A stretch of 61,985 nucleotides of DNA from a virus. Taxonomy: Duplodnaviria; Caudoviricetes. The notes below the pieces were generated by a model. The model did not search any database, was not told where the DNA came from, and saw only the letters and a list, made by a program, of their open reading frames with translations. The stretch lies in the IMG/VR virus record IMGVR_UViG_3300037483_001239, positions 1 to 61,985 of that record; one strand, 5' to 3'. Made by a program: the position numbers and the translations under genes. Positions 1 through 61,985 of the stretch are shown here, one piece after another. Every line of letters begins with the position of its first letter. Positions within the stretch are counted from its first letter, which is position 1.

Positions 1-126
1 GGCAACTGAAGAAGTACCACGATCCGGAGGGGCGTGCCTGGTTAGTGGTGGTGGAGCCCGACATCGGGCTGGGCGTCCCGGAGCTTCTCCTCCCGAGCGT
101 GTACTCGTGCTTCGACGTGCAGTTGA
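1..126. repeat. Terminal direct repeat (assembly overlap) identical to 61839-61964; indicates a circular/complete phage contig
   Basis: ggcaactgaagaag...cgtgcagttga occurs at 1-126 and 61839-61964; the ORF reads through the junction. Confidence 0.95.
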
Positions 127-494
127 CCACGACGCAGGGAGAAGGCTGGGGCCTGACGACGATGGAAGGGATGGCCTGCGGGGTGCCTCAGATCGTCCCG
201 AATTGGTCCGGCCTCGGAGAATGGGCGATTCCTGCAGCCATGGAAGTTCCGTGCTACGACACCTCCGTGACCCCGAACCGGATCAATGTGATCGGAGGAG
301 TGCCGGATCGTCTGAGGACGGTTACGGCGTTGGACTGGTGTTATCGGGACTGGAAGCGTCAGGGAGAGAAGCTAGCCGGCATGCGGGATAGGGGGTTGCG
401 CCTTGTCTCCGACCCGAAGTACCGGTGGGAGGCCATCGGTCAGGCATATGCCGATCTCTTCGATCAGATCCCACTTCGTGAGGAGAGCGTCTGA
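1..494 (+). CDS. C-terminal part of GT4-family glycosyltransferase (starts at 61163, wraps the origin)
   Basis: GT-B motif EGWGLTTMEGMACGVPQI; in frame with the 61163 ORF via the terminal overlap. Confidence 0.85.
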   Translation, partial: QLKKYHDPEGRAWLVVVEPDIGLGVPELLLPSVYSCFDVQLTTTQGEGWGLTTMEGMACGVPQIVPNWSGLGEWAIPAAMEVPCYDTSVTPNRINVIGGVPDRLRTVTALDWCYRDWKRQGEKLAGMRDRGLRLVSDPKYRWEAIGQAYADLFDQIPLREESV

Positions 495-916
495 TGGCTG
501 GACCTCGTCTGAAACTGAAGGGGGTTCCTGAGTTCACGAACTCGGTCAAGCTCCTTGCTGCGGCATTTCCGAGGGCGGCTCGGAAGGGCCTGTACATGGG
601 GCTCGAGTTTGTCATGACCGATTCGAAGCGGAACTACGTCCCCGTGAAGGATGGAATTCTTCGGGCCTCCGGATTCATCCTCATGCACAAGACCAAGATC
701 TCTGCGGAGATCGGCTTTGGTGGGCCCGCCGGAAACGGGAACATGGGAGGAGAAACGAACGCGGTGGACGTTGGCTACGCCGCGGTCCAACACGAGAATC
801 TCGACTTCCAGCATAAAGTCGGAGAAGCGAAGTTCTTGGAGAGGCCCCTCTTCGCGGGGATCCCGATGATCGGTCAGGTGATCTCCGAGACGATCCGAAA
901 GGAAGGACTCCGATGA
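494..916 (+). CDS. Neck/tail-completion protein (HK97 gp10-like)
   Basis: VPVKDGILRAS...YAAVQHE...AKFLERP pattern; position before tail terminator. Confidence 0.7.
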   Translation: MAGPRLKLKGVPEFTNSVKLLAAAFPRAARKGLYMGLEFVMTDSKRNYVPVKDGILRASGFILMHKTKISAEIGFGGPAGNGNMGGETNAVDVGYAAVQHENLDFQHKVGEAKFLERPLFAGIPMIGQVISETIRKEGLR

Positions 917-1338
917 GCGCGAAGTACCTTTCGATCACCCCGATGCTACCGTACGACCTTGGGGTTGATGATCAGGGTCGGGCAAAATGCCAGTTCAATC
1001 TCTCCGCGGAGAAGACGGCGTCGACCGGGGGGAAGAGCGTCGAGGAAGAGCTGGTCAAGATCCTGGAGACGGCGGGAGTTGTCGTGTCGACAGGAGCAGG
1101 GAGGAACGTCTTCGTCGGGACCAACGCTCAGATCCCGTCAGGAGGGGGCCCGTACGTCTCGATCATCATCACGAGTGGACTCTCCGGTCTGAAGACACAT
1201 AACGATCAGGGGACAGCGTATGAACGCCCGACAGCTCTGATCGTCGTACGTGCGACGGACTACGCTGTCGCGAGAGCCAAAGCGAGGGCGGCCTACGACG
1301 TCCTCGACAAGGTCCGGAACCAGGTCGTCACTCCGTAG
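913..1338 (+). CDS. Tail terminator-like protein
   Basis: ERPTALIVVRATDY...ARAAYDVL pattern; sits between neck and tail tube genes. Confidence 0.6.
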   Translation: MSAKYLSITPMLPYDLGVDDQGRAKCQFNLSAEKTASTGGKSVEEELVKILETAGVVVSTGAGRNVFVGTNAQIPSGGGPYVSIIITSGLSGLKTHNDQGTAYERPTALIVVRATDYAVARAKARAAYDVLDKVRNQVVTP

Positions 1339-1357
1339 GGGAAAGGACTGAAGCCAA

Positions 1358-1777
1358 ATGCCCAATGCAATCTCGGCTCAGGGAACGCTGATCGCACGTG
1401 CCCCGGCCGCCACACCTAGCGTTTTCACAACGATCGGCGAGCTCCGCGACATCACGCCTCCGCCGTTGACCCGAAACACGATCGAGACGACTTCGCACAA
1501 CGAGGAGGAGGAGTCGTTCGTCGTCGGCATCCGGAGGAAGGGCGAGCTCGGGTTCCAGATCGGGTGGGTCCCGACGCTGGCGACCCACAACCACACCGCG
1601 GGGCTGATCTACGCCTGGCGGCAGGGGAGCAGAGACGTCTACCGGATCACGTATCCGGACGGCAGCCAGTGGCTGTTCTCGGGGTACGTGACGAACGTCG
1701 GACCGGAGGCGCCGGTCGACGGCGGTCTGACGGCTGCGGTCAGCGTCCGGCCGACCGGGCTCATGTCGTTCGTCTAG
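1358..1777 (+). CDS. Major tail tube protein
   Basis: IGELRDITPP..TRNTIETTSH; YRITYPDGSQWLFSGYVT lambda-V-like signature. Confidence 0.85.
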   Translation: MPNAISAQGTLIARAPAATPSVFTTIGELRDITPPPLTRNTIETTSHNEEEESFVVGIRRKGELGFQIGWVPTLATHNHTAGLIYAWRQGSRDVYRITYPDGSQWLFSGYVTNVGPEAPVDGGLTAAVSVRPTGLMSFV

Positions 1778-1794
1778 ACGGAAGGGCCGTGTGA

Positions 1795-2196
1795 ATGAGG
1801 ATGACAATCCCGGGCGTGAAACCGCCCAAGGAGGGACTCGTGGGTGAAGAGAAGGTCGTGAAGTTCCTGACGGCGAAGGAGATTCTGGAGGTGAACGACC
1901 TCCAAGTGACGGTCGTCGACGTTCCGGAGTGGGGCGGGTCGGTTCGGCTCCGTCCGATGACGGCGGAGGAGGCGATCGAGTATAACGAGACGGGAGACCC
2001 CTCCTCGAAGAAGCACGCGGCGGTGCGACTCGCCGCTCTGTGCATCGTCGACGAGGACGGGGATCCGATGTTCACTCCGGATCAGGTCGCGGTCTTGTCC
2101 AAGAAGAGCCTCGCGGCGTTCATGCGGGTGCAGCGTGTCGCGATGGAGATCAACGGACTCAACACGAAGGGAGCCGCTGAAGCAAAAAACGTCTGA
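1795..2196 (+). CDS. Tail assembly chaperone (G)
   Basis: VDVPEWGGSVRLRPMT motif; between tail tube and tape measure; ends in a slippery site. Confidence 0.85.
   Translation: MRMTIPGVKPPKEGLVGEEKVVKFLTAKEILEVNDLQVTVVDVPEWGGSVRLRPMTAEEAIEYNETGDPSSKKHAAVRLAALCIVDEDGDPMFTPDQVAVLSKKSLAAFMRVQRVAMEINGLNTKGAAEAKNV
2184..2190 (+). other. Programmed -1 frameshift slippery site A AAA AAC (G-T fusion)
   Basis: gcA AAA AAC gtc TGA; the -1 frame is open and joins ORF 2235-2576. Confidence 0.85.
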
Positions 2197-2576
2197 GGCG
2201 GGGTTCTGCGCGGCGCTTTGCGTATCGCCTCGCCATGGCGCTTGGAGAGTATAACGTCGACCGCATGCTCCGGAGAATGACCTGGAAGCAGTTTGTGGAG
2301 TGGCAGGTCTTTGACAGGTTGGAGCCGTTCGGGCCGGAGCGTGCGGATCAACGGGCCGGAGCCTTGATCATGGTGTTGGCGAACGCCCACCGTGATAGTA
2401 AGAGGAAGTCGACAGCGTGGACACTCGCGGAGTGTATCCCAATGTTCGGGGATTCGGAGGTCCCGAAGAAGGCACCGATGGATTGGCGTGCGATGAAAGC
2501 GCTGGCGATGGAGATGGTCGGAGACAGCCAGAAGAAACGTAAGACGGAACGCGTGATCGGCCGGAAGCTCAGGTGA
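2190..2576 (+). CDS. Tail assembly chaperone GT extension (-1 frame)
   Basis: EWQVFDRLEPFGPERADQRAG typical of T-like extensions. Confidence 0.8.
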   Translation, partial: RLRRGSARRFAYRLAMALGEYNVDRMLRRMTWKQFVEWQVFDRLEPFGPERADQRAGALIMVLANAHRDSKRKSTAWTLAECIPMFGDSEVPKKAPMDWRAMKALAMEMVGDSQKKRKTERVIGRKLR

Positions 2577-2586
2577 GAGGCAGAGA

Positions 2587-5064
2587 ATGGCGATAGGCCT
2601 TGGGACGATCAGCGGGACCATCGAACTCGAGGACAAGTTCTCAAAGGCTCTCGAGGACTTGACGAGGAGTACCCTCTCGTCGATGGGGAGTCTGGGCTCG
2701 GCGATTACCGGCGTCGCCGCGTCCTTCGTCTTGGCGGAGAAGGGAATCTCCTTCTTTGTCAATGCGGTGAGTGGGGCGGTCGCGGAAGTCGTTCAGCTCG
2801 CCGCGAAGGCGGAACAGCTACAGAATAAGTCCCTGACGACCGGGATGACGACAGGCGCGATTCAGAGCCTCCAGCGCTTGTCGGAGAACGCCGGGTTGTC
2901 CGCGGACGCGGTGACGTTCTCGGTTTCGAGAATGCAGAGGAGCCTCGCTGCGGGAGGAGACAACTTCCGGAAGGCCGGGCTCGACGCACAGGCGTTGCTC
3001 AAGCTGGGGACGTCTGACCAGCTGAAGGCGGTTGCCGATCGGATCATGGCGATCGAGAATCCCGCGCAGCGGACCGCCGCCGCGATGGAGATCTTCGGGA
3101 GGGGTGGACAACAGCTGCTCCCTGTTCTCAAGCAGTTGGCGGAGGGGAACGAGGCTCTGAAGATCAGTCTTTCCGATGCACAGATCGAGGCCTTGGGAAA
3201 CCTCGACGACGCGATCGATGACATGACCGGGTCGTGGACGGACATGAAAGAGCAGTTCTTCGCGGTGCTCGGATCGTCGCCGGAGTTCGTGGGGGCACTG
3301 AAGAGTATTACCGCCGGCCTCCAGGACATGATGGTTTTCACCGGGCTCGTTGCCTCCGGCATTGCGATGATCTCGAGGGAGGTGGACCGGCTGTTGAGCA
3401 AGCCTCGAGACGTCATGGAGGTTTGGTTCGGCGCAGAGCTGGACATGCCTGACATCGGAAAGGCGACGAAGAAGAGCGTTGGGAAGTTCGGAGCAGCGGG
3501 AGGGGGCCCTGCCCTCGGTCTTCCGACTGCGGAGGAAGCCCTGGGGATGATGAACGTCGCCGATCTGAAGAAGGGGATCGGCTCGATCGAGGAACAGGCG
3601 AAGGCTCTAGACAAGCTGATTGACAAACAGGAGAAGGCCGCGAAGGCTGCTGCAGCTCATGGGAAAGAGATGCGGACTCTGACCTTCGCGATTGACGGGC
3701 AGGCGTTCTCCTTGGCCCAAGCAACGACTTCCCTCGACAAGCATCTCGCGACGTGGATCGATTTCAAGCCCGTGGACCTGACCAAGGATCTCCTCGACCT
3801 GAACAAGGCGCTGGGACAGGGCCCTGAGATGGGAGCGGATATTCTCGGAGGGGTGATTTCCCGTGGGAAGAGGGGTGCGGAGCAGGCTCTTGACGATCTC
3901 CAGTTGGGGTCGCGCCTGACAAAGTCCCTCGGCGAGGGTATGAAGGACCTGCCCAATGTCATGCTCGCGGCGATCCAGGGAGGTGGGGACGTCTTCAAGG
4001 CGATGGGTGCGAGCATCGGTGGAGACATCGGGAGCGAGCTCGGAAAGGATCTAGCGAAGTCTATCGGCGGGAAGCTGGGCTCCGCCCTCGGATCGCTTGC
4101 CGGACCCCTCGGGTCTCTCGCGGGGAGTCTCGCCGGAGGCTTGATCGACAAGCTCGGGATCGGTGGGAACAAGGTCATCATGCAGGTCAATGACATGCGT
4201 GATTCCTTCTTCGAGGCGAGAGGAGGGTTCATCGAGCTCCAGAAGCAGCTGCAAGGGTTGACAAACCAAGACCTGGTCAAGCAGATCTTCGACGCGAAGA
4301 CGGTTGACGAGTTCAATGCCTCGATCAAGGAGGTGAATGACCTTCTCGATGCGCAGGCTCAGAGCCAGCAAGCGCTGCAGGCGGCGATCGAGGAGTACGG
4401 GATCTCGGTCGAAGAGCTCGGGCCGAAGTTCGCACAGCAGCAGATGGACGAGAGGGCGCAGAAGCTGTTCCAGGATTTCCAGCTTCTTATGGCCGCGACA
4501 GACGACGTGAACCTGGTCATCTCGAAGATGGGTCCGTCGTTGAACGAGTTCGTGAGTTCCTCGATCGCAGCAGGGACGACGATTCCCGAGGCGATGCGCC
4601 CGATCGTCGAGGAACTGATCAAGAGCGGACAGCTCTTGGACGAGAACGGGGAAGCGTACAAGTCGACGGAGGAGGCGGGGATCACCTTCGCGCAGTCGAT
4701 GTCCGAGCAGTTCACGACGCTCATCGACAAGCTGGATACGTGGATCTCCATGCTGCTGGGGATTCCAAAGGATATCCAGACGAATGTTACGGTCAACACG
4801 AAGAGGACCGGGGACAGTGAAGAGCTTCCTGGGCCTCCCGGAGATCGGGACAACGATCCGGTAACGCCTTTTGCCACAGGCGGGATTGTCACTCAACCGA
4901 CGTTGGGACTTGTTGCTGAGGCCGGTGCAGAGGCGATCATCCCGTTGGACAAGGCCTCGGCGATGCTGGGCTCGGGTGAATCTCGAATCAACGCGGGGGA
5001 CCTGAAGATGCTCGTCAAGCAGATGACGAAGGCGCTTCGTGATGCGATGATCCAGGCACAGTGA
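2587..5064 (+). CDS. Tape measure protein
   Basis: 825 aa Ala/Gly-rich helical; C-terminal FATGGIVTQPTLGLVAEAGAEAIIPL. Confidence 0.9.
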   Translation: MAIGLGTISGTIELEDKFSKALEDLTRSTLSSMGSLGSAITGVAASFVLAEKGISFFVNAVSGAVAEVVQLAAKAEQLQNKSLTTGMTTGAIQSLQRLSENAGLSADAVTFSVSRMQRSLAAGGDNFRKAGLDAQALLKLGTSDQLKAVADRIMAIENPAQRTAAAMEIFGRGGQQLLPVLKQLAEGNEALKISLSDAQIEALGNLDDAIDDMTGSWTDMKEQFFAVLGSSPEFVGALKSITAGLQDMMVFTGLVASGIAMISREVDRLLSKPRDVMEVWFGAELDMPDIGKATKKSVGKFGAAGGGPALGLPTAEEALGMMNVADLKKGIGSIEEQAKALDKLIDKQEKAAKAAAAHGKEMRTLTFAIDGQAFSLAQATTSLDKHLATWIDFKPVDLTKDLLDLNKALGQGPEMGADILGGVISRGKRGAEQALDDLQLGSRLTKSLGEGMKDLPNVMLAAIQGGGDVFKAMGASIGGDIGSELGKDLAKSIGGKLGSALGSLAGPLGSLAGSLAGGLIDKLGIGGNKVIMQVNDMRDSFFEARGGFIELQKQLQGLTNQDLVKQIFDAKTVDEFNASIKEVNDLLDAQAQSQQALQAAIEEYGISVEELGPKFAQQQMDERAQKLFQDFQLLMAATDDVNLVISKMGPSLNEFVSSSIAAGTTIPEAMRPIVEELIKSGQLLDENGEAYKSTEEAGITFAQSMSEQFTTLIDKLDTWISMLLGIPKDIQTNVTVNTKRTGDSEELPGPPGDRDNDPVTPFATGGIVTQPTLGLVAEAGAEAIIPLDKASAMLGSGESRINAGDLKMLVKQMTKALRDAMIQAQ

Positions 5065-7169
5065 TGGCACACGACCCTGTGTTCCCGGAGGAGGTCCGGA
5101 TCGACGCGTTCATGCGGAAGCTTATTCATTGGACGGACCCTGTCAACGTGGACATTGATACGGGGCCGTTCACCTCCGGGGACATCGTCGCGACGGGCAC
5201 TCCGGGGTCGGCACGGTCCATCGCGACGGCTGTCGACGGTGACAGATGCTACGTGGAGTTCGTAGCTGGGGCTCCCGCCGCGAGCACTGGTCGAGAGATG
5301 GGGTTGACCGATGACTTCGATGGTCTGTACACGAGTATCGACTTCGGCATCCACATTGCTCCTACCGGGGGTTGGAACGTCATCGAAGACGGGACGACAA
5401 TGCTTGCGGGGCCGGTGGAAGTAGTCGCGGGAGACGTCTTCCGGGTCGAAGCGGCGAACGGGGTCGTCAAGTACTATCGGAATTCGGTCCTCCGGTACAC
5501 GTCCACGGTGGCCCCGACCTACCCCCTGTTCGCAGCGGCAGCCCTCCTAGGGAATGACGCACGATTCGAAGGGGTGATATTCGCGCAGTGGCTGGAGATC
5601 CCTGATGTCCAGTTGACTCCCGCCATCTCGATTTCGAGGGGGAATGACGGGACCAGTCAGAAGGATCGAGTCGCGGAGACCGGGACAATGTCCTTCGCTC
5701 TGGACAATTCCGAAGACAACTCTGCCGGGCTGCTCGGACTCTACTCCTCCCCGAACAACGTGAATGTTCTGGAGGGGTGGGAGGTCGGGATCGATGTCAG
5801 GTGTATTGTTGCCTACGCTGGCGTCGACGAGCCCGTCTTCTATGGAACGATCGAGGATATTGTTCCAGGCTCCGGGAAGTTCCGCGAGCGGAAGGTCAGT
5901 GTGTCGTGTGTGGACTGGATGGATGAAGCCGCAACCGCGAAGGTTCGAGGGTTGCAAGTCCAGCTGAACAAGCGCTCGGACGAGGTCTTTACGGTCCTGA
6001 TCAACAGTGTTCCGCGACAGCCTGGCGGCGGATACATCGCGCAGATCGGGGGAGATATCTACCCGTACGCCCTTGACAATGCGTTCGAGGGGGAAGTCAA
6101 CGTGATGTCGGAGTTCCAGAGACTGGTCCAGTCGGAGCTCGGACGGGTGTATGTCCGCCGGGATGGAGTCGCCGTCTTTGAATCCCGGCACAAGCGCCCG
6201 AATCTCTTCACCCTGTCCCTGACAATGACCGACGAAGACATCGATGAGTTGGATACTGGGCGGGGGCGATCCGACATTATCAACCATGCTGAGGTCCAGG
6301 CACATCCCCGACGCGTCGATGCGGCGGCGACGTCCGTTCTCTTCACGCTTGCGTCGAAGCCGAGGATCGAGAGGAATACTCCTCTGACGTTGAACGTTCT
6401 TTTTCGAGACCCGGATGCTCGAGCGACGAGGGTCGGAGGGACGAATCTTGTCCAGCCTGTGGCCACAACCGATTACATGTTCAACACGCTGGAGAGTGGA
6501 GCGGGAACGGACGTCACCTCGCAGTTGACGGTTGTCGGAACCTTCAGCGCGAATGGTGGAGAGGTAGTCGTCACGAATAATGGACCTTCTGACGGGTACC
6601 TCACCAAGCTCCAGTGCCGTGGAAGGGGGATCTACGACTACGAAACGATCCTCGCGAAGGCGGACAGCGCCGCGTCGAAGGAGAAGTACGGGGAACGCTC
6701 CTTTCCGTTGGACATGCCGTATCAGAATGATTTGAACGTGGCGAAGGACGCGGCGGAGTTCGTGGTTCAACAGTCGAAGGCTCTCCTCACGCAGGTGAAG
6801 GGAGTCTCGTTCTTCGCGAACCGGGAAGACCGCCTGCTGCTCGCTGCTCTACAGTTGGATGTCAGCGCGAAGATCCATCTCGACGAGACGGTAGTCGGGA
6901 ACGAGCCGTTCACTCCTGTCGGGGAGGATGTTCAAGAGGTCACGGTGGTCGAGTTTTTCATCAACTCTGTCCAGATGGAGATCGGAGAACGGGGAGTGAT
7001 CAAGTGTCAGTGGGCGTTGGAGCCCGCCGACCCGTTCAACTACTGGATTCTTGAACGGGATGGATTCACCGAGCTTGGGCAGACGACTCGTCTGGCCTAT
7101 GGCTCCTTCATCGCAGGGTGGGTGCTGAACGATAGCGTGCTCGGCACCGGAACGAGGGTGAACCAGTAA
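5061..7169 (+). CDS. Tail tip / baseplate hub-like protein
   Basis: 702 aa beta-rich directly after TMP; hub-like segments (ISISRG, ELGRVYVRRDGVAVFESR, IINHAEV). Confidence 0.7.
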   Translation: MMAHDPVFPEEVRIDAFMRKLIHWTDPVNVDIDTGPFTSGDIVATGTPGSARSIATAVDGDRCYVEFVAGAPAASTGREMGLTDDFDGLYTSIDFGIHIAPTGGWNVIEDGTTMLAGPVEVVAGDVFRVEAANGVVKYYRNSVLRYTSTVAPTYPLFAAAALLGNDARFEGVIFAQWLEIPDVQLTPAISISRGNDGTSQKDRVAETGTMSFALDNSEDNSAGLLGLYSSPNNVNVLEGWEVGIDVRCIVAYAGVDEPVFYGTIEDIVPGSGKFRERKVSVSCVDWMDEAATAKVRGLQVQLNKRSDEVFTVLINSVPRQPGGGYIAQIGGDIYPYALDNAFEGEVNVMSEFQRLVQSELGRVYVRRDGVAVFESRHKRPNLFTLSLTMTDEDIDELDTGRGRSDIINHAEVQAHPRRVDAAATSVLFTLASKPRIERNTPLTLNVLFRDPDARATRVGGTNLVQPVATTDYMFNTLESGAGTDVTSQLTVVGTFSANGGEVVVTNNGPSDGYLTKLQCRGRGIYDYETILAKADSAASKEKYGERSFPLDMPYQNDLNVAKDAAEFVVQQSKALLTQVKGVSFFANREDRLLLAALQLDVSAKIHLDETVVGNEPFTPVGEDVQEVTVVEFFINSVQMEIGERGVIKCQWALEPADPFNYWILERDGFTELGQTTRLAYGSFIAGWVLNDSVLGTGTRVNQ

Positions 7170-7459
7170 TGGCTTGGACGATTCCACGGACGTGGCTCGC
7201 CGGGGAGATGGTCAAGGAGGGGGACCTCAACGCTCAGATCCGGGACAACATGCTCTTGTTGGCGACTCCGATTGATACTGCGACGGGGAAGATCTCCGCG
7301 TTGTCCGGGACGACCCTCGCGAATCTGAGTGGAGCGAATCTGACGGGCGTCGCGAAGACCGCGGCTGCAAACTCGTACACGGCGGGGGTCAACAACTTCA
7401 ATGCAGGGGCGACGACCAGGCTCGTGTTCCCGGTTGGCGCGGACAAGTGGGGGGTGTAA
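7169..7459 (+). CDS. Small tail protein, MAWTxPxTW paralog 1
   Basis: MAWTIPRTWLAGE..LNAQIRDN; aligns over its length with the N-terminus of the next gene (PVGADKW). Confidence 0.7.
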   Translation: MAWTIPRTWLAGEMVKEGDLNAQIRDNMLLLATPIDTATGKISALSGTTLANLSGANLTGVAKTAAANSYTAGVNNFNAGATTRLVFPVGADKWGV

Positions 7460-7462
7460 CCC

Positions 7463-8347
7463 ATGGCCTGGACCGCTCCTAGGACGTGGGTCGACGGGGA
7501 GGTCCCGACTGCTGCGTTGATGAATCTCCATGTCCGGGACAACGAGCTCGTTCTCAAGACGCCGTTGGGGAGTGACGGACGGATCGTGGCTTTGGACTCG
7601 ACGAGAGTCGCGAGTCTCTCCGGAACGAATCTGACCGGGCTCGTTTTCCTAACGGGGGCTTCCCACACGGTTGGGGTTCAGAGGTTCCTCGACCCGGCCC
7701 GTGTGATTCTTCCCGTCGGAGCGGACAAGTGGACGGGGACTAAGGGGGTGAATGCCGCTGGGGTCTGGATCGAGGGGGACTATCTACATCACATCGCGCA
7801 GGATGTGACGACGGAGTGGAGGTTCTTGGGCGTGCCCGTCGGAACGCCTGCAGGAGCGACAGTCGGGTCCTTCTGGGTGGAGGATGCGTTTCCTCATTAC
7901 ATCGACGCGAGTGGAGTGGAGAGGTACATCATCTCGAATCTTACTCAGCACTCGGATGCCGCGGCGGTGGGAGGGTCCGGCTGGGTCGAGTCGTACGTGC
8001 ATTGGATCCGACAGAGCGGAACGCTGGAGTATGTTGGGCATTACGATGTGCTCCACGCGGACGGTACCACGCACTCCGACCATTCCGATCACTCGGATAG
8101 TGGGGCGCATGACGACTCGTCCGTGCACACGGATACGGGATCACCCCACGATGACAATCCCGGGTTCCATGTCGATCATACGGATGGACCCGGACACGCG
8201 GATATTGATCCGGTTCACACGGATCATACCGATCATACGGACCACGACGATCACTCGGACTCCGGTCCGCACAGTGACTCGAACCCGCACGATGATCATA
8301 CCGACCATGGGGATGTCACCGCCGATTCTCGCCCGGTGGTCGTATGA
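7463..8347 (+). CDS. Tail-fibre-like protein (MAWTxPxTW paralog 2) with C-terminal His-x-Asp repeat region
   Basis: Shared N-terminus; 20 HxD triplets encoded at 8039-8314. Confidence 0.75.
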   Translation: MAWTAPRTWVDGEVPTAALMNLHVRDNELVLKTPLGSDGRIVALDSTRVASLSGTNLTGLVFLTGASHTVGVQRFLDPARVILPVGADKWTGTKGVNAAGVWIEGDYLHHIAQDVTTEWRFLGVPVGTPAGATVGSFWVEDAFPHYIDASGVERYIISNLTQHSDAAAVGGSGWVESYVHWIRQSGTLEYVGHYDVLHADGTTHSDHSDHSDSGAHDDSSVHTDTGSPHDDNPGFHVDHTDGPGHADIDPVHTDHTDHTDHDDHSDSGPHSDSNPHDDHTDHGDVTADSRPVVV

Positions 8348-9672
8348 CGGTCGAGGTGAACCCGGTTGGCCGGAGATGCGGAGCGAAGAACGGGGCATTG
8401 TCGTGTACGTATTGTTACCTTCCTCTCGATGCCCGACTCAACGAGCCGCTCCCGGTGGTTGATCACCTTGCGGTGCAAAAGGTGGTGGCCGGGCTAGTGC
8501 CTAAGGACGGGAGCTTTTCCCTCTTCGGGGGTGAACCCCTCCTCGCTGCGAACGAGGACCTTGAACGGCTTTGGTCCTTCGGGTTGGAGACATACGGGAA
8601 GAATGGCGTGCAGACGGGCGGGAGACCGATCACCGAGAAGCATTTCGAGATGTTCCACAAGTACAAGGTTGCGGTGGGGTTCTCGATTGACGGGCCGGAG
8701 GAGTTGGGAGATGCCCGGTGGGCGGGCTCGACGGAGGAAACGAGAAGGTCAACCGCGTATTCGATCTCGTGTTTGGAACGGTGTTTGAAGGAGGGGATTC
8801 CGGCGGGTCTGATCCTGACCCTTCACAGGAAGAATGCGTCGGCGTCGAAACTTCCGAGGCTCCTCGACTGGCTGCGAGGGCTTGACGGTCAAGGACTGAG
8901 TTCGACCGGCCTTCACCTTCTCGAGCATGATGGTCCTACGCGTTGGCTCGCCTTGAGTGATGAGGAGAACATCGCGGCGGTGCTCGCGTTGTACGAGCTT
9001 CAGAGGAAGAGCAAGACTCTGTCCTTCGATACGATCACCGATATGATCGCGCTTCTGCGGGGACTCGACTCCTGGAAGTGGAAGGACGGGACAGACGCTG
9101 GGGTCAAATGCGTGTGGACCGCGTGCGATCCGATGACAACGCCAGCCGTTCAAGGGGTGGACGCCTCCGGGAATCGGTCTCTTTGTCAGCGCGTGCACAA
9201 GGATGGGATTCCGTGGGGCCCGGCTCAGCCCGGACCTCTTATCCGGCAGCTGACTCTCGCGACGACCCCGCAGGAGAACGGTGGGTGTAAGGGATGCCGG
9301 TTCCTGATCACGTGTAAGGGGCAGTGTCCGGGGACCGCGATCGGTGGGGACTGGAGGAAGAGGAGTCGGGACTGTCGGGTCTGGTACTCGCTCTTCGAGC
9401 ATTTCGAACAGAGGATGCTCGCCGCGAAGGAGATCCCGATCACGATGTGGCCGGACGTGAAACGCGTGGAGGATGTGCTGATGGCCGGATGGGCGGTTGG
9501 CCGGACGATGTCTCTTGTCGATGCAATAGGGTACGTTCTACGAGGGACGGCCGTCTCCCAGACCCGGGTAGGGCACATCGATCATGAAGACCATACCGAT
9601 CACACGGACACGACGAAGGTCTTGACCGGAGGAGAACCGGTCATGGACGGACCAAAGGAGGGTGTGCTGTGA
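8344..9672 (+). CDS. Radical SAM/SPASM-domain protein (peptide-maturase type)
   Basis: C-x8-C-x2-C (CGAKNGALSCTYC), FGGEP, GFSIDG, SPASM-like CKGCRFLITCKGQCPG..C; own C-terminal HIDHEDHTDHTD. Confidence 0.85.
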   Translation: MTVEVNPVGRRCGAKNGALSCTYCYLPLDARLNEPLPVVDHLAVQKVVAGLVPKDGSFSLFGGEPLLAANEDLERLWSFGLETYGKNGVQTGGRPITEKHFEMFHKYKVAVGFSIDGPEELGDARWAGSTEETRRSTAYSISCLERCLKEGIPAGLILTLHRKNASASKLPRLLDWLRGLDGQGLSSTGLHLLEHDGPTRWLALSDEENIAAVLALYELQRKSKTLSFDTITDMIALLRGLDSWKWKDGTDAGVKCVWTACDPMTTPAVQGVDASGNRSLCQRVHKDGIPWGPAQPGPLIRQLTLATTPQENGGCKGCRFLITCKGQCPGTAIGGDWRKRSRDCRVWYSLFEHFEQRMLAAKEIPITMWPDVKRVEDVLMAGWAVGRTMSLVDAIGYVLRGTAVSQTRVGHIDHEDHTDHTDTTKVLTGGEPVMDGPKEGVL

Positions 9673-11168
9673 GTGAGTTCTTCCGAGGAGTACAGTGGGC
9701 GTCGACAGAGGCGAAGGCCATTTGGGAGCTGAGGATTCAAGCCGCGGCGAGTGCATGGAACCAGCTCGAGTCGTTGTCGGTGACGGCGGGGATCCGAGAC
9801 TCCGCACTCTTCTCGATGACCACGAAAGAGCTGGTTGCAGCAGCGCGAGCGGTCGGAGAGCACGGGCTGGAGATCACCGTCGTGGATGAAACCCTGCTCA
9901 GCGGAACGTATCAGTCCGCGACTCCCGAAGTCGGGTCTCCGGGTCTCCGCGTCGCGGTACACCGTCGGGGGCTCGGTCACTTCTGGCATGACGCCTGGAT
10001 ACGGGGAGACAACGACCGTATCGGACAGATGTTGGGGTTCCCCAAGTGCTGTCGGGGGTTCTTCGACCGGGTTTGGACGGGGGACCGTCTCCGAGATACA
10101 ACCTCCTCGATGGGAGGGCCGATCGTCGGGGGCTTGGGAAATATCCTCCTCCGTTGGATCGGGGTCCGCCTCGTTCCTCATCTCCCGTGTTCGTTCTCCT
10201 GTCCGGAGACTCTCCGTCTCGCAGAACGTTTCCTCGAACTGGGAAAGGCCTCCGGCCTCGCCCCGGAGATGGCCGCGATGGAACAGCTCCTCGCACTGCC
10301 CATGACCTACTCCGCGCTGCACGGAATCGGGCTCGTCGAGACCCCGTTCTTCCGTTTCGGCTTCTCCACGGACTGGACTCCTGACGAGCAGAGGATTGTC
10401 ATCGCTGAAGGGTTCGAACCGAGGCCATTTGCCACTGAGGAGGTGGTGCCCGAGCCCCTTCCTCAGCACCCGTGGGAGGACAACGGCTTCGCCCTGAACA
10501 GCGCGATGGGCGAGGCCCATACCGTTGTCACGAGAGCGTTTCAGGGGAAGCCCGCTGATCTCGCGATCGACCTGGGGTGTGGAGACGGCACCCTCCTGAA
10601 CACGTTGAGGATGGCCGGGCTGATCCGGAACGGAATCGGGATCGACTCGGACGCAGGGAGGATCGAGCGCGGACGCGGGAGGTACCCGGATCTGTCACTG
10701 TTCCCGTTGTCGATTCAGGACTGGGCGCGAAAAGGGGAAGAGGCGATCGGAGACGTCGTCGTCCTCTTCATGCCGGGACGACTCGAAGAGATGGCGACGG
10801 AAGACGCGGAGAGGGTCCTCGAACGTCTTCGCAGGATGCCACGGGTGATCTTGTACTGCTACCAGAAGCCGGTGCTCGGTGCCCGAGCGAAGCTGATCGG
10901 GGCGAAGACCCTCTTCGCGTTCGAGAAGGCTGGGTTCGAGGCGGCGCCGGTTGACCGATGGGAGGATCCCCCTCCCTGTGAGACGAAGACGTGTCAGGGG
11001 ACGGCGTGCGGGACTCCCGCATATCTTCCCCACCATCACGATTCAGTTGGGGAACCTCCGCACGGCACAGTAGGGGCGGTCTGTCCGAACTGTGGGAAGA
11101 ACCCGAATCCTACGGGAGCCATCTGCCTCGAGTGCCTTAGTCCGGAGGAGGAGGAGCCCCATGCATGA
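9669..11168 (+). CDS. DUF483-like domain + class I SAM methyltransferase + Cys-rich tail
   Basis: LGFPKCC and HLPCSFSC motifs; IDLGCGDG..GIDSD motif I/II; terminal CxxC pairs. Confidence 0.65.
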   Translation: MSEFFRGVQWASTEAKAIWELRIQAAASAWNQLESLSVTAGIRDSALFSMTTKELVAAARAVGEHGLEITVVDETLLSGTYQSATPEVGSPGLRVAVHRRGLGHFWHDAWIRGDNDRIGQMLGFPKCCRGFFDRVWTGDRLRDTTSSMGGPIVGGLGNILLRWIGVRLVPHLPCSFSCPETLRLAERFLELGKASGLAPEMAAMEQLLALPMTYSALHGIGLVETPFFRFGFSTDWTPDEQRIVIAEGFEPRPFATEEVVPEPLPQHPWEDNGFALNSAMGEAHTVVTRAFQGKPADLAIDLGCGDGTLLNTLRMAGLIRNGIGIDSDAGRIERGRGRYPDLSLFPLSIQDWARKGEEAIGDVVVLFMPGRLEEMATEDAERVLERLRRMPRVILYCYQKPVLGARAKLIGAKTLFAFEKAGFEAAPVDRWEDPPPCETKTCQGTACGTPAYLPHHHDSVGEPPHGTVGAVCPNCGKNPNPTGAICLECLSPEEEEPHA

Positions 11169-11550
11169 GGCGGAAACGCCGTGGCGGATCGAACACCTCG
11201 GCCACTTTGCCTGGTTCCAGAGGTCGTTTCTTGCCGGGGACTTCGCTCCTGGGAAGATCCCTCTCGGGAACTATGTGATTGTCAACGGCCGGGCGATGGA
11301 CCCGGGAGAAACCCCGGTCTGCGGGACGTGTGGAGAAGTCCCCCGAGTCGAAGACCTCGAGCCTGTCGACCACGCGACGGAGGACCGTGGATTCTTGGAT
11401 CGTTTCCGGCGGGGCCTCGTCCCGTGGAAGCGGGCAGGTCGGACGGATCCATCCACCTGTTGGTGGTGCAACTTCCCTGGTCCTCTCGTCGTGGATCAGG
11501 GCCCGGTCAAGCTCTGCGCGGGATGCGCGGCGCATCTGAAGGAGTATTGA
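11161..11550 (+). CDS. Hypothetical Zn-binding protein
   Basis: GAGGAG RBS; CGTC, CWWC, CAGC. Confidence 0.6.
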   Translation: MHEAETPWRIEHLGHFAWFQRSFLAGDFAPGKIPLGNYVIVNGRAMDPGETPVCGTCGEVPRVEDLEPVDHATEDRGFLDRFRRGLVPWKRAGRTDPSTCWWCNFPGPLVVDQGPVKLCAGCAAHLKEY

Positions 11551-11552
11551 TC

Positions 11553-12134
11553 ATGGCCTGGACGATTCCAAAGACGTGGACGGCGGGCGAGACCGTCACG
11601 TCGTCGATGATGAACACGCACATCCGGGACAATCTGAACGTCCTCAAGACCAACATCGCCGACGACGGGACTATCATCGCTCCACGGACGCTGAGTTCTC
11701 AGAGTGGGGCGGTTAACAACGTCGGAGCAGGTGAGACGACGTTGTTTACGTATACCGTCCCCGCGGGGCAGTTGTCCGCGAACGGGCAGAGGCTCAAGCT
11801 GATTGCGACGGGTGTCCACGCCGCAACAGCGAATACGAAGCTTTTCAAGCTCTACTTCGGTGCTGCAGTCGTCGCCATGCTCGCGAACGCGTTCAACTCG
11901 GCCGCCGGCAACTGGTGGTTCGAGGCCGTGGTCACGCGGGTCGGGGCGACCTCACAGACGATGTGGAGCGCGTTCAAGGAGTGGCAGACCGCCTCCGCGA
12001 ACGTGGCGAGCTACGATCCACGAGTCAACGGAACGGAGACGTTGTCGGGTACGGTCGTCGCGAAGATCACAGGGCAGTCGGCCAGCGACGGGCATTTGAC
12101 GGGTACGGAGTTCGCGGTGGAGTTCTGGCCGTGA
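11553..12134 (+). CDS. Tail fibre/receptor-binding-like protein (MAWTxPxTW paralog 3)
   Basis: MAWTIPKTWTAGE..MNTHIRDN; beta-rich C-terminal domain. Confidence 0.7.
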   Translation: MAWTIPKTWTAGETVTSSMMNTHIRDNLNVLKTNIADDGTIIAPRTLSSQSGAVNNVGAGETTLFTYTVPAGQLSANGQRLKLIATGVHAATANTKLFKLYFGAAVVAMLANAFNSAAGNWWFEAVVTRVGATSQTMWSAFKEWQTASANVASYDPRVNGTETLSGTVVAKITGQSASDGHLTGTEFAVEFWP

Positions 12135-12478
12135 TCATCGCTCTGACAACGAACCAAGGGTTCGAGAGCTTCCAGCTCTGGTGGCATGCCCTGATCTTCG
12201 GCGGGAGGGGAACCGACATCGAGAACGCGCTGATGAAAAAGCTGTCCCGGCTCAGCCGGCCCGGTCCTGATCGACAATCTCGCGTTCTCCTCCGTCCGTG
12301 TGAGGTTGTCCTCTCCGACGTGGAACGGGCGACTCTCCTCGGGTGCTTTGCCCGGACCACCTGGCAGCAGGATCGATTCCAGGATGTGGAGAGGGCGGTA
12401 GCTCTCTTCGGGGGGAGAGTCGAGAGGAAGGCTACCGCCGGACGAGCTGATCCGGGTGGTATTGTAGCGGGAAGGTAG
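12131..12478 (+). CDS. Hypothetical protein
   Basis: GTGA overlap with the previous gene; last + strand gene of the tail module. Confidence 0.5.
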   Translation: MIIALTTNQGFESFQLWWHALIFGGRGTDIENALMKKLSRLSRPGPDRQSRVLLRPCEVVLSDVERATLLGCFARTTWQQDRFQDVERAVALFGGRVERKATAGRADPGGIVAGR

Positions 12479-12800
12479 CGACTCCACCATCGAGACGATG
12501 AACCATGCGGGTGGGATACCCGCAGTGAGAGCACTCTCCTTCTCCGTGGACCAGCCCCCATCAGAACGTCGATCCTAGGAGGAAGCCGATCATCCCTGCT
12601 AGGAAGAGGGTGCTCCCACATCCGACGCAGAGGATCCCGTTTCCGTCCTTACTCACCCGGGGCGGCAGGAACTTCTCGAGGTAGGCGGAAGGCGCTCCTT
12701 TGACATCCTCTGGCGTGCACGGAGGAAAGGGCAGGTCCTTGAGCGTGGCGACGTTCACGTTAGGGTCGGCGTCAGAGCCGTAGGCATCTTCGAGGTTCAT
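12432..12800 (-). pseudogene. Zn-finger protein interrupted by an in-frame TGA (12561-12563)
   Basis: CVGC..GSTF*WGLVHGEGECSHC..; frame stays open to TAG at 12432. Confidence 0.6.
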
Positions 12801-13147
12801 CCTCGTCCCTCCGACACCTTCGGGGCCTTTGTCTCCCCGAGAATGAACTCCACGTCGATGACGCTCCCGCTGGTCAGCTCCGACCAGTGTTCGGCGACGT
12901 ATCGGTGAGCCCATCGCATGGTGCGGGCGGCTGCGCTCCAGTCGTAGGGGTCGTACTGACACCCCCCAGCTCCACCTTCTAGTCGACCGAAGAGGACCAG
13001 CGGCTGGTCGAAGCCGTAGCCCGCACGGCGGAGTAGGAACGCCTCCGCGTCGAAGGTCTCGGCACCGCTGCGGAGCGGCGTCATCAGGATCCCGAAGCAC
13101 GGGATGAACGTGGCACGGTCGCGGACTTCGAACAGTTTGGTCTCCAT
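12797..13147 (-). CDS. Hypothetical protein
   Basis: Strong GGAGGAGG RBS; ATGA overlap downstream. Confidence 0.7.
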   Translation of the reverse strand: METKLFEVRDRATFIPCFGILMTPLRSGAETFDAEAFLLRRAGYGFDQPLVLFGRLEGGAGGCQYDPYDWSAAARTMRWAHRYVAEHWSELTSGSVIDVEFILGETKAPKVSEGRG

Positions 13148-13159
13148 GAGTCCTCCTCC

Positions 13160-13360
13160 TCAATTGAACATGATCAGTGTCGGGCCCCTCTTATACGCGA
13201 TGCAGACGGGCGCTGACCGGGTACGTCGAACAACGAGATTGATGATCGGATCGCCGTTGACCCCCTGATGGATCGAGACGTGTGCTTGCGGGGATTCCAG
13301 GCACGCAACAACCTGAACAGGGCGCACTGCTTTCGGCCGGTTCATGTTCACCCGGAGCAT
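13160..13360 (-). CDS. Hypothetical protein
   Basis: RBS and operon packing. Confidence 0.45.
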   Translation of the reverse strand: MLRVNMNRPKAVRPVQVVACLESPQAHVSIHQGVNGDPIINLVVRRTRSAPVCIAYKRGPTLIMFN

Positions 13361-13361
13361 G

Positions 13362-13523
13362 TCAGTTCTCCTTCCCCTTCCATGCAGCCGTGACGAGCAC
13401 GGCGCCAACGGCCGCGATGAGCGCGGTCGGTTCGGCGTTGTTAATGTAGTTGTTGTCCATGTACGTGTAGACGCCGACGAACATGAGCATCCCAACGCCG
13501 ACTGCCAGTACCAGCTTCCGCAT
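13362..13523 (-). CDS. Small two-TM membrane protein
   Basis: MRKLVLAVGVGMLMFVGVY..ALIAAVGAVLVTAAWK; AGGAGG RBS. Confidence 0.55.
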   Translation of the reverse strand: MRKLVLAVGVGMLMFVGVYTYMDNNYINNAEPTALIAAVGAVLVTAAWKGKEN

Positions 13524-13535
13524 TGTCAAACCCTC

Positions 13536-13874
13536 CTATCGAACGATGACCGGGGCAACCTGTCGGACGCGCCTTCCCGGGATATGAAGTACGCGGACGG
13601 TTCGGTCCCGCCTGCCCCATCGACGGGCTTCGCGGCATCCACCGACGAAGACGTCCACATGCCGCCCCTTGACCTTCCCTCCAACGTCATGGACCATCCT
13701 CTCACCGAGTCCCTCGATCTCGATGATCGAGCCGATGGGCAGGACGGTCGGATCTGCGGCCACCGTGAACTCGACGACCGGCTGCGTCCCGGACCTCGTG
13801 GGGTTCCCGTGAACCACGTCGCAGCCTACGGCATACGCGGTGACAATGAACATGGCCTCAGCTAATGGCATCAT
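13536..13874 (-). CDS. 3D-domain (MltA-like) cell-wall lytic protein
   Basis: VTAY..TRSG..VAADP..LPIGS..DVGGKVKGRHVDVF. Confidence 0.85.
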   Translation of the reverse strand: MMPLAEAMFIVTAYAVGCDVVHGNPTRSGTQPVVEFTVAADPTVLPIGSIIEIEGLGERMVHDVGGKVKGRHVDVFVGGCREARRWGRRDRTVRVLHIPGRRVRQVAPVIVR

Positions 13875-14104
13875 CTTCCTTTCGTGTATCGCCGAGCAAC
13901 GCCTCGCCAGTACTCGGCGGCTCGTGCGTAGCTCCACGAGAGAAGGGAGAGGTTGTTCGCCGCTGCGGCTTTGCAGAGGCTGCGGTAGTGATGGTGTAGC
14001 GCCGCCGCCTTCCCCGCGAAGTGGGTGTCTAGCTTGCTCGCGATGAACGCTGCGAAGCGAGGGTCGCCGAACCCTTCTGGAAGTGTCTGGCTAGGGTCGT
14101 CCAT
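13871..14104 (-). CDS. Hypothetical protein, probably leaderless
   Basis: ATG 6 nt after a consensus -10 box. Confidence 0.55.
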   Translation of the reverse strand: MDDPSQTLPEGFGDPRFAAFIASKLDTHFAGKAAALHHHYRSLCKAAAANNLSLLSWSYARAAEYWRGVARRYTKGR

Positions 14105-14110
14105 GGATCT

Positions 14111-14139
14111 ATTGTACAGTATTTGACCTAGCAGGTCAA
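14111..14139 (-). promoter_or_regulatory. Sigma70-type promoter with overlapping palindromic operator
   Basis: TTGACC-17-TACAAT; inverted repeat TTGACC-N5-GGTCAA at 14123-14139. Confidence 0.75.
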
Positions 14140-14173
14140 CGGCCGTCCTGTCTCCTGTAGGATGTCTTCCCAG

Positions 14174-14524
14174 CTACAGAGGGGTCCCGCCCCGTCGCCC
14201 AGCAAAGAAGTCCTCTGCCTGGTGGATCCGCTTGCGAATCTCGTAGTATGTCATTCCCAAGCGAGCGGCAGCGGCCTTCATCCCTTCCTGGCGGATGCGA
14301 GAGACCTGGTCTTCCGTGAAGTGAGGGTGGTTGCGCCGACGCCCACCTCGTTCGCGAAGCCGGACCTTGCACCGGGCGAGTGCGGTGCGAATCGCCTGTT
14401 TGCTGACGCCGAACTTCTGCGAGAGCTGGGGGAGGGAGAATTGTCGAGTGGTGTAGAGGTTCACCCACATCGCGGCTTCGGTGGGGAACTTAAGACGCTT
14501 CGCGACCTGGTCCCAGGCGATCAT
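14174..14524 (-). CDS. HTH DNA-binding protein
   Basis: FSLPQLSQKFGVSKQAIRTAL and AAAARLGMT HTH-like segments. Confidence 0.65.
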   Translation of the reverse strand: MIAWDQVAKRLKFPTEAAMWVNLYTTRQFSLPQLSQKFGVSKQAIRTALARCKVRLRERGGRRRNHPHFTEDQVSRIRQEGMKAAAARLGMTYYEIRKRIHQAEDFFAGRRGGTPL

Positions 14525-14538
14525 GACAATTCCCCTTC

Positions 14539-15273
14539 TTAGTACTGCCCTAGGTGCTGGCGCAGTGCCTGGATGTTGACCTGGATGAGGTGAGCACGGG
14601 CCTGGTCGATGGACTCGACGTTGAGGAGGTCGGCGGAAGAGACGGGCATGCCACGGAGCGAGAACCCGTCATCCATGATCCGGCCGAGAAGCCCGGCCTT
14701 GAACGGCTTTCCTGTGTCGATGGACAGGTTGAGCCGGGGGAACTGATCTGCGATCCATGCCCAGGCGTCGACCTCGTGGAAGGAGGACATCCCGAGAAGG
14801 TGGAAGCGGCGGCGACGCGTCCAGAGGTGTTGTTCGAAGAACCATTCCAGGCGAGAGCGCCGGAACGGAAGGCAGAGGAGGGAGGCAGTCGTCGTCTGTT
14901 CGAGGAAGTGTTCGCGTTCTTCGGGGGTGTCCCCAGCAAGGACGACTGCCGTGTTGAGGCCCAGATTGCGCTCGGCGAGGGCGTTGAACTGTTCTAGGGT
15001 CCAGGCTGGATCCTCCAGTTTGTCCGGGGCGATCACGTGCGTCGCGTTGACCCTTTCACACGCCTCGAGGAGGTCCAGGATCGGGAGGGAGACCCCTAGC
15101 TCGTGCATGGAGTTGTCGAGGATGAGTTCTCGATCCAACGAGCGGAGCCGGAAGAACTCAGCGTAGGCGCGATCCTCCAGGACCTTGTGTGCGAGGACGA
15201 AGTCCAGGTCGGTGAACGGTTGCCAGATTCTGAGGCTGGCCGCGGGGATCTCGAGCGCGAGTCGGATTGTCAT
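14539..15273 (-). CDS. TGT/DpdA-like TIM-barrel protein (candidate 7-deazaguanine insertion enzyme)
   Basis: LILDNS..E, VIAPD, FHLLG, SIDT motifs in TGT order; genome encodes folE/queD/queE/queC. Confidence 0.6.
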   Translation of the reverse strand: MTIRLALEIPAASLRIWQPFTDLDFVLAHKVLEDRAYAEFFRLRSLDRELILDNSMHELGVSLPILDLLEACERVNATHVIAPDKLEDPAWTLEQFNALAERNLGLNTAVVLAGDTPEEREHFLEQTTTASLLCLPFRRSRLEWFFEQHLWTRRRRFHLLGMSSFHEVDAWAWIADQFPRLNLSIDTGKPFKAGLLGRIMDDGFSLRGMPVSSADLLNVESIDQARAHLIQVNIQALRQHLGQY

Positions 15274-15470
15274 GGCTTGCGGATCCTTTCTCCTTCGGGG
15301 ATGGACGCCCTGATATCCGCGATCGCTGCCTGCTGTAGGCGTTCCACGATGTCGTTGAAGATCAGGCTGTTGTCCGACATGAACGAGTGGGTGTCGACGT
15401 CTTCGGACTGGAGGATCAAACGGATTCGGAGTCCACGGGTGTGGAGTCCACGTTCGGTCAGGGCCATCAT
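15270..15470 (-). CDS. Hypothetical protein
   Basis: AGGAG RBS, ATGA overlap. Confidence 0.5.
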   Translation of the reverse strand: MMALTERGLHTRGLRIRLILQSEDVDTHSFMSDNSLIFNDIVERLQQAAIADIRASIPEGERIRKP

Positions 15471-15478
15471 CTTTTCTC

Positions 15479-18097
15479 CTATTTCAGCCCGAGATGCTTC
15501 TCGAGCACAGCTCGTGCCGCCTTCATCTCAGCGTTCTTGGACTTCGTCATTGCCCAGTTCGTCCCGACGTGGATGTCGACTGGACAGAACCAGCCGGCGG
15601 GGTAGTACTTCCGAACGTTCTCGGGTCGGGCAGACGCCTGCACGATTCCCGGCCACTTCTGCTCCATGATGTCGCGGACGCAGATCCAGGTTTCCTTGGC
15701 GATGTCCTTCGGGGTGTTGATGACGACTTCGTCGTGGACGGTCAAGCGGAGGGTAGCGCCCTTCGGGAGTTGATCCTCGAGTTGGATGACTTCGTCGATC
15801 ATCATGTCGGCGGCGGTGCTGCTTGCCGGGAAGTTGTAGATCTCTGTGATTTCTCGAGTGAACCACCATCGGCGTCGCGCGAACGGATTCGCGAGGTAGT
15901 GGTTCTTGTTCACGAAGTCGGGGAGGCCCTCCCGCCAGTCATGGAAGACGGCAAACTTCGTGAAGAACTTGTAGATGAACTCCCGGACGAAGTCATAGTC
16001 CAGGTTGTGGCCGGCCGCGATTGAGTCCGCGCCTCGCCCGTAGCCCAGTCCATAGACAATGAACTTCGCGGCGTGACGTTCTGCATCAGTGACAATCGAG
16101 TCGAGGGATTCCTTGGTGTACTGCCGTCCGAGAGTCTCTGCGGCGACGGCTCTGTGATTGTCCACGCCGCTCGCGAGGAGTTCGAGACCGACGGGGTCGC
16201 CGGACAGGACCATGGCGACGCGCCATTCGATCTGGGAGGAGTCCCCGGAGAGGAGAATATGCTCGTCGTCGTCCGGTTCCCAGATCTCTCTCATTTCTTC
16301 CGGGACGTTCTGTGCGTTCGGATCTTGAGAGTTGAACCGCCCATTCGCGGCTTTGCTGACGCCAAAGCGAGGATGGAGCCACCCCTCTTCCCAGCCCTTC
16401 CGGACGAAGGTCGACGACATCTTCCGGAGGTTCCGGATCTCGACGATTGCCCCGAGGGCAGCATTGTCCGGGGACATCGCGGCAAGCGCCTCGATCGCGT
16501 CGGCATTTGCCGTTCTCCGCTGCCCCTTCTTCTTGTCCATCAGGTATTGGACGGGGAGTCCGAGCTTGTCGTAGAGGAGCGCCATCAACTGTTGAGGACT
16601 GTCGAGGTTGAGGTACGGGTCCCCGAGTCCATCCTTGAGGGTCGTCTCTAGGGCGTCGGCTCGAGCGTTAAGCCCGATCATCCAGAACTCTGCCTTCTCC
16701 TGGTTGATTTTCATCCCGCGCTGGGTCATTCGGAGGAGAGGGAGGTGAACGGGAAGAACATGCTTGTAGTACAGGTCAGTCATCCCGTACTTCGCGAGCT
16801 CCATCTTCAGGCCGTTTGCCGGATCATACGCAGCACGGTCGGTCCCGATCACATCCTTCCCGCAGACGGTGTAGATGTCGTCTCGGTAGTTCTCTCGCCC
16901 CTTCCAGTATTCCATGTCCGTATGGTTCGAGGCGATGAATGCGAGGTCCTTCTCCGCTCCGCGTGCACCTTGGTACGCCCCCTTGTTCTGGGAGGAGATT
17001 GAGGTCTGACCATAGGACGAGTTGCAGAGGTGGAAGGCGACCATCGTATCGAAGACTCTACTCCTCCAGAGCTCGGGGGTCACCCCCTTCGAGCCTTTCG
17101 CCTCCGCGAACGGGAGGTCGAAGTAGAGTATGTTCTGACCGCAGATCTCGATCCGAGGATCTCCAAGAATCTCATCAAAGAGCTGCTGAGCACCAAGGGT
17201 CCAATCGTACACGTAAGCCTTGTCTGGGCCCGGGGCAAAGCCGCACATCCGAATCGAATCAGACTGAGGGGAGAGACCAGTGGTCTCGAAGTCGAAGGTG
17301 CAGGCTCCCCGTGCTCTCGCAGCGCGGAGCAAATCATCTCGAGTAGATGTAAGGTCCGCACGACGGACAATCTCGAACGGTACGCGACGGATTTCTGGGA
17401 ACGTGCTTTCAACTGCCGCTCGAGCCATGTCGTGGACCGCGAACGGCCACCGGTGTTGAGCCCGCATGATGAAGGCGGGATGCCATGTCGGAAAGACCTT
17501 CCGGCCAAGGCCTTCGGTGGGGACACCTCGATAGAGGCCGATTCCTTTTTTCCCCGTGAGGACATTGAGTGGGATCTCCCCGAGGGCGAGGATCACATTT
17601 GCGGTAGAGGCCTCGAGCTCCACCGCGAGGAAGGGGGCGCAACACGCGATCTCGTGAGCCGTCGGAGTTCGGTTCCCTGGAGGTCGGCAATTAACACAGT
17701 TGTAGACCCGGACCGTTGCCCGTGGAATCCCTCCGTGCGCCATGATCACATTCAGGATCCGACCGGACCCGCCCTGGAACGGACCCATCTTCCCCGGGCG
17801 AAACATTGGGGTGTCCACCTCTTCCGCGCCTGGAGCTTCTCCGATTGCGAGGATCGTCGCGTCCTTCGGGCCTTTCGCTGGGACGATTCCAGGTTCCCTG
17901 AACAGCGTGCAAGCACGACAACTCTCCGGCTTCCCGAAGGGATTGTCATCGGTTCGTTCGGCGAGAGCCGGGGTACGGGGGATAGAGGCAAAGGCCAGTT
18001 GCCGCTGAGGGGCGACGTGCCCACACGGGAGGAAGGAAAGCCCCGCCATTCCAATGACCGGTTCACGGCAGACGGGACAGTTCCCGAGGGTAGTCAT
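15479..18097 (-). CDS. polA: Family A DNA polymerase with N-terminal family-4 UDG domain and 3'-5' exonuclease
   Basis: C..C.L, GEAPG, NCRPPGNRTP, TWHPA (UDG4); FDFETTG (exo I); DSSQIEWRV, RHAAKFIVYGLGYG, TVHDE (pol motifs A/B/C). Confidence 0.92.
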   Translation of the reverse strand: MTTLGNCPVCREPVIGMAGLSFLPCGHVAPQRQLAFASIPRTPALAERTDDNPFGKPESCRACTLFREPGIVPAKGPKDATILAIGEAPGAEEVDTPMFRPGKMGPFQGGSGRILNVIMAHGGIPRATVRVYNCVNCRPPGNRTPTAHEIACCAPFLAVELEASTANVILALGEIPLNVLTGKKGIGLYRGVPTEGLGRKVFPTWHPAFIMRAQHRWPFAVHDMARAAVESTFPEIRRVPFEIVRRADLTSTRDDLLRAARARGACTFDFETTGLSPQSDSIRMCGFAPGPDKAYVYDWTLGAQQLFDEILGDPRIEICGQNILYFDLPFAEAKGSKGVTPELWRSRVFDTMVAFHLCNSSYGQTSISSQNKGAYQGARGAEKDLAFIASNHTDMEYWKGRENYRDDIYTVCGKDVIGTDRAAYDPANGLKMELAKYGMTDLYYKHVLPVHLPLLRMTQRGMKINQEKAEFWMIGLNARADALETTLKDGLGDPYLNLDSPQQLMALLYDKLGLPVQYLMDKKKGQRRTANADAIEALAAMSPDNAALGAIVEIRNLRKMSSTFVRKGWEEGWLHPRFGVSKAANGRFNSQDPNAQNVPEEMREIWEPDDDEHILLSGDSSQIEWRVAMVLSGDPVGLELLASGVDNHRAVAAETLGRQYTKESLDSIVTDAERHAAKFIVYGLGYGRGADSIAAGHNLDYDFVREFIYKFFTKFAVFHDWREGLPDFVNKNHYLANPFARRRWWFTREITEIYNFPASSTAADMMIDEVIQLEDQLPKGATLRLTVHDEVVINTPKDIAKETWICVRDIMEQKWPGIVQASARPENVRKYYPAGWFCPVDIHVGTNWAMTKSKNAEMKAARAVLEKHLGLK

Positions 18098-18903
18098 GCT
18101 CCTGCTTTCGGGGAGAAGATGCTTGGGTTGGACTCGACGAAGAGGTGCCAGGTCCTGGGGAAGTTCTCGGTGATGAGTCGTCCAACCTCGTTCGCGTATT
18201 GACGGATCTCCCACTGAGCGTTCACGGCCATCCGCAGCTTGAGGAAGCCGAGCCAGTTCCGGAGGTCCGTCGACGCCCGCATCCGGCTATAGCGGGCAAC
18301 GGGGACGGGAAGTCGTGCGAGCTCCTTGGGGACGCCCAGGGCGAGGCCCTGTTCGTACACGGTCTGCGCCATGCGATAGACGAGTTCCAGGTCTCGGAGC
18401 CACTGCCTGAACGGCTCCCGCTCCGACGTGAAATGGATGGCCTGCGCTTGCTTGTTCTCGGCCTTGCGGGCGGCGTCGACCCGCTCGAAGAGGGCTTCTT
18501 CCTTCGGGAGGTAGTTGACGTCCGGGAGCGGCGTGTATCGAGCCGACATCTCGTTGTAGGACTGGGTCCGATGGCGGTGCCATTCCCGGAAGACGAAGAT
18601 CGGGGCTTGTACCTCGATTGTCATCCCACACATCTCGAATGGGGTGTGGTGGGAATTGTTCCAGAGGTACGCCAGGAGACGTTCATCGCCAGGCCCGCAC
18701 TCTGGGTCCTTGAGGCAGACCGGACGAGATCGGGACTCCCGGAGGATGTATTCAGGGGCCTGATCCGAGCATCGTTCGGAGTGCTTGGGGCCCCAGCCTT
18801 TGAACCCTTGGCCGGTCGACATCCGCGCCGCCTCGATGATGCGGGAGTCGGAGCCCCAGACCTCGATGAGAGAGACGTAGCCGTGGTCGAGGATGGGAGT
18901 CAT
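18094..18903 (-). CDS. thyX: Flavin-dependent thymidylate synthase
   Basis: HHTPFE, REWHRHRTQSYNEMSARY, AQWEIR. Confidence 0.95.
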   Translation of the reverse strand: MTPILDHGYVSLIEVWGSDSRIIEAARMSTGQGFKGWGPKHSERCSDQAPEYILRESRSRPVCLKDPECGPGDERLLAYLWNNSHHTPFEMCGMTIEVQAPIFVFREWHRHRTQSYNEMSARYTPLPDVNYLPKEEALFERVDAARKAENKQAQAIHFTSEREPFRQWLRDLELVYRMAQTVYEQGLALGVPKELARLPVPVARYSRMRASTDLRNWLGFLKLRMAVNAQWEIRQYANEVGRLITENFPRTWHLFVESNPSIFSPKAGA

Positions 18904-19136
18904 GATGGGAACACCCCCCAGGGGAGGTCCTCCCTTTTCACCATCGCCTTCAAGGCGAGTCGGATGAGATGACGAAGACTCCTGTTCGGGATGACTCCTC
19001 GAGCCTCCAAGTGTTCCACTCCGTCCCGGCACGACGAGTCGACTCGTTGAATCGTCGCGGTTCCGTCGAGGATGTCCCAACGGCCCTTCTTACTGGAGAC
19101 GAGCTTGAGTCTACTGGGCTGCAGCGGTCGGATCAT
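18900..19136 (-). CDS. Hypothetical protein
   Basis: ATGA overlaps on both sides. Confidence 0.5.
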   Translation of the reverse strand: MIRPLQPSRLKLVSSKKGRWDILDGTATIQRVDSSCRDGVEHLEARGVIPNRSLRHLIRLALKAMVKREDLPWGVFPS

Positions 19137-19489
19137 GCCTTCTTCCCTCCATGCCGGTACGGCCTACACTCGTTGTACGCGAGCTTGGTCCGAATCGCCT
19201 TCTCGATGTCGATGACGTTTGCCGCGCAGAGGTCCAGGATCCGGATGAGGGCATCCGCCAGTTCGATAGCGATGCCTTCAGGCTTGACCAGCATGTCGGG
19301 GTCAGGCTCCCAGCGGACTTCGTTGAAGGGATGACCGTTCCGGAACTCTTCCATTGCCTCGGCAAGCTCCGTGCAGACGAGCATCAGCTTCTCGCCGAAG
19401 ACTGAAGGGACGTCGTCCGGTACCTGGCTGTTCCAACCGTGAGCGAGGTTCACGCCGTGGATACGTGTCATGAGCTCGGAGATTGTCAT
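19133..19489 (-). CDS. MazG-like NTP pyrophosphohydrolase
   Basis: TELAEAMEE..IELADALIRILD..KLAYNECRPYRHG. Confidence 0.85.
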   Translation of the reverse strand: MTISELMTRIHGVNLAHGWNSQVPDDVPSVFGEKLMLVCTELAEAMEEFRNGHPFNEVRWEPDPDMLVKPEGIAIELADALIRILDLCAANVIDIEKAIRTKLAYNECRPYRHGGKKA

Positions 19490-20025
19490 GGCCGGCCCAC
19501 GAGCTGCATGAACTCTGCACGTGCTGCCGGGTTGAGGAGGAGAACTCCTTTCATTACCGAGACGACGATGTCACCGTCGGTTCGAACCCCACGGAACCGC
19601 ATGCAACCGTGGACACCGGAGATGACCACCGCGACTCCCTTCGGCTTGAGCTTCTCGTTCAACGCGTTCGCGACGTCGTGGGCGAGGTCCTCCTGCATGA
19701 TCGGAGCGACGAGCTGGTGTTCCACGACTCGTGCGAGCTTGGAGAGTCCGACCGTCAACTCGTTCGGGATGTACCCGACGTGGCACGTGAACTCGACCGG
19801 CTGAAGGTGGTGGGGGCACAGCCCGATCACCTTGTGCCCGCGGAGGAGGACGAGGTCGGAGGACGCCGCTGGGAAGGTGGACCAGTTTGACGGGGCTGGT
19901 CGGAGCATCTCGGCATAGGCCTTCGCCACGCGGCGGGGGGTCCCCTTGTAGTTAGGGTCGGTGAGGTCGAGGCCCATCCCTTTCAGGATGAGCTCCACCC
20001 CTTGGGCCATCATCTTCTGGTTCAC
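19486..20025 (-). CDS. folE: GTP cyclohydrolase I
   Basis: TPRRVAK, LCPHHL, GLSKLAR, QE, HGCMRFRG. Confidence 0.95.
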   Translation of the reverse strand: MNQKMMAQGVELILKGMGLDLTDPNYKGTPRRVAKAYAEMLRPAPSNWSTFPAASSDLVLLRGHKVIGLCPHHLQPVEFTCHVGYIPNELTVGLSKLARVVEHQLVAPIMQEDLAHDVANALNEKLKPKGVAVVISGVHGCMRFRGVRTDGDIVVSVMKGVLLLNPAARAEFMQLVGRP

Positions 20026-20276
20026 ATCTTCTCCTTCTTCTTCTCGGTGGAGTCAGGAACGGTCAAGAGAGCTGCACCGATCATCTGCCGGTGAGTCTCA
20101 TTCGCGGCTGCGAGCCTCTGTGTGCGTCCGAGCCACTCCAGAACCCATACAGAAGCAGCACCGAAGGACGGGAACCCGGAGACCGAGACCGTGTTGTGCA
20201 GCATGACGAAGGCCACGGTGAAGGTCGTTGCGGGAGGAGCGTCTTGTATGATCTTGATCTCGAGGTTCTCAGCCAC
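20022..20276 (-). CDS. Hypothetical protein
   Basis: RBS and overlap packing. Confidence 0.5.
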   Translation of the reverse strand: MAENLEIKIIQDAPPATTFTVAFVMLHNTVSVSGFPSFGAASVWVLEWLGRTQRLAAANETHRQMIGAALLTVPDSTEKKKEKM

Positions 20277-20577
20277 GGCCTTCCTCCCGGCGAACGATTG
20301 TCAATGGTAGAGGCCTCGCAATGTGCCTGCGGTGCCGTCTCTTCCAAGCGCGAAACGTTTCCTCGCGATTGTACATGGGTGGGATCCAGACGCTGTCGCC
20401 GAGCGTCATGCGGCGACGGACCCGATCGAGGCACTCCTGCGCGTCCTTCCCGGAGAGTTCTCGTTCAAGGGATTCGCGACGGTGGACCCGTTCCTCGAGC
20501 TGGACCCGTGCGAGGCAGATCGAGAAGTCGGTCGACACCCTGAAGAGGTTGAGGAACCACGCGATCATCGGGTCCAT
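20269..20577 (-). CDS. Hypothetical protein
   Basis: Operon packing. Confidence 0.4.
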   Translation of the reverse strand: MDPMIAWFLNLFRVSTDFSICLARVQLEERVHRRESLERELSGKDAQECLDRVRRRMTLGDSVWIPPMYNREETFRAWKRRHRRHIARPLPLTIVRREEGRG

Positions 20578-20756
20578 GCCTTTCCGTTCCAGAAGAAGGA
20601 ACCGTGGACAGGACACCGCCCACGAATGACCCGGACAACGGCCTCAGGATCGCAGGTCTGGGTCACGATCTCGAGGCAGGGGAGTACTGGACAGACGAAG
20701 GTCGGAGAGGTGTCCGGGATGTCCTCGACGAGGGAAGGGTTGTTCCTCTCTTCCAT
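20565..20756 (-). CDS. Small Cys-containing hypothetical protein
   Basis: CPVLPC..CPVH. Confidence 0.45.
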   Translation of the reverse strand: MEERNNPSLVEDIPDTSPTFVCPVLPCLEIVTQTCDPEAVVRVIRGRCPVHGSFFWNGKAWTR

Positions 20757-20757
20757 G

Positions 20758-20976
20758 CTATCCCCGCTTCAGGAAGAAGAAGAGGCTCCGGCGAGGAACC
20801 TTCTTCTTGAGGTCGACGGCGGCGGCTGCCGCCCCGAGAAGGGCGAGGCCGGCCTGGTCCCCGATGTCGGGAGAGCGGGGTCTGTTGAAATCGCCACAGT
20901 CGAGGTGGTCTGCGTGTGAGAAGTTGAGATGGGGATTGTCATCCGAGGACCACACTGGCGGAACTTTCCAAGCCAT
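20758..20976 (-). CDS. Hypothetical protein
   Basis: GGAGG RBS, operon packing. Confidence 0.45.
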   Translation of the reverse strand: MAWKVPPVWSSDDNPHLNFSHADHLDCGDFNRPRSPDIGDQAGLALLGAAAAAVDLKKKVPRRSLFFFLKRG

Positions 20977-20979
20977 GTT

Positions 20980-21216
20980 CTACCTCCCCAACCCGATGAT
21001 GTGGGGGTGACGGTGCGGGTGGTTCGGAACATCGACGAGAGCAATGAACTCGCAGGGTTGCCCGGGACGTTCGACGAGCCCCGGAGCGAGTCCGGCCTCC
21101 AGCTTCTGCCGGACCTCTTCCCAGATCTCGTAGAGAGGAACGTGGGGGGTCGTGTACCACGCGTCGGAGTAGTACTTCCCGTTCCGTTTGAAGTACGTCA
21201 GGTGTACGCGCGTCAT
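20980..21216 (-). CDS. Hypothetical protein
   Basis: LTYFKRNGKYYS; ATGA overlap with queE. Confidence 0.6.
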   Translation of the reverse strand: MTRVHLTYFKRNGKYYSDAWYTTPHVPLYEIWEEVRQKLEAGLAPGLVERPGQPCEFIALVDVPNHPHRHPHIIGLGR

Positions 21217-21872
21217 TGCACGTGGAGAATCTTGTGGAGCTGAGCCGATAGGCGGAGCTCCGGGTGATCTCGAATGATGTCGAGGACGAGTCCGAGGTTC
21301 ACCTTGTCGATTTCGTGCGTACCGTTCCGAGGCTGGAGGAAGACGACGCCCTTGCCGGAGCCTGCCCAGCGGAGAGCGTCGGAGATCGTTGGCCAGCCGG
21401 TTCCGGGGCCCGCCGTGTACAGCCCGGGAACGATGACCTTCACCTCATCCGCAATCGCGATGACGTCTTCCCGGAAGCCGGGCTTCGGGCTGACGCAGAT
21501 GTGGACATCGCTGTGCAGGAGTTCTCTCGGAATCGGCTTCGTCCCGGAGGTCTCCAGGTGAAGGACCCCCGGAAAGCGAAGGAACGGAGTCAGGTCCTGG
21601 TCGAGGGGTTCCCCGCCCGTCAAGCAGATGTGATTGTAGATGTCGACCCAGTCGAGGAGGTCCCCCACGGTGAACAGCCCACCACCCCTCCAGGGCATGA
21701 CGTATTCGAAGGCCGTGTCGCACGCGTTGCAGGTCTTCTTCCCGACGGAGCATCCGGAGAACCGGATGAAGGCCATGGGGGTTCCGGTCCAGACCCCTTC
21801 GCCCTGCAGACTCTTGAACTTCTCCGCGATGAGGTAGCGGGGTTCGGGATTGTCATCGGGTTCTGTGTTCAT
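21213..21872 (-). CDS. queE: 7-carboxy-7-deazaguanine synthase (radical SAM)
   Basis: EKFKSLQGEG..FIRFSGC-x6-CxxCDT, TGGEP, SPK, LQP, RLSAQLHK. Confidence 0.93.
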   Translation of the reverse strand: MNTEPDDNPEPRYLIAEKFKSLQGEGVWTGTPMAFIRFSGCSVGKKTCNACDTAFEYVMPWRGGGLFTVGDLLDWVDIYNHICLTGGEPLDQDLTPFLRFPGVLHLETSGTKPIPRELLHSDVHICVSPKPGFREDVIAIADEVKVIVPGLYTAGPGTGWPTISDALRWAGSGKGVVFLQPRNGTHEIDKVNLGLVLDIIRDHPELRLSAQLHKILHVQ

Positions 21873-21885
21873 CGGTTCTCCCTCG

Positions 21886-22335
21886 CTACTCGCTCGCTTC
21901 CGCGATGCCGTTTTCCGTCTCCCAGACGGTAACTTTCGTCAGGTGGACGCCCGTCCCGGCGAGAAGTTCCGGGCCGATCGTTCCGAGAAGGTATCGGGCA
22001 AGGTTCTCCGCAGTCGGGTTCGTGGGCAGGCGGTAGACCTTCTGTCCGGGGATCATCGCCAGTGCCGCGTTCGCCTCGAGGTCTCCATCCCAGATCACAA
22101 AGCCGTGGTCCCAGGCGGTCTCGATCCAGGTTCCGAGCTTCTGCTTGAGCACGCCGAAGTCGATGACCCGGCCGATGGGGTCGAGGGCGGGTTCTACGAG
22201 TGCTTCGTTGACGGCGCCTTCCGCGGTCAGGAAGAAGACGAAGTTGTGGCCGTGAAGGTGCCGACACTTCCCTTCATGGCCGAAGACGCGATGGCCGATC
22301 GCGTACTGGAGACGTCTCGTTGCCGTGATTCTCAC
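21886..22335 (-). CDS. queD: 6-carboxytetrahydropterin synthase
   Basis: GHR..KCRHLHGHN, IDFG, WDH, PTAEN, VWET. Confidence 0.93.
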   Translation of the reverse strand: MRITATRRLQYAIGHRVFGHEGKCRHLHGHNFVFFLTAEGAVNEALVEPALDPIGRVIDFGVLKQKLGTWIETAWDHGFVIWDGDLEANAALAMIPGQKVYRLPTNPTAENLARYLLGTIGPELLAGTGVHLTKVTVWETENGIAEASE

Positions 22336-22484
22336 GGGTGTTCCCCTTTCGCTTCCGCGGCGCGGATCGTCCCGTTGGTGATCGCCCGTTCGAAGACCAG
22401 CTTGAGCTCTTCCTTCCCCCAGCCGGTCTTCACCGCGATCTCCGCGTAGAACTCCTCGCGGATGAACTTGATCAGGTCCCGCAT
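22332..22484 (-). CDS. Small hypothetical protein (50 aa)
   Basis: GGAGG RBS; GTGA overlap with queD. Confidence 0.5.
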   Translation of the reverse strand: MRDLIKFIREEFYAEIAVKTGWGKEELKLVFERAITNGTIRAAEAKGEHP

Positions 22485-22599
22485 CGACTACCTCCACCCT
22501 GTTCCAGACGGAAGACGGATCCTCCCACAGGTCGGCACCCGGACCATAGACCGAATCCGAGTACCAACCTGGAGGAGGCATGGATCCGCGTTTTGCGCC

Positions 22600-23049
22600 C
22601 TACGCGATCAGCTCGAGCCAGGACGCCCCGAACTTCTCCTCCGCGTACATGAGGACGGTCAGTCCCCAGGCGGCAGCTGCGAGATGGTCGTCGGAGGGGT
22701 CCACCCCGGATGTCAGCCGGAGGAGATGCTCGACCAGGTGGTTGTACACGTCCTTGAGAAACGGCCCGGCGGTGTTCCGGCTCTCGAGCGACCTCTTCCA
22801 GTTCCCCTCGCCGTAGGTCTCCGTGCCGAGGGAGTACCGCTGAGCGAGGCGGCGGATCCCCGTTGCCGGGATCGTGTGGTACGCCGGCATGACTGTGGAG
22901 CGCCGGGTTCCCCCTTCGAAGGTGACGGATGAGCCCGTCACCTCCTTCGTCAAGTCCCCGAGTATGCCGGCGGCGGCACCTTCGACTGCCTTCTTGAGTG
23001 GAGCCTCGAGGAATCCCTGCGGTCTCCGCGTCTTCGACTTCTTCGCCAT
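22600..23049 (-). CDS. dATP/dGTP diphosphohydrolase-like protein (DUF5664 type)
   Basis: IPATGIRRLA..G..TYGEGNW..NHLVEH..DHLAAAAW. Confidence 0.8.
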   Translation of the reverse strand: MAKKSKTRRPQGFLEAPLKKAVEGAAAGILGDLTKEVTGSSVTFEGGTRRSTVMPAYHTIPATGIRRLAQRYSLGTETYGEGNWKRSLESRNTAGPFLKDVYNHLVEHLLRLTSGVDPSDDHLAAAAWGLTVLMYAEEKFGASWLELIA

Positions 23050-23074
23050 GATTATCATCCCTCCGTTCAAAAGT

Positions 23075-23369
23075 CCGTTCGTACGAGGGGGCGGATCCGG
23101 TTTTAGTCGCTAGGCCGTGGGAGGACACCTCACGGCTTGCTGGTAAAAGAACGGACCCGCCCTCTCCTACGAACGAACGAAACGAACGAATGGCCGTTTG
23201 CTTTCCACACCCTGGTCGGTCTCGAACCTTCAACCACGGCCAGCTATTAACCCAATAGCCTCAGGACTCTGTGTGGAGCCGTTTGCGCGAGCGTCCCCGG
23301 GTTGTGTGGGGCGTAACCCCCGCCACAGTTGCCCTTCAAGTCCTTTAACGGACTGAAGACCCGGAGGAC
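23075..23369 (-). ncRNA. Candidate structured intergenic RNA (three folded domains)
   Basis: About 290 nt without a credible ORF; several nested inverted repeats. Confidence 0.55.
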
Positions 23370-23792
23370 CTAGCCCTCGAGCGGCATGAACCGTGCGATC
23401 TTGTTCCGGGCGTCGTACCGCTTCCCGTCCTCTCCCTTCTTGGCCGGCTCGATCTGGACGACGGCCGCGCACTCGCGCCCGACCAGCTGATCGGTGTCCT
23501 CGAGCACGTAGTTCTCGTCCTCCCCCGTCACCTCGAGGAGCTGCCGGAGCTTGAACATCCCCTCGCCGGTGAGCATGAGGTTCTCGAAGAGCTTGCGTCC
23601 TTGGAACTCCTCGGCCTCCTCCGGTCCGAAGATCGTGAACTGCGCTTCGGCCATCGGGGACCCGGGGTTCTGGGAACCCGCTCCCGTCTTCTTGAGCGTG
23701 GCCTTGTCGAGGCGGATGTGGTACACCGACTCGGGGACGGGCTCGCTCTTCGGCATGTCGCCGAGACGGGGTGCGTTCGGAATCATCACCAC
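23370..23792 (-). CDS. Single-stranded DNA-binding protein (DUF669-like)
   Basis: PVPESVYHIRL..PMAEAQFTI..GRKLFENL..RNKIARF; follows a Sak4-like gene. Confidence 0.75.
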   Translation of the reverse strand: MVMIPNAPRLGDMPKSEPVPESVYHIRLDKATLKKTGAGSQNPGSPMAEAQFTIFGPEEAEEFQGRKLFENLMLTGEGMFKLRQLLEVTGEDENYVLEDTDQLVGRECAAVVQIEPAKKGEDGKRYDARNKIARFMPLEG

Positions 23793-23833
23793 TTGGGATA
23801 CCCTACCTTTCGATTGTCAAACGACACGTTGTC

Positions 23834-24688
23834 CTAGGACTGCTCCTCCTTCTTCGAGGGGGTTTCCGTCCCCTCCTCCGTCCCTCCGGGAGCAAGCAGA
23901 GGGAAGACGGTCTGGTCGCCGGTCATGTACTTGATGAGAGCCCCGATGTCCGGCAAGCATCGGGCTGGGAGAGGCTTGAGGTCTTCCGGAAGGCGGACCC
24001 GTGCGGGGGCGCCTCCCTCTCCTCGCGTGATCATCCGGAACTTTCCACCGACGACTCGAAGGCGGACCGTGGCATCGGGCCAGCCCGGGAGTTCCCGCGG
24101 GAGCTTCTGTCCGGGGAGCTCCGGCGCTGCGAAGGTGGGCTCTTCTCCTCCTCCGAAGAGGCCTTCACGGGCGATGATGTAGAGGTGACAGTGAAGGTCG
24201 AAGAGCTCCTTGTAGAGCTGGCGCCCCTTCTCCGCGAGGTAGCCGTAGGCGGTGCGAGGGTCCTTTCCTCCGCCTTTCTCCGTCGGTCCGTGGAGATCCT
24301 TCCAGCCTTTCATCTCCATGTACTTCTCGAGGGGCATCTCCCCCCACTGCGTGATGCTGTCTAGCGTGACCGCCCCGAATTCCGTCCCGTCGTACTCGAC
24401 CTTTCCGGGCTTGCGTTTCAGCGCACGGATGACATCGAGAAGCTCGGTGTGACTCGTGACGGTGACAAAGGGGATGTCTGACGACGCCAGAGACAGGAGC
24501 CCCTTCGTCTCTCCCAGCTCCGTCGCGAGGATGAGAGGGGACATCTTGTGGTCGACGAGGGTCCGGATGCTTCGGGTCTTTCCGGCTCCCGCCGGCCCGT
24601 AGGCGAGAACCGTCCCGAAGGTCGCCTTCAGGAGGGAGGTCCTGGAGAGGACCGGCAGTTTCTTCGTGCTCGGAGTGAATGCGCCCAT
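23834..24688 (-). CDS. AAA_24 / Sak4-like recombination ATPase
   Basis: YGPAGAGKT; VTLDSIT. Confidence 0.85.
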   Translation of the reverse strand: MGAFTPSTKKLPVLSRTSLLKATFGTVLAYGPAGAGKTRSIRTLVDHKMSPLILATELGETKGLLSLASSDIPFVTVTSHTELLDVIRALKRKPGKVEYDGTEFGAVTLDSITQWGEMPLEKYMEMKGWKDLHGPTEKGGGKDPRTAYGYLAEKGRQLYKELFDLHCHLYIIAREGLFGGGEEPTFAAPELPGQKLPRELPGWPDATVRLRVVGGKFRMITRGEGGAPARVRLPEDLKPLPARCLPDIGALIKYMTGDQTVFPLLAPGGTEEGTETPSKKEEQS

Positions 24689-24689
24689 G

Positions 24690-25145
24690 CTACGCCTTCC
24701 CTTCCCTTCTGAGACGAATTGTCTCGTCGTACCGCATGTGGCGGTCAGGCGTCCACGAGCGGGATTGTCCGTCGGACATGCGTTGACACTCCTCTACGGG
24801 GCGAATCTTCCCCTTCCACGAGCAGTTCTCACCGATCCGCCGTCTCGTCTCTTCTGATCGACTTCGTCCTGAGTCGATATTCAAGAGAGGAACTCCACGG
24901 TCTCGGAGTCTTACGGTGAGCTTCTCTTCGGTCGAGTCTGCCTGTGTATCTTCCAATGCTGCAAGAACTCGAAGCTCGGGACGAATCCCCAGGCTTCTAA
25001 GTTCTTCTATCCAGGCCCGAAGTTGGTCATTGTCCCACCGCGCTCGAGAGCAGTGCCAGTTCAGGCGATCCCACGGACGGGAAGACTGTCCGACCCAACG
25101 AGCCTCCTTCGTTCGTGGGTCAACGAGCAGGTATAACCACTTCAT
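24690..25145 (-). CDS. GIY-YIG-type homing endonuclease with NUMOD3 repeats
   Basis: WLYLLVDPR..WVGQS..RL..H; LLN; SEETRRRI. Confidence 0.8.
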   Translation of the reverse strand: MKWLYLLVDPRTKEARWVGQSSRPWDRLNWHCSRARWDNDQLRAWIEELRSLGIRPELRVLAALEDTQADSTEEKLTVRLRDRGVPLLNIDSGRSRSEETRRRIGENCSWKGKIRPVEECQRMSDGQSRSWTPDRHMRYDETIRLRREGKA

Positions 25146-26054
25146 TCCGCGCTCTTCCGCTTCCTGAGTAGCTCACTCGCAGAATCAACGTAGTCGGGCT
25201 TCCTCTTGTTGAAGACTGCCCGTCGAGTCGGCGTGTCCTTCAGGCAGAGGTCCCGGAAGTCGCAGGGTCTCCCCCACTTGAAGCACGACTCCGTGTTCTT
25301 CGGGAAGACGATCTTCCAGTCTTCACCTGCGTTCACGCGAGCGAGTTGGGCTTCGATCCTCTTCCCGTACTCGACGAACTCGAGTTCGAACTCGGCGAGT
25401 TCCTCGTCTGTCCGCGTGAAGGTTTCCCGCGCGAACTGTGGAGTCTGGGTCTTGACGAGAAGGTCGATGATCGCGCCCTGGACCCGGATGGGCTCGCCCC
25501 CTGCCTTGACGGATTCATCCGTGAGGAGTCGGCTGAGGCCGTAGGTATAGCATGTCAACTGGAGGTCGAGCTCGTACTTCAGGAGGTCCCGCGGATCCAT
25601 CTTCCCCGCGGTCTTGTAGTCGACGAGGTACAGGGCGCCTTTGACCATCGAGAGGTTGTCGGCCCGTCCGATAAGGAAGACGCCCGTTGCCCCTCCAACC
25701 TCGACGAGGAACTCGATCTCCTGGTTCAGGGGGGACCACAGGTCTTCCTCGTCCCGCCAGTGGTCGTGATACGCCTGGATGAGGCCGACTCCAGTGGCAG
25801 TTGCCTGGGGGAGGGAAACGTCTTCGAAGACGAGTCGGGGCCCGGCCTGCTTCTTGAGGCTCTCCTCCGTGACCTTCTTCGCGGTTTCGACCGACCCGGA
25901 CGAGTGGAGGCTAGCAAGGCCCTCGTGGACAGCAATGCCGATGGATGGCGCGCCTCGCCGGAGAGGAGACTCGAGACCTTGGATGCGTTGCCAGCCGTAG
26001 AGACGATTGCACTGGAGGTATGCCTTAAAGACTCGACTGATTGAGAACGATCAT
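25142..26054 (-). CDS. Cas4-like PD-(D/E)XK exonuclease; needs a +1 shift at CTT TAA (26030-26025)
   Basis: MIVLNQSSL|KAYLQCNR..GIAVH..GRAD..VDYKT..QLTCY..C-x6-C-x5-C. Confidence 0.8.
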
Positions 26055-26070
26055 CGTCGGATCTCCTTCA

Positions 26071-26577
26071 CTAACTCCGAATGCGGATGACTTTCCAGCC
26101 GAGCCCACGGAGTTTGGAATCACGGATCCGATCACTTTCAGCGGTTCCGTAATGTCCTACCCCGTCCAACTCGATGTCGACTTTCGCGTCGGGATGCGCG
26201 AAGTCGCAGACAGCAAGATTGCTTCTACCTGGACTGAGAATGACTATGACCTCTCGGATGAAGCCCGCCGGACAGAGGACTGTTGCGTACGCCTCCCCGT
26301 CCTCACCTCCTGTTAAGTTACGCCGTGCCGTGGCGGAGAGGGCTCTTCGCGTTTCTTCGGAGTGATGCTTTCCAGTCATCCCACCGGAGTACCAGTACTT
26401 CTCCGCACGGGTCTGTGTAGTCGCTTCTGAAAGAAAGCGTCGAGTCTCTTCAGAAACCTGTCTTCCTTGCAGCGCTTCCGAGATCCGCCGCTTCGACTCC
26501 TCGGACTGGAACCAGGTACCCACAGGCCGGCTTGAATGCCTTCCGCAGGTGCACCCGGGTTCGCATGGTCGACTCAT
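26071..26577 (-). CDS. NUMOD3 + DUF559/Vsr-like homing endonuclease
   Basis: Repeated SEETRR; GKHHSEE; DF..IELDG..H..RD..L..GWKVIRI. Confidence 0.8.
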   Translation of the reverse strand: MSRPCEPGCTCGRHSSRPVGTWFQSEESKRRISEALQGRQVSEETRRFLSEATTQTRAEKYWYSGGMTGKHHSEETRRALSATARRNLTGGEDGEAYATVLCPAGFIREVIVILSPGRSNLAVCDFAHPDAKVDIELDGVGHYGTAESDRIRDSKLRGLGWKVIRIRS

Positions 26578-27188
26578 TCGAGAAACCTCTTTGCGAGGGC
26601 GATCGACATTCGAACGTCGACAAGAGCGTCGTGGGCACCTTCGGTGGGAATGGCGAAGTGCGTACAGAGCGAGCTCAGGCCGAAGCTCTCCGGGCGTTCG
26701 AGTTCCGGGTGCCGCTCGAAGAACCACGTCGCTCCCTGAAGGGTGTCCAGGACTCCCTGGCGAAAGATCGGGGAGTAGAGCTGGAGACGGGTGAACGCCC
26801 CGGTGACCCGTTCCAGGTCGAACCCGAGAACGTTGTGTCCACCGACCCGAGCGAGGGAGAAGCCCCGGCCGCTTCGTGCGGAGCGCCGTTCGAGTGTGGC
26901 GTGTGCCTCGAGAAACCTCTTGAACGAGGAGAAGGCGTCACGTTCGTCCCGGGCGGTGGAAGCCCAGACGTCTTTGTCATACGAGTTGATCTGGAGGGCC
27001 TTCGGCTCGCAGACGTTCGGGTCGAACTTGATCTTGACTTCGAACGACGCAACCTCGGAGAACGCGTCTCGAAGGTCGACGGCGACCGCCGCGATCTGGA
27101 TGATTGGATCCGAGACCTGGAGGCCTCCGGTCTCGATGTCGAGGAAGACTGCTTCGTGACGCTTTACTTCCGGGCTAGCCATTGTCAT
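26574..27188 (-). CDS. DEDDh 3'-5' exonuclease (DnaQ-like)
   Basis: LDIETGGL, GHNVLGFD, LDT, HDALVD. Confidence 0.9.
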   Translation of the reverse strand: MTMASPEVKRHEAVFLDIETGGLQVSDPIIQIAAVAVDLRDAFSEVASFEVKIKFDPNVCEPKALQINSYDKDVWASTARDERDAFSSFKRFLEAHATLERRSARSGRGFSLARVGGHNVLGFDLERVTGAFTRLQLYSPIFRQGVLDTLQGATWFFERHPELERPESFGLSSLCTHFAIPTEGAHDALVDVRMSIALAKRFLE

Positions 27189-27523
27189 CGATCTCTCCTG
27201 AAGCGGAAAACGGGTCGGTTCTTCGCTTCAGGATTGGGACGAGAAGCCCCGGTGCCCTCGGGCACCATTTCCCGGGTGCGAGAACCGACAAGAGAACCCT
27301 GTCGCGGTACGCCCTTCACGCGCTCACTGCGTGCGGCCTCCACCGCTTCACGTTCGAGCTTGCGGAGAACGGCATACGCCTGTGCGGACGAGTCGTAGAC
27401 ATGGAGCTCTCCGCGGAGCCGTGCAGCCTCGCCCTGTGCAGTCTGGACCTGGACCACGCGGAGCTCTCCGTAGCCGTTGTCCCGGAGGAGATAGAGCATG
27501 CCGGGCGTGCGGGTTGCTACCAT
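27185..27523 (-). CDS. Hypothetical protein
   Basis: Operon packing. Confidence 0.5.
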   Translation of the reverse strand: MVATRTPGMLYLLRDNGYGELRVVQVQTAQGEAARLRGELHVYDSSAQAYAVLRKLEREAVEAARSERVKGVPRQGSLVGSRTREMVPEGTGASRPNPEAKNRPVFRFRRDR

Positions 27524-27669
27524 GCGGGGCGATTCCTATTCCGGCACTGCTCGCAGGTCACTGCGATGTAGCCGTGCGGGCAGAAGGAGATGTCTCCACG
27601 GATCTTCTCGTAGAGCCCTTCGAGAATCTCCACGCAGAGGTGGACGAGCCACTTTCTCAGCCGCAGCAT
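27517..27669 (-). CDS. Small hypothetical protein
   Basis: CPHG..CEQC. Confidence 0.4.
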   Translation of the reverse strand: MLRLRKWLVHLCVEILEGLYEKIRGDISFCPHGYIAVTCEQCRNRNRPAW

Positions 27670-27781
27670 TCCATTCACCGCTTCTTCGTGCGGCGGATGT
27701 GAATCCGTAGCTGGTCGATCGAGAGAATGGCGAGGCCCCAGATCCCGAGGACCGCCGCGAGGAGGAGAGCGACGGTGTCCA

Positions 27782-27991
27782 TCACTCGTCCTTCGGCTCG
27801 TTCCGGAACAGTCCGAGGATGAGATTGTCATCCCACCGCAGGGTGACCCCCGTGTTCAGGTGGATGCGGATGCCTGCGTCGATGGACCAGCCTGCGCCGA
27901 CGGTCGCCCAGTGACCGTTCTCTTCCCCGTTGATCTTTGCCCGGAGAGAGAAGTCTGGGCGACGTGGGGTGAAAGTCTTGGGCTTAGCCAT
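27782..27991 (-). CDS. Small hypothetical protein
   Basis: HWATVGAGW; GAGG RBS. Confidence 0.6.
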   Translation of the reverse strand: MAKPKTFTPRRPDFSLRAKINGEENGHWATVGAGWSIDAGIRIHLNTGVTLRWDDNLILGLFRNEPKDE

Positions 27992-28850
27992 TTCCCACCT
28001 CGTCCGGCTCCGCCCAGTGGTCCCAACGGGGGTGCCGGTAGTTGCCGTCAGGCGTCAGCTCCTGGAACTCGATCACGAGGTGGCGCCCGATCGCGGATTC
28101 CGGGTTCGCGTCGAGCTTCGCGAGTTCCTCGAGCGACTTCCACTTGACAATCGTCTGAACCCCCTCCTCGTCTTCGAGAACGAGGGTTGAGTGCGGGCCC
28201 AGCTTGCCGGGACGGAAGCCCGTCACGCGGAGGACGGCTTGCCTCACCTGCTTGATCTTCAGCCAGTCCTTCTGTCTCTTCCCCGGGGCATACACCGAGG
28301 CGACGGACTTGAGGATGAGGCCTTCGCCGTCCCGTTCCCAGACGTCAAGCGCTTCTTCGTGGAGGTTCTCGTCGGAGACCAGAAGGCGGGACCACGCGAG
28401 CTGGATCGCGATCGGCGTGATGCTCGTCGTCGGGAACGTGCTCTTGACAATCTCTTCGAGCATCGCTCGACGGTCCGCGTACACCGCACCGAGGCCTGCC
28501 GTCGTCAGGTCGTCGGAGCCGACCCGAAGAACGTCGAAGAGGACGTAGACCTGGTCCTTGAGGGTTTCGAGGACAGGAACCCCGTAGGACCGTTGTCCGG
28601 GAACGATCAGTTCCCCGTCGTAGACCCCGGGCAGAAGCGTCTCGAGTGGAAGACGGAGATGCGGAGGAAGCAGCCGGTCCTTCCCGTCCCGGGACCATGC
28701 CCGGACAACGGGTCCGAGTCCCCGATCCGGAAGTCCGACTTCCACGACGAGCCTGTGCCCGTCATACTTCTCCTCTGCGAACCACTCCCCTTCCTCGACC
28801 TCGAAGTCTTCGGGACAGGGGCTGGCAAGCGCCGGCGAGATGAAGGTCAT
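27984..28850 (-). CDS. ATP-dependent DNA ligase
   Basis: EKYDGHR, YDGEL, FDVL, EGLILK, WLKIK. Confidence 0.93.
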   Translation of the reverse strand: MTFISPALASPCPEDFEVEEGEWFAEEKYDGHRLVVEVGLPDRGLGPVVRAWSRDGKDRLLPPHLRLPLETLLPGVYDGELIVPGQRSYGVPVLETLKDQVYVLFDVLRVGSDDLTTAGLGAVYADRRAMLEEIVKSTFPTTSITPIAIQLAWSRLLVSDENLHEEALDVWERDGEGLILKSVASVYAPGKRQKDWLKIKQVRQAVLRVTGFRPGKLGPHSTLVLEDEEGVQTIVKWKSLEELAKLDANPESAIGRHLVIEFQELTPDGNYRHPRWDHWAEPDEVGNG

Positions 28851-29029
28851 GCGCTGACCGTCTTGCTACCGGAGGACAGACAATCCCACTCGTCGGGGTG
28901 TGTCAGGTCTGCTGTCCGGACAGCGGTCACGCGCTTCCCATAGTTCCCGGTGACGACGTAGGTTTCGCCGGAACGCTTCCCACGGACGATGTCTCCGGCT
29001 CGGAGCTTCTTGAACTGCTCGGGAGTCAT
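28847..29029 (-). CDS. Hypothetical protein
   Basis: ATGA overlap with ligase. Confidence 0.55.
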   Translation of the reverse strand: MTPEQFKKLRAGDIVRGKRSGETYVVTGNYGKRVTAVRTADLTHPDEWDCLSSGSKTVSA

Positions 29030-29036
29030 GATGCCC

Positions 29037-29756
29037 CTACCACGAGGACTGCGGAGGAGTGGAAACGACCGTCCGCCAGAAGTCGGTCTGGTCCAGATAC
29101 GTGGTCGGGTCGGGAACCCCTGCGATGTGGAAGGCTTCACGCCGTTCCACGCAGGTGGAGCACCTCCCACACTGGAGCAGCCCCGCGTTGTAGCAGGACC
29201 AGGTGTAAGCGTACGGGACTCCGAGCACGTGTCCGAGAGAGACGATCTCGGCTTTTGTCATCCCCGAGAAGGGGGCGTCGAGGTGGAGGCCATACCCTGA
29301 CCAGAGAGCTTCGGCCGTCGCACGGATGAAGTCGGGGCGGCAGTCCGGGTACACGGGATGGTCCCCAGCGTGAGCCGCGTAGGCGACAGCCTTCGCACCT
29401 CGACTGACTGCGAGAGCCGCCGCTACCGCGAGGAGCAGGAGGTTCCGACCGGGAACCACCGTCAGCTTCATGTTCCCGGCGGCGTAATGCCCTTCGGGAA
29501 CGGCTTCGCGTCGTCCGACCTGCGAGCTCTCGGCCCCCTCGAAGATCGGGGCGAGCGCGGCGGAGAGAGCGACCTCTACGAGCTGGACTCCGGCGTCACG
29601 CACGATGGCTCGAGCATAGGACAGCTCGTTCGCGTGGCGCTGACCGTAGTGCACGCTGAGGGCGGTGACCTCCTTCCTCTCGTTGACGAGGTGGTAGAGG
29701 AGTGTCGACGAGTCGAGGCCTCCGGAGAGGAGGACGATGGCCTTCTCTGGGTTCAT
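29037..29756 (-). CDS. queC: 7-cyano-7-deazaguanine synthase
   Basis: SGGLDS, YGQRH, VPGRN, YPDCR, TWSCY, CGRCSTC. Confidence 0.95.
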   Translation of the reverse strand: MNPEKAIVLLSGGLDSSTLLYHLVNERKEVTALSVHYGQRHANELSYARAIVRDAGVQLVEVALSAALAPIFEGAESSQVGRREAVPEGHYAAGNMKLTVVPGRNLLLLAVAAALAVSRGAKAVAYAAHAGDHPVYPDCRPDFIRATAEALWSGYGLHLDAPFSGMTKAEIVSLGHVLGVPYAYTWSCYNAGLLQCGRCSTCVERREAFHIAGVPDPTTYLDQTDFWRTVVSTPPQSSW

Positions 29757-29770
29757 AACGTCAAGTCCTT

Positions 29771-29986
29771 TCACTTGCCCTGGGGTGGGCGCTTCTTCTT
29801 CTTCTTCGATGGGGTCGGAGGGGTCAGCACGGTGGCCTTCTTCGAGGTCCAGAAGCGAGGCTTCTTCGCCGCGCGCTTCGGCTCTCCGGCCTTCCTCCGG
29901 CAGGGTAGGCACGGCGGTGGGAAGTCCCAGCTACGCGTGCGGGACCATCGCGGTTTCTTGCAGCGAGGACAGGGGCGCTTTGTCAT
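29771..29986 (-). CDS. Small basic Zn-finger-like protein
   Basis: CPRC..CLPC, Lys-rich tail. Confidence 0.45.
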   Translation of the reverse strand: MTKRPCPRCKKPRWSRTRSWDFPPPCLPCRRKAGEPKRAAKKPRFWTSKKATVLTPPTPSKKKKKRPPQGK

Positions 29987-30312
29987 TGGTGGGTCTCTTC
30001 CTTGATCGCGTCCAGGATGGCGGCACGGACCGCGTTGAGGGAGAAGTTCCCGCATCGACAGTCAGCGGGGTGGAGCCGGTCGAGGACGCGGTCCGCGAGA
30101 GGACGAAGCTTTCTCGCAGAACACCGGATACAGAGCGTCGCGTGGTCATGATACTTGCGGATCGCGTGTACGGACATCAGTTTGGTGTGACCGCACGACA
30201 GAACGACCGCTCTCCAGCAGGGTCGATGAGATGGTGCACTCTCCGCGACGGAGACGATGTCTCGGTGGAAGTGGCCCAGGCCGTTCGGCTGTTGCATTTG
30301 CGCTTCACGCAC
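29983..30312 (-). CDS. Hypothetical Cys/His protein
   Basis: LSCGH..CIRC; GGAGG RBS. Confidence 0.5.
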   Translation of the reverse strand: MREAQMQQPNGLGHFHRDIVSVAESAPSHRPCWRAVVLSCGHTKLMSVHAIRKYHDHATLCIRCSARKLRPLADRVLDRLHPADCRCGNFSLNAVRAAILDAIKEETHQ

Positions 30313-30325
30313 GTCAGGTCCTCCC

Positions 30326-30364
30326 AAAAGAAGAAGGGGGGCGCGTTGCTTTGCACCCCCCTTC
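30326..30364 (-). terminator. Intrinsic terminator
   Basis: GAAGGGGG..CCCCCTTC stem followed by TTCTTTT on the - strand. Confidence 0.65.
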
Positions 30365-30408
30365 GGGAACGGGGTCCGATGAGTTGTTCGGGGCGACGCC
30401 GAGGGCGT

Positions 30409-30792
30409 CTACTCGATGCCCAGCTCCTTCGCCTTGGCGAGCAGGAGCTTGACCTTCTCCGCGCGCGACTGGCGGTAGGCCTTCTGCTTGGCCTTGGTCT
30501 CGGGCTTGGACCGGTAGGCCTTCATCTTCTCCTTGACCTCCGGCCGCTGGATCCGCTGCTTGTTGTACGCGGTGCGCTTGGCCTTCTGCTCGGGGGTCAG
30601 CGGGCCCTTCTTCCCGCCGCCGTGCTTGGCCCGCTGGGCCTTGATCTTCTCGAGCTGGGCCTTGACCTCCTCCGGCTTCATCGCGGCGACCTGCGCCTTG
30701 ATGCGGTCGAGCAGGGAGACCGGAGCGGTGGGAGCCTTCGCGGCTTCCTTCGCGGCCGGGGTCGGGGTCGGTTCGGGGGTTACCTTCGCCAT
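30409..30792 (-). CDS. Lys/Ala-rich basic helical protein (probably nucleic-acid binding)
   Basis: Own promoter, AGGAGGAG RBS, terminator; strongly biased codons. Confidence 0.75.
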   Translation of the reverse strand: MAKVTPEPTPTPAAKEAAKAPTAPVSLLDRIKAQVAAMKPEEVKAQLEKIKAQRAKHGGGKKGPLTPEQKAKRTAYNKQRIQRPEVKEKMKAYRSKPETKAKQKAYRQSRAEKVKLLLAKAKELGIE

Positions 30793-30845
30793 GTCGTTTC
30801 TCCTCCTGGTGCGGCGTGTCCGCACCTTCGTCCTTCAATGCTTCA

Positions 30846-30874
30846 ATGATAGGACGTTTTGAGGATGATGGCAA
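30846..30874 (-). promoter_or_regulatory. Sigma70-type promoter
   Basis: TTGCCA-17-TATCAT. Confidence 0.65.
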
Positions 30875-31082
30875 CGGACGTCGTTGAAGATTTTTCACGT
30901 CCGGGGCAATCTTCTCTAGAATCTTGAGGACGCCCAAGTATGTCCCTTTGCCCCTTCCCCTCTTCACGATCTGTCGGACTTGTTCTTTGGAGAGGCCGAA
31001 CGCCTCTCCGATACGGTTAAGTATCTCAGCAGAACGCCTACGTTGCTCTCGCAGGACCGGAGATCGAACCGCCTGCGGGCCT

Positions 31083-31445
31083 CTACGCCCCAAGGGGACT
31101 CCGCAATCGGCGCTTCGCACGGCGCCTGCGATGCCAGTTCCGAGTGTGTTCGCGGACGCGTTCACGGTTGGCCTCTTGCCAGCGTCGGAGGTAGTCGGGG
31201 CCGCCGAGACCGAGGTGGCGGTACTCCCGCTTCGTTGCTTGAGCGAGCTCGACGTTGTGGACATGCTCGTGGGAGGGATCCCCGTCCAGCCAGAACGGGA
31301 AGAGACCTTTGGGGATCGTCCCGAATTTCTGCTCCGCGAGGAGGGTGAGGACAGGCATCGTCGTTCCATCCTCGAAGACTGCCAGGCGGGAGGCCGTATA
31401 CGGGGTCTTGGGGTCGAGAGGCGGGAGATAGCCTGTAACCACCAT
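31083..31445 (-). CDS. Degenerate HNH-like protein, probably leaderless
   Basis: LLAEQKFGTIPKG..WLDGDPSHEHVHNVEL; TGaTATAAT 5 nt upstream of ATG. Confidence 0.55.
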   Translation of the reverse strand: MVVTGYLPPLDPKTPYTASRLAVFEDGTTMPVLTLLAEQKFGTIPKGLFPFWLDGDPSHEHVHNVELAQATKREYRHLGLGGPDYLRRWQEANRERVREHTRNWHRRRRAKRRLRSPLGA

Positions 31446-31509
31446 GACAAATTATATCATACGTCCTTAGTGAAATGCTAGGGACGTCATTCGTACGTCC
31501 CCTCCACCG

Positions 31510-31710
31510 TTACAGCTTCTCCGTTTCGAACTTGAAGTCGCGTCCGCACTCCCGGCAGTGGTAGTTCATCTGAAGCTTGTTCTCGAACTCTCCGAGAGAG
31601 GTCAGGACGAGGTCAGAGTGCCAGTGGGCGCGCTGGGGAGGAGGGAACGTGCAGTTGTTCCCGGTGCAGTAATCGTGGCTGTGGTTCTCGTGCGTGCACT
31701 TGCAGGGCAT
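31510..31710 (-). CDS. Small Zn-ribbon protein
   Basis: CKC..H, YHCRECG; AGGAG RBS. Confidence 0.55.
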   Translation of the reverse strand: MPCKCTHENHSHDYCTGNNCTFPPPQRAHWHSDLVLTSLGEFENKLQMNYHCRECGRDFKFETEKL

Positions 31711-31714
31711 TCTC

Positions 31715-31891
31715 CTACCCCTTCTCCCACTTGATGATCATCTCAACGCAGTCCATCATGATCTCGGAACGTAGGACCAACGCCTTGACCATCGGGCCCG
31801 GACTGACCCGTTCCATGTCGGCAGCCATCTTCGCTACCTTCACGGACTCGTCTGCGAGGTACTTTGCCGCGTCACGGGATGTCTTTGCCAT
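31715..31891 (-). CDS. Small hypothetical protein
   Basis: GAGGAGGA RBS; MAKTSRDAAKY... Confidence 0.5.
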   Translation of the reverse strand: MAKTSRDAAKYLADESVKVAKMAADMERVSPGPMVKALVLRSEIMMDCVEMIIKWEKG

Positions 31892-31892
31892 T

Positions 31893-32669
31893 CTAGTCCT
31901 CCTCCTCCTCCGGGAAGAGTCCCGGATGCATGTACGCTTTCTGTGCGACGCCGGCAGTGTTGCCGAGCTTGCCGGCTACGATCTTGGCGATGGCCTTCGG
32001 CAGCTTCGGTCCGCTGACTCCCTCGAAGGATGGGATCAGAGCCTGTGCGAGAGCGCTTGCGTACCAGGCTCGAAGGTCGTGGACCTTGATCTCGGGGTCC
32101 AGCTTCCGAAGGTACCTTAGCGTGGCATTCGCTTGATGCGGGAAAAGACGTTCCTCGCCGGCAGCGGCCCGTGCCTGAGCGTAGGCGTAGAGGACGGCGT
32201 CCTGGACCTCAAAGACTTGAGGGACGCCCTTCTTCCCGGGGAAGGCGAGGTGGAGGGTATCGGGCGCTTCCAGCCGGATGTGCTCGAGGAGTAAGCTCGA
32301 AGCCCCGTACGAGTCCTTGCTGTCGTCGAGAGCACCCTGAGGTGGATTGCCATTCCGCATTCCGGTTTGCAGGATTAGGCGAAGCGTCAGAGCCTCGGGC
32401 CGACCTTCAGCGGCGGCGGTGTCAATCTGTGAAGCAAGCTCGCCGACGCTCGCCATGACATGCCGGACCCGGTTCCACTTGTCGGCGGTGGACAACTCGC
32501 GGTGTTCCTCACTGTAGAAGTACAGGGTCTTCCCCGTTGCAGGGCTGACAGCAACGGCTTGAAGAGCCGCAGTCGGATCGACGGCGACCTGAGCGTCGAC
32601 GTACATCGGGGGAATGCGATGGGCGAGGCGCTCTTCATCTGTTGCTGGACGGAAGCCTGTCCGCTTCAC
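31893..32669 (-). CDS. DNA topoisomerase IB (bacterial/poxvirus type)
   Basis: RIPP..LQA; TGMRNGN (R), SYG, FPGKKG (K), HDLR (R), LGNT, KAY (Tyr). Confidence 0.85.
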   Translation of the reverse strand: MKRTGFRPATDEERLAHRIPPMYVDAQVAVDPTAALQAVAVSPATGKTLYFYSEEHRELSTADKWNRVRHVMASVGELASQIDTAAAEGRPEALTLRLILQTGMRNGNPPQGALDDSKDSYGASSLLLEHIRLEAPDTLHLAFPGKKGVPQVFEVQDAVLYAYAQARAAAGEERLFPHQANATLRYLRKLDPEIKVHDLRAWYASALAQALIPSFEGVSGPKLPKAIAKIVAGKLGNTAGVAQKAYMHPGLFPEEEED

Positions 32670-32980
32670 AGGGTTCCCCCCTTCAGCTTACGGCGAAGTG
32701 CGGTCGCGCGGTCTTCCCGATCCTGCTTTGTCACTCCACCAGGCATGGTCACGTTCAGCTTGGGGATGATGGACAGGTCCCAACCGAAGCGTTCAGCTTC
32801 CTCCGCCTTCCAGTCCCGGCTTCGCGTGAAGTACGCCTTCGGGTCGCGCTGGATCTTGTCCCAGCGGGACTCGCGGTTCGCGCCGTGGTACGCACGCCGC
32901 TTGGCCTTCCGGCTTTCCTCCCGGAGGAGCTCCGAGGCGAGAGCTGCACGCATGCTGTCGAGCTCTTCCTCGTCGGTCAT
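32666..32980 (-). CDS. Hypothetical protein
   Basis: ATGA/GTGA overlaps. Confidence 0.5.
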   Translation of the reverse strand: MTDEEELDSMRAALASELLREESRKAKRRAYHGANRESRWDKIQRDPKAYFTRSRDWKAEEAERFGWDLSIIPKLNVTMPGGVTKQDREDRATALRRKLKGGTL

Positions 32981-33219
32981 AGAACCCGCCACCCGAAGCG
33001 CGGACGGCGTTGGCGGATCGCGTCGCTGACCGGCTGGCCCCACTTCGTCCCGAGTTGGAACCACCGGTACATTCCGAGTGGGCATTCCCACGTCGAGGCG
33101 AGCTCGCCGTAGACGCTCGCATGGATTTTCACCAGCCGCAGGGCGTGGTCGTGGCGGGCAATCGGGCATCGTGGAGAACCGGGTTCGCGTGCGGGTGCAG
33201 GTGTTAGGTGCAGTGTCAT
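32977..33219 (-). CDS. Hypothetical protein
   Basis: GGAGG RBS; TATACT -10 box upstream at about 33243-33248. Confidence 0.5.
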   Translation of the reverse strand: MTLHLTPAPAREPGSPRCPIARHDHALRLVKIHASVYGELASTWECPLGMYRWFQLGTKWGQPVSDAIRQRRPRFGWRVL

Positions 33220-33476
33220 GCTAGGCCTACCTCCATGGTGTTAGTATACCCCAAATGCCTGGAAGACGGAACGCAGTCAGTTTGACCTCTTTTTGAGGTA
33301 CTCCGAAGAAGTATCTCTTTTTCGGGCGACGTCCGACCGGTGGAGCGTTTCGCTCCTCAGCTGCTGGCCTCGATTCGAGACAGACGACTCGTCGACTTGT
33401 CTCAAAACCGGGAATACCGGACGAGGCGACCTCGTCTCAAATCGAGAATTCGGCTGCTCCCTTTTTTGACCTGCTG

Positions 33477-33489
33477 TAAGTCGTTGATT
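33477..33489 (-). promoter_or_regulatory. IHF-consensus site upstream of the early + strand promoter
   Basis: AATCAAcgacTTA matches WATCAANNNNTTR; TATTAT -10 at 33531. Confidence 0.55.
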
Positions 33490-33929
33490 CTAAACAGACT
33501 ATTCTTCGGGCGTTTTTCTAGGGACGGACGTATTATTGAAGCGTCGGAAGGGACGGGACAACAGAGAAGCGGACGGGCGCGCGGGTCAAGCCGAGCCACG
33601 AACCGCAGACAGGGTCGGGAACGAACCAGAGCAGCGAAGCAGCTGGCCGAGGTCCCCCGAAACCGAAGACCACGCCGGGGAGAACCTCCGCCGTGGGCAG
33701 TTGTAGGGTCGGGGTGAGAAACCAGAGGCGAGCACACCGCGCGGGATACAAAACCCGCCACGGAGAACGCGCGCGAGCGCGGTTGTACGGCAACCTGAAT
33801 CGGCAACCCAATCGGATCACCGACGAGCGAAGCGGGACTTCCGTCCGCGACGCGAAGCCAACAGAACGGATGGGTGCGCCTGACTCCCCATGCCGGCAGA
33901 ACAAACATCAATCATTCTCCTAGACGTAT

Positions 33930-34003
33930 GGTGAGGGGGTGCTTCGCAGTGGCCCGTTGCCACTGTGGAACACCTAAACCACTTTGCGGGTCCCAAGTCC
34001 CGC
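33930..34003 (+). ncRNA. Twister-like ribozyme 1 (circularly permuted, type-P5)
   Basis: GGU GAGGG-P1 hairpin-UAA ACC AC-GCGGG UCCCAAGU CCCGC. Confidence 0.8.
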
Positions 34004-34018
34004 GTTCGAGGAGAATCC

Positions 34019-34291
34019 ATGGAAAACACGAATTCCGTTGCCGTTGCCGAGATCACTCTCACTGCGCACGACCTGTCCGACCGCACGGTCCGCGACGGTT
34101 CGCTTCGCGAGCGCGAGTCCTCCATCCGCGGGATGTTCGAGCGCGGCTGGTCGATCCGTACGATCGCGAAGCACTTCGACGTGTCCTACGAGTGGGCGCG
34201 CCGGATCGCGAAGAACGTCGCGTACGACTACGACGACGTCACGATCGAGGCGGCCGTCGACGAGGTCCCGAACCTGGTCGTGGCCTTCTGA
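34019..34291 (+). CDS. Small HTH protein
   Basis: GWSIRTIAKHFDVSYEWARRI; GAGGAG RBS. Confidence 0.75.
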   Translation: MENTNSVAVAEITLTAHDLSDRTVRDGSLRERESSIRGMFERGWSIRTIAKHFDVSYEWARRIAKNVAYDYDDVTIEAAVDEVPNLVVAF

Positions 34292-34295
34292 AGCT

Positions 34296-34354
34296 GGTGA
34301 GGGCGAGGGGTGCTGAAGCCCCTCGTAAACCACAGGGTGGTCCCAAGTCCACCC
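34296..34354 (+). ncRNA. Twister-like ribozyme 2
   Basis: GGUGAGGG CGAGGGG..CCCCUCG UAAACCAC A GGGUGG UCCCAAGU CCACCC. Confidence 0.85.
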
Positions 34355-34375
34355 GGTTTTCAAGGAGAGAGAAGA

Positions 34376-34588
34376 ATGGGAAACGACACGAAGAAGAGCG
34401 CGCCGGTGATGGACGCTTCCGCGGTCCGTGCGGAGTTCGCGAAGCTGCAGGCGAAGCGGGCGGCCTCGAAGGCCCGGCGGCAGACGCCGGAGTTCAAGGT
34501 CGCGCAGAAGGCGCGCAACGCCGCGAAGGCCGCGCAGCGGAGGCTCGTGCTCGCGGAGGCCGCGAAGCTGGGCTTGAAGCTCAGCTGA
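34376..34588 (+). CDS. Small basic helical protein, similar to the 30409-30792 product
   Basis: KARRQTPEFKVAQKA..LVLAEAAKLGL versus KAYRSKPETKAKQKA..LLLAKAKELGI. Confidence 0.7.
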   Translation: MGNDTKKSAPVMDASAVRAEFAKLQAKRAASKARRQTPEFKVAQKARNAAKAAQRRLVLAEAAKLGLKLS

Positions 34589-34599
34589 TCGGCGTTGCC

Positions 34600-34658
34600 G
34601 GTGAGGGAGGCGCGGACGCTCGCGCCTTAAACCACGGACCGAGTCCCAAGTCTCGGTC
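34600..34658 (+). ncRNA. Twister-like ribozyme 3
   Basis: GGUGAGGG AGGCGCG..CGCGCCU UAAACCAC G GACCGAG UCCCAAGU CUCGGUC. Confidence 0.85.
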
Positions 34659-34675
34659 AGGAGGGAGGACGGAAG

Positions 34676-34966
34676 ATGGCGAAGCCACTTCTGGTCGGAA
34701 CGTTCCGGGTGGTTTGTCAAGGCTGTCAAAAGCCTCTCGGAACGCGACTCTGCATCGCAAAGCTGAACGGGCTGATCTCTCATGGGATCTGTCCGGACTG
34801 CGAGGCGGAGCTCCGGAGGAAGTTCGGGCTGTCTCCGAGGCCTGTGAGCGCCGACGGGGTCACGACCCCGAAGGAAGAGCCGAGGAAAGAGACAGACGAG
34901 ATCGAGAGGATGCTGCGGGCCGGGAACTGGCAGGGAGCGGCGGAGGCTCTCGTTGCCGACGAGTGA
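34676..34966 (+). CDS. Zn-finger hypothetical protein
   Basis: CQGC..SHGICPDC. Confidence 0.7.
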   Translation: MAKPLLVGTFRVVCQGCQKPLGTRLCIAKLNGLISHGICPDCEAELRRKFGLSPRPVSADGVTTPKEEPRKETDEIERMLRAGNWQGAAEALVADE

Positions 34967-34968
34967 AG

Positions 34969-35027
34969 GGTGAGGGGTAAGGGCATGAGCCCTTACTAAA
35001 CCACAGCTTGGGTCCCAAGTCCTGAGC
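34969..35027 (+). ncRNA. Twister-like ribozyme 4
   Basis: GGUGAGGG GUAAGGGC..GCCCUUAC UAAACCAC A GCUUGGG UCCCAAGU CCUGAGC (G-U pairs). Confidence 0.85.
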
Positions 35028-35041
35028 AAGGAGAAGAGAGA

Positions 35042-35584
35042 ATGAGAGAGCGTTTGGCGTTTGTCATCCTGGCCGTTGTCAGCCTCGTTGCGTGTGGTGG
35101 GGGAAGCTCCGACACGCTAACGGGAGTCACCGTCGACCCGACGGAGCCTGTTGCCGTTGTCGCGTCGCCGACTCCGAGTCCGAATCCGAATCCAAATCCG
35201 ACTCCGACTCCAACCCCGCAGGCACCTCCGCCACCGAAGGCGGATCCGACTCCGACTCCGGCGCCCACCCCAGCACCCACCCCGACTCCGGCTCCACCCA
35301 CCCTGACCCTGACCTGCGAGGCCTCGGTCAGCGGGATTTCCATCACCTCGACGAGCATTCCGTGGGGGTTCACCTGGTACGCGTCGGAGTCCACCAACGT
35401 GACCGTGACCGTTGTCACGAATCCGGGAGGAGTCCAGGCGAGCCGGACCGACAGTGGTAAGGCGGTCGGTGCTGCTGTCCTGACGGGAGGTCTTTCCCCC
35501 GGGACCACGTACACCGGGAACTACACGTTCCGAGCAGGGGACGGAACCACTTGTACTGCGTCCACTCGTGCTACCACGATGTGA
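35042..35584 (+). CDS. Lipoprotein with Pro/Thr linker and beta-sandwich-like C-terminus
   Basis: Lipobox LVAC after a hydrophobic signal; PTPTP repeats. Confidence 0.75.
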   Translation: MRERLAFVILAVVSLVACGGGSSDTLTGVTVDPTEPVAVVASPTPSPNPNPNPTPTPTPQAPPPPKADPTPTPAPTPAPTPTPAPPTLTLTCEASVSGISITSTSIPWGFTWYASESTNVTVTVVTNPGGVQASRTDSGKAVGAAVLTGGLSPGTTYTGNYTFRAGDGTTCTASTRATTM

Positions 35585-35585
35585 T

Positions 35586-35642
35586 GGTGAGGGAGGCGGT
35601 CTGTGAACCGCCTTAAACCACGTGCCGGTCCCAAGTCCGGCA
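35586..35642 (+). ncRNA. Twister-like ribozyme 5
   Basis: GGUGAGGG AGGCGGU..ACCGCCU UAAACCAC G UGCCGG UCCCAAGU CCGGCA. Confidence 0.85.
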
Positions 35643-35659
35643 AGGCAAGGAGGAAGAGA

Positions 35660-35857
35660 ATGAATGACCAGGTCACACACCCATGCCGCTTCTGCGGTCA
35701 GCAGGTGTTCACCGTAGGGAAGATCAGTACTGGAGGATGGGTCTGTATCGTCCTCGGGCTGGTCGGATCCCCACTTCTCGTCGGGATCCCGTTGTTCTTC
35801 TTGGGGCTCTGCCTCAAAGAGAAGTTCGTTTCCTGCGATACCTGCGGGAGGCAGTGA
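35660..35857 (+). CDS. LITAF-like membrane Zn-ribbon protein
   Basis: CRFC - hydrophobic hairpin - CDTC. Confidence 0.65.
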   Translation: MNDQVTHPCRFCGQQVFTVGKISTGGWVCIVLGLVGSPLLVGIPLFFLGLCLKEKFVSCDTCGRQ

Positions 35858-36060
35858 TGAGGAGGCCCATCATCGCAGATGAATGCGGGGACGGCTACCA
35901 CAAGGCGTGTCCGGGAGGGTCGGTACTCGGCCGCGGTCCGGCTGCCCAAGGGCGGGCCAACATCCTCTGTGAGTGTTCGTGCCATGTCGAGGAGACGCTT
36001 CGCACGGGGAAGATCGTACACGTCGCGGACAGGGCGTCGAAGACCGGGAAGGAAGACTGA
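35857..36060 (+). CDS. Small Cys/His protein
   Basis: C..GYHKAC..CECSCH. Confidence 0.55.
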   Translation: MRRPIIADECGDGYHKACPGGSVLGRGPAAQGRANILCECSCHVEETLRTGKIVHVADRASKTGKED

Positions 36061-36130
36061 CACTCGGCGGTAGGTCGTGCGCAGCGACGCGTGACCCACC
36101 GCGGATTGTCATCTCACAAGGAGGAAGAGA

Positions 36131-36340
36131 ATGAAGGTCACGTTCACGATGGCGGAGCCCGAGGAGAAGAAGCACTCGGTGAGGTTCAACTTCGAGGCGC
36201 TCGACACCATCCCGATCACGGGGATCCTCGGGATCGAGCCGGAAGACGCGAAGAAGGCGCTCAAGAACGCGTCGTTCTACATCCCGAAGCCGATCGGCGA
36301 GCACGCGAAGCGGATCCGCGTGACGATCGAGGAGCTGTGA
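36131..36340 (+). CDS. Hypothetical protein
   Basis: AAGGAGG RBS; KKHSVRF..FYIPK..IRVTIE. Confidence 0.7.
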   Translation: MKVTFTMAEPEEKKHSVRFNFEALDTIPITGILGIEPEDAKKALKNASFYIPKPIGEHAKRIRVTIEEL

Positions 36341-36576
36341 GCTCCTCGCTGACGGCCCAAGACCGTGCTGCACTCGGCATTGTCATGGCGGTCGGCGAGT
36401 GCATTCGAGATCTCGGGAGGCCAGTCCCGAGCGGTGAGGTCTACGCCCATCTCATGGGGCACCTCACTCTCGAGTCGTACACATCCGTGATCACAGTCCT
36501 CAAGGCGAAGGGGCTGGTCGAAGAGAAGAACCACCTGCTGACATGGATCGGCCCGGTCAGCGGGTTCGCAGGCTGA
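36337..36576 (+). CDS. Small winged-helix-like protein
   Basis: GTGA overlap; VPSGEVYAHLM..LKAKGLV..HLLTW. Confidence 0.6.
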   Translation: MSSSLTAQDRAALGIVMAVGECIRDLGRPVPSGEVYAHLMGHLTLESYTSVITVLKAKGLVEEKNHLLTWIGPVSGFAG

Positions 36577-36584
36577 AAGCCGAA

Positions 36585-36661
36585 AGCAGAGGACGGTTCG
36601 GACCTGTTGAGGTGGTTACAGGCCTGAGCCGTAATGCTACAGTCCGGTTCCAAGTCCGGAC
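36585..36661 (+). ncRNA. Twister-like ribozyme 6 (divergent, covarying)
   Basis: AGCA GAGGA-P1-UAA UGCU AC A GUCCGG UUCCAAGU CCGGAC; P2 fully covaries and the purine tract/loop also change. Confidence 0.85.
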
Positions 36662-36685
36662 GCAGGCAGAAGGAGAAAGGACAGC

Positions 36686-36898
36686 ATGCCCGAGAACAAG
36701 CAGGTGACGTTCCCGTACAAGACCCTCGACATCGCGGTCAAGGACAAGTTCAAGAAGATCGGAGGCCCGGAGAAGGCCTTCGCCTTCCTCGTCAAGGGCT
36801 TCAAGAGCGTCGAGTGGCGGAGGCGAGCCGACAAGGCGGCGCGGGCCCGAGACGAGGCGGAGGACGTGGCGGTGACCGCGTCGGCGAAGAAGGCATAA
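36686..36898 (+). CDS. Small basic hypothetical protein
   Basis: AAGGAG/AAGG RBS; WRRRADKAARAR. Confidence 0.65.
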   Translation: MPENKQVTFPYKTLDIAVKDKFKKIGGPEKAFAFLVKGFKSVEWRRRADKAARARDEAEDVAVTASAKKA

Positions 36899-36976
36899 GC
36901 CGGAATCGGACCTCGGACTACTGGGCGGGTGGAGCCACTTCCAAGCCCGCCACTTCCATCCCGGTAGCCCGAGGCG

Positions 36977-37007
36977 GGAGGCGAGAGTGCGTCCTCGCTT
37001 CCTTTTT
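36977..37007 (+). terminator. Intrinsic terminator ending the early transcript
   Basis: GGAGGCGAG..CTCGCTTCC TTTTT. Confidence 0.7.
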
Positions 37008-37498
37008 CATCTGGAGGCAGGCAGGGCCGTCCGCTGCGGCGAATCCCTCTCACTCCGAGAGGAGAAGTGGACGACCATTGCTCCTTCTTCCGATCCGAGG
37101 GCGACGACTCGGAGGCCTCGATTCTTGGAACTGTTCACTGCTCCGTTCCTTCCGACGTTCCAGCAGGCCGGTCGGTCCGGGCTCTCCCCAGTGGTAGTAT
37201 CCATACACTCCGCTTTTCATCTACGTCTCCCTCCTTTTGTCCGACGTTGCCACCGCGAGGAGAAGCTCGGCCTGGATCGCATCGGCTTCGGCAATCAGCA
37301 CATCGAAGTATTGTGACAGATCCTCGTGCCGAGGTGGCGATCCCTTGACCTGACGCGCGGAGGACAGGACGATCCCGCGTAGCCGGCGCACTTCGGTGAC
37401 GAGGCGCAGTTGTGGGCCCCCTCGCGTCTCCCAGTACAGCAGTTCCGTCTCGGTGATTCGCTCGCGCGTGCCCTCCCTCCCTTCGCCCGACGTTGACG

Positions 37499-39049
37499 TC
37501 AGTCGATCCCTGCCCACGGATCCTCCGGCTTCGGACAGAATCCCCACGTCCCGGCTACGCCCCCCTGCTTCCCGATTGTCACCTGCTGGGCGATTCGGAG
37601 TCGGCGAAGCTCTTCAAGAGTCGCCTGGACCTGAGGATACCGGAGCCGTGTCGCTTCTGCAATGGCTGGGATCGAGACGTGGCCTTCATCCAAGGCCCGA
37701 ATGACGGGTCCCCGAACCTTCGGAGCGTTCGACGCCATAATCCAGCGAATCGTCTTCAGCTCGTCCTCGTCGACGAGAACCTTCCCTCGGACAAAGGCGA
37801 GACCTGATGCCAGAATCGCGAGGCGCTCGTAGAGATGGTTTGGAGTCGGACGGACCGGATCGTCTGAGGCGGAAGCCCGCGGCGCGAGGTAGGTTTGGCC
37901 CAAGGCTATGAGCTCTGCATAGTGGAGAACCTTCCGCTCCACCTCAGCGGACATCGGCGGCCAGGCCTGCGTCCTCGTCTCATACCTCGAGAATATCCAT
38001 TCGAGGTACCGGCGGACTGCCTCCCCACACCGTGCCTTGACGGGACCATACTCCGCCGCGGAGACGTATGGATCCTCCGGTTTTGCCGCCCGCAGGCGCA
38101 TGAAGAGGAGACGAGGCCCGACAGTTGCCATCGCAGCCCAGGTCTCCGTATGAAACGGGGTTGTCCCTCCGAGCCAGACGAAGGTGTAGTCCCCTTTCTT
38201 CCCCATGAGGCCGTGCGTCCCGGTCATGCGTACGATTCCACGCCCATCAACGAAATCCGGCATCTCAGAGTACATGCTCTGACGGGCTTCAGCCGTTCCT
38301 CCTCGGAAGAGAGGGCCGAGATCCGGAGTCACGAGAACCTTATGCTTGACCATCTCCGTGAGGGAAATCTCCTCTTGGTGTTCCTTTGTCACGCCTTCCC
38401 CTGCGTAGCCCGACATCATCGACGCGATCGTGAACTTCCCCATACTGAGGACGCGCTCCGCCCCCTCGAACATGTCCAGAGTCGTTCCCTTCCCTTCTCC
38501 GGACTCTCCGACGATCATCAGGGCGAGCCCTTGCGTGACATTCTCCAGGAGAAGCGTTCCGCAGCAGGCCAGCTCCGCTTCGAGAACCGGCCAGTGTCGG
38601 GGCCAGTACCGGCTTACTACCCCTCGAACCTTCTCGAGCTCCTCCGCCCTCTCCCCCAACGCCGGCGTTGCCCGCCCACTACTCTTCCGGATTGGGGGAA
38701 CCGCCGCTGCCTTCTCCCGACTCCTGATCTCCGAGATCGGAACCGCTTCGAGACGACTCCGGAGCATGTGCGAGCGCTTTATCAACGGGACCAATCCCGC
38801 GAGCGCGATCTGTGCTTTGCTTGGAAGTTTCCGGACCGGAGCGCCGGCAACCCTCAGGAGGAAATCGTACGTCCTCCCCTGCACCAGCTTCACCTCATGC
38901 GCGAACGCAATAAGCGTTCTCGAGGGAGCGAGCCCCGTTCCGACCCGCAGCGCATTCATCTCTACGAGTGCATTGTATCGGAGGGTCACCAGCTTCGCGA
39001 CGTCAGCGTCGGCATCGTCAGGCTCCAGACTCACGACGATCCCGCTCAT
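37499..39049 (-). CDS. P-loop ATPase, replicative helicase-like (MCM/AAA+-like) with C-terminal winged helix
   Basis: MIVGESGEGKGT Walker A; SIPAIAEATRL..QATLEEL. Confidence 0.65.
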   Translation of the reverse strand: MSGIVVSLEPDDADADVAKLVTLRYNALVEMNALRVGTGLAPSRTLIAFAHEVKLVQGRTYDFLLRVAGAPVRKLPSKAQIALAGLVPLIKRSHMLRSRLEAVPISEIRSREKAAAVPPIRKSSGRATPALGERAEELEKVRGVVSRYWPRHWPVLEAELACCGTLLLENVTQGLALMIVGESGEGKGTTLDMFEGAERVLSMGKFTIASMMSGYAGEGVTKEHQEEISLTEMVKHKVLVTPDLGPLFRGGTAEARQSMYSEMPDFVDGRGIVRMTGTHGLMGKKGDYTFVWLGGTTPFHTETWAAMATVGPRLLFMRLRAAKPEDPYVSAAEYGPVKARCGEAVRRYLEWIFSRYETRTQAWPPMSAEVERKVLHYAELIALGQTYLAPRASASDDPVRPTPNHLYERLAILASGLAFVRGKVLVDEDELKTIRWIMASNAPKVRGPVIRALDEGHVSIPAIAEATRLRYPQVQATLEELRRLRIAQQVTIGKQGGVAGTWGFCPKPEDPWAGID

Positions 39050-39399
39050 GCGGTCCGCCGTCGGAGCCCGGCTTCCGGCTCCCCTTCAATCGGCCGAGCC
39101 GGACAGGCTCCAGAACACCCGGCATGCTGCGGGCAGGGAAGAGGAACGGAGTTCGGATCCCGGTGAAGCCCCTCCGGCCAGAACCCTTCCTTGAGCATCT
39201 TCTTCATCTGCCTCCGCATGGCAGGAGTAAGAGAGTGTAGGGTCCAGTCCCCCTCCACCATCGCGGTGAGGCCGTCCCAGACTTCCCCCGCACGAAGCGC
39301 TCGAACGCGAAGCCCCCCTGGAAACGTATCATACAGGAAGCCCGGCCGGAGCCTCTCCCTGACAATCACATTCCGACACCCCGCACGCTCCTTAATCAA
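39046..39399 (-). CDS. Hypothetical protein
   Basis: AGGAGG RBS region; ATGA overlap with the helicase-like gene; CPQH..C..C. Confidence 0.5.
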   Translation of the reverse strand: MIKERAGCRNVIVRERLRPGFLYDTFPGGLRVRALRAGEVWDGLTAMVEGDWTLHSLTPAMRRQMKKMLKEGFWPEGLHRDPNSVPLPCPQHAGCSGACPARPIEGEPEAGLRRRTA

Positions 39400-39455
39400 G
39401 GCATAGCCTCCTATCGCAGGCTCTTATTTTACATTGCTTTTCATTGTGAGGAAAC

Positions 39456-39483
39456 GGACGTCTTCTGGACGTCTTTAGGACGT
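39456..39483. repeat. Three GGACGT repeats at 11-bp spacing in an AT-rich intergenic region
   Basis: GGACGT at 39456, 39467 and 39478. Confidence 0.65.
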
Positions 39484-39593
39484 TTCTCCATAACGTTATG
39501 ACTATGTTATATGTATATCCACACCCAAAGTTCGCCTCCGCAATGGGTGTTGCTTCCGATATAGAATGTGAATCTGCGTTGTAACTCGTTTAG

Positions 39594-39606
39594 AATCAAC
39601 AACTTA
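39594..39606 (+). promoter_or_regulatory. IHF-consensus site upstream of the terminase genes
   Basis: AATCAAcaacTTA. Confidence 0.55.
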
Positions 39607-40144
39607 CAAAGATCAGGGTAAAGAACCACTCCTATATTGTTGAAAACAAACGATCTTCGGGGCGTCCGAAAGACGTCTGGGACAATCCTCTTCGAAAGCT
39701 CGAGACATCCTCCGACCCGAGGCTCGACACCGCCCCCTCGCAAACACGCAGTCGAAGCCCGCGAAGCCCGCGAAGCCCACGACGTCCTCACATACTTTCC
39801 CTTCCTCCGTCAATGATCCGGGTTGACATCGGGTCCTTTCTACATCATAATTGGAACAACAAACGAGATGGCTCCTCTCCGATCCTTCCCGACGCTGCCC
39901 GTTCAATCCTCCGCTCGGAGTCTGCGATCCGAGACTCGCTCTCGTGCCGAGGCCAGCCTCGTCTTCTTCGCTCGGGCTGTTCTCGGGCTGCGCCGGCTCT
40001 CGCCGGATCGTCTCCTGGAAGTCCAAGACGGAGCACAGCCTCGGCTTCGTTCTGAGGAGCGAGCGCTAGAAGCCTGGCTTGCCCTCCGGAAGGGGACTCT
40101 CCCTCCGGAGCTGCGGTGGACGGTTGGAGGATCGGAGGACGGCA

Positions 40145-40633
40145 GTGCTGTCGCCTGAGTCGACGACGACCGTCCTCCCCTCGGAGAAGGGTGGGAGTCT
40201 CTCTCGAGCGCAACGGAACGAGGCCCGTCTCTTCGCGTTGACGATTCTCCGAGATCCGCTGTACCAGCAAGGGCTTCTCGCTGCGGCACGAAAGCGGGAG
40301 CTGGCTCCGGCCGTCGAGATCGCGATCATGCATTACGGATGGGGCAAGCCCCCGGACAAGGTCGAGGTCGGAGCTCCCGGTGCCTTCGATCTGGAGGATC
40401 TCCCGGCGGCTGCCCTTGCGGATCGTGCGGAGACGCTCGCGAGGACTCTCCGTCTCGTCCCTCGTCCTCCACAGGAGGAGGATCGGGCGGCGGCGTCCGC
40501 CCAGACTGACGAGGCTCTTGCCCGGACGAAGGAACGGGCGGATGCCCGGGCCGAAGCCGACGCCGAGGCCTCCCGTATTCGCAAGGTCATGAATCTCGTC
40601 ACACGAGAAGAGATCGGGGAGCTCGGAGCATGA
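40145..40633 (+). CDS. Terminase small subunit (putative)
   Basis: Directly upstream of TerL; HYGWGKPPDKVEV. Confidence 0.6.
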   Translation: MLSPESTTTVLPSEKGGSLSRAQRNEARLFALTILRDPLYQQGLLAAARKRELAPAVEIAIMHYGWGKPPDKVEVGAPGAFDLEDLPAAALADRAETLARTLRLVPRPPQEEDRAAASAQTDEALARTKERADARAEADAEASRIRKVMNLVTREEIGELGA

Positions 40634-42156
40634 GCACGGAGATGCTCTCTCCGGACCAGGAGGCCCTCGCCCTTGAGCTTGCTCAACGGGCTGAACTCAC
40701 CTGTGAGATCGGGCAACAGATCACGGTCGGTGCTGCCCGAGAAGAACTCCTCGCGATCGAACGGGAGCTCCGCAGGAGGGTCTGGGTGGGGGACCCTACC
40801 ACCTGGGCGGAGGAACGGCTCCGTGCGTACCTCTGGTCCATCCAGAAGAAGATCATGGAGTCCGTGCGTAAGCACCGGAAGACGGCGGTCCCCTCCTGCC
40901 ACGAAGCGGGGAAGTCCTACATCGCCGCAGGCATCGTCTCCTGGTGGCTTGATGTCCATCGTCCGGGCGAAGCCTTCGCGGTGACGTCTGCGCCTACCGG
41001 TCGCCAGGTCAAGGCCATCCTCTGGAGGGAGATCGGGCGAGCCCACGGCCTTGGACAGCTCCCCGGGCGTACGAACCAGACGGAATGGCTCATGGTCAAT
41101 CCGAGGACCGGCAAGGAGGAGCTCGTAGCCTTCGGGCAGAAGCCGGCCGACATGGACCCAGGCGCCTTCCAGGGGATCCACGCTCGACGCGTCCTCGTGG
41201 TCTTCGACGAGGCCTGCGGCATGCCCAAGGCTCTCTGGGATGCGGCGGACAGCCTCATCGCGAACGACGACTCCCGGTTCCTGGCCATCGGGAACCCCGA
41301 CGACCCTCACTCGGAGTTTGCAGAAGTCTGTAAGCCGGGCTCCTCCTGGAACACCATCCCGATCTCGGTCTTCGATACTCCGAACTTCACGGGTGAGGAC
41401 GTTCCCGAGGAACTCCGACACGTCCTCGTCGGCCGACTCTGGGTCGAGGAGAAGCGCAAGAAGTGGGGAGAGAAGTCTCCTCTCTACCAGGCGAAGGTTC
41501 TCGGGCGCTTCCCGGACCGCGTCGCGGACGGGCTCATCCCCTTCTCCGCGATCAAGGCGGCTCAAGCTCGAGAGCTCCGTCCGGATCAACCCGACGAGCT
41601 CGGAGTCGACGTCGGTGCCGGAGGCGACAAGAACGTTGTCTGTCGGAGGCGAGGTCCCGTCGCCCGGATCATCCGGGAGGATCAGGAACCGGACACCATG
41701 ATCTCCTGCGGGAACCTCCTGGCGGACCTCCGGAGTACCCGTGCGAGCATTGCAAAGGTCGATGCCATCGGCATAGGCCGAGGCCTCGTCGACCGTGCCC
41801 GTGAACAGAACCAGCCTGTCCGAGGAATCAACGTGTCCGTCTCTCCGACGGAGACAGCGGAAGCCTCTGCGGAGTTCGGGGGAGACGGCTTCGCCAACCT
41901 CCGAGCCCAGGCCTACTGGGAGCTCCGCGAACGCTTCCTCTCCGGTGCAATCGACATCGACGAGGAGGATGACGATCTCGCAAACCAACTCGCCTCGATG
42001 AAGTACAAGCGGACCTCCAAGGGGAAGATCCTCGTCGAGTCGAAAGACGACATGCGCCGGAGGGGGCTTGCCTCTCCTGACCGTGCTGATGCCCTTATGC
42101 TGGCCTTCCTCAATCCTCCGGAGGAGGAGGAAGAGTCAGGTGGAGTGCTCTGGTAA
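40630..42156 (+). CDS. terL: Terminase large subunit
   Basis: SCHEAGKS, VVFDEA, IGNP, LGVDVG, DAIGIG, SPDRADAL. Confidence 0.95.
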   Translation: MSTEMLSPDQEALALELAQRAELTCEIGQQITVGAAREELLAIERELRRRVWVGDPTTWAEERLRAYLWSIQKKIMESVRKHRKTAVPSCHEAGKSYIAAGIVSWWLDVHRPGEAFAVTSAPTGRQVKAILWREIGRAHGLGQLPGRTNQTEWLMVNPRTGKEELVAFGQKPADMDPGAFQGIHARRVLVVFDEACGMPKALWDAADSLIANDDSRFLAIGNPDDPHSEFAEVCKPGSSWNTIPISVFDTPNFTGEDVPEELRHVLVGRLWVEEKRKKWGEKSPLYQAKVLGRFPDRVADGLIPFSAIKAAQARELRPDQPDELGVDVGAGGDKNVVCRRRGPVARIIREDQEPDTMISCGNLLADLRSTRASIAKVDAIGIGRGLVDRAREQNQPVRGINVSVSPTETAEASAEFGGDGFANLRAQAYWELRERFLSGAIDIDEEDDDLANQLASMKYKRTSKGKILVESKDDMRRRGLASPDRADALMLAFLNPPEEEEESGGVLW

Positions 42157-43532
42157 TGCCTTGGCTTCGACGACGGGCGCAGCGGCAACCGAACAACGAA
42201 GGCCTCTCCGTGCTCGGGGCGTTCCGGACGTTGGCCGGGGCGGGATCCGATCTGATGTCGAGGTTCAACCTCGCCTCCGCAGCAGGCCTGACCTTCGGAG
42301 GGAAGAGAGACCTCTACTCCGTTCTCGGGTATCCTCGAGCCCTCTCCCCGAAGGACTACCGTGACCGCTACAAGCGGGGAGACATCGCGGCGAGGATCGT
42401 GGAGGCGTTCCCGGAGGCGACCTGGTCCGGAGGACTCGAGCTAGTCGAAGACGAGAACCCGAAGGCACTGACCCCGTTCGAGGCCGAGATGGATGCCCTC
42501 GACAAGAGGCTCGGGGTCTGGTCCGTCTTTAACCGGGTCGACATCCTCGCAGGCCTCGGTGAGTTCGCGATCGTCCTGATCGGGGCCGCAGGGAAGCTCG
42601 AAGAGGAACTCCCCCCGATGTCCTCCCAGGAGGAGATTCTCTATCTCACGCCGTACGGTCCGGACGAAGTCCAGATCGAGACGTGCGACGAGAACACGGA
42701 GAGTCCCCGCTTCGGGATGCCCCTGACGTACACCGTCCAGAGGTCGACGACGACGGGGGCACGAGCCGTTGCTGGGCGTAGCGCCTTCACGAGAAAGGTC
42801 CATTGGACGAGAGTTCTCCACTTTGCCGACGGTATCCTGGAAGACGCAGTCTTCGGGACTCCCCGCCTCGAGAAGGTCTGGAACCGTCTCGACGACCTCG
42901 ACAAGATCGTCGGTGGAGGCTCCGAAGCCTTCTGGTTGAGGATCCACCAGGGGTACCACTGGAACGTGGAGAAGGACGTGAAGATCGGTCCGGACCAGAT
43001 CAAGAAGCTCGAGGCCGAGGCCGAGGAATTCTCCCACCAGCTGCGACGCTCGATCGCGACCCGAGGCATGAAGCTCGAGGTCAAGGGATCCGACGTCTCG
43101 ACCTTCAACAACCAGGTCATGTCGATCATCTCCCTGGTCTCCGGCGCGACGGGGATCCCCCAGAGGATCCTCCTCGGGAGTGAGCGCGGGGAGCTGGCGT
43201 CGACCCAGGACAAGGAGAATTGGAACGAGAGGGTCAAGGCGCGTCGTGCGAAGGTCGGAGACCCTCATGTCAGGCAGTTCGTGGAACGCGTGACAGGAGT
43301 CGGGGCTGTCCCGACTCCGGTGGAGTACGACATCCGCTGGCCCGAGATCAAGACTCTCACCCAGGACGAGCAAGCGAAGGTCGCGTCTGCCTGGGCCGGG
43401 CTCAGTGGGGCGGCCGGAGGCGTCGTCGTGACTCCGGAGGAGATCCGGGATCGTGTTCTCGGCCTTGACCCCCTCCCCGAAGACGAAGAGATGGAAGCCC
43501 CGGTTCCGGAGGAAGGAGCCTCTCCCGCATGA
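42156..43532 (+). CDS. Portal protein (DUF1073-like)
   Basis: Follows TerL; AARIVE, VHWTRV, GIPQRILLG..GELAS. Confidence 0.88.
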   Translation: MPWLRRRAQRQPNNEGLSVLGAFRTLAGAGSDLMSRFNLASAAGLTFGGKRDLYSVLGYPRALSPKDYRDRYKRGDIAARIVEAFPEATWSGGLELVEDENPKALTPFEAEMDALDKRLGVWSVFNRVDILAGLGEFAIVLIGAAGKLEEELPPMSSQEEILYLTPYGPDEVQIETCDENTESPRFGMPLTYTVQRSTTTGARAVAGRSAFTRKVHWTRVLHFADGILEDAVFGTPRLEKVWNRLDDLDKIVGGGSEAFWLRIHQGYHWNVEKDVKIGPDQIKKLEAEAEEFSHQLRRSIATRGMKLEVKGSDVSTFNNQVMSIISLVSGATGIPQRILLGSERGELASTQDKENWNERVKARRAKVGDPHVRQFVERVTGVGAVPTPVEYDIRWPEIKTLTQDEQAKVASAWAGLSGAAGGVVVTPEEIRDRVLGLDPLPEDEEMEAPVPEEGASPA

Positions 43533-46198
43533 GTCTTCTCCGGTTCTCCGTGGTCGTCCCGTCTCGGCTCGCGGCTATCTCCCTGGAACCGGAATGGATG
43601 ACCATCCGCCGGGCTGCGGACAACTCCCGGGAAGGGTTCCGCCAGGCTGTGACCGGCGCCGCGGCCGTCTCCCGGAATGGTCTTGACCTCTTCACGTTCA
43701 ATGAGTTCGTTCGGGGGAGGAAGGTCGACGAGGCGTGTGCACTTGCCGGGGAGACTTTCCGGGATGCGCTTCGGGGCCCGGTGGAAGCCTCCCTCCGTGG
43801 GCTTCTCCAGCGGGTGACAGGAGGCTACTCCTCGCATGTCGGGCGTTACGGGATTCGCATCGGAGCGGGGAAGACGAAGCCGGTCAAGGCTCGGCTCGAC
43901 CTGACCAACCAAGCCGCTGCCGACTGGATCAAGGAGCATGGCGGGGAGTTGATCGAGGGGCTGTCCGCGCGAAGCCGGGCAGCGGTCCGTGCTGCTCTCC
44001 TCCGATCCTTCGAGAGGGGGATCCCCACAGACAAGACGGCTCGGGAGATCCGGAGAGTCATCTCCCTGACGGATGGTCAGGAGCTAGCCGTGGAGAGGCT
44101 CCGCCTCCGCCTTGAAGAGGATGCAGAGGACGAGGCTGCGATCGAGAGACAGCTCGACCGCTACGCGGACAAGCTTCTTGCGGACCGCGCCGAGAACATC
44201 GCCCGGACGGAGACGATCCAAGCTGCGAACGAAGGACAGAGAATCGTCTGGCTGGATGCTGCAGAGCAGGGGCTCCTCGATCCGGAGGAAGTCGAGCGAG
44301 TCTGGATCGTGACCCCGGACGACCGGCTGTGCCCGATCTGCGAGGGGCTCGAAGGGGCCACCGCCGATCTTGACGGGACGTTCCGGGATGCAGAAGCCGA
44401 CGGAGAGGAGCTCAGCGGACCTCCTGCTCACAACCAGTGCCGATGTGCACAGGGTCTCCAACCGCGAGGACAGGCGAGGGCGGCAGCCGCTACGTCGTCC
44501 CGACTCCGTCCTCTGAACGAAGCCTGCTCCGGGTTCCACACGGAGTTCCTCCGGATGTTGGGAGGACCTGGGAGTGGGAATTTCGGGCATGGTGGACGAC
44601 CCGGAGAGGTCGGAGGGTCTGGAGAAGGGAGCGGTGACGTTCCTGAGCGGATCATCTCCGCTGTCCAGAAGCAGATTACGTGGGAGGGAAATCGCGTCGT
44701 CGTCGCTCGGGGAGGGACGATTCCTGAAGCTGGTTCGATCTTCTTCTCGACGGATGCAGGACTCGCGGCCGACTACGCACAGGGAGGTCGGACCTACGCG
44801 ACGTATGTCATCCAGAAGTCCGCGATCATCGAGGAGGGGACAAAGGAATGGGAGAGTATATTCCCGAAGCTCCAGTCCGAAAGCGCGGACTTCTTCACGT
44901 CGCCTCCTCCACAAGTTGAGGAGTTCCTCTCCACGCATCCGTGGGTCGCTGGGATCGCATCTGCTGGCGGTCAGTACATCCACGTGAAGAACCCGGAAGC
45001 GGCGAAGATCAAGTTGAAGAAGGAGTGGGTCGCGCGGGATGCGGGAGGGGTCGGTTCCGGGAACTTTGGACACGCTGGGATCCCAGGACAGGTCGGAGGG
45101 TCTGCCCCAGGAGAAGGAGGCGTCGCCAAGGGCCCCGCGACTCGCGCGAAGGACCGGCGGAAGGAATACAACGCGATCCACAAGAAGACGCAGGCCGAGT
45201 ACCGGAAGCAGAGGAACGAGAGACTTCGTCGGGAGAAGCTGGGGTTGGGCCCGGAGAAGCTGGAGCCCGTACAGCCTGCACCTGCACCTGCCCTGCCCGA
45301 CGCCAGCCCTGGAGGCCCCGCACCTCCGAGCGACGACGTCTCAGACGAGTACGTCTCTTCCCCTGAGCACAAGGCGAAGGAGGATGCCCTCTCCACGCCT
45401 CTGGTCAAAGACCAGAAGATTCTCGGCGGTGGAATCACCGAGTCGTACGTCGTCACCCTGGACAACGGACAGAAGGCGGTCTTCAAGCCGGAGACCCGAC
45501 CTCTTTCTCCTGAGGAGGCTCCGGCCGGGCATTTCAAGCTTCCAGAGGGAGAGACCGGGAAGATCCGTCCGGAGGAACTCCTCCGGAGGGGGATCACCGG
45601 AAAGGTCTCCGAGCGGGAAGCCGCTGCCTGGGAAGTCGCGAAGCTCGGAGGGGCTGACGACCTTGTCGCGCCGACGGTCGTCCGGGAAATCAACGGGAAG
45701 AAGGGTTCGCTCCAAGCGTTCGTTCCCAACGCGAAGACTGCATACGCCGTCGTCGCGAAGGGAGGGGCGGAGGGGTTCGCTCGGTCCTATGGGGTGACCC
45801 CCGGACAGGAGGACCGAGCCACAGACGATCTTCAACGCGCTGCGATGTTCGACTACATCATCGGGAATCAGGATCGGCATCAAGGGAACTGGATGGTCTC
45901 CGACGACGACGGTCGAATCAAGTTGATCGACCACGGGCTGTCCTTCGGAGAGACCCGAGCAGAGCATCCGACCTTCAACCAGAAGCTCCTCTACAACGTG
46001 ACTAACCCTGTCCAGAGGGGGATGGAGTTTGCTTCTCCTCGAGAGGTCGCCCGGAAGTACGTCGCGAATCGCGGGGCGATCAAGTCGACGTTAACGAAGC
46101 TGGGGCTTCCGCAGAAGTCTGTCGACCGGACCATGCGGAGAATCCTGAAGGCGTCGCAGGCGGGGAGCTGGAAAGACCTTTACGGGGACGGGTTCTAA
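43529..46198 (+). CDS. MuF/SPP1 gp7 head morphogenesis protein fused to ART-like and PI3K/PI4K/HipA-like kinase domains
   Basis: RAENIARTE..CPIC..PPAHNQCRC; RGG..FFSTD..ADYA; AVFKPE, SEREAAA, DYIIGNQDRHQGN, LIDHGLSF. Confidence 0.85.
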   Translation: MSLLRFSVVVPSRLAAISLEPEWMTIRRAADNSREGFRQAVTGAAAVSRNGLDLFTFNEFVRGRKVDEACALAGETFRDALRGPVEASLRGLLQRVTGGYSSHVGRYGIRIGAGKTKPVKARLDLTNQAAADWIKEHGGELIEGLSARSRAAVRAALLRSFERGIPTDKTAREIRRVISLTDGQELAVERLRLRLEEDAEDEAAIERQLDRYADKLLADRAENIARTETIQAANEGQRIVWLDAAEQGLLDPEEVERVWIVTPDDRLCPICEGLEGATADLDGTFRDAEADGEELSGPPAHNQCRCAQGLQPRGQARAAAATSSRLRPLNEACSGFHTEFLRMLGGPGSGNFGHGGRPGEVGGSGEGSGDVPERIISAVQKQITWEGNRVVVARGGTIPEAGSIFFSTDAGLAADYAQGGRTYATYVIQKSAIIEEGTKEWESIFPKLQSESADFFTSPPPQVEEFLSTHPWVAGIASAGGQYIHVKNPEAAKIKLKKEWVARDAGGVGSGNFGHAGIPGQVGGSAPGEGGVAKGPATRAKDRRKEYNAIHKKTQAEYRKQRNERLRREKLGLGPEKLEPVQPAPAPALPDASPGGPAPPSDDVSDEYVSSPEHKAKEDALSTPLVKDQKILGGGITESYVVTLDNGQKAVFKPETRPLSPEEAPAGHFKLPEGETGKIRPEELLRRGITGKVSEREAAAWEVAKLGGADDLVAPTVVREINGKKGSLQAFVPNAKTAYAVVAKGGAEGFARSYGVTPGQEDRATDDLQRAAMFDYIIGNQDRHQGNWMVSDDDGRIKLIDHGLSFGETRAEHPTFNQKLLYNVTNPVQRGMEFASPREVARKYVANRGAIKSTLTKLGLPQKSVDRTMRRILKASQAGSWKDLYGDGF

Positions 46199-46200
46199 AA

Positions 46201-46467
46201 ATGGCGCTGAAGACTCGAATCTGGCGGACGACGGCAAGCGGGGGGCAGGACCTCGCTGGGATCTTCTCCCTGTCCGAGGAGGGGGTGATCGAGATCGAGG
46301 GGGTGGAACCCGCGGTCCTCGAAATGATCCTTCTCGACGACATGCTGACGGAGGGAGGCGAGGTTGTCCTGTCGATCGATGACCCCGAGAAGTGGATGAG
46401 GGCTCTGCCCCGGAACCTGACAGGGTCGTATCTCAAGGCAGAGGCGGTTAGTGGGGAGGCGTCGTGA
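46201..46467 (+). CDS. Small acidic protein, candidate immunity protein
   Basis: Starts 2 nt after the MuF-toxin stop. Confidence 0.55.
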   Translation: MALKTRIWRTTASGGQDLAGIFSLSEEGVIEIEGVEPAVLEMILLDDMLTEGGEVVLSIDDPEKWMRALPRNLTGSYLKAEAVSGEAS

Positions 46468-46579
46468 CCAAGCCGCAGGTCATCAACGCGGTGCGGGGCG
46501 GGCCATGCAAGCGCATCACGTATCGAGTCTGACGCGTGTGCCAAGGAACTGTTGACGCGTTGAAAATGAGGAGGCGACG

Positions 46580-46756
46580 ATGAATCCACATCTGAAGGTG
46601 ACGTGCTCGCAGGACGGAGCTACGGTGATCTACGCGCCGGTGAAGGCCGTCGAGATCGTGGCGGTGGACGGGGAGTTCCGTGTGGACTTCGTCTTCGCGG
46701 GGGCCAACATGCGTTTTCCCGCGGCCGACGTCCGTGCTATCGAGTTCGTTCGATAG
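46580..46756 (+). CDS. Small hypothetical protein
   Basis: GAGGAGG RBS; MNPHLKVTC... Confidence 0.55.
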   Translation: MNPHLKVTCSQDGATVIYAPVKAVEIVAVDGEFRVDFVFAGANMRFPAADVRAIEFVR

Positions 46757-46759
46757 GAG

Positions 46760-47521
46760 ATGACGATGCGAAGGCTACTGATCGCAGTGCTGGCGCTGCT
46801 GGCGCTGATGTGGGCGGGGACGTCGCAGGCGCAGGGACTTGGCTGCACCAGTTGCGGGATCTCGTACACGGGGGTGAGTGGCCTCCCGCTCACGGGCGGG
46901 ACGCTGACGGGGCCGCTGCTGCTGCCGGACGGGAGCGCCGCAGCTCCATCCTTGGCGCGCGCCGCAAGCCCGAACACGGGGATCTACTTCGACGCGAATC
47001 CCGGACTACACATCTCCGGAGCTGGCAGCAATCGTGCGCTCTTCTACGGCGGTGGAATAGAGTTCTCCACGAACTCCTTCATCATCAAGACTGTATCTGG
47101 GACGCTTCCCCTGACCGTGGGAAGCTCGGGACTATTGGGTGGCGTTGCGAAGACACTCACCGACGCAGCGGCAGCCACTCCAGTGATTCGTGTCCCGATC
47201 GCCACGGCCGGCTTCCGGGCTGGGGAGGTGCTCTGGAACGCTCAGTCCACTGATGGGACTGACCACCGAACGACGGCGGGGGTCGTCCGATTCGCGGGCG
47301 TGAACAAGGCCGGCACCCCGACATGCACAGTCGGTGTTGTGGGCACCGACCTTACCGCGTCGAGCAACGCGAACACGCTTGTCTGCACGTGGACGAATGT
47401 GGTCAACACTACCAACTGCGATCTGAGTGTGACCTGTACCGACAACACGGCAGCCCCGCAGACCATGACCATCAACGTCCGGGCGAACATGACGACGACT
47501 GCGGCGATCACCTTCCCCTGA
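46760..47521 (+). CDS. Thr-rich beta protein with signal peptide; fibre-like LPLTGGTLTG motif
   Basis: MRRLLIAVLALLALMWAGTSQA; LPLTGGTLTG..DGSAAAPSL..NTGIY. Confidence 0.65.
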   Translation: MTMRRLLIAVLALLALMWAGTSQAQGLGCTSCGISYTGVSGLPLTGGTLTGPLLLPDGSAAAPSLARAASPNTGIYFDANPGLHISGAGSNRALFYGGGIEFSTNSFIIKTVSGTLPLTVGSSGLLGGVAKTLTDAAAATPVIRVPIATAGFRAGEVLWNAQSTDGTDHRTTAGVVRFAGVNKAGTPTCTVGVVGTDLTASSNANTLVCTWTNVVNTTNCDLSVTCTDNTAAPQTMTINVRANMTTTAAITFP

Positions 47522-48918
47522 TGGGCGACCAGTATGGCATCTCGAATCCGCGAGCCTTCGGCGCCGCAGGGGACGGCGTGAGGGACGATACCGCCGCGAT
47601 CCAGGCGGCGCTCGATGAGGGTGGGGATGTCTATCTTCAGCTGGGGCAGTACAAGAGCACGGCCACCATCACGGTCCCACCCGGCGTCAGGTTTCACGGT
47701 GCCGGCCTCGGCTCTGCCCTGCGTCCCGTGAACGTGGCAGGCCCTGCCCTCCTGCTCGATGACGACTACGGCCCCGGCGGAGCCAGCGTCGAGCACATCG
47801 GGATCGGAGGGACTGCGGACATCGCGCTTCAGGTCCGCAAGCACACGGGCTGCGCGGTGCGAGACGTGAGGCTCTTGTCGGGCCAGTTCACCGACGGCTT
47901 CGTGTTCGACCAAACCTACGGCTCCGAGTTCGCGCGCCTCTACAGCAACGGGCCGATCATCACGGGCAAGTGCTTCCACGCCGGGCAAGCCTTCAACGCC
48001 AACGCGTGTCGCCTCTGGTACTCCTCGAACTCAGGTGCGGAGTACAACATCTATATCGGCTCGATTGCCGAGATGCCGGCGGCCAACGTCTTCGACAACT
48101 TGGTGGCACAGGGCGGCATCACCGGTCTCTACGTGGGCCAGTCCTTCGCCAACACGATCAACGCCTACTACTGCGAGAACGTCATCCACCCCGCGGTCAT
48201 CGGCAAGTACAGCACCGAGCTCGCACGCTGCCTCGTGATGAACTCGCCCAACCTCGGGGGCGGCGCGGCAGCAGACCCAAGGCGCATGGTGGGCGTGGAC
48301 ATCGGGTACGCGGAATCGCTGGAGATCATCGCGCCGAGCTTCCAGTGCTCCAACGGCATCGGGCTCGCGGCGCCGATCACATTCGTAGGGGGCGGTGGAA
48401 CCGGGGCGAAGGCGGTCGGCATCGTGGGACCAGACGGCGCCGTGAAGGCGATCAACGTCATCGACGGCGGAGAGGGCTACACGTCGCCCCCAGCCGTGGC
48501 TATCGGCGGCGCCGGGGTCAACGCTGCTGCCCATACGGTGCTCAATGGCGGCAGGGTGGACTCGGCGGTGGTCGACGTTCCCGGCACCGGCTATGGCGTC
48601 GCCGCCCTTATCCCGATCCGCTACCACTGGAGCGTCGCCGGCAAGATCCGTTTCACGGCCTGCGACATGGCGTCGGTCGAGGTCGCCCCCGGGATCTTCA
48701 GCTCGGCGATCTGGCCGTGGATCGTGCGCACCCCGACGTCGCCTGGTACCCATGGCGTGAATGTCGAAAACGATAGCTCGATCTGGACAGGCCAAGGCGC
48801 GGTGGCCATCGCGCGAATGGAGAACACGCCGGCCGGGAATCATCAGCACTACATCTCTTGGCGCGGGGCGGACGGCGTGCCCACGGGGCGGCTCTATACG
48901 CCGCCGGTTTACCCGTAG
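47521..48918 (+). CDS. Pectate-lyase-like beta-helix protein (spike/depolymerase)
   Basis: FGAAGDGVRDDTAAIQAALD; GGGGTGAKA..GGEGYTSPP insert. Confidence 0.8.
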   Translation: MGDQYGISNPRAFGAAGDGVRDDTAAIQAALDEGGDVYLQLGQYKSTATITVPPGVRFHGAGLGSALRPVNVAGPALLLDDDYGPGGASVEHIGIGGTADIALQVRKHTGCAVRDVRLLSGQFTDGFVFDQTYGSEFARLYSNGPIITGKCFHAGQAFNANACRLWYSSNSGAEYNIYIGSIAEMPAANVFDNLVAQGGITGLYVGQSFANTINAYYCENVIHPAVIGKYSTELARCLVMNSPNLGGGAAADPRRMVGVDIGYAESLEIIAPSFQCSNGIGLAAPITFVGGGGTGAKAVGIVGPDGAVKAINVIDGGEGYTSPPAVAIGGAGVNAAAHTVLNGGRVDSAVVDVPGTGYGVAALIPIRYHWSVAGKIRFTACDMASVEVAPGIFSSAIWPWIVRTPTSPGTHGVNVENDSSIWTGQGAVAIARMENTPAGNHQHYISWRGADGVPTGRLYTPPVYP

Positions 48919-48967
48919 GGAGGCGACGATGGGTAGGAACTGGGGCCAAGGGCTCCGAGGAGGAACG

Positions 48968-49318
48968 ATGCGACGCATTCTGGTGGTACTGCTCGCCCTC
49001 GTGGCGGGGGTGGCTGCCTCCGATGATTGGGTCAACAACTCGATCACGGTCTCGGCCACCAGCCAAACGGTTACCCTTACGGAGTACCCGTCCACGGTCT
49101 GGATCAAGAACGTCGGTGCCACGAACGAGATCTTCGTGTGTCCGTGGAGAAACGACCAGACCGTCGCGGACTGCACCGCTTCGATCGGGCGGAGGTTGGA
49201 GCCCGGTGAGGCAAAGAGCTGGGGGTTGGGCGCTCGTCCCAATCAGTATTGGGTAGCCGTCTCTCTCATCGCGTCGGTGGGGGAATCCTCGACTGCCCGC
49301 GGAGATAGCCTTCCGTAA
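48968..49318 (+). CDS. Small protein with signal peptide
   Basis: MRRILVVLLALVAGVAAS; GAGGAGG RBS. Confidence 0.6.
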   Translation: MRRILVVLLALVAGVAASDDWVNNSITVSATSQTVTLTEYPSTVWIKNVGATNEIFVCPWRNDQTVADCTASIGRRLEPGEAKSWGLGARPNQYWVAVSLIASVGESSTARGDSLP

Positions 49319-49319
49319 C

Positions 49320-50921
49320 ATGCGCGTCTCGCTCGTCGGACAAGCCACGTCCGTCGGCTCGAACCTGAACAACGTGATCCACGTTGCTTCGGTGCTCAAG
49401 TACTGCGCGTTCCTCGGGATGTCGGTCGCCATGGACGTACTCGGGGATCCGATCGCGGAGTCTTGGATCGTTCCCTCCGGAGTTCCTCTGATCGAGGGAC
49501 CGGGGGACGTTGACGTGGCAGAGGTCGTGCTCCGAGCGTTCCGGTTCCCGGGGGACTTCCCCGTGCGGCCGGTCGATCCGTTTGTCGTAGACATGGTCTT
49601 TGAACACGACGACCGAAGTGGTGTCGCCGATCACACCCTTGCGTTCTACGATCTGACCCCGAGCACGGTCCCGGATCCGATCACAGAGACGGTCAACGTG
49701 GTGGCTCCCCTCCCTCGCGAGATGGTCAATCTTCTCCGGACGATCGTGCCTGGACGGGCCGTCGTCTTCCTCGGACAGGATCCCGGGAACCGAGGTCCGG
49801 GCATCGTGGCGTCAATCATCGGGACTCGTCCTCCTCGAGTCGTCGGAAAATCTCGAAGCGGTGAAGCCATCGACGCGAACATCACAGCGCATACAATCGC
49901 ACTCCCAGAAGGGGTCCAGGCCGGAGAGCTGCTCCTTGCGTTTGCCTCCTTCTCGGCTAACCCGACCGTGACCTGGCCAGCCGGATGGACTCAATTCTTC
50001 GGCGCGAACAATGGGAGCTCGGTGCGGTTGGAAGCCGCGTGGAGAACGGCGACGGGCTCGGAGAACGGTGACATCGTGATGGTCACGACGAGTGCAGGGT
50101 GTCGCTCCGCGCACGTCGCGTATCGCGTTTCTGGTTGGCTCGGAGCTCCCATCGCGGCAGCGGCGGCCACGGGCGGATCGACCACCCCGAACTCTCCGAA
50201 CCTCGCTCCGGGACCGGCTGCAGACCGTCTCTGGATCGCAGCGGAGGCCCATGATTGTTCTGGGGCCTATGGTTCTCCACTGACTGCGTTTCCGGTCAAC
50301 TACGTGAATGGGGTTTCCGCTCTTGCCTCGTCTTGTGGAGTTGCCGTTGCCGGGCGAGGCCTGACCGCCGCTGCGGAGGATCCTGGGGCGTTCGCGAAGT
50401 TGACGACGACCGGGTGGGTGGCAACGACGATTGCGATTGGAGCTGCTCCGAGTCCGTTCTCCGCGGTCCAAGCGCGGATCCCGGACTCCGTCGACTTCTG
50501 GAACGAGCTTCGCACAGCGGATGTCCTCCTCGCGTCTGCGGGGATCCCTCATCTCTCCGGGGTTGTTCTTGGCGTGCCGACGCTCCTTGCTACGAACAAT
50601 GCTGCGGAAGAAGCCCGGATCTCCGGCATCGTCCCTCTCAACGAGAGGGGTTGGGAGCATGTCGGTACGCTTCCAGCGTTGACCGATCTTCAGGTTGCGG
50701 ATGCAGTCCGTGCTCTTCTCTCGACCGACGCCGCGAATCGGGCGAAGCGCCTCGCCATGTCCGCGCAAGGATACCTTCGTAGTCAGTCTCAAGGAGTTCG
50801 CTGGATCGCGGAGTGGATCTACCGGCAACACGTCGGGACGATTGCCCGGGTCAACCCTCTGGTCAGTTCGCCGCAGTGGCCGAATGTCTCTGCGGCCCCT
50901 CAAACGGGGATTGGACAATGA
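49320..50921 (+). CDS. Multi-domain protein, possibly GT-like halves with an inserted virion beta-domain
   Basis: Central TWPAGWT..AAWRTA domain; C-terminal ADVLL..LGVPTL. Confidence 0.45.
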   Translation: MRVSLVGQATSVGSNLNNVIHVASVLKYCAFLGMSVAMDVLGDPIAESWIVPSGVPLIEGPGDVDVAEVVLRAFRFPGDFPVRPVDPFVVDMVFEHDDRSGVADHTLAFYDLTPSTVPDPITETVNVVAPLPREMVNLLRTIVPGRAVVFLGQDPGNRGPGIVASIIGTRPPRVVGKSRSGEAIDANITAHTIALPEGVQAGELLLAFASFSANPTVTWPAGWTQFFGANNGSSVRLEAAWRTATGSENGDIVMVTTSAGCRSAHVAYRVSGWLGAPIAAAAATGGSTTPNSPNLAPGPAADRLWIAAEAHDCSGAYGSPLTAFPVNYVNGVSALASSCGVAVAGRGLTAAAEDPGAFAKLTTTGWVATTIAIGAAPSPFSAVQARIPDSVDFWNELRTADVLLASAGIPHLSGVVLGVPTLLATNNAAEEARISGIVPLNERGWEHVGTLPALTDLQVADAVRALLSTDAANRAKRLAMSAQGYLRSQSQGVRWIAEWIYRQHVGTIARVNPLVSSPQWPNVSAAPQTGIGQ

Positions 50922-52588
50922 AGCTGAGAACGCTGGAAGCCCGGTACGCGGTTGTGTACGAGAAGGACGGGAAGTTCTGTCACAAGACCGCCGACGGCCG
51001 GGAGATGTGCCATGCCACGAAGGAGGAGGCAGAGGCAATGGTCGGGAAGAGGAACATGCGCCTGTTCAAGGCGATGAGGAGTGGCCGCTTCCGGACCGTC
51101 CAGTATCAGGGGCGAGAGCATCTCGTGGTCCCGGTCGTGGCTCTCGTTCAGGGGGTCATCCACGCGTCGAACGCGGAGACTCCGGAGCTCGTCCTCTCCG
51201 AGGAATTCGCGAGGCTCCCGAAGCAGTGGGATGGGCGTCCGGTCATGTTCAACCATCCGAAGGTGGATGGGGAGCAGGTCTCGGCGAATGACCCTCGCGT
51301 CCTCGAAGGAGGGCAGATCGGGACCGTCTTCGGTTCTCGGGTCGAGGACGACAAGCTGAAGATGGACGCGTACATCGACGTCGAGCGTGTGACCGCGATG
51401 GGAGGGGAGGCGCTGGAACTTCTGGAAGGCCTCCGCGCTGGCGAGATGACGGAGGTCTCGGTCGGAACCTTCGTCGCGACGGAACTGAAGAACGGGACGT
51501 ACAAGGACCATCCGTACGACACCATCTGGCGAGACATCAACTCCGACCACCTCGCGTTTCTTCCGAAGGGCGTGAAGGGAGCGTGTTCCATCGAGATGGG
51601 GTGCGGCGCCCCGAGGATGGCGGGAGGGCCGGGCTCCGGCGAGGAGCTGGACCGGCGCTTCGCAGGCGAGGTCTCCTACGACGACGTCCGAGCGAAGCTC
51701 CAGAAGCTGTTCGCGCCGGCGGACATGGCGGTGTCGGCGACGCCAATGACCTGGATCGAATCCGTCTTCGACGACCACTTCGTGTACGAGTCCGCGGGCA
51801 AGCTCTTCAGCAGGAACTACTCGATGACCGAAGCCGGCGAGATCGAGCTCTCCGGAGAAGAGCCCTCCGAGGTCGTCCGCAAGGTCGTCTACGAGGCAGC
51901 AGCCTCTGCAAACATCGTGACCTACGAAGTCTCGGCCGCTCCATGCGGGTGCGGCGGCCAGGCGGTGGTAAACGCATCCGCGGGAAAGGACGAAGACATG
52001 AAGACCAAGAAGGAGAAGGTCGCCGCGATCATCGCGAGCGGGAAGACCTGTTTCGTGGACGCGGACGCCGCGCTTCTCGAGCAGCTCCCCGACGCGCGGA
52101 TCACGGCCCTCGAGGCACACGTCGAGGAGGCGTCGAAGACCCCGGTCGTCGCGGCGGCCCCGCCCTTCGTGAAGAAGGACGAGGAGACGGAGGAGGAGAA
52201 GAAGAAGCGGCTCGAGGAAGAGGCCAAGGCGAAGAACGCCGCGGAGGCCACCCCGGAGGCCGTCGCCGCACGTCGTGAGACGTTCCTCAAGGAGAACCCG
52301 GACATCGGCGAGATCCTCTCGACGCATCGGGCCGCGCAGACGTCGCGTCGTGCGGAGCTCGTGACCAAGCTGGTCGCCGCACAGAAGGTGTACACCGAGA
52401 CCGAGCTCCAGGCGCTGGCGATCCCGGCGCTGGAGAAGCTCGCGGCTCTCACGATCAAGGAGAAGCCGACCTACGAGGGGCAGGTGCCCCGCGCGGCGGC
52501 GAACGGGGACGCGGACGACATGATCCCGCCTCCGCCCAGCATGAAGGCTCGCATCCTCGAGATGCGGGCGGCCGAGAAGGCGTCGTAG
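50918..52588 (+). CDS. Head maturation protease/scaffold (DUF2213-like)
   Basis: WDGRPVMFNHP, EVSVG, DHLAFL..GACS..GCG; coiled acidic C-terminus. Confidence 0.85.
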   Translation: MKLRTLEARYAVVYEKDGKFCHKTADGREMCHATKEEAEAMVGKRNMRLFKAMRSGRFRTVQYQGREHLVVPVVALVQGVIHASNAETPELVLSEEFARLPKQWDGRPVMFNHPKVDGEQVSANDPRVLEGGQIGTVFGSRVEDDKLKMDAYIDVERVTAMGGEALELLEGLRAGEMTEVSVGTFVATELKNGTYKDHPYDTIWRDINSDHLAFLPKGVKGACSIEMGCGAPRMAGGPGSGEELDRRFAGEVSYDDVRAKLQKLFAPADMAVSATPMTWIESVFDDHFVYESAGKLFSRNYSMTEAGEIELSGEEPSEVVRKVVYEAAASANIVTYEVSAAPCGCGGQAVVNASAGKDEDMKTKKEKVAAIIASGKTCFVDADAALLEQLPDARITALEAHVEEASKTPVVAAAPPFVKKDEETEEEKKKRLEEEAKAKNAAEATPEAVAARRETFLKENPDIGEILSTHRAAQTSRRAELVTKLVAAQKVYTETELQALAIPALEKLAALTIKEKPTYEGQVPRAAANGDADDMIPPPPSMKARILEMRAAEKAS

Positions 52589-52661
52589 ACGGTCGGGTCG
52601 CATTCACCCTTTCGGGGTTGCACCCGGAAGACTTTGAGAAGGGAAGAGGAGGAGAACCAAG

Positions 52662-53093
52662 ATGGCACGCAGAAAGATCGTGCTGAAGGGTGACCCGATC
52701 GTGAACGAGGACGACGTCGCTCTCGAAGCGATCACCCCGGGTCACCTGCTGATGATCGTTCCGACCGGCGTCCAGAAGAACACGGACGACGCCGCGAACG
52801 TCGCCGCCGCTTTCGCACTGGAGCGGGACGAGATGGGCAAGGACATCGACGTGGCGTACGCCATCGGCGATGTCGTGAAGGTCGCCACGTTCAAGCCGGG
52901 GGAGCACGTGTACGCGTTCCTCGCGTCCGGCGTGAACGTCGCCAAGGGCGACTACCTGACGGGGACCACCGACGGTCTCCTCACCAACGGCAGCGTCGCC
53001 GCGGGCATCCGTCTCGCTCGCGCGCTCGAAGCCGTCAACACCACGGCCCTGGCTCCGGTGGCCGGGACCCGCATCCGCGTCGAGATCGTCTAG
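52662..53093 (+). CDS. Capsid cement/decoration protein
   Basis: AITPGHL..ARALEA; just before the major capsid gene. Confidence 0.75.
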   Translation: MARRKIVLKGDPIVNEDDVALEAITPGHLLMIVPTGVQKNTDDAANVAAAFALERDEMGKDIDVAYAIGDVVKVATFKPGEHVYAFLASGVNVAKGDYLTGTTDGLLTNGSVAAGIRLARALEAVNTTALAPVAGTRIRVEIV

Positions 53094-53135
53094 GTCGGCC
53101 GGCAAGAAGCCAGGATCAGGAAGGAGAAAACGAAC

Positions 53136-54188
53136 ATGAGAACGAAGAACCAGGCTCGGCCGGTCGCGGGCGCTCCCATCGCATCGGGTGCGAGCATCGA
53201 CACCGGTCGGACCTTCTACGCGGGCCCGTCCGGCCGCTGGGCGGGGGAGCAGCTGCTCCGTGCGGTGCAGGAGGGGAGGCCTCTCTCCCCTTCGGTCCTG
53301 CGCAGCGCGGCGACCCTCCGCAAGGACGAGTGGATCCACCTGGACACCGTCCTCGTCCAGGAAGGCGCGATCCGCCTGCGGGGAGTCGCTCAGCTGATGG
53401 CGGCGGGGCTCACGATCAACGTCCCCAACGCCATGGGCAAGACCGTCTTCCAGTGGGAGGACATGACGGACATGAACCCGGCGGAGACGTCTCTGTCGGG
53501 GGTCGTCCGGACCGAAGACGACGCGGTCGACTTCGAGCTCGGAAACCTGCCCCTCCCGATCACGCACAAGGACTTCAACCTGAACCTGCGCACGCTCGCC
53601 GCGTCGCGGGAGAGGGGCGAGCCCTTGGACACCACGCAGGCGCGCGTCTCCGGTCGGCTCGTCGCCGAGCAGATCGAGAAGATGCTCTTCCAGGGTGGTC
53701 GGACCTTCGGCGGGAACCACATCTACGGGCTGACCAACCACCCGAACCGGAACGCCGGTGCGTTCGCGGCCGGGACGTGGTCCGGTGCCGGCGTGACGGG
53801 TGAGCAGATGCTCACGGACGTGCTCACCTGGATCGGCCTCCTGGAGGCGGATCGCATGTTCGGCCCGTACTGGCTGTTCGTGCCCTCCGGCTTCTCGACC
53901 AACCTGGAGAAGGACTTCAAGGCGAACTCCGACAAGACGATCCGTCAGCGTCTGATGGAGGTCGACCGCCTGAACAGCATCACGACCGTCGACCAGCTCC
54001 AGGCGAACAACGCGGTTCTCGTGCAGGCGACGGTCGACGTCGTGGCCCTCGTCGAAGGCGAGCCGCTGCAGAGCATCCAGTGGGACATCGAGGGCGGGTT
54101 CATCGTGAAGTTCAAGGCGTTCACCATCCAGGTCCCGCTGATCCGGGCCGACGCGCAGGGTCGTTCCGGCGTCGTCCACGCCAGCTAG
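53136..54188 (+). CDS. Major capsid protein (HK97 fold, encapsulin-like)
   Basis: LRKDEW..LD, LPLPITHKDF, YGLTNHP, GPYWLFV. Confidence 0.9.
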   Translation: MRTKNQARPVAGAPIASGASIDTGRTFYAGPSGRWAGEQLLRAVQEGRPLSPSVLRSAATLRKDEWIHLDTVLVQEGAIRLRGVAQLMAAGLTINVPNAMGKTVFQWEDMTDMNPAETSLSGVVRTEDDAVDFELGNLPLPITHKDFNLNLRTLAASRERGEPLDTTQARVSGRLVAEQIEKMLFQGGRTFGGNHIYGLTNHPNRNAGAFAAGTWSGAGVTGEQMLTDVLTWIGLLEADRMFGPYWLFVPSGFSTNLEKDFKANSDKTIRQRLMEVDRLNSITTVDQLQANNAVLVQATVDVVALVEGEPLQSIQWDIEGGFIVKFKAFTIQVPLIRADAQGRSGVVHAS

Positions 54189-54286
54189 GCCGTTCTCCGG
54201 GTCGTCGCCCCGGACCACCGCCTCGGGACACGCGCGCACTGGTCGGAGACGGCCAGTGGTCCTGAGGTAGCTTTGAGGGGGAGGCC

Positions 54287-54862
54287 GTGCCGCTGATTGT
54301 CACGCCGGGGGCAGCAACCGCTGAGGCGTATGCGTCTGTCGCGGAGATGGACGCGTTCATCGGGACGAATCCATACGCGTCGGGATGGAGCACGGTTCCT
54401 ACCTCAAGTAAGGAGAACTACGGGAGGATGGCGGCGCGTCTCTTGGACGGGATGCCCGCCGCGTGGACCGGAGCCGCAACGAATCCTGCGGTTCAGGCTC
54501 TGGGATGGCCCCGTGGGGGGATGAAGAACCGGAATGGCTACGCCATTCTGAGCTCGGTCATTCCCGGAGACCTGAAGAACGCACAGGCGGAATACGCCCG
54601 TCTCCTCTCGGAGAACGACCTTTCTGGGGCCTCCGGCGCGAGCATCGCGGAGTCCGGGATCGGATCCGTGAGCGCGGCGGGAGTCTCCGTCTCGTTCAAG
54701 AGCGTGAGTAAGGCCGAGGCGAAGTCGAAGACCTACGGGAAGGAGGACGAGAGGCATGGACAGGTGCCCGCGTCCGTGATCGGGTTGCTTGTCCCGAGCT
54801 GGCTTCTCGATCCTCGAGACAAGGACGTGGAGTTCAGCGGGTTCTTGGCGGAGGTCCTGTGA
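54287..54862 (+). CDS. Head-tail adaptor protein
   Basis: AEAYASVAE..QALGWPR..IPGDLKNAQAE. Confidence 0.75.
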   Translation: MPLIVTPGAATAEAYASVAEMDAFIGTNPYASGWSTVPTSSKENYGRMAARLLDGMPAAWTGAATNPAVQALGWPRGGMKNRNGYAILSSVIPGDLKNAQAEYARLLSENDLSGASGASIAESGIGSVSAAGVSVSFKSVSKAEAKSKTYGKEDERHGQVPASVIGLLVPSWLLDPRDKDVEFSGFLAEVL

Positions 54863-55248
54863 GCCTCGACGGAGTCTTCCGCGCTGCGATTGCTGCGATG
54901 GACGGCGCGACGAAGTCCGTCCAGGAGAAGGTCCGGATCCGGCCTTGGGTCGGGGAAGACCTGTTCGGGAAGGTTTCCTACGGGGCGACTCGGAGGTATA
55001 TGGCCGTCGTTGACCGGACGGAGAGGCAGCTACGCTCGGAAGACGGGAAGACGATCTCCGTTACCGCGGTGGTAGCGTTCCTGGTTCCGGTCGCAGCGAT
55101 CGGAGCTGTGGGTCGGACGGAGCCGATCGACGAACGGGACAAGATCTACCTCGCGGACGATACGACAGGACCGATCATCTCGCTTCGTGGACCGAAGACT
55201 CCCGCGTCCGCGACAAGTCGGTACTTCCAACAGGTGATGCTCGGATGA
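54859..55248 (+). CDS. Head closure protein (putative)
   Basis: Position; DLFGKVSY..DKIYL.D. Confidence 0.6.
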   Translation: MSLDGVFRAAIAAMDGATKSVQEKVRIRPWVGEDLFGKVSYGATRRYMAVVDRTERQLRSEDGKTISVTAVVAFLVPVAAIGAVGRTEPIDERDKIYLADDTTGPIISLRGPKTPASATSRYFQQVMLG

Positions 55249-55958
55249 GACTCACGGCGATCATCCCGCATTTCTACTGGGAGAGGACTGGGAATCTCCG
55301 GACGATCGTCGATTCTCTGAGAAGTGGGACGGTGGTCCCGGAAGAGATCATTGTCTGGAACAATGAGCGGGATCCTGTGACAATCGCCGGGGCCTTCGTG
55401 GTTCAGTCTCCGAGGAACATCGGCGCGAAAGCGCGCCTTCTTGCCGCGGTGATGGCCCGGGGAGAGCGCGTTTTGTTCCTGGATAATGACATCGCCGTAC
55501 GTCGAAGGACCGTGGAGAACCTCCTTTCTTGGTCCTGTCGGCACTGGGAACGGCCGACGGTTGTCACTTTGGAAGGGCGAGAACGGCCGTTCAGTGGAGC
55601 GCCGTACAGTCGTTGGCCGAAGGTCTACGGCCGGGGTTTGCGGGAACCCGCGCCCGTTTTCCTGTCGTTGGGCCGGGGGGAGATGCTCCGTCGACGGGAT
55701 CTCCTCGCGGTTCTCCCGGGCTTCCCGTTCGAGGATTCGACGGTGATGGACGATCTGTGGCTGAGTGAGTGCTTCTTCCGCCACGAGATGTCGGTCGTCG
55801 TCGTCCCATGCGTTCCGGGAGAGTCGGACCTCGAGGATCTTCCGATGGGAGGGGTCGGGCTGTGTCGGCAAGCAACGTTCAATGCGGAGCGGACCCGCGT
55901 CGCACTGACGATAGCGTGTGATGAGGAAGCGCTTCGTGCGGAATCGGAGTCGGCGTAA
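55245..55958 (+). CDS. GT-A fold glycosyltransferase
   Basis: AIIPH, EIIVWNN, NIG..AR, FLDND, MDDLW. Confidence 0.8.
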   Translation: MRLTAIIPHFYWERTGNLRTIVDSLRSGTVVPEEIIVWNNERDPVTIAGAFVVQSPRNIGAKARLLAAVMARGERVLFLDNDIAVRRRTVENLLSWSCRHWERPTVVTLEGRERPFSGAPYSRWPKVYGRGLREPAPVFLSLGRGEMLRRRDLLAVLPGFPFEDSTVMDDLWLSECFFRHEMSVVVVPCVPGESDLEDLPMGGVGLCRQATFNAERTRVALTIACDEEALRAESESA

Positions 55959-55970
55959 AGGAGGGATGTC

Positions 55971-56669
55971 GTGGGATTGAACTGGGCAGAGAGGAATGAG
56001 GCGTGGGAGGGCCGGGCGAAAGCCCTTGGAGAGAGGGCTGTTCTTCACGTCGGGCATCGAACTCCCGAGGCGCAACGCGTGATCTTCGAGCTGCAGAAGA
56101 GCGTGATTCTGCCGCTTTTCGAACGAGAGGTTGCGCCTATCCTCGCGCAGGAAGGGCTCTTTCCGGGGACGTTGACGTTGGACTTCGGATGTGGGGTCGG
56201 GAGGTGGTCCCACGAGTTGGCGAGGATCACAGGGAGTGCGGTTCTCGGGATCGATCCGACCAGGCAGTTCGTGGAGTATTGTCGAGAGCGCCACTCGAAT
56301 CCGGAAGGAACTCCCTTCGTCAGCTTCGAGCTCTACGAGAACGGGAAGATCAATGCAGGAAAGTTTTCATTCGACGTGATCTTCGCGTGCATGGTCCTGA
56401 GTACGATCCTCGACGTGGACGGTGGGATGTTCGAGGCGACGATGTACGAGCTGGGGAGAGTAATTCGAGAAGGCGGACTCTTCTTTCTCGTCGACAACAC
56501 GAGTGGTCCCCCGAACAGGCCGATCGTCCGAAGCCCGTATTCGATCTCCAGGACCGTCGAGGAGTATGTATCCGCCGCGAAGCGGTACATGGGGATCGAG
56601 CTCCGCGTGATCGGCGGGTATGTCGACCTCGGAGAGACGAATACGATCTTCGCAGGGAGGAAGGCATGA
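55971..56669 (+). CDS. Class I SAM methyltransferase
   Basis: LDFGCGVGR, GIDP, FDVIF. Confidence 0.85.
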   Translation: MGLNWAERNEAWEGRAKALGERAVLHVGHRTPEAQRVIFELQKSVILPLFEREVAPILAQEGLFPGTLTLDFGCGVGRWSHELARITGSAVLGIDPTRQFVEYCRERHSNPEGTPFVSFELYENGKINAGKFSFDVIFACMVLSTILDVDGGMFEATMYELGRVIREGGLFFLVDNTSGPPNRPIVRSPYSISRTVEEYVSAAKRYMGIELRVIGGYVDLGETNTIFAGRKA

Positions 56670-57121
56670 AGACCAAAGCCCTTCCTCGATGGGGCGAAAG
56701 CATCATCGGAGACGCAGAGCCGTCAGCAGTTCTGACTCTGGCCCTGGACGGAGAAGTCATCTCCCGAGTCGAGATGTTCCAGAGGCAGGTGAACTGGGGA
56801 GGGGATCGTCTCCGGCTGCTCGGGATCGGAGGCGTGTGGACGGCTCCGGCTCACCGGCGACTCGGCCACGCACGCGTGCTGGTCGAGCAAGCACATGCTC
56901 TCGCTGGGAAGTGGGGGTATGACGGGACGATCCTCTTCTCCCTGAAGGGGCTGATCCCGTACTACCAGGGTCTGGACTACGCCGTTCACCAGGGGACCAC
57001 GACGATTCGACAACCAGAGGTGAGGGTGATCCCCCTCCCGGAGGAGGTGTTCGTCCTGACCCGTCCAGTGGGCCATCTCCCGGAAGTTCAGAGCGTGGAG
57101 ATCGAGGGGCTCCCATGGTAG
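56666..57121 (+). CDS. GNAT acetyltransferase
   Basis: IGGVWTAPAHRRLGHA..YYQGL. Confidence 0.85.
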   Translation: MKTKALPRWGESIIGDAEPSAVLTLALDGEVISRVEMFQRQVNWGGDRLRLLGIGGVWTAPAHRRLGHARVLVEQAHALAGKWGYDGTILFSLKGLIPYYQGLDYAVHQGTTTIRQPEVRVIPLPEEVFVLTRPVGHLPEVQSVEIEGLPW

Positions 57122-57630
57122 TCAGCATCGCCGCCGCGCTCGCGATCTCCGGGTGGATGAGCAGGAAGGAGTTGGAGTGGCTCGCGACGCGAGCTGCCGA
57201 GGCTCGAGTGATCGTGGAGATCGGATGTTGCCGAGGTCGGTCGACCCGTGCCCTGAGCGACGGTACGACGGGAACGGTATACGCGATCGACCTGTGGGAG
57301 GACGAAAGGAACCTTCGACAGTTCTCGTCCAACCTCCAAGAGCATGTGGAGAGTGGGCGGACCGTTCTTGTCCGACATGACACTGCACGGGGCGTTCCGG
57401 AGGCGATCCGGGGTCTGGTCGCGGACCTCCTGTTCATCGACGGTGACCACGAGTACTCCGCCGTGAAGCGGGACGTTGTGTCCTTCAGCCCGCTGGTCCG
57501 TCCCGGTGGGATCATCTCCGGACACGACTACAACACGGTTCCTCGACACGCCGGGGTCCGACAGGCGGTAGACGAAGTCCTCGGCGCACGTGTTCAGCAC
57601 TGCGCCTCGATCTGGTGGGTGACGAAATGA
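57115..57630 (+). CDS. Methyltransf_24-type O-methyltransferase
   Basis: VEIGC..GRST, LFIDGDHEY, GGIISGHDY. Confidence 0.88.
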   Translation: MVVSIAAALAISGWMSRKELEWLATRAAEARVIVEIGCCRGRSTRALSDGTTGTVYAIDLWEDERNLRQFSSNLQEHVESGRTVLVRHDTARGVPEAIRGLVADLLFIDGDHEYSAVKRDVVSFSPLVRPGGIISGHDYNTVPRHAGVRQAVDEVLGARVQHCASIWWVTK

Positions 57631-58361
57631 GTACCTTCTCCATCGCGATCAAGACGAAGGACCGGAGTCCGAGAAAGAACTACCTGGCGGAGACCGTCCA
57701 GAACCTGTCCCGGGCAGGAGTCCTCCGCTCCGAGCTTCTCGCGTCGATGATAATCGTGAACTCGACGGAGGACTCCGCGTGGATGGTGGCGGACGACTTT
57801 CCGTTAGAAGGACGGCCCTGGCTCATCGACTCGGTCGATCGTTCTCTCCATCAGAACGCGGCGGCGTCGATTCGATGGGCGGCGGAGCCGGACGCTGACT
57901 ACGCGATGGTCCTGGAGGATGACCTCGACTTCAGTGACGACTTCCTCGAGAGCGTTTCCGCGTGGATCGAGGACAATGCTGTGAGCCGTCCTCAGATGTT
58001 CGCGCTCGGTGCGAACTACTCCCAGATCCAGTCCGCGAGGACAGTGTGGGCGTATCCGGTCTCCGCGTTTTACGGAGCGCAAGCTCTTGTCTGGAAGAGG
58101 GAGGATGCGCAGCAGCTTGCCGAGTGGCTCGGACCGGATCCGTTCTACATCGGGAAGGATGGGCAGATCATCCGGAATCACGGGCACGATCTCCTCCTCC
58201 AGAGGTGGGGGAAGCAGCAGGGGCTCTCTCACTTCGTAGCTTCTGCCCCGTGCATGGTTCAACACATCGGGGAGGAGTCCGGAATCGGGAATCGGTTCTT
58301 CTCTTTCCCGTGGGGCGGTCGAGACTGGCGGTACGAGAGGAGGGCGCCTCGTGGAAATTGA
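57627..58361 (+). CDS. GT-A-like glycosyltransferase
   Basis: VLEDD, GAQAL, VQHIGEES. Confidence 0.7.
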   Translation: MSTFSIAIKTKDRSPRKNYLAETVQNLSRAGVLRSELLASMIIVNSTEDSAWMVADDFPLEGRPWLIDSVDRSLHQNAAASIRWAAEPDADYAMVLEDDLDFSDDFLESVSAWIEDNAVSRPQMFALGANYSQIQSARTVWAYPVSAFYGAQALVWKREDAQQLAEWLGPDPFYIGKDGQIIRNHGHDLLLQRWGKQQGLSHFVASAPCMVQHIGEESGIGNRFFSFPWGGRDWRYERRAPRGN

Positions 58362-58800
58362 CGCGTATAAGCTCGCGGAGAGGTTCATCGGGCTGAAGGA
58401 AGCGAAGGGCCCGACGAGCAACGCCCACGTCCTCGCAATGCTCCAGCTGGACGCGGGATGGGTCACGAACGACGAGACGGCGTGGTGTTCGGCGTTCGTG
58501 AACTACATCGCGTGGATGTTGCGCCTCCCACGGAGCAAGAACCTCTCGGCGAGGTCCTGGCTCGCGGTCGGGCGTCCGATCCCTCTCGAAGATGCGCGAA
58601 GCGGTTTTGACATTGTCATCTTCAAGCGGGGAGAGGGGACGCAGCCGGGTCCGGAGGTGTTGGACGCTCCGGGGCATGTCGCGTTCTTCGGGTCGGTCGA
58701 AGGGGAGAGGGTCTGGGTCGTTGGTGGGAACCAGGGAGACCAGGTGAGTCTTGCCTCGTTCCTTGTGAGTCGTGTGCTCGGTGTCAGGCGTCTCGCCTGA
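58351..58800 (+). CDS. TIGR02594-type NlpC/P60/CHAP peptidase (endolysin candidate)
   Basis: DETAWCSAFVN, ARSWL, GHVAF, GGNQ. Confidence 0.88.
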   Translation: MEIDAYKLAERFIGLKEAKGPTSNAHVLAMLQLDAGWVTNDETAWCSAFVNYIAWMLRLPRSKNLSARSWLAVGRPIPLEDARSGFDIVIFKRGEGTQPGPEVLDAPGHVAFFGSVEGERVWVVGGNQGDQVSLASFLVSRVLGVRRLA

Positions 58801-58813
58801 GGAGGGAAGGGCC

Positions 58814-59977
58814 ATGAAGCAGTTCATTCGGGGCGTGTTCGCCGCGAGCGTCCTCGCGCTTGCTCAGGGATGTAGTGGGAACTTTCCACCGATCGTGATC
58901 CCGACGCCGCCGCCTGGACCGGTCGAGCCGACGCCTCCGCCTCCGGTTCCACCTCAGCCTCCCGTGGAGTGTCTACCGGGTGTCGCCTGGTGCCACGAGC
59001 TCGTGCCGCCCGCCTCGTGCTCCAGCGAGGCCGCGCCCTGCAAGCACAACCCGTCGAGCGACCCCTCTCACTGCGAGATGGCTCCGGCGTGCGTGGTGCC
59101 TTCACCTCCGCCCGTCAAGCCACCGACGCCTCCTCCGACGTCCACCGACCCTCCATCGGTTCCGCTATTCGTGGATGAAGAGCTGGTGGCGGACCCGACC
59201 GATCTCCGGAGGGAGACCTTCTCTCTGACTCACGACGCCGTGGGTCGCTGGCGCGCGAAGCACCCCGAGAAGTGGGACGCCTCCGGCTCGTGTCTCGTCG
59301 ATCGCGGCGCCGGGATCGATGCCGCGTTTGCAGCGGTCGCGGCAGAGCTTGGGGCAGTGGAGGTGACCGCGGCGCAGTCCATCGACAAGGATGGTAAGCG
59401 CAGTGACTGCATCTTCGTCTGTCGTCCCGGAACGAACAGGTGCGAGGAGACTCATCTCTATCACTCCGAGACCGGCTGCGTTGCGTCGAGCGTGAACACC
59501 ATCAAGATGGTGTACATCCGCAACGGTACCTCGACGGTGCCCACGGGCGGCTGCTCTGCACCGATTCCACCGAAGTGCGACACGTACAACCTCAAGGCGC
59601 ACCAGAAGACGAACGATGCCACGTGCCTCGTCTACAACGGTGAAACGCACAAGTGGGACGGCTCGACCGTCGCCGGCTACTGCGATGCCGTCGGCTTCGT
59701 CAACCGGATGCACTGCCCACCGCGGATGGAGTGCGACACTCCCCCGAATCCGCGGGCGGTGAAATGCGAGGAGCGGTCTGCATGCGAGGCCATCGCGACG
59801 AGCGGTAAGCCCCAGGGCAAGCCCGTTTGGAAGAGCGACGGCACCGTCAACCTCTCGGACAATCCGTTCCTTGCGACGTGCGACAACTGCACGTGGCTGG
59901 AGCTGTGCAACGCCGACGGGACCGGATGCGGGCGTTGCACGATCAACAAGAACACCGGGCAGTGTCCCGCGCAATGA
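58814..59977 (+). CDS. Cys-rich lipoprotein with Pro-rich linkers
   Basis: Lipobox AQGC; more than 20 Cys. Confidence 0.7.
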   Translation: MKQFIRGVFAASVLALAQGCSGNFPPIVIPTPPPGPVEPTPPPPVPPQPPVECLPGVAWCHELVPPASCSSEAAPCKHNPSSDPSHCEMAPACVVPSPPPVKPPTPPPTSTDPPSVPLFVDEELVADPTDLRRETFSLTHDAVGRWRAKHPEKWDASGSCLVDRGAGIDAAFAAVAAELGAVEVTAAQSIDKDGKRSDCIFVCRPGTNRCEETHLYHSETGCVASSVNTIKMVYIRNGTSTVPTGGCSAPIPPKCDTYNLKAHQKTNDATCLVYNGETHKWDGSTVAGYCDAVGFVNRMHCPPRMECDTPPNPRAVKCEERSACEAIATSGKPQGKPVWKSDGTVNLSDNPFLATCDNCTWLELCNADGTGCGRCTINKNTGQCPAQ

Positions 59978-60360
59978 CCGAGCACGCTGATCCGACGATT
60001 CTTCACCACCGGGACACGGACCCTCCGGGATCCGACTTCCGGAGGACTCGGCACTGCGAGGAGCGGGAAGTGATCATCAAGAGGAACGGAACAACCGCGA
60101 AGGTGATGATCGCTCTCGCGGCGATCTGCTTCCCGATCATGCTCACGATCATCGGAGCGTTGGTCGTCCGGGATCGAGCCTCTGTCGACGAAGACATCTC
60201 GTCCCTCAAAACCGCGAAGGAAGCGCAGGCTCTCCAGATCCAGGCAGTCGTTACGATCCAGCAGCGAGTGCTCATGGACCTTGGAGAGATGAAGGCGGGG
60301 CTCAAGGACAACGGGAACAAGCTGGATATGGTCTTGATCGAGACCAGGAGGGCGAGATGA
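59974..60360 (+). CDS. Single-TM coiled-coil protein (holin/lysis-associated candidate)
   Basis: VMIALAAICFPIMLTIIGALVV followed by a coiled coil. Confidence 0.55.
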   Translation: MTEHADPTILHHRDTDPPGSDFRRTRHCEEREVIIKRNGTTAKVMIALAAICFPIMLTIIGALVVRDRASVDEDISSLKTAKEAQALQIQAVVTIQQRVLMDLGEMKAGLKDNGNKLDMVLIETRRAR

Positions 60361-60932
60361 ATCCGCAGACGGAGGCCGTTGTCGTGAAATGGGCGACGGG
60401 AGCGTTGCTGGCGTTTGTCATCGGCGCGCTCGCAGCTGCTCCGACTCTGGTCGAGGACGGGAAGATCACTGGTGCAGAGCTGGTGATCGTTCTCGGGGCG
60501 GGCCTCCTCGCGTTGAGGATCTGGGCTATGCGACAGATGGCGGATCTCGGGACCATTCTCGGGGTTCCGGGATCGCTCCCAGCTCGACGCGTCAGTGATC
60601 CGGCCCTGGAGGAGGGGGACCCGATCGAAGGCCTCCTCGTGAAGACGTTGATCGTTCCCTTGAGTACGGCTCGGGGCTTGGTCTCTCCGAGCCCGATCGA
60701 GATCCGGAAGTTCTCCGATCCTCAGCTTCAAGAAGCGGTGGAAAAGGCGTTTCGGATCGCCGAGGCGAACGGGGACCGGAGCGGCGGGTTCTTCAACGTG
60801 AACGTTGCGGGGGAGATTAGGACTGGCGTCGCCGTGAAGCTCGGGGGGCATCTCTCGATCGGAGGGTTCCTCGCGAAGGCTCCCGGGAAGAAGCTCGAGG
60901 GGATGGCCGAGTTCACGTTCACTTGGAAGTAG
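60357..60932 (+). CDS. Membrane protein (holin-like N-terminus, beta-strand C-terminus)
   Basis: Two TM segments around DGKITGAE. Confidence 0.5.
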   Translation: MNPQTEAVVVKWATGALLAFVIGALAAAPTLVEDGKITGAELVIVLGAGLLALRIWAMRQMADLGTILGVPGSLPARRVSDPALEEGDPIEGLLVKTLIVPLSTARGLVSPSPIEIRKFSDPQLQEAVEKAFRIAEANGDRSGGFFNVNVAGEIRTGVAVKLGGHLSIGGFLAKAPGKKLEGMAEFTFTWK

Positions 60933-60935
60933 GAG

Positions 60936-61166
60936 ATGCCTAGGACGCGACGGCGACGAGCCAACGACCGGAGACGCGAAGCGGATCAAAGGCGGATCGC
61001 TGCCGAAGCCCTGGAACGTGTCAGACAAGTCGAGAAAGAGAAGCTCGGACGGTATGTCAAGGCCGTGTACCGGTCACGGGCAGGAGAAACGGTCGTGTCT
61101 CATGACGGCCGGACCTACACAGTCCAGCATGACGGTTCACTCGTCAGGAAGGAAGGGATGTCGTGA
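60936..61166 (+). CDS. Small basic hypothetical protein
   Basis: AGGAG RBS; GRTYTVQHDGSLVR. Confidence 0.55.
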   Translation: MPRTRRRRANDRRREADQRRIAAEALERVRQVEKEKLGRYVKAVYRSRAGETVVSHDGRTYTVQHDGSLVRKEGMS

Positions 61167-61838
61167 AGAAGCTTCTGTGGATCGGAGACGCGATTGCGGC
61201 TACGGGCTTCGCCCGGATCACGCATCGTGTGCTCGAAGTAGTGGGGAAGACTTGGGATGTGGCAGTCCTGGGTTTGAACTACATGGGGGATCCGCACGGG
61301 TATCCGTATCCGGTCTTCCCGTGTTGGCCAGGTGGGGATGCCTTCGGCGTTCGACGCGTGAAGGAGGTCATCGCACGGGTGAGGCCCGACCTGATTGTCA
61401 TCCAGAACGACCCGTGGAACGTTCCGGCGTACCTCGATCAGATCGGAGACGCGTGTCCGGTTGTCGGGGCGCTGGCCGTGGACGGCCTGAACTGTAAAGC
61501 CGGGGGGCATCTCAGCGGGTTGAAGCACGCGATCTTCTGGACGGAGTTCGGTCGACAGCAGGCGATCGCGGGTGGGTATACCGGTCCCTCCTCCGTGATT
61601 CCGCTCGGGGTGGATCTGGACGTGTACAAGCGCGTCGAGGGGACAAGGAAGGCCCTTGGCCTTCCGGAGGAGATGTGGCGAGGGTTCGTGGTCGGGAACC
61701 TGAATCGGAATCAGCCGAGGAAGAGGTTGGATCTGACGATCCAGTACTTTGCAGAGTGGATCCGACTGCACGAGATCCGCGACGCGTTCCTCTTTCTCCA
61801 GGTATGTCCGACGGGAGACGCCGACGGATACGATGTCC
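61163..61838 (+). CDS. GT4-family glycosyltransferase, N-terminal part (continues at 1-494)
   Basis: GTG start; KLLWIGD..TGFARI..RPDLIV..NDPW..VGNLNRNQPRKRLD. Confidence 0.85.
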
Positions 61839-61964
61839 GGCAACTGAAGAAGTACCACGATCCGGAGGGGCGTGCCTGGTTAGTGGTGGTGGAGCCCGAC
61901 ATCGGGCTGGGCGTCCCGGAGCTTCTCCTCCCGAGCGTGTACTCGTGCTTCGACGTGCAGTTGA
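61839..61964. repeat. Second copy of the terminal overlap
   Basis: Identical to 1-126. Confidence 0.95.
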
Positions 61965-61985
61965 AGCACGAGTACACGCTCGGGA

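Follow-up and report, generated by a model that had tools for sequence, protein, structure and literature searches.

A putative RiPP-like maturation cassette beside a His-x-Asp repeat protein in a phage tail module

A gene cassette in the tail module of a tailed phage (Duplodnaviria; Caudoviricetes) most likely encodes a RiPP-like maturation system that would install three-residue crosslinks between histidine and aspartate, possibly followed by methylation, a reading to which we assign a probability of about 0.6. The window, meaning the whole stretch of DNA analysed, comprises 61,985 nucleotides of the IMG/VR record IMGVR_UViG_3300037483_001239. The tail-module protein concerned ends in a dense series of His-x-Asp (HxD) triplets and is probably modified post-translationally, as judged from its gene neighbourhood: it adjoins a radical SAM (rSAM) enzyme and a partner that accompany such repeats in many phages and bacteria. 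The relevant features of the window are as follows.

2587..5064, + strand: tape measure protein (PHROG tape-measure families, best E 3.3e-13)
5061..7169, + strand: 702-aa protein between the tape measure and fibre genes, no family match
7169..7459, + strand: 96-aa stand-alone copy of module N1 (MAWTxPxTW...RDN...LPVGADKW), detected by phmmer against the HxD protein
7463..7747, + strand: HxD protein, module N1, residues 1-95, N-terminal adaptor common to several tail proteins
7748..8038, + strand: HxD protein, module N2, residues 96-192, three repeats of G-x-x-W-[IV]-E-G-x-x-L-x-Y-[IL]-D-x-x-G
8039..8314, + strand: HxD protein, repeat region, residues 193-284, 20 H-x-D triplets at spacings of 3 to 7, proposed rSAM substrate
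8344..9672, + strand: radical SAM/SPASM enzyme, 442 aa (Pfam PF04055, 29.8 bits, cut-off 29.5)
9574..9609, + strand: the rSAM enzyme's own C-terminal HxD tail, residues 411-422, HIDHEDHTDHTD, seen in the sequence
9669..10550, + strand: DUF483-like domain, obligate rSAM partner (custom HMM; Pfam PF04467 below threshold)
10551..11168, + strand: class I SAM methyltransferase-like region with a Cys-rich C-terminal end, fused to the DUF483-like domain (motif I IDLGCGDG)
11161..11550, + strand: 129-aa protein with CxxC pairs, accessory, outside the conserved core
11553..12134, + strand: 193-aa tail protein with the N1 start MAWTIPKTW..., without HxD (phmmer E 7.4e-11 to the HxD protein)

The repeat itself is directly visible. 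ORF 7463-8347 (+ strand, 294 aa) contains 27 histidines, 21 of them in H-x-D, and from residue 193 to the end (the last 102 residues) this holds for 20 of 20, as the first-pass annotation had described. When the last 109 residues were shuffled 200,000 times with composition preserved, the shuffled sequences averaged 4.7 HxD and peaked at 13, none reaching 20. No other six-frame ORF of the whole window (87,466 aa) has at least 5 HxD per 100 aa. Tandem Repeats Finder returned zero repeats over 7400-8347, which indicates that the pattern is maintained at the protein level and excludes recent slippage. Further, the HxD tail is kept in all 47 full-length relatives, with 916 of 953 histidines in HxD. 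The repeat region has no family match in Pfam, NCBIfam or PHROG and shows predicted disorder (pLDDT about 40) in an AlphaFold model that is poor overall (pLDDT 44), in which N2 forms beta hairpins (pLDDT 55-71). Across HxD regions generally, the motifs are irregularly spaced (3 to 9) and lie at the very C-terminal end, followed by a median of 7 residues. The phage forms range from the 294 aa of the window to more than 1,000 aa elsewhere and carry from 20 to more than 80 motifs.

The assignment of ORF 7463-8347 to the tail rests on gene order and on its common N-terminus. Judged from the tape measure gene, the cassette lies at the distal end of this module. The N-terminus that the earlier reading saw in common with the ORFs at 7169 and 11553 is borne out by phmmer, ORF 7169-7459 matching residues 1-90 of the HxD protein at E 2.5e-20. 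The first ~30-60 residues of N1 head many phage proteins that otherwise differ, and in close relatives a small N1 gene likewise lies upstream of the HxD gene; the end of Cumys_14 (LPVGTDRW) resembles that of ORF 7169-7459. N2 is the scaffold ahead of the repeat region in phage forms and was found by phmmer in 59 of 163 rSAM loci (54 viral, 3 genomic, 2 Thermus phages). Relatives of the 5061..7169 protein, for which Pfam, NCBIfam and PHROG were all blank, occur in 19 of the 163 loci, 17 of these viral, and relatives of the 11553..12134 protein in 18. The cassette genes are translationally coupled: the HxD gene overlaps the rSAM gene by ATGA, the rSAM gene overlaps ORF 9669-11168 by GTGA, and an 8-base overlap follows. 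The CxxC protein noted earlier after the fusion gene is indeed present, its likely start being ATG 11161 with GAGGAG ahead of it (GTG 11092 is less likely). It has no match in Pfam, NCBIfam or PHROG, and relatives in just 7 of 163 loci.

The class of the enzyme had been recognised correctly. The cluster motif is an unusual CX8CX2C (residues 12, 21 and 24) instead of CX3CX2C, and a complete SPASM-type pattern follows (Cys 256, 261, 281, 315, 318, 324, 328 and 344, including CX2CX5CX3C at 315-328); all 11 cysteines are invariant among 30 relatives. Its best NCBIfam matches are AmcB (E 3.6e-16; 59 bits against a cut-off of 425), DynA (9.4e-14) and the anaerobic sulfatase maturase anSME (2.1e-13; 50 bits against 349). 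All are far under the cut-offs, and the enzyme likewise scores far under the curated cut-off of every cyclophane family in NCBIfam. In a PDB profile search the best solved relatives were anSME 4k36 (3.1e-17) and then the triceptide synthase ChlB 9gm3 (3.8e-14). The nearest curated or solved relatives are thus cyclophane-forming peptide maturases and a protein-modifying sulfatase maturase. ORF 8344-9672 lacks a RiPP recognition element, and a sulfatase gene was not noticed beside it. In its own C-terminal HxD tail, which like the CX8CX2C motif is absent from the first-pass annotation, H417 and D419 are invariant and H420 and D422 nearly so among 30 relatives, and 99 of 120 relatives have at least two HxD in their last 70 aa.

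The fusion of a DUF483-like domain to a methyltransferase, also proposed earlier, was recovered. The DUF483-like domain scores 14.2 bits against PF04467, under the cut-off of 25; a custom HMM matches the window at E 3.8e-125 and recognises the domain at 150 of the 163 loci. Its alignment has invariant P125, C127, C128, D143, P173 and C178 and near-invariant H171, C174 and H218, and nothing in PDB or BFVD matches its structure model (pLDDT 89.3) at E <= 0.001. In 17 cases the domain is fused to the rSAM enzyme itself. The methyltransferase-like region matches Methyltransf_25 at E 1.4e-4 (23 bits, under the cut-off of 27), and a motif-I match lies in the C-terminal extension of 83 of 143 DUF483 proteins. 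The DUF483 proteins of Thermus phages (313 aa) are without a methyltransferase domain, so methylation is dispensable for the system.

The linkage of the three genes is observed well beyond the window, and the neighbourhood analysis proposed in the first-pass annotation proved strongly positive in both directions. In a forward sample of 163 loci fetched through rSAM relatives (counts that are phylogenetically non-independent), a strict HxD partner, defined as an ORF no more than 4 kb from the rSAM gene, on its strand and with at least 8 HxD per 100 aa, is present in 134. This near-rSAM, same-strand zone holds 160 HxD-rich ORFs in 769,367 aa (six-frame), against just 11 in the remaining 1,547,080 aa of the loci. 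Seven of these 11 lie on the rSAM strand 4.2-5.8 kb off or, in phiLo, which has two HxD proteins, on the other strand 4.5-5.9 kb off; three more lie on the opposite strand less than 350 bases away. Among the 29 loci without a strict partner, about 9 run into a contig end, and in 8 the partner is weaker or on the opposite strand. The rest number a dozen or so; full-length loci among them with no detectable partner include L008, L009, L014, L020, L031, L033 and L074. L104 and L105, both of an F-x-N lineage, are also among the 29. In the reverse sample, for which the fibre N-terminus was used to fetch 78 viral loci, HxD and rSAM occur together in 13 and are both absent from 63, while 2 are cut by a contig end (Fisher 9e-13); the 63 negative loci contain no HxD-rich ORF in 771,354 aa. 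In the Thermus phages Cumys and phiMa, whose rSAM enzymes are 45-46% identical to that of the window, the protein directly upstream of the rSAM gene has 54 of 54 and 53 of 53 histidines in HxD. The system also occurs in bacterial loci, where the same enzymes accompany HxD peptides of 70-97 codons (stop to stop) or coiled-coil proteins, some HxD proteins having an apparent twin-arginine signal recognised by eye. The original proposal of a phage-encoded RiPP-like system is favoured by the linkage, the 47 of 47 conserved tails, the enzyme's relatives and the motif pattern; the system is not specific to phages. For the metal-uptake receptor mimicry that the first-pass annotation named as one possible role, evidence was found in neither direction.

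The motif tolerates a particular set of substitutions, as measured against background in 158 HxD proteins. Two residues before Asp, His accounts for 86%; Tyr stands at 1.57x, Trp at 0.85x and Phe at 0.81x background, Cys at 0.62x (5 cases only) and the remaining residues at 0.07-0.21x. Two residues after His, Asp accounts for 88% and Asn for 7.8% (1.7x), with Glu (0.13x), His (0.05x) and Ser (0.02x) depleted. L104 has the same N2 scaffold, rSAM and DUF483-methyltransferase, yet carries 37 F-x-N triplets, and L166, whose rSAM is 70% identical to that of L104, mixes HxD, FxD, FxN and YxD. As judged by these substitutions, the motif is aromatic-x-Asp/Asn and not a generic metal-ligand pair. Together with the F-x-N variant, the pattern fits a putative crosslink from the aromatic residue to the beta-carbon of residue 3.

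From these observations we infer a pathway in which the HxD region would be the rSAM substrate. ORF 7463-8347 would be translated with an unstructured C-terminal region of 20 His-x-Asp motifs. The translationally coupled rSAM enzyme, working with the DUF483-like protein, would then remove a hydrogen atom from the Asp beta-carbon (motif position 3) and bond that carbon to the imidazole ring of the position-1 His. The product would be a three-residue cyclophane, with a loss of 2 Da per motif, as triceptide synthases form on aromatic-x-x. A second modification would probably come from the methyltransferase fused to DUF483. The DUF483-like module may bind the HxD motif, and unfused rSAM enzymes may dock on it through their own HxD tail. 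The result would be a string of small rigid rings, probably at the distal end of the tail protein, whose carboxylates and imidazole nitrogens could remain available for binding to metal or a receptor.

Several known systems offer comparison. In the His-Xaa-Ser system, the rSAM enzymes HxsB/HxsC accompany a repeat protein, HxsA, in which every third residue is His. The comparison drawn earlier with this system stands as an analogy only, that of a His-repeat protein paired with a radical SAM enzyme: the third position in the window is Asp/Asn with Ser at 0.02x, the partner is DUF483, and no Hxs-named family is among the 23 NCBIfam families that match the rSAM enzyme at E <= 0.1. The tip of the phage T4 long tail fibre gp37 has His-x-His motifs that bind iron and is similar in its His-rich i, i+2 motifs at the distal end of a tail fibre; here, HxH stands at 0.05x, the spacing is irregular and a dedicated rSAM gene is linked. 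Triceptide synthases are likewise rSAM/SPASM enzymes that act on repeated three-residue motifs, joining an aromatic position 1 to the beta-carbon of residue 3; the motif of the window is His/Tyr/Phe/Trp-x-Asp/Asn and ChlB is the second-best PDB relative. However, these synthases use short peptides, whereas the phage forms here are large tail-module proteins. The window system is without an N-terminal recognition element or obvious leader; its obligate partner is a DUF483-like protein, in many cases fused to a methyltransferase, and its enzyme has an HxD tail of its own, the CX8CX2C of its subgroup and family scores under the cut-offs. His C2-to-C-beta crosslinks are proven for HtkB, HaaB and YhhB on HTK, HAA and HNR motifs (PMC11499958); no report of a His-x-Asp cyclophane was found in the literature searched. 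The best solved relative, anSME, also starts at the cluster motif without a recognition element and modifies the beta-carbon of a protein rather than a peptide natural product, but differs in the low family score and in the companions of the window enzyme, an HxD protein and DUF483. The same three-gene set as in the window was described as an ‘rSAM module’ in Cumys and phiMa, consisting of an unknown protein, an rSAM enzyme and a DUF483 protein (Viruses 2024;16:1410, PMC11437467), although the window's DUF483 gene includes a methyltransferase and its HxD protein also has an N1 adaptor. That paper reports similar loci in prophages, with DUF483 fused to methyltransferase or rSAM domains, and proposes DNA modification of an unknown kind, citing cyanobacterial loci beside deazapurine genes. 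Its main text contains neither ‘histidine’ nor ‘HxD’, and hence presents neither the repeat nor a protein as substrate.

The reading closest to the favoured one is that the rSAM enzyme modifies the HxD motifs by other chemistry, such as oxidation or hydroxylation of the Asp beta-carbon, epimerisation, a His N-C link or an interchain crosslink, or that methylation by the fused methyltransferase is the main lasting mark. Known cases are DynA, which links a His nitrogen to C-beta, and QhpD, whose target is the beta-carbon of Asp. By NCBIfam and PDB scores the enzyme is about as near to sulfatase maturase, which oxidises Ser/Cys, as to cyclophane synthases; like anSME, it begins at the cluster motif, has no recognition element and would have a protein as target. 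A strict Asp/Asn at position 3 suits any reaction at that beta-carbon, and the frequency of the methyltransferase motif (83 of 143) favours methylation as a mark. Modification of Asp alone, however, hardly explains an aromatic residue exactly two before Asp/Asn or the exchange of His for Phe or Tyr, and the Thermus phage DUF483 proteins without a methyltransferase domain argue against methylation as the main mark. Other chemistry is thus possible but clearly less probable than the His-Asp crosslink.

Less probable again, and unlikely on the evidence, is that HxD chelates divalent metal along a trimeric fibre without covalent modification, rSAM and DUF483 serving instead to assemble the fibre, to deliver metal or clusters or to modify DNA. 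On a beta strand, residues two apart face one side, and His with Asp at this distance is a well-known pair for binding iron. The apparent twin-arginine signals of some bacterial HxD proteins, a route of folded or cofactor-loaded cargo, and the number of rSAM/DUF483 loci without a detectable HxD gene are compatible with this, as are the use of HxD in an iron-binding sense for dioxygenases in the literature searched and the DNA modification suggested for the Cumys module (PMC11437467). Against it, HxH and HxE are depleted to 0.05x and 0.13x though both would be good metal binders; Phe, Tyr and Trp replace His while Asp, Glu and Asn do not (Cys at 0.62x in 5 cases); the same scaffold and enzymes also occur with an entire F-x-N version; and the irregular spacing of 3 to 9 does not favour it. 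It also leaves the two-way linkage with a Cys-complete SPASM enzyme unexplained, and that enzyme resembles peptide and protein modifiers, not nucleic-acid enzymes. That the repeat is functionless low-complexity sequence and its adjacency to the rSAM gene coincidental scarcely deserves credence: predicted disorder and the lack of a family match would suit it, but the shuffles, the blank DNA repeat search, the tail kept in every homologue and the linkage in both samples speak against it.

Weighing against the favoured reading are the low family scores of the rSAM enzyme, its lack of a recognition element and its unusual cluster motif, the loci without a strict HxD partner, the poor model of the HxD protein and the DNA modification proposed for the Cumys module. 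Since His and Asp are good metal ligands, a metal-binding role may coexist with the modification. If the tail-module protein is indeed modified, this would be a kind of maturation not previously described for a virus particle protein.

The window spans an entire IMG/VR record (61,985 bases), is estimated to be 95% complete and encodes, among others, a head-morphogenesis protein, a DNA polymerase and the genes below. The cassette considered here, which encodes a protein with a His-x-Asp (HxD) repeat and its presumed modifying enzymes, sits 3' of the tape measure gene and of a gene for a 702-aa protein without a family match. In siphovirus-type genomes, tip and fibre genes are usually placed downstream of the tape measure gene.

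Genes in the window that the text refers to
2587-5064, tape measure protein
7169-7459, stand-alone 96-aa gene consisting of module N1
7463-8347, plus strand, HxD protein (294 aa)
8344-9672, plus strand, radical SAM/SPASM enzyme (rSAM, 442 aa; own HxD tail at 9574-9609)
9669-11168, plus strand, DUF483-like domain followed by a class I methyltransferase-like region
11161-11550, plus strand, CxxC protein
from 11553, 193-aa gene that starts with N1
40630-42156, large terminase
42156-43532, portal

The first-pass annotation had described a His-x-Asp repeat in the HxD protein and an overlap of its gene with the start of the rSAM gene, and both observations were borne out. The protein contains 27 histidines; 20 of these lie from residue 193 onwards and 20/20 are followed by x-Asp. 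The ATGA overlap with the rSAM start is present in the sequence, the next junction is GTGA and the one after is an 8-base overlap, so that the cassette genes look translationally coupled. A promoter and terminator scan of 6900-12700 returned nothing exceeding shuffled expectation. When the last 109 residues of the HxD protein were shuffled 200,000 times with their composition kept, a mean of 4.7 and a maximum of 13 HxD triplets were obtained, which rules out a chance origin of the repeat. Recent slippage at the DNA level is ruled out as well, as Tandem Repeats Finder detected no DNA repeat under the HxD region. Since the codons of the units also differ, the pattern is held by selection on the protein. 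All 47/47 full-length relatives of the HxD protein in a large protein collection keep the tail, with 916/953 histidines in HxD. The protein has no Pfam or PHROG match, and its predicted structure has a mean pLDDT of 44 with an unstructured repeat region.

Local phmmer comparisons divide the HxD protein into three parts.

Modules of the HxD protein
N1, residues 1-95, MAWTxPxTW...RDN...LPVGADKW (phmmer)
N2, residues 96-192, three repeats of G-x-x-W-[IV]-E-G-x-x-L-x-Y-[IL]-D-x-x-G (phmmer)
HxD region, residues 193-284, with a conserved SRPVVV-like end after it

The N-terminus that had been noted as common to the genes at 7169, 7463 and 11553 is N1, which phmmer recovers in all three, as the entire 96-aa gene and as the start of the 193-aa gene. 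Many phage proteins that are otherwise unlike one another also begin with its first 30-60 residues, and one of them matches a phage depolymerase domain weakly (24.4 bits, cut-off 25). In the Thermus phage Cumys, whose annotation places baseplate and fibre genes upstream, an N1-like module forms a 98-aa protein of its own, and N2 is the first module of the HxD protein. Its position after the tape measure, an N1 module common to its neighbours and to many phage proteins, and the Cumys annotation together make the HxD protein a candidate tail fibre or tip protein. Whatever stands before the N2-HxD part ends with the motif LPVGxD/NxW, be it a 1,255-aa protein in the viral contig L166 (169-3933), the 98-aa protein of Cumys (L001, 5658-5951), the 96-aa paralogue at 7169-7459 or the internal junction of the window's HxD protein; the motif may represent the junction of shaft and tip.

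The two enzymes had been annotated as a radical SAM enzyme with a SPASM-like cysteine cluster and a DUF483-like/methyltransferase fusion. Pfam Radical_SAM (PF04055) matches residues 19-161 of the rSAM with 29.8 bits (cut-off 29.5, E 8.1e-07). The cluster motif is C12-x8-C21-x2-C24 (C-G-A-K-N-G-A-L-S-C-T-Y-C), i.e. CX8CX2C and not CX3CX2C. Scoring of 8,000 candidates gave 583 rSAM relatives at E <= 0.001, and the best 120 of these, all with E < 1e-98, divide into 41 with CX8CX2C, 72 with CX3CX2C and 7 that start too late to tell. Because none of the three cysteines varies in an alignment of 30 relatives and 72/120 relatives are canonical, the longer spacing looks like a five-residue loop insertion and not a loss of the motif. 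The SPASM-like cluster comprises C256, C261, C281, C315-x2-C318-x5-C324-x3-C328 and C344, and all eleven cysteines (12, 21, 24 and these eight) are invariant in the alignment of 30. The CX2CX5CX3C stretch aligns to the motif of anSME, and we take the C-terminal cysteine pattern to hold two auxiliary 4Fe-4S clusters. The SPASM domain model TIGR04085 covers residues 309-339 at 19.9 bits (cut-off 27, E 7.7e-4). No PqqD-like domain was found in the rSAM with Pfam at E <= 0.1, and the cluster motif begins at residue 12.

The ORF at 9669-11168 shows a DUF483-like N-terminal domain followed by a class I methyltransferase-like region, both by weak matches. DUF483 (PF04467) scores 14.2 bits in the window, 16.1 in Cumys and 20.4 in the Thermus phage phiLo against a cut-off of 25, and the nearest ESM Atlas clusters are unnamed, with PF04467 on 13-28% of their members. 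The methyltransferase region matches Methyltransf_25 at 23 bits (cut-off 27) and has the motif I IDLGCGDG. A model of the DUF483-like domain (pLDDT 89.3) had no match at E <= 0.001 either in the PDB (best 2guk, E 0.1 over 102 columns) or in BFVD (best E 0.021). Residues P125, C127, C128, D143, P173 and C178 are invariant, and H171, C174 and H218 nearly so, which suggests a metal or catalytic site.

To relate the repeat to the enzymes, 163 loci with rSAM relatives were assembled. Species-representative genomes were scanned with the alignment of 30 rSAMs, giving 207 relatives among the pattern hits, of which the best 80 were kept; the same scan of viral contigs gave 84 relatives, of which 80 loci were fetched; and three Thermus phage loci completed the set. 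A scan of the viral contigs with a single rSAM sequence found no relative. A tblastn search of isolated phages with the HxD protein also gave no match, with the low-complexity filter as the probable cause. The neighbourhood analysis of rSAM homologues proposed with the first-pass annotation came out clearly in favour of co-occurrence: 134/163 loci have an HxD-rich ORF (a six-frame ORF with >= 8 HxD per 100 residues) on the rSAM strand within 4 kb. Near the rSAM, 160 HxD-rich ORFs occur in 769,367 aa, usually ending at the rSAM start or placed behind the DUF483 gene, against 11 in 1,547,080 aa elsewhere in the same loci; most of these 11 look linked too, being slightly farther off or adjacent on the other strand. 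Among the 29/163 loci without a strict HxD partner, about nine are cut by contig ends, eight have a weaker or opposite-strand HxD gene, and two loci (L104 and L105) belong to a lineage with F-x-N triplets. The remaining partnerless loci (e.g. L008, L009, L014, L020, L031, L033 and L074) have no detectable HxD gene. The DUF483-like gene is present in 150/163 loci; of the 143 loci that match DUF483 strongly, 17 encode it as a fusion with the rSAM and 83 show methyltransferase motif I in its C-terminal extension. In contrast, relatives of the CxxC protein occur in only 7/163 loci, which places it outside the core system. Its start is more likely ATG 11161, behind GAGGAG, than GTG 11092.

A second sample of 78 viral loci was fetched through the fibre N-terminus and not through the rSAM. 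An HxD-rich ORF and an rSAM are both present in 13 of them, some of which are contigs of the rSAM viral sample and therefore not new cases, and both are absent from 63 (Fisher 9e-13). It is the negatives that are informative: the 63 loci contain zero HxD-rich ORFs in 771,354 aa. The single HxD-only locus is on a contig cut about 740 bases past the match, and the single rSAM-only locus is on a contig whose opposite end holds an HxD gene. In one 67,108-base viral contig (L162, L171 and L207), the rSAM is cut at the end while an rSAM match and DUF483 lie at the start, which suggests a circularly permuted complete genome. The conserved linkage strongly suggests that the rSAM and DUF483 enzymes act on the HxD region.

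The rSAM itself ends in a short version of the repeat. Two or more HxD triplets are present in the last 70 residues of 99 of the 120 relatives (P0001-P0120), and two positions of this tail are invariant in the alignment of 30. An HxD partner gene accompanies 65/69 tailed but 44/62 tailless rSAMs (Fisher 4e-4), and the tail is found in 63/101 unfused rSAMs but in 0/17 rSAM-DUF483 fusions (Fisher 5e-7), both sets of counts being phylogenetically non-independent. One tentative reading is that DUF483 binds HxD and that the tail tethers an unfused rSAM to DUF483; alternatively, the tail might act as a pseudo-substrate or might itself be modified.

In the phage collection, only three records contain rSAM relatives, namely the Thermus phages phiLo, Cumys and phiMa (45-46% identity). 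In Cumys and phiMa, a 343-aa protein encoded directly upstream of the rSAM has 54/54 and 53/53 of its histidines in H-x-D, and the DUF483 protein gene lies downstream. In phiLo, the repeat is carried by two proteins (phiLo_137 with 72/78 and phiLo_136 with 47/48 histidines in HxD; L002 12807-15173, minus strand), both encoded on the strand opposite the rSAM at a distance of 4.5-5.9 kb; the genes directly upstream of the rSAM are IS605-type transposases.

The phage form, N2 followed by HxD, is one of several HxD carriers. N2 is present in 59/163 related loci, of which 54 are viral. In metagenome-assembled genomes (MAGs) of Acidobacteriota, peptides of 70-97 codons (stop to stop) starting with MPHxD adjoin rSAM-DUF483 fusions (L059 7761-7970, L068, L081, L083, L069 and L060). 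Other bacterial loci have HxD repeats after an apparent twin-arginine signal, judged by eye (L006, L011, L034 and L051), HxD regions followed by coiled coils, or proteins of 1,000 to over 2,600 residues that end in HxD. Among six large bacterial HxD proteins, Pfam recognised only a Laminin_G_3 domain in one protein and, within one stop-to-stop ORF, a stretch of FAD_binding_4. A single Vicinamibacteria MAG contig carries two cassettes about 2 Mb apart (L004 and L005) that are apparently identical in coordinates, E-values and HxD counts. Their rSAM is 54% identical to that of the window, the closest among the genome loci fetched, and they carry p96- and HxD-type genes with N1, which hints that they are prophages and that Acidobacteriota are hosts of the window's phage lineage. 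Further, an rSAM, a DUF483 gene and an HxD/coiled-coil protein occur in a MAG labelled as a Nitrososphaeraceae archaeon (L023); this could mean that the system crosses domains, or that the contig was misbinned.

The composition of the repeat bears on the chemistry. Counted over 158 distinct HxD-rich ORFs, among them that of the window, 3,978/4,506 histidines of the repeat regions are in H-x-D. Between His and Asp stands Thr, Ser, Gly, Ala or Val in most cases and hardly ever Pro. Motifs follow each other at distances of 3 to 9 (commonest 5), and a median of 7 residues separates the end of the region from the stop codon. Two positions before Asp, His accounts for 86%; besides it, only Tyr (1.57x), Phe (0.81x) and Trp (0.85x) come near background, with Cys at 0.62x (only 5 cases) and every other residue at 0.07-0.21x. 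Two positions after His, 88% of the residues are Asp and 7.8% are Asn (1.7x), with Glu (0.13x) and His (0.05x) depleted. A generic metal-ligand repeat would explain an array of His and Asp, but it should also accept HxH and HxE; both are avoided here, and this explanation was rejected, although a metal-related role may go along with a modification. The pattern is what should be seen if the motif is read by an enzyme linking the beta-carbon of an Asp- or Asn-sized residue to an aromatic ring. The most telling example is the viral contig L104 (2896-3942), which combines the N2 scaffold, a DUF483-methyltransferase and an rSAM with a tail that is poor in HxD and has 37 F-x-N triplets, most of them P-F-x-N-T. 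The mixed tail of L166 (3956-4555) contains HxD, FxD, FxN and YxD, with an rSAM 70% identical to that of L104. A His-to-Asp crosslink is the most likely reading of the motif.

By function, the closest known systems would be the triceptide synthases, radical SAM enzymes that form three-residue cyclophanes on aromatic-x-x motifs, for which histidine C2-to-C-beta bonds on HTK, HAA and HNR are established (PMC11499958). The window's cassette resembles them in having a neighbouring gene with repeated aromatic-x-x motifs (20 HxD). However, it differs in its obligate DUF483 partner, in being without a recognition element, in a candidate substrate that is a modular protein of 294 aa and not a short precursor with a leader, and in the enzyme's own HxD tail. 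By sequence, the rSAM family is equally far from triceptide synthases and from sulfatase maturase and stays below every curated family threshold. In NCBIfam, the rSAM best matches AmcB (3.6e-16), DynA (9.4e-14) and anaerobic sulfatase maturase (2.1e-13), all far below the cut-offs. For the cyclophane maturases, the scores are 59.1 bits against 425 (AmcB), 35.7 against 445 (YhhB), 32.3 against 310 (GrrM/OscB), 27.1 against 370 (FxsB) and 18.9 against 450 (XyeB), and for the sulfatase maturase TIGR03942 50.1 against 349. None of the 23 NCBIfam families listed at E <= 0.1 is named after the His-Xaa-Ser (Hxs) system, whose rSAM enzymes are HxsB and HxsC. A profile search of the PDB returned anSME (3.1e-17) and ChlB, a triceptide synthase (3.8e-14).

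A 2024 paper on Thermus phages describes, in its main text, an 'rSAM module' of Cumys and phiMa consisting of the rSAM and two unknown proteins, one with DUF483 (PMC11437467). The authors noted similar prophage loci and DUF483 fusions, cited cyanobacterial rSAM/DUF483 loci adjoining deazapurine genes and suggested an unknown DNA modification (PMC11437467). The words 'histidine' and 'HxD' are absent from that main text; figure 3B and the supplements, which show related prophage loci, might show the repeat protein. No publication that ties radical SAM enzymes to phage tail proteins came up in our literature search, nor, as judged by title and the start of the abstract, did one on an rSAM-linked HxD repeat system. 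To our knowledge, no enzyme-installed carbon-carbon crosslink is known in a phage tail protein, nor did the search find one, and the radical SAM crosslinking known to us is confined to small secreted peptides and the cofactors of a few enzymes.

Collectively, these observations can be joined in one reading, to which we assign a probability of roughly 40%. The phage rSAM and DUF483 enzymes would install about 20 His-to-Asp rings per chain, and more than 50 in the Thermus phages, at the fibre tip, turning it into a rigid, metal-chelating rod resistant to heat and protease for host recognition. The same pair would mature small peptides and apparent twin-arginine proteins in Acidobacteriota, Chloroflexota, Planctomycetota, Cyanobacteriota, Actinomycetota and at least one archaeon, with the enzyme tail as a docking handle for DUF483. 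The system is open to direct test in phages, as both Cumys and phiMa can be cultured on Thermus thermophilus HB8.

If this reading is true, it would provide the first functional context for DUF483, and enzyme engineering would gain a natural scaffold on which one and the same modification site recurs dozens of times. The rule aromatic-x-Asp/Asn would serve as a simple sequence code for a widespread system (207 relatives among the genome pattern hits and 84 in viral contigs) and define a large, undescribed class of modified proteins. For the phages, a virion protein would be matured like a ribosomal natural product, and radical SAM crosslinking would build a structural part of the virion, joining two fields.

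What the first reader, a model, noticed from the sequence alone, without database searches (positions are those of the whole stretch)
33930..36661. Six tandem twister-like self-cleaving ribozymes punctuate the phage early operon, each ahead of a gene
Seen in sequence: six intergenic elements (33930-34003, 34296-34354, 34600-34658, 34969-35027, 35586-35642, 36585-36661) share one architecture: GGU-GAGGG, variable hairpin, UAA-ACC-AC, then a variable stem closing the loop UCCCAAGU. Stem sequences differ between copies but always pair, including G-U pairs, which points to RNA-level selection. Copy 6 replaces the GGU/ACC pairing with AGCA/UGCU and has GAGGA with loop UUCCAAGU. Established knowledge: this matches the twister core as I recall it from the rice twister (UAA at L1, P2, a P4 loop UCCCAAGC, GAGGG, two pseudoknots), here with P1 closed by a loop and the ends at the P5 position. 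Inference: the phage uses autocatalytic cleavage at U|AA to process its early mRNA, as T7 uses RNase III sites, leaving leaders of 43-53 nt. Caveat: P2 is only 3 bp in copies 1-5.
Basis: partly seen in the sequence, partly recalled or inferred. Interest (0 to 1): 0.95.

Follow-up and report, generated by a model that had tools for sequence, protein, structure and literature searches.

The report
Six twister ribozymes punctuate phage operon
A 3-kb operon of an uncultivated tailed phage carries six self-cleaving twister ribozymes, one in almost every gap between its small genes, which most likely cut the long transcript into single-gene messages. The ribozyme class is known, but this regular layout is a clean natural system for asking what twisters are for.

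Summary
Rfam's Twister-P5 model (RF02684, cut-off 37.6 bits) hits all six elements: five at 44.4-52.0 bits and copy 1 at 33.3 bits. Nothing else in the 61,985-bp phage record matches. P1, P2, P4 and both pseudoknots are kept by compensatory changes in 34 viral and 119 distinct metagenomic relatives. The catalytic A and G are present in all six copies.

Each ribozyme fills the spacer between a stop codon and the next Shine-Dalgarno site. This layout recurs in 140 of 153 related elements, against 13% of control positions. Same-strand arrays of 2-10 copies occur in other viral and metagenome contigs.

My best reading is constitutive self-cleavage at U|A. This would turn the polycistronic RNA into single- or two-gene mRNAs, each ending in the P1 hairpin and starting with a 5'-OH, the P4 hairpin and a free ribosome-binding site.

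Cleavage, timing ("early") and the physiological effect are untested, and no RNA data exist. Multi-ribozyme operons in prophages are already known for hammerheads. I file this as a new member of a known kind, of moderate interest.

The parts
33930..34003 (+). Twister-P5 ribozyme copy 1, with a long two-part P1. Predicted cleavage is between 33975 and 33976.
   Evidence: Rfam RF02684 at 33.3 bits, below the 37.6 cut-off; E 3.3e-4 in 5.5 kb and 3.7e-3 in the whole window. My own model R1 gives 45.0 bits, E 1.7e-8. The fold shows P2, P1 and P4.
34296..34354 (+). Twister-P5 ribozyme copy 2. Predicted cleavage is between 34326 and 34327.
   Evidence: Rfam 51.3 bits; R1 61.4 bits; fold.
34600..34658 (+). 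Twister-P5 ribozyme copy 3. Predicted cleavage is between 34628 and 34629.
   Evidence: Rfam 48.6 bits; R1 67.1 bits; fold.
34969..35027 (+). Twister-P5 ribozyme copy 4. Predicted cleavage is between 34997 and 34998.
   Evidence: Rfam 45.8 bits; R1 71.9 bits; fold.
35586..35642 (+). Twister-P5 ribozyme copy 5. Predicted cleavage is between 35614 and 35615.
   Evidence: Rfam 52.0 bits; R1 68.0 bits; fold.
36585..36661 (+). Twister-P5 ribozyme copy 6. It has the canonical 4-bp P2 (AGCA/UGCU), a compensated T1 (GGA:UCC) and a long P1. Predicted cleavage is between 36632 and 36633.
   Evidence: Rfam 44.4 bits. R1, which was built on 3-bp-P2 forms, aligns only part of it, at 21.1 bits. Fold.
34019..34291 (+). 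Gene g1, 90 aa, after copy 1.
   Evidence: ORF with GAGGAG upstream. Weak HTH_23 match at 21.8 bits, below its cut-off. 54% identical to an ORF that also follows a twister in relative G001.
34376..34588 (+). Gene g2, 70 aa, after copy 2.
   Evidence: No Pfam or PHROGs family. 69% identical to a twister-preceded ORF in G001.
34676..34966 (+). Gene g3, 96 aa, Cys-rich, after copy 3.
   Evidence: ORF listed; no family.
35042..35584 (+). Gene g4, 180 aa, after copy 4. It has a lipoprotein-like N-terminus (my reading of the translation) and a Pro/Thr-rich linker.
   Evidence: translation; only a low-complexity Pfam match.
35660..36060 (+). Genes g5 (35660-35857, 65 aa) and g5b (35857-36060, 67 aa) after copy 5. 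They are joined by an ATGA overlap with no spacer.
   Evidence: g5 has a weak zf-LITAF-like match at 22.0 bits, below its cut-off.
36054..36114 (+). A 24-bp imperfect hairpin in the only spacer of the operon that lacks a twister, upstream of g6.
   Evidence: Fold -35.3 kcal/mol, z -4.33, with 0 of 200 shuffles as stable. No Rfam or R1 match. The g6 homologue in G001 is preceded by a twister instead.
36131..36576 (+). Genes g6 (36131-36340, 69 aa) and g7 (36337-36576, 79 aa, GTGA overlap).
   Evidence: g6 is 49% identical to a G001 ORF. No family beyond a PHROGs match at E 6.8e-4 with no passing stretch.
36686..36898 (+). Gene g8, 70 aa, after copy 6.
   Evidence: 67% identical to a G001 ORF. 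No family.
36976..37013 (+). Terminator-like hairpin plus T-run, the likely 3' end of the transcription unit.
   Evidence: Consensus scan: 10-pair stem followed by TTTTTCATCTG. It is a pattern match only.
33609..33661 (+). Conserved block in the roughly 500-nt non-coding stretch upstream of copy 1. It may be a leader or promoter element; its function is unknown.
   Evidence: Near-identical in G001 while the flanks diverge. A hairpin is predicted, with a 6-nt insertion in G001 at its apex. The pattern was found in no other IMG/VR contig. No Rfam match.

Best explanation
The six elements are genuine type-P5 twister ribozymes embedded in one + strand transcription unit, roughly 33.3-37.0 kb, of a tailed phage.

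**Proposed mechanism.**
1. As RNA polymerase passes each spacer, the 57-77-nt element folds into P2, the P1 hairpin, the P4 hairpin and pseudoknots T1 and T2.
2. It then cuts itself between the U and the first A of UAA.
3. This turns the polycistronic RNA into seven pieces: a 5' leader, four single-gene mRNAs (g1, g2, g3, g4), one piece carrying g5 to g7, and g8.

**Resulting ends.** Each upstream piece ends in the G+C-rich P1 hairpin with a 2',3'-cyclic phosphate. Each downstream piece begins with 5'-OH-AAACCAC, the P4 hairpin, and 0-9 nt later an unpaired Shine-Dalgarno site.

**Likely consequence.** Each cistron gets its own protected ends and a context-independent ribosome-binding site without any host RNase. 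This works like T7's RNase III sites, or like the engineered RiboJ-plus-RNase III framing of genes.

**Shown:** family membership by covariance model, fold conservation including both pseudoknots, presence of the catalytic residues, and the stop-ribozyme-SD layout with its recurrence.

**Inferred:** cleavage itself, its completeness, and the effects on stability and translation.
For: 1. **Model hits.** Rfam RF02684 hits all six copies, five of them above the gathering score. Nothing else in the window reaches E <= 1 apart from two sub-threshold matches at E > 1, and the family rings in 0 of 14 control genomes.
2. **Covariation in viral relatives.** On 34 viral relatives, 96.7% of cells pair, against 69.8% in shuffles (0 of 500 reach the observed value) and at most 54.5% when partners are slid. 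T1 and T2 were not part of the model and are 100% paired. At T1, GC changes to UA in 4 rows and to AU in 2. At T2, the pairs are AU 26, GC 6, CG 1 and GU 1.
3. **Covariation in metagenomes.** On 119 distinct metagenomic rows, 98.2% of cells pair against 69.5%. All three T1 pairs change on both sides, and T2 is AU 103, GC 15, GU 1.
4. **Copy 6.** Its own GGA:UCC supplies the compensated third T1 pair.
5. **Catalytic residues.** PMC11662667 (passages) defines them as the A after the scissile bond, the next A, and the first G of the GAGGG strand. All are present in 6 of 6 copies.
6. **Activity of natural twisters.** The same paper reports about 94% of roughly 2,600 natural twisters active in vitro, and no dependence on P2 length or deletions (abstract; section 32).
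7. **Downstream layout.** 140 of 153 distinct elements have an SD, a start codon and an ORF of at least 40 aa within 45 nt of the P4 end (median 18.5 nt to the start). The figure is 409 of 3,060 random same-strand positions.
8. **Upstream layout.** 134 of 145 elements have an open frame of at least 60 codons closing within 30 nt upstream or inside the first 8 nt, against 484 of 2,900 controls. 49 of those 134 rest on the ribozyme's own TGA and are ambiguous.
9. **Arrays.** All copies of a locus lie on one strand in 25 of 25 multi-copy metagenome loci, with a median spacing of 431 nt.
10. **Processed leaders.** In folds of the predicted leaders, P4 forms in 6 of 6. The SD is unpaired in the centroid of 4, while copies 1 and 3 show 2-3 pairs inside it.
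11. **Spacer swap.** Upstream of the g6 homologue, relative G001 has a twister where the window has a 24-bp hairpin. This fits an interchangeable processing or stabilising role.
12. **Precedent.** Clustered hammerheads flank genes in prophages and cut roughly 2-kb transcripts in vitro. A halovirus hammerhead lies 13 nt before a start codon, and the mapped 5' end of the transcript is within 3 nt of its cleavage site (PMC3088659 passages).
Against: - **No cleavage assay and no RNA data exist for this phage.**
- **P2 length.** Copies 1-5 have a 3-bp P2, whereas the consensus has four Watson-Crick pairs. A structural study cautioned that adding or deleting P2 pairs might disturb the active site (PMC5408937 passage). 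In 5 of 34 viral rows even the third P2 pair is a C/A mismatch.
- **Copy 1 is below Rfam's cut-off.**
- **Interference from translation.** Stop codons lie 1-11 nt before copies 2-6, so a terminating ribosome would cover the 5' strand of the ribozyme. Folding must therefore compete with translation of the upstream gene.
- **The effect on stability could go the other way.** A 5'-OH can mark an mRNA for decay rather than protect it, as in the glmS ribozyme precedent cited in PMC6765202 section 13.
- **Dispensable in related phages.** The two longest contigs with a 49-56% identical terminase (87% and 49% complete) have no twister.
Confidence: 0.8

Rival explanations
1. Cleavage is conditional, not constitutive. 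The ribozymes would act as switches whose folding depends on translation of the upstream gene, on ion conditions or on a factor, so that the phage tunes the ratio or timing of the small proteins.
For: Upstream stop codons lie 1-11 nt before copies 2-6. In relatives they often overlap the first bases of the ribozyme: the 669-aa helicase ORF of G003 ends in the TGA of GGUGAGGG. Ribosome occupancy could therefore block P2 and T1. Perreault et al. raised regulated cleavage for slower phage hammerheads (PMC3088659 passage).
Against: There is no extra conserved domain or aptamer-like insertion. P1 inserts are variable in sequence and length. The core is the standard fast-cleaving twister core. No P5 or alternative pairing with the flanks exceeds chance: 3.12 against 3.00 +/- 0.13, with 43 of 200 controls as high.
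Confidence: 0.1
2. The ribozymes serve to shorten, not lengthen, message life. Cleavage would expose 5'-OH ends that host 5'-exonuclease attacks, as with glmS, giving a quick shut-off or a decreasing gradient along the operon.
For: The glmS precedent of cleavage followed by RNase degradation (PMC6765202 section 13). Hosts of this kind may carry RNase J, which I recall from general knowledge and did not test.
Against: Every gene, including the first, gets a ribozyme. Each processed 5' end carries a 5-7-bp G+C-rich hairpin 8-10 nt from the end, and each 3' end carries a strong hairpin. In engineered systems such hairpins raise half-life (PMC6993053 passage). A pure decay signal would not need to sit at a fixed short distance from the SD.
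Confidence: 0.07
3. The ribozymes mark the boundaries of selfish or mobile gene cassettes, or produce circular RNAs. They would not serve phage gene expression as such.
For: The distribution is patchy. Terminase relatives lack them. Window and G001 share g1, g2, g6 and g8 but differ in which genes carry a ribozyme. The downstream genes are overwhelmingly small ORFans: at most 19 of 131 have any Pfam match, and the median length is 98 aa.
Against: No integrase, reverse transcriptase or repeat flanks the units. Copies are not recent duplicates, since their stems differ throughout. Covariation follows pairing within one ribozyme. Hybrids of neighbouring halves would pair fully in only 3 of 9 cases in G003.
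Confidence: 0.05
4. The elements are non-catalytic structured RNAs, such as protein-binding or antitermination sites, that merely resemble twister.
For: Cleavage is untested. P2 is one pair shorter than the consensus in copies 1-5.
Against: They score up to 52 bits, and relatives up to 62 bits, with a curated model. They keep the catalytic A, the second A and the G in 6 of 6 copies. They covary in exactly the two pseudoknots that build the twister active site. About 94% of natural twisters tested cleave (PMC11662667 abstract).
Confidence: 0.03

Closest known systems
Type-P5 twister ribozyme (Rfam RF02684; class described by Roth et al. 2014, a paper I could not read here)
   Same: The permutation is the same: P1 is closed and the ends lie at the P5 position. 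P1, P2 and P4 and pseudoknots T1 and T2 are present. So are the L1 and L4 consensus GAGGG, UAA and GUCCCAAG, and the catalytic A and G. Model scores are 33-52 bits against a cut-off of 37.6.
   Different: Copies 1-5 and most relatives have a 3-bp P2: the pair next to L1 is deleted in the model alignment. Their T2 is AC:GU instead of the consensus GC:GC. P4 is 5-7 bp rather than the 3 pairs of the model. There is no P5 helix. I could not see the Rfam seed, so I cannot say whether this sub-form is already in it.
Clustered hammerhead ribozymes flanking genes in prophages (Perreault et al. 2011, PMC3088659)
   Same: Several self-cleaving ribozymes on one strand flank single genes or short gene blocks in phage DNA. 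Processing of long phage transcripts into gene-length mRNAs was proposed, and cleavage of roughly 2-kb constructs was shown in vitro (passages).
   Different: The ribozyme class differs. That paper tested 'tandem' and triple arrangements, whereas here there are six in 2.7 kb, and 10 in relative G003. Here the position is fixed relative to the stop codon and the SD.
RNase III processing sites of the phage T7 early transcript (my recall; no call)
   Same: Works alike: intercistronic cuts leave messages with terminal hairpins.
   Different: T7 depends on a host protein enzyme and yields 5'-phosphate and 3'-OH ends. Here the RNA would cut itself and yield 5'-OH and 2',3'-cyclic phosphate ends. The one twister-less spacer of this operon carries a 24-bp hairpin that could be such a site, but this is untested.
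Engineered ribozyme insulators (RiboJ, VtmoJ), with each gene of an operon framed by a ribozyme and an RNase III site (PMC6993053 passages)
   Same: A self-cleaving ribozyme sits directly upstream of the RBS. After cleavage a hairpin remains at the new 5' end and leaves the RBS exposed. The aim is context-independent, more stable expression.
   Different: Those parts are synthetic and hammerhead-derived (the derivation is my recall). This is a natural twister array of unknown effect.
Self-cleaving ribozymes in UTRs and intergenic regions of fungal and plant RNA viruses that are needed for translation initiation (PMC13725137 passages)
   Same: The ribozyme fills a short intergenic UTR and cuts just upstream of the next ORF. 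One hammerhead spans a 66-nt spacer and cuts 7 nt before ORF2.
   Different: Those are eukaryotic RNA viruses with cap- and scanning-related translation. Here it is a DNA phage with SD-led initiation. That paper set hits in DNA bacteriophages aside as already described.
Tornado circular-RNA system (PMC7324948 passage)
   Same: An RNA flanked by twisters acquires a 5'-OH and a 3' phosphate end, which are the substrates of the ligase RtcB. Every internal unit of this operon would have such ends.
   Different: Tornado is engineered, with end-pairing stems. No end pairing, no RtcB gene among the ORFs I scanned, and no circular product is known here.

Membership tests
Twister ribozyme, type P5 (Rfam RF02684) | Score at or above the curated gathering score (37.6 bits) of the family covariance model | tested here: met
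   Five of six copies score 44.4-52.0 bits. Copy 1 scores 33.3 bits, below the cut-off, at E 3.3e-4 in 5.5 kb. It reaches 45.0 bits with my model built from relatives.
Twister ribozyme, type P5 (Rfam RF02684) | Helices P1, P2 and P4 supported by covariation | tested here: met
   P1 is 100% and 98.6% paired, P2 94.1% and 99.1%, and P4 92.1% and 95.8%, on 34 and 119 distinct rows respectively. 18 of 21 and 19 of 21 pairs change on both sides, and 0 of 500 shuffles reach the observed values. The alignments were fitted to these nested helices, so they lean towards them.
Twister ribozyme, type P5 (Rfam RF02684) | Two pseudoknots: T1 between L1 GGG and L4 CCC, and T2 between the L2 dinucleotide and the L4 dinucleotide | tested here: met
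   The pseudoknots were not in the model used for alignment, yet both are 100% paired in both sets. In the metagenomic set all three T1 pairs change on both sides. T2 is AU/GC/CG/GU = 26/6/1/1 in the viral set and AU/GC/GU = 103/15/1 in the metagenomic set. Window copy 6 has GGA:UCC.
Twister ribozyme, type P5 (Rfam RF02684) | Catalytic and conserved loop residues: A after the scissile bond (general acid), the second A, and the first G of the 3' L1 strand (general base) | tested here: met
   Residue roles come from PMC11662667. N|AA and G-AGG(G/A) are present in 6 of 6 window copies. G4 and A5 of the motif are invariant in the 31-row alignment.
Twister ribozyme, type P5 (Rfam RF02684) | P2 of four Watson-Crick pairs, as in the bioinformatic consensus and the crystal structures (PMC5408937) | tested here: not met
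   Copies 1-5 have 3 pairs (GGU/ACC); only copy 6 has 4. The shorter form is conserved in relatives. P2 length and deletions did not lower cleavage in about 1,900 characterised natural twisters (PMC11662667 section 32). I therefore treat this as a tolerated variant, not a disqualifier. Its activity still needs a direct assay.
Twister ribozyme, type P5 (Rfam RF02684) | Circular permutation with P1 closed by a loop and the RNA ends at the P5 position | tested here: met
   The order P2(3')-L1-P1 hairpin-L1-P2(5')-L2-P4 appears in all model alignments and folds. No P5 helix forms between the flanks.
Twister ribozyme, type P5 (Rfam RF02684) | Site-specific self-cleavage yielding 2',3'-cyclic phosphate and 5'-OH ends | not testable with these tools
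   No RNA holder was listed for this sequence, and I ran no read laying. Testing it needs in vitro transcription or end-specific RNA-seq.
Ribozyme-punctuated phage/prophage transcription units (Perreault et al. 2011, PMC3088659) | Several self-cleaving ribozymes on one strand flank single genes or short gene blocks in phage DNA | tested here: met
   The window is a tailed-phage record with terminase, portal, tape measure and DNA polymerase genes. Six ribozymes on the + strand separate nine small ORFs. The same holds in G001, G003 and 25 metagenome loci.
Ribozyme-punctuated phage/prophage transcription units (Perreault et al. 2011, PMC3088659) | The long transcript is cut into the expected fragments | not testable with these tools
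   This was shown for three hammerhead clusters in that paper. There are no data for this operon.

The most novel reading that the evidence does not exclude
The internal units of the operon are released with a 5'-OH and a 2',3'-cyclic phosphate. These are the substrates of RtcB-type ligases and of the reverse twister reaction.

In copies 1-5 the 3' half of one ribozyme and the 5' half of the next share identical P2 and T1 strands. The two ends of a single-gene unit could therefore reassemble into a hybrid twister and be joined.

The phage would then make circular, exonuclease-proof, SD-bearing mRNAs: a natural counterpart of the engineered Tornado system.
Probability: 0.04. Interest if true: 0.9.

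Novelty: new member of a known kind. Interest (0 to 1): 0.55.

Why it matters
**The open question.** What twister ribozymes do in bacteria and phages is still unsettled. Reviews say their roles are "largely elusive" and are inferred only from genomic context (PMC6765202 section 13; PMC5408937 section 13).

**What this operon offers.** Its 2.7-kb ribozyme stretch holds six copies, and each sits between a stop codon and the next ribosome-binding site. The layout recurs in other viral and metagenome contigs: 140 of 153 related elements keep the ribozyme-to-SD arrangement. It can therefore be cloned as it stands, and each copy can be inactivated by one base change. That makes the processing, stability and translation-insulation hypotheses directly testable.

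**Other uses.**
- It supplies dozens of natural, mutually divergent twisters with a built-in 5' hairpin and an exposed RBS. These could serve as orthogonal insulator parts.
- It documents a conserved sub-form with a 3-bp P2 and an A-U/C-G T2, which bears on structural claims about P2 length.

**Limits.** It does not change what is known about the ribozyme class. The idea of ribozyme-processed phage operons dates from 2011.

Tried and rejected
**Searches that added nothing.**
- The Rfam scan of the whole window at E <= 5 found only the six twisters, plus two chance-level matches (narK at 25.5 bits, MEG3_2 at 24.9 bits). There is no other ribozyme class in the window.
- A seventh copy: none was found with Rfam or with my model R1.
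- The hairpin before g6 (36054-36114) is not a decayed twister. It has no model match and no convincing alignment to the G001 twister.
- Megablast of 30000-42000 against the phage collection gave no match.
- No tRNA or tmRNA genes.

**Structural ideas tested and dropped.**
- P5 helix: pairing between the 10 nt on either side is no better than with mismatched partners (3.12 against 3.00 +/- 0.13).
- Neighbour-hybrid ribozymes as a conserved requirement: rejected. Hybrids pair fully in 4 of 4 window, 4 of 5 G001, 3 of 9 G003, 1 of 2 G002, 1 of 1 G004 and 0 of 1 G005 junctions. Pairing within one ribozyme at T1 and T2 is complete in all 34.

**Expression data.** The look-up of sequencing runs listed no RNA holder: two DNA sediment-metagenome runs, one of them the possible source. 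This says nothing about expression.

**Host.** The exact motif occurs on two MAG contigs titled Chloroflexi/Chloroflexota. Rfam finds one copy in each genome, and R1 finds a second copy nearby. This is a weak hint only.

**Function of the small genes.** Pfam and PHROGs gave only sub-threshold hints.

**Literature.** Seven of my searches bore on this question. They found no description of homotypic twister arrays in phage operons. The original twister paper and two follow-ups are not held (PMC3867598, PMC4509812, PMC5785228), and supplements are closed. The arrays may be shown there.

**Rows left out before counts.**
- Alignment A1 used 31 of the hits then known. I left out window copies 1 and 6, the long-P1 G001 copy, and exact duplicates.
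- A3 excludes locus L008, which is the same DNA as L019. It also excludes the two hits above E 1e-6: the partial copy 6 alignment and L019:5271.
- A7 keeps hits at E <= 1e-5.
- collapsed 176 rows to 153 distinct elements with at least 120 nt downstream.
- One search used the 145 elements with at least 229 nt upstream.
- One search kept 131 distinct complete ORFs.
- Metagenome loci were not de-duplicated by contig. Some repeat IMG/VR contigs.

Full report
**What the window is.** The window is one whole IMG/VR virus record of 61,985 bp. It is linear, about 95% complete by CheckV, and about 62% G+C. It is a tailed phage.
- PHROGs finds a tape-measure protein (2587-5064, +), large terminase (40630-42156, +), portal (42156-43532, +) and head-morphogenesis protein (43529-46198, +).
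- On the minus strand there is a replication and nucleotide block. It holds DNA polymerase (15479-18214), a thymidylate-synthase-like gene, Sak4-like annealing protein, ATP-dependent ligase and QueC/QueD/QueE-like genes.
- The finding lies in a 3-kb plus-strand unit wedged between that block and another minus-strand block (about 37.0-39.4 kb).

**The observation.**
- The composite motif of copies 1-5 occurs 5 times, against 0.00 expected in 100 shuffles.
- The P4 loop word GTYCCAAGTC occurs 6 times, against 0.39 expected.
- I recounted the cleavage-site coordinates (after T33975, 34326, 34628, 34997, 35614, 36632) and the leader lengths (43-53 nt). They are correct.

**What the elements are.** Rfam's Twister-P5 model (RF02684, gathering score 37.6) matches all six end to end.
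- Five copies score 52.0, 51.3, 48.6, 45.8 and 44.4 bits. Copy 1, which has a long two-part P1, scores 33.3 bits (E 3.3e-4 in a 5.5-kb search, 3.7e-3 in the whole window).
- No other family comes near in the window, and the family rings in 0 of 14 control genomes.
- Minimum-energy folds of all six give P2, P1 and P4.
- The model alignments show two departures from the consensus in copies 1-5. The P2 pair next to L1 is missing, leaving 3 bp (GGU/ACC). The T2 pseudoknot is AC:GU instead of GC:GC.
- Copy 6 has the canonical 4-bp P2 and a T1 of GGA:UCC.

**Relatives and covariation.** An exact-pattern scan found the copy 1-5 form at three scales:
- in 12 stretches of 11 other IMG/VR contigs;
- in 2 MAG contigs titled Chloroflexi/Chloroflexota;
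- in 89 metagenome stretches, of which 80 loci were returned.

Rfam confirmed 23 Twister-P5 hits in the viral loci. I built a covariance model (R1) from 31 of them, with nested helices only, and re-aligned all hits.
- On 34 viral rows, 96.7% of cells pair, against 69.8% in shuffles (0 of 500) and at most 54.5% with slid partners.
- On 119 distinct metagenomic rows, 98.2% pair, against 69.5%.
- The alignments are fitted to P1, P2 and P4, so those counts lean towards the structure. The two pseudoknots were not in the model and are therefore the cleaner test. T1 and T2 are 100% paired in both sets. All three T1 pairs change on both sides (GC to CG, UA, AU), and T2 switches between AU and GC.
- In the 10-copy array of G003, neighbouring ribozymes carry different, internally compensated P2/T1/T2 combinations.
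- The residues that PMC11662667 defines as general acid, second A and general base are present in all six window copies.

I conclude that these are twister ribozymes by every sequence and structure criterion. Self-cleavage itself is inferred. The inference rests on that paper's finding that about 94% of natural twisters tested cleave, and that P2 length or deletions do not matter (abstract; section 32). An earlier structural caution about P2 length (PMC5408937) remains the main reason to want a direct assay.

**Layout in the operon.** The unit has nine ORFs of 65-180 aa. Almost all lack any family.
- Two junctions are overlaps (ATGA between g5 and g5b, GTGA between g6 and g7).
- Of the seven spacers, counting the one ahead of g1, six hold a twister. 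The seventh, ahead of g6, holds a 24-bp imperfect hairpin (-35.3 kcal/mol, z -4.3).
- Copies 2-6 start 1-11 nt after the preceding stop. The SD begins 0-9 nt after the P4 stem.
- A terminator-like hairpin with a T-run follows g8.
- Upstream of copy 1 lies about 500 nt without a convincing gene. It contains a block (33609-33661) that is nearly identical in relative G001.

**The layout is general.**
- Over all distinct related elements with enough flank, 140 of 153 are followed within 45 nt by an SD, a start codon and an ORF of at least 40 aa (median 18.5 nt from P4 to the start). Only 13% of random same-strand positions are.
- 134 of 145 are preceded by a closing open frame within 30 nt, or overlapping the first bases, against 17% of controls. 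49 of these rest on the ribozyme's own TGA and are ambiguous.
- In at least one clear case the 669-aa SNF2 helicase of G003 ends in that TGA.

**Arrays elsewhere.**
- G001 (62,011 bp) is a relative of the window. Its g1, g2, g6 and g8 homologues are 49-69% identical. It has six twisters.
- G003 (58,155 bp) has nine over Rfam's cut-off and one at 37.0 bits, within 6.8 kb of small ORFans plus the helicase.
- G002, G004 and G005 have 3, 2 and 2.
- Of 80 metagenome loci, 25 have 2-8 copies. All copies of a locus lie on one strand, with a median spacing of 431 nt.
- In 12 array loci all 63 Rfam gathering hits are Twister-P5, so the arrays are homotypic. One viral contig, L017, pairs a twister with a type II hammerhead 1.3 kb away on the same strand.
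- The arrays are not a lineage trait. The two longest contigs with a 49-56% identical terminase have none. Window and G001 differ in which homologous genes carry a ribozyme. Ahead of the g6 homologue, G001 has a twister where the window has the hairpin.
- The 131 distinct downstream proteins are small (median 98 aa). At most 19 have any Pfam match, among them AAA ATPases, an SNF2 helicase and several DUFs.

**How it most likely works.** Each element would cut itself at U|A soon after it is transcribed.
- The upstream RNA keeps GGUGAGGG plus the G+C-rich P1 hairpin and a cyclic phosphate.
- The downstream RNA starts 5'-OH-AAACCAC, then the P4 hairpin, then the SD. In folds of the predicted leaders P4 forms in 6 of 6. 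The SD is free in the centroid of 4, and partly paired (2-3 pairs) in copies 1 and 3.
- Even the first gene is cut off from its roughly 500-nt leader, so the purpose is more than separating cistrons. Every message gets the same kind of 5' end.
- This is the design that engineers reach with RiboJ-type ribozymes. Those carry a hairpin added to expose the RBS, which also lengthens half-life, and are combined with RNase III sites around each gene (PMC6993053). It works like T7's RNase III processing (my recall).
- It fits the proposal made for hammerhead clusters in prophages, where cleavage of long transcripts was shown in vitro (PMC3088659).
- It also parallels the recent finding that intergenic ribozymes of RNA viruses are needed for translation of the next ORF (PMC13725137).
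- The steps from 'is a twister' to 'cleaves', 'stabilises' and 'insulates' are inference.

**Rivals.**
- Conditional cleavage coupled to upstream translation is plausible, because the stop codons abut the ribozymes. However, no extra conserved domain or alternative pairing was found.
- A decay-promoting role, as with glmS, is hard to square with hairpins at both new ends and the fixed distance to the SD.
- A selfish-cassette or circular-RNA role is not excluded. In copies 1-5 the halves of neighbouring ribozymes are interchangeable. But covariation follows pairing within one ribozyme, and only 3 of 9 neighbour hybrids would pair in G003.
- A non-catalytic look-alike is very unlikely, given the pseudoknot covariation.

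**Novelty.** The ribozyme class, its presence near phage genes, and the clustering of self-cleaving ribozymes are in print (PMC6765202 section 13; PMC3088659). PMC11662667 section 35 notes that a virus was among the organisms in the original twister prediction. Seven of my searches bore on this question. I found no description of homotypic arrays of type-P5 twisters filling the stop-to-SD spacers of phage operons. The founding papers and all supplements were out of reach, so I cannot claim it is unreported. I rate this a new member of a known kind. Its value lies in a regular, testable layout that bears on the unsettled question of what twisters do.

**Limits.** There are no expression data, no host and no cleavage assay. 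'Early' is unproven. Metagenome loci were not de-duplicated by contig.

Noticed in passing
window 36054-36114 (+): A 24-bp imperfect hairpin (-35.3 kcal/mol, z -4.3) fills the only spacer of the operon without a twister and overlaps the g5b stop codon. Its shape recalls RNase III sites. Ahead of the g6 homologue in relative G001, the spacer is a twister instead.
   Followed up: partly
window 33609-33661 (+), within the gene-poor stretch 33380-33930: A block of about 50 nt is nearly identical in G001 while its flanks diverge. A hairpin is predicted, and G001 has a 6-nt insertion at its apex. There is no Rfam match, and the pattern occurs in no other IMG/VR contig. ATCATTCTCCTAG, just before the first twister, is also conserved in both phages.
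   Followed up: partly
window 21213-21872, 21886-22581, 29037-29912 (all -): QueE-like, QueD-like and QueC-like genes lie in the replication block. The phage may therefore put a 7-deazaguanine base into its DNA.
   Followed up: no
window 39400-39850: An A+T-rich, gene-free stretch lies between the minus-strand block and the packaging genes, in a genome of 62% G+C. It is probably a divergent promoter or origin region.
   Followed up: no
window 37499-39049 (-): A 516-aa ORF with no Pfam or PHROGs family lies convergent to the ribozyme operon.
   Followed up: no
window 8344-9672 (+): A radical-SAM-domain protein (PHROGs E 3.4e-13) sits among the tail-region genes.
   Followed up: no
L017 3862-3930 (-) and 5254-5306 (-): Another viral contig carries a type II hammerhead (42.6 bits) and a type-P5 twister on the same strand, 1.3 kb apart. 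This is a mixed-class pair, unlike the homotypic arrays.
   Followed up: no
L007 6260-6330 (-); L007 9480-9533 and L013 73-126: A skipping-rope RNA (Rfam RF02924, 45.2 bits) lies in a 44-kb viral contig. That contig's single twister lies inside its direct terminal repeat, so it is read at both ends.
   Followed up: no
L019 (G003) 8947-8954 and many metagenome loci: The TGA inside the ribozyme's GGUGAGGG serves as the stop codon of the upstream gene. The clear case is the 669-aa SNF2 helicase. Coding sequence and ribozyme therefore overlap by up to 5 nt.
   Followed up: partly
window 36920-36950 (+): Just after g8 there is a hairpin GGGCGGG...CCCGCC whose loop contains CACUUCCAAG, an echo of the twister L4 word. 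No model matches it.
   Followed up: no

Follow-up and report, generated by a model that had tools for sequence, protein, structure and literature searches.

Why would a phage place self-cleaving ribozymes between its small genes, one after another and all in the same orientation? The question is raised by the genome of an uncultured phage (61,985 nt, ca. 95% complete; this whole stretch is referred to below as the window), which carries six twister ribozymes of type P5 between positions 33930 and 36659, all on the + strand. Each of them is preceded by a stop codon and followed by the Shine-Dalgarno (SD) sequence and start codon of the next gene, with gaps of 1-11 nt from stop codon to ribozyme and 16-26 nt from ribozyme to ATG. 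Genes that are translationally coupled through overlapping ATGA or GTGA sequences have no ribozyme between them. Twister and hammerhead ribozymes number in the thousands in bacteria and phages, and according to published overviews (PMC5408937, PMC6765202) their roles are largely speculative. We propose, with a probability of roughly 60% for the explanation as a whole, that positions 33930-37010 are a single operon in which small accessory genes, read rightward, are punctuated by the six ribozymes, and that self-cleavage most likely splits its polycistronic transcript into mRNAs containing one or a few genes.

Type P5 twister ribozymes were reportedly described by Roth et al. in 2014 as having stems P1, P2 and P4, pseudoknots T1 and T2 and a U-A cut site. 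The same elements are present here in P5-type strand order, with P2', the P1 hairpin, P2 and the P4 hairpin following each other in every Rfam alignment, and an actual P5 helix is evident in copy 1 only. The curated cut-off of the Rfam family Twister-P5 (RF02684), 37.6 bits, is passed by five of the six copies (44.4-52.0 bits). With the cut site taken as the U^A dinucleotide after P1, these are ribozyme 2 (34296-34355, Rfam match to 34352; 51.3 bits; predicted cut 34326^34327), ribozyme 3 (34600-34658, match to 34655; 48.6 bits; 34628^34629), ribozyme 4 (34969-35027, match to 35024; 45.8 bits; 34997^34998), ribozyme 5 (35586-35643, match to 35640; 52.0 bits; 35614^35615) and ribozyme 6 (36585-36662, match to 36659; 44.4 bits; 36632^36633). 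Ribozyme 1 (33930-34005, match to 34002; predicted cut 33975^33976) scores 33.3 bits (E 0.0037), below the cut-off because of a 37-nt insertion that lengthens P1; its core is complete, with P2 GGU/ACC, T2 GGG/CCC, T1 AC/GU and U^AA. No other Rfam family was detected in the window at E≤1. Relative to the RF02684 consensus, copies 1-5 have a 3-bp P2 (GGU/ACC) and T1 AC/GU instead of GC/GC, and ribozyme 6 is of a different subtype, with P2 AGCA/UGCU and T2 GGA/UCC. Predicted P1 hairpins range from -9.6 to -23.4 kcal/mol (median -13.75), and P4 hairpins mostly from -10 to -13. In all six copies P1 is followed by U^AA, in which the cut-site dinucleotide is joined by the conserved adenine, a described twister feature (PMC5408937). 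The predicted 3' products begin at 33976, 34327, 34629, 34998, 35615 and 36633, and these positions are identical to the unit borders drawn by the first-pass annotation of this DNA.

The gene content also agreed with that annotation: units 1-4 hold a single ORF each, and unit 5 holds four. All genes lie on the + strand. U1 (34019-34291, 90 aa) gives a weak helix-turn-helix signal (HTH_23, 21.8 bits, below cut-off), U2 (34376-34588, 70 aa) was assigned to no family, U3 (34676-34966, 96 aa) is Cys-rich and zinc-ribbon-like with no family over cut-off, and U4 (35042-35584, 180 aa) has a lipoprotein-like N-terminus and a Pro/Thr-rich linker. Unit 5 contains U5a (35660-35857), U5b (35857-36060), U5c (36131-36340) and U5d (36337-36576), with two overlapping stop/start pairs among them. 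A search for functions of the small proteins returned no Pfam family over cut-off and only weak PHROG matches. The ORFs of units 1-5 have GC3 values of 0.69-0.97, similar to those of the large genes of the phage (0.72-0.81). The only wide ribozyme-free gap in the operon holds a long irregular hairpin (36058-36111, + strand; -33.9 kcal/mol, z -4.0) whose stability was equaled by none of 200 shuffled sequences. The last operon gene is U6 (36686-36898, 70 aa). A sixth unit, absent from the earlier reading, extends from 36633 to a hairpin at 36976-37003 and carries U6.

The borders of the transcript are less sharply defined. Upstream of the array lies an ORF-poor leader (33170-33929, + strand), whose two ORF candidates, 33693-33923(+) and 33402-33908(-), lack coding-like GC3 (GC1/2/3 of 0.61/0.57/0.68 and 0.64/0.59/0.59, respectively). 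Two blocks of the leader are kept in G001, a related viral contig: 33599-33669 (82% over 77 nt) and 33476-33495 (20/20). The similarity is at the nucleotide level, since it is present in several frames at once. We considered whether the leader motif TTCTCCT might belong to a coding frame or serve as an SD on the minus strand and rejected this, without certainty, given the GC3 values of both ORFs and the similarity to G001 that is not frame-specific. A consensus scan, which may not suit this phage's host, found no σ70-like promoter on the + strand of the leader; because a promoter was not located, a single long transcript is an assumption. The probable operon end is a terminator-like hairpin followed by a T run (36976-37013, + strand; a 10-pair stem and then TTTTT), a weak call because the fold is no better than shuffles (z -0.7). 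A search of sequencing runs for the locus retrieved two DNA runs, both from sediment metagenomes and one of them the probable origin of the window, and no RNA run.

Conservation of the fold was assessed with 28 of 34 ribozymes of the window subtype, from 11 viral records; the long-P1 copies w1, w6, L9A, L9D and L9E were left out, as was G2c, which is identical to G2b. Paired cells amounted to 94.7%, versus 69.6% in shuffles, and dropped to 50-52% when partner columns were shifted by +/-1. Two-sided changes were found at 17 of 21 base pairs in these 28 sequences: both sides change at 7/7 pairs of P1 (95.8% paired), 5/6 pairs of P4 (90.5%) and 2/3 pairs of P2 (91.7%). Pseudoknots T1 and T2 are each 100% paired with compensatory changes, from AU to GC or CG in T1 (7 sequences) and from GC to UA (4 sequences) or AU (2) in T2. 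Such covariation shows that the predicted twister fold, both pseudoknots included, is under selection.

The arrangement recurs in other viral contigs. Arrays of six ribozymes are found in G001 and L054, of ten in L075, of eight in L059 and L085 (one contig), of four in L036 and of three in G002; G003 has nine above the cut-off and two below. An SD and start codon lie 10-45 nt past the ribozyme end (median 23) in 56 of the 63 ribozymes compared, which come from 14 records, and in 56 a stop codon that closes a frame of at least 50 codons lies between -6 and +12 nt relative to the first ribozyme position, a count in which ca. nine cases use the UGA within the ribozyme's own GGUGAGGG and may be due to chance in G+C-rich DNA. 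In G001, orthologs of U1 (53% identical, also flanked by ribozymes), U2 (69-71%, between ribozymes), U5c (49%, directly 3' of a ribozyme) and U6 (67-70%) are present, and a counterpart of U3 is absent from its array. Orthologous ribozymes at the U1 and U2 orthologs differ by compensatory changes in P1, P4 and T1. Searches for closer relatives gave no blastn match among GenBank phages, none through the neighboring 516-aa protein, and two short contigs through the portal protein, neither of which reaches the array. Among species genomes, the subtype pattern was found in just three MAG contigs (one Bacteroidota, two Chloroflexota), a number too small to point to a host.

Anatomy and comparison together lend good support to the first-pass proposal that consecutive ribozymes release gene units, with cleavage itself being predicted. 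During transcription, each ribozyme would fold and cut at its own U^A site. Cuts at every ribozyme would therefore yield a discarded leader and six mRNAs, of which one would carry four genes and the other five a single gene each. The ends of the products would follow from the P5-type order of strands: the upstream product would finish with the G+C-rich P1 hairpin and a single U bearing a 2',3'-cyclic phosphate, and the downstream product would start with 5'-OH-AAACCAC, followed by the P4 hairpin, a short single-stranded spacer, the SD and the start codon, which is 43-53 nt from the predicted new 5' end. The phage would in this way obtain processing without a host nuclease and a defined hairpin-capped mRNA for each gene, and translation and decay of each gene would be uncoupled from those of its neighbors. 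Stabilization of the units, also suggested in the first pass, is plausible because hairpins would be left at both new ends. The part of that suggestion that relied on the 5'-OH is unsafe: as reported in PMC5052635, twister cleavage in an E. coli 5'-UTR in the absence of SD masking left reporter expression and mRNA level unchanged, and a gain in stability from the 5'-OH is therefore not established.

The first ribozyme may have an additional role. The strand AUUCUCCU (33914-33921, + strand) is predicted to make up the 5' side of a P5-like helix that closes ribozyme 1, the other strand being the SD of the first gene (34009-34016, + strand), which is predicted to be masked in uncleaved RNA. Both MFE and centroid folds predict this helix to enclose the whole ribozyme. 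The complementarity of TTCTCCT (33915-33921) to AGGAGAA (34009-34015) had been pointed out earlier; the predicted helix in fact comprises 8 bp. The duplex has a predicted energy of -11.7 kcal/mol (-7.1 +/- 2.2 in shuffles, 3.3% of which do as well; z -2.1). The motif CATCATTCTCCTAG of the anti-SD strand is kept in G001, and the G001 ortholog of copy 1 has a different upstream strand that is likewise complementary to the SD (z -3.1). Since the closing helix hides the SD, removal of the leader by cleavage should unmask it, and the unpaired probability of the SD is predicted to increase from 0.18 to 0.56. When the cleavage products were cofolded, incidental pairing with coding sequence prevailed, so that copy 1 did not stand apart from other copies. 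In the engineered switches of Felletti et al. 2016 (PMC5052635), masking of the SD in a twister stem is reported to give 5- to 100-fold more expression in E. coli with active ribozyme. Copy 1 is likewise predicted to have the SD as a strand of its closing helix; unlike those switches it is natural, shows no evident ligand-sensing domain and is one copy out of six.

Could every ribozyme mask the next SD until it is cut, gating translation of each gene? Copy 1 fits such a general switch by prediction, the engineered precedent works as described (PMC5052635), and flank/SD pairing matched by at most 3.3% of shuffles occurs in five of 31 ribozymes (w1, w4, L9A, G2a and G5b), with about one expected. 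However, over all 31 ribozymes the mean z of upstream-flank/SD pairing is -0.08 (median +0.34), and copies 2, 3, 5 and 6 have positive values (+1.0, +1.6, +0.4 and +0.2); the CCTT/AAGG pairing noted earlier in copy 2 is thus no better than chance. In copy 4 some pairing exists (z -2.9), yet accessibility is unchanged (0.74 before and 0.71 after cleavage). Mean SD unpaired probability over 30 ribozymes goes from 0.54 to 0.52 on cleavage (Wilcoxon p 0.90), with a rise above 0.2 in a single case. Exposure of the ribosome binding site by cleavage, as first suggested, hence holds for copy 1 as a prediction and not in general, and we regard a general switch as quite improbable. It is unlikely, too, that cleavage targets the messages for degradation, for instance in a 5'-OH-dependent manner, and so keeps accessory genes low or short-lived. 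The glmS ribozyme, whose cleavage destabilizes its mRNA by an RNase J1 mechanism, is a precedent, and the outcome of cleavage is host-dependent; but stable hairpins at both new ends and a strong SD after every ribozyme look made for use rather than disposal, and spending six costly elements on weakening an operon would be strange. The ribozymes might, finally, mainly spread with gene cassettes or mark their points of exchange, cleavage being secondary. The window and G001 share U1, U2, U5c and U6 and differ in other genes between ribozymes, and copies within one array can be nearly the same, as in G002, where an identical 51-nt copy occurs twice, and in L075, where P1 loops are shared. Conserved cores of 8-10 nt only are, however, a poor substrate for homologous exchange, covariation points to selection on the catalytic fold, and strict sense orientation with fixed SD spacing points to a role at the RNA level. 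Cassette borders as the main role are accordingly rather doubtful; they are compatible with operon processing.

A further possibility, which extends the first-pass suggestion of circular mRNAs, is that the half-ribozymes at the two ends of a unit re-pair and that a host RtcB-type ligase, or the re-formed ribozyme, seals them during infection, so that circular mRNAs capable of translation arise from 33976-34326, 34327-34628, 34629-34997 and 34998-35614. Were this true, the phage would have exonuclease-proof messages, and prokaryotic systems would have their first natural case of twister ribozymes producing circular mRNAs that code for protein. The end chemistry suits joining by RtcB (PMC6765202; for Tornado RNAs, PMC13622603), RtcB is widespread among prokaryotes, with 10 of 14 control genomes containing it, and units 1-4 of the window have compatible halves (P2 GGU/ACC and T2 GGG/CCC). 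The halves that would have to re-pair are compatible in four of the five units and incompatible in unit 5. Of 23 adjacent pairs across arrays, 13 are fully compatible, three are at least as good as the cognate pair and seven are worse, including six of nine in G003. No RtcB gene (PF01139) was detected at E≤0.1 in the ca. 95% complete phage genome, although the host might supply such an enzyme. Every ORF ends at a stop codon of its own, so an endless frame does not exist. The authors of the hammerhead-array study, who had raised the same idea for their arrays, sought circular or spliced products and report none (PMC3088659). Similar to Tornado RNAs and retrozymes (PMC13622603, PMC7229834), two ribozymes bound each unit and would leave ends that RtcB could join; here, however, the ends would be held by ca. 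3+3 bp of P2 and T2, whereas Tornado is described as needing an added stem, and neither a designed stem for joining the ends nor a phage ligase gene is present. The units are also ordinary genes and not repeats. Circular mRNAs therefore receive no support, and we consider their formation very improbable.

Operon processing, the reading that we prefer, has known counterparts. In early mRNA of phage T7, sites for host RNase III bring about comparable processing, and in synthetic operons engineered ribozyme insulators such as RiboJ do a comparable job. In all these cases polycistronic RNA is cut between genes, hairpins stand at the new ends and genes are insulated from upstream context; here the RNA would cut itself without a host enzyme, leaving 5'-OH and 2',3'-cyclic phosphate ends. 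The locus and its relatives follow a clean rule (stop, ribozyme, SD, start, repeated 6 to 10 times), which makes host-independent operon processing, hairpin-capped message ends and cleavage-gated translation directly testable, and such natural insulators could be taken directly as parts for building synthetic operons. Our literature search brought up no paper dealing with twister arrays that occur naturally in phages, or with circular RNAs made from them, though Roth 2014, Weinberg 2015, Felletti 2017 and Collins 2007 may describe arrays of this size. The closest match is with the prophage hammerheads of Perreault et al. 2011 (PMC3088659), several of which are reported to flank single genes. 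All sites in polycistronic hammerhead constructs of ca. 2 kb were cleaved in vitro according to that study, which proposed single-gene mRNA processing for such arrays. As defined there, closely placed ribozymes flank single genes or short blocks of varying identity, and the same is found here on one strand. The ribozymes differ, being twisters of type P5 with cleavage predicted from sequence, and so does array length, six here and up to ten in other viral contigs compared with the triple hammerhead arrangements described in PMC3088659. The array layout is thus already known from prophage hammerheads, and what distinguishes the present locus and its relatives is the twister class of the ribozymes and the greater length of the arrays.

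Five Twister type P5 (RF02684) ribozymes score above the Rfam curated cut-off in the window, all on the plus strand. Copy 1, a further plus-strand copy (33930-34002), reaches 33.3 bits, against a cut-off of 37.6; it contains the complete set of core elements, and its low score is due to a 37-nt insertion in stem P1. No further Rfam families were found in the window at E ≤ 1. The cut site was predicted as the conserved U^A after P1, a feature that PMC5408937 describes, which places the starts of the 3′ products at 33976, 34327, 34629, 34998, 35615 and 36633. The borders of the five gene units proposed in the first-pass annotation (33976-34326, 34327-34628, 34629-34997, 34998-35614 and 35615-36632) are identical to these positions. 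The ORFs were also as described there, one in each of units 1-4 and four in unit 5, with a third-position G+C bias that matches the large genes of the phage. A sixth unit, absent from that annotation, extends from 36633 to a terminator-like hairpin (36976-37003) and carries a 70-aa ORF.

The window comprises an entire IMG/VR virus record (completeness estimate ca. 95%) with a G+C content of 62%; no tRNA genes were found in its 61,985 bases, and no DNA-level relative was found among GenBank phages. The ribozyme array lies between leftward replication genes and rightward packaging and head genes. The minus strand encodes a family-A DNA polymerase with an N-terminal uracil-DNA-glycosylase-superfamily (UDG-like) domain (15482-18214). 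A portal protein is encoded at 42156-43529 and a Mu-F-like head-morphogenesis protein, fused at its C-terminus to a kinase domain of the PI3/PI4-kinase or HipA-like type (E 8e-11), at 43529-46195. An ATP-dependent ligase is also present, and QueC (29040-29912) together with a radical-SAM protein (8344-9669) suggest that the phage DNA may contain modified bases.

Covariation was analyzed in an alignment of 28 of the 34 ribozymes of the window subtype, from 11 viral records; five long-P1 copies (copies 1 and 6 of the window, L9A, L9D and L9E) and G2c, whose sequence is the same as that of G2b, were omitted. Standard pairs occupy 94.7% of cells, compared with 69.6% in shuffles, both-sided changes are seen at 17 of 21 pairs, and pairing falls by half when the partners are shifted one column. 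Pseudoknots T1 and T2 are 100% paired, with compensatory changes from GC to UA and GC to AU in T2 and from AU to GC or CG in T1; window copy 6 carries an additional compensated T2 variant, GGA/UCC. The nearest relative found, G001 (62,011 bases), encodes orthologs of the genes of units 1 and 2 (U1, U2), of the third gene of unit 5 (U5c) and of the gene that follows copy 6 (U6) that are 49-71% identical. Its U1 and U2 orthologs are flanked by ribozymes, the same arrangement as in the window, and these ribozymes differ from the window copies in a compensatory manner in P1, P4 and T1.

Each window copy follows a stop codon at a distance of 1-11 nt and leaves 16-26 nt between its own end and an ATG, each ATG being preceded by a strong Shine-Dalgarno (SD) sequence. 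A wider survey covered 63 ribozymes from 14 viral records, among them unrelated lineages in which stem P2 has a different sequence. It revealed a long-frame stop within -6 to +12 nt of 56 ribozymes (about nine of these are the ribozyme's own UGA in GGUGAGGG and may be due to chance), and an SD and start 10-45 nt downstream (median 23) also in 56 of 63. Overlapping gene pairs (ATGA at 35857, GTGA at 36337) have no ribozyme between them. The operon has a single wide gap that lacks a ribozyme, immediately 3′ of the stop codon of the second gene of unit 5 and 5′ of the U5c SD; it contains a long irregular hairpin (36058-36111; -33.9 kcal/mol, z -4.0) that could be a processing site for a protein nuclease of the RNase III type or a stabiliser. 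Letters resembling this region (GGTAGGT) are present in G001 downstream of its fourth ribozyme. The array is preceded by an ORF-poor, purine-rich leader of 760 nt (33170-33929), with blocks conserved in G001 (33599-33669, 82% over 77 nt; 33476-33495, 20/20); it could house a promoter or operator site, or give rise to a leader RNA that ribozyme 1 cuts free.

The architecture of the products follows from the P5-type strand order. The upstream product is predicted to end with the P1 hairpin (-9.6 to -23.4 kcal/mol, median -13.75) and a single U, which would carry the cyclic phosphate, and the downstream product to begin with seven unpaired bases and the P4 hairpin (about -10 to -13 kcal/mol), followed by the SD. 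From ORF and predicted cut positions, processed 5′-UTRs are 43-53 nt and 3′ tails 30-56 nt long. On our reading the ribozymes would cut the operon RNA without outside help, yielding hairpin-capped messages; we infer that such self-contained processing occurs in vivo, and it may have some of the consequences considered below.

One proposed consequence was exposure of the ribosome binding site by cleavage. At copy 1, AUUCUCCU (33914-33921) pairs with AGGAGAAU (34009-34016), an 8-bp helix that closes the ribozyme in both MFE and centroid folds, and predicted SD accessibility rises from 0.18 in uncut to 0.56 in cut RNA. The G001 ortholog of copy 1 has its own complementary upstream strand (z -3.1). 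The flanking ORFs, considered as an alternative source of the copy 1 motif, were not coding-like. Such masking is not a general property of the ribozymes, however: flank/SD pairing has a mean z of -0.08 over 31 ribozymes, five of which stand out, and SD accessibility over 30 ribozymes is 0.54 before and 0.52 after the cut (p 0.90). The pairing suggested for copy 2 is at chance level.

Stabilisation of the messages is plausible because of the hairpins at the new ends, but the argument from 5′-OH ends, previously put forward as established, was too strong. Self-cleavage of the glmS ribozyme destabilises its mRNA. In E. coli, in the experiments described in PMC5052635, cleavage by a 5′-UTR twister that did not mask the SD left expression and mRNA level unchanged. 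It is these two cases that weaken the argument. The first-pass annotation also suggested that cleavage may allow circular mRNAs, since the halves of adjacent copies can re-pair. The halves are compatible in units 1-4, but not in unit 5; of 23 adjacent pairs in the arrays, seven (including 6 of 9 in the G003 record) show lower compatibility than the cognate pair. The base pairs available to hold the unit ends number only about six, whereas the Tornado system, as described in PMC13622603, has a stem added to join them. No RtcB gene was found in the ca. 95% complete phage genome, and the authors who raised the circle idea for hammerhead arrays report that they detected neither circular nor spliced products (PMC3088659). 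A search for sequencing runs that contain the locus listed none of RNA. Circular mRNAs from ribozyme-bounded units have a low probability and are unsupported.

A pattern search for the subtype retrieved 12 stretches, spread over 11 further viral contigs, and a looser pattern at least 119. Above the Rfam cut-off there are six copies each in G001 and L054, four in L036, three in G002, eight in L059 plus L085 (one contig), ten within 5 kb in L075, and nine, plus two below the cut-off, in G003. Given these counts, the window array is one case of a design that recurs among uncultured phages, and larger arrays exist. Adjacent ribozymes of G003 (L013 3322-10089, here taken as an array of 10 with one weak match in addition) alternate among three mutually incompatible T2 variants, GAG/CUC, GGG/CCC and UGG/CCA, which could reflect selection against mispairing of neighbouring copies. 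In L075 (126-5083), every one of the ten twisters is followed by a C/A-rich leader of the CACTCACTCAC type and then an SD; GTTTAAAC is common to the P1 loops, which suggests that one ribozyme-plus-leader module spread recently. Two identical 51-nt copies in G002 (L014 4167-4217 and 4564-4614) flank different genes, indicating recent duplication or gene conversion. G006 (L001/L007), a complete phage genome of 44 kb, carries the same twister at 73-126 and 44011-44064, inside its direct terminal repeat, and a skipping-rope RNA (RF02924) at L001 6260-6330. A type II hammerhead (L011 3862-3930, minus strand) lies 1.3 kb from a same-strand twister, so this phage mixes ribozyme classes.

Between the window and G001, four genes of the array are common while the genes between them differ, and the differing genes fall largely in ribozyme-bounded blocks. 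Some arrays also contain near-identical ribozyme copies. These data fit ribozyme-plus-gene cassettes as units of evolution, alongside a role at the RNA level. Overall, the observation is confirmed and its proposed interpretation is partly supported: processing is supported, an RBS switch applies to copy 1 only, stabilisation is something we infer, and circles are unsupported.

The array is chiefly valuable as a clean system for testing the function of ribozymes of this kind. RNase III sites, which process phage T7 early RNA, and the synthetic ribozyme insulators known from engineered operons are functional equivalents of the proposed processing. Our reading agrees with that of Perreault et al., who proposed processing for clustered prophage hammerheads and observed cleavage of ca. 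2-kb constructs at all sites in vitro (PMC3088659); a 2019 review repeats the same idea for the twister class (PMC6765202). The window array belongs, as a twister-based case, to the ribozyme-flanked arrays of phage genes, a class already known.
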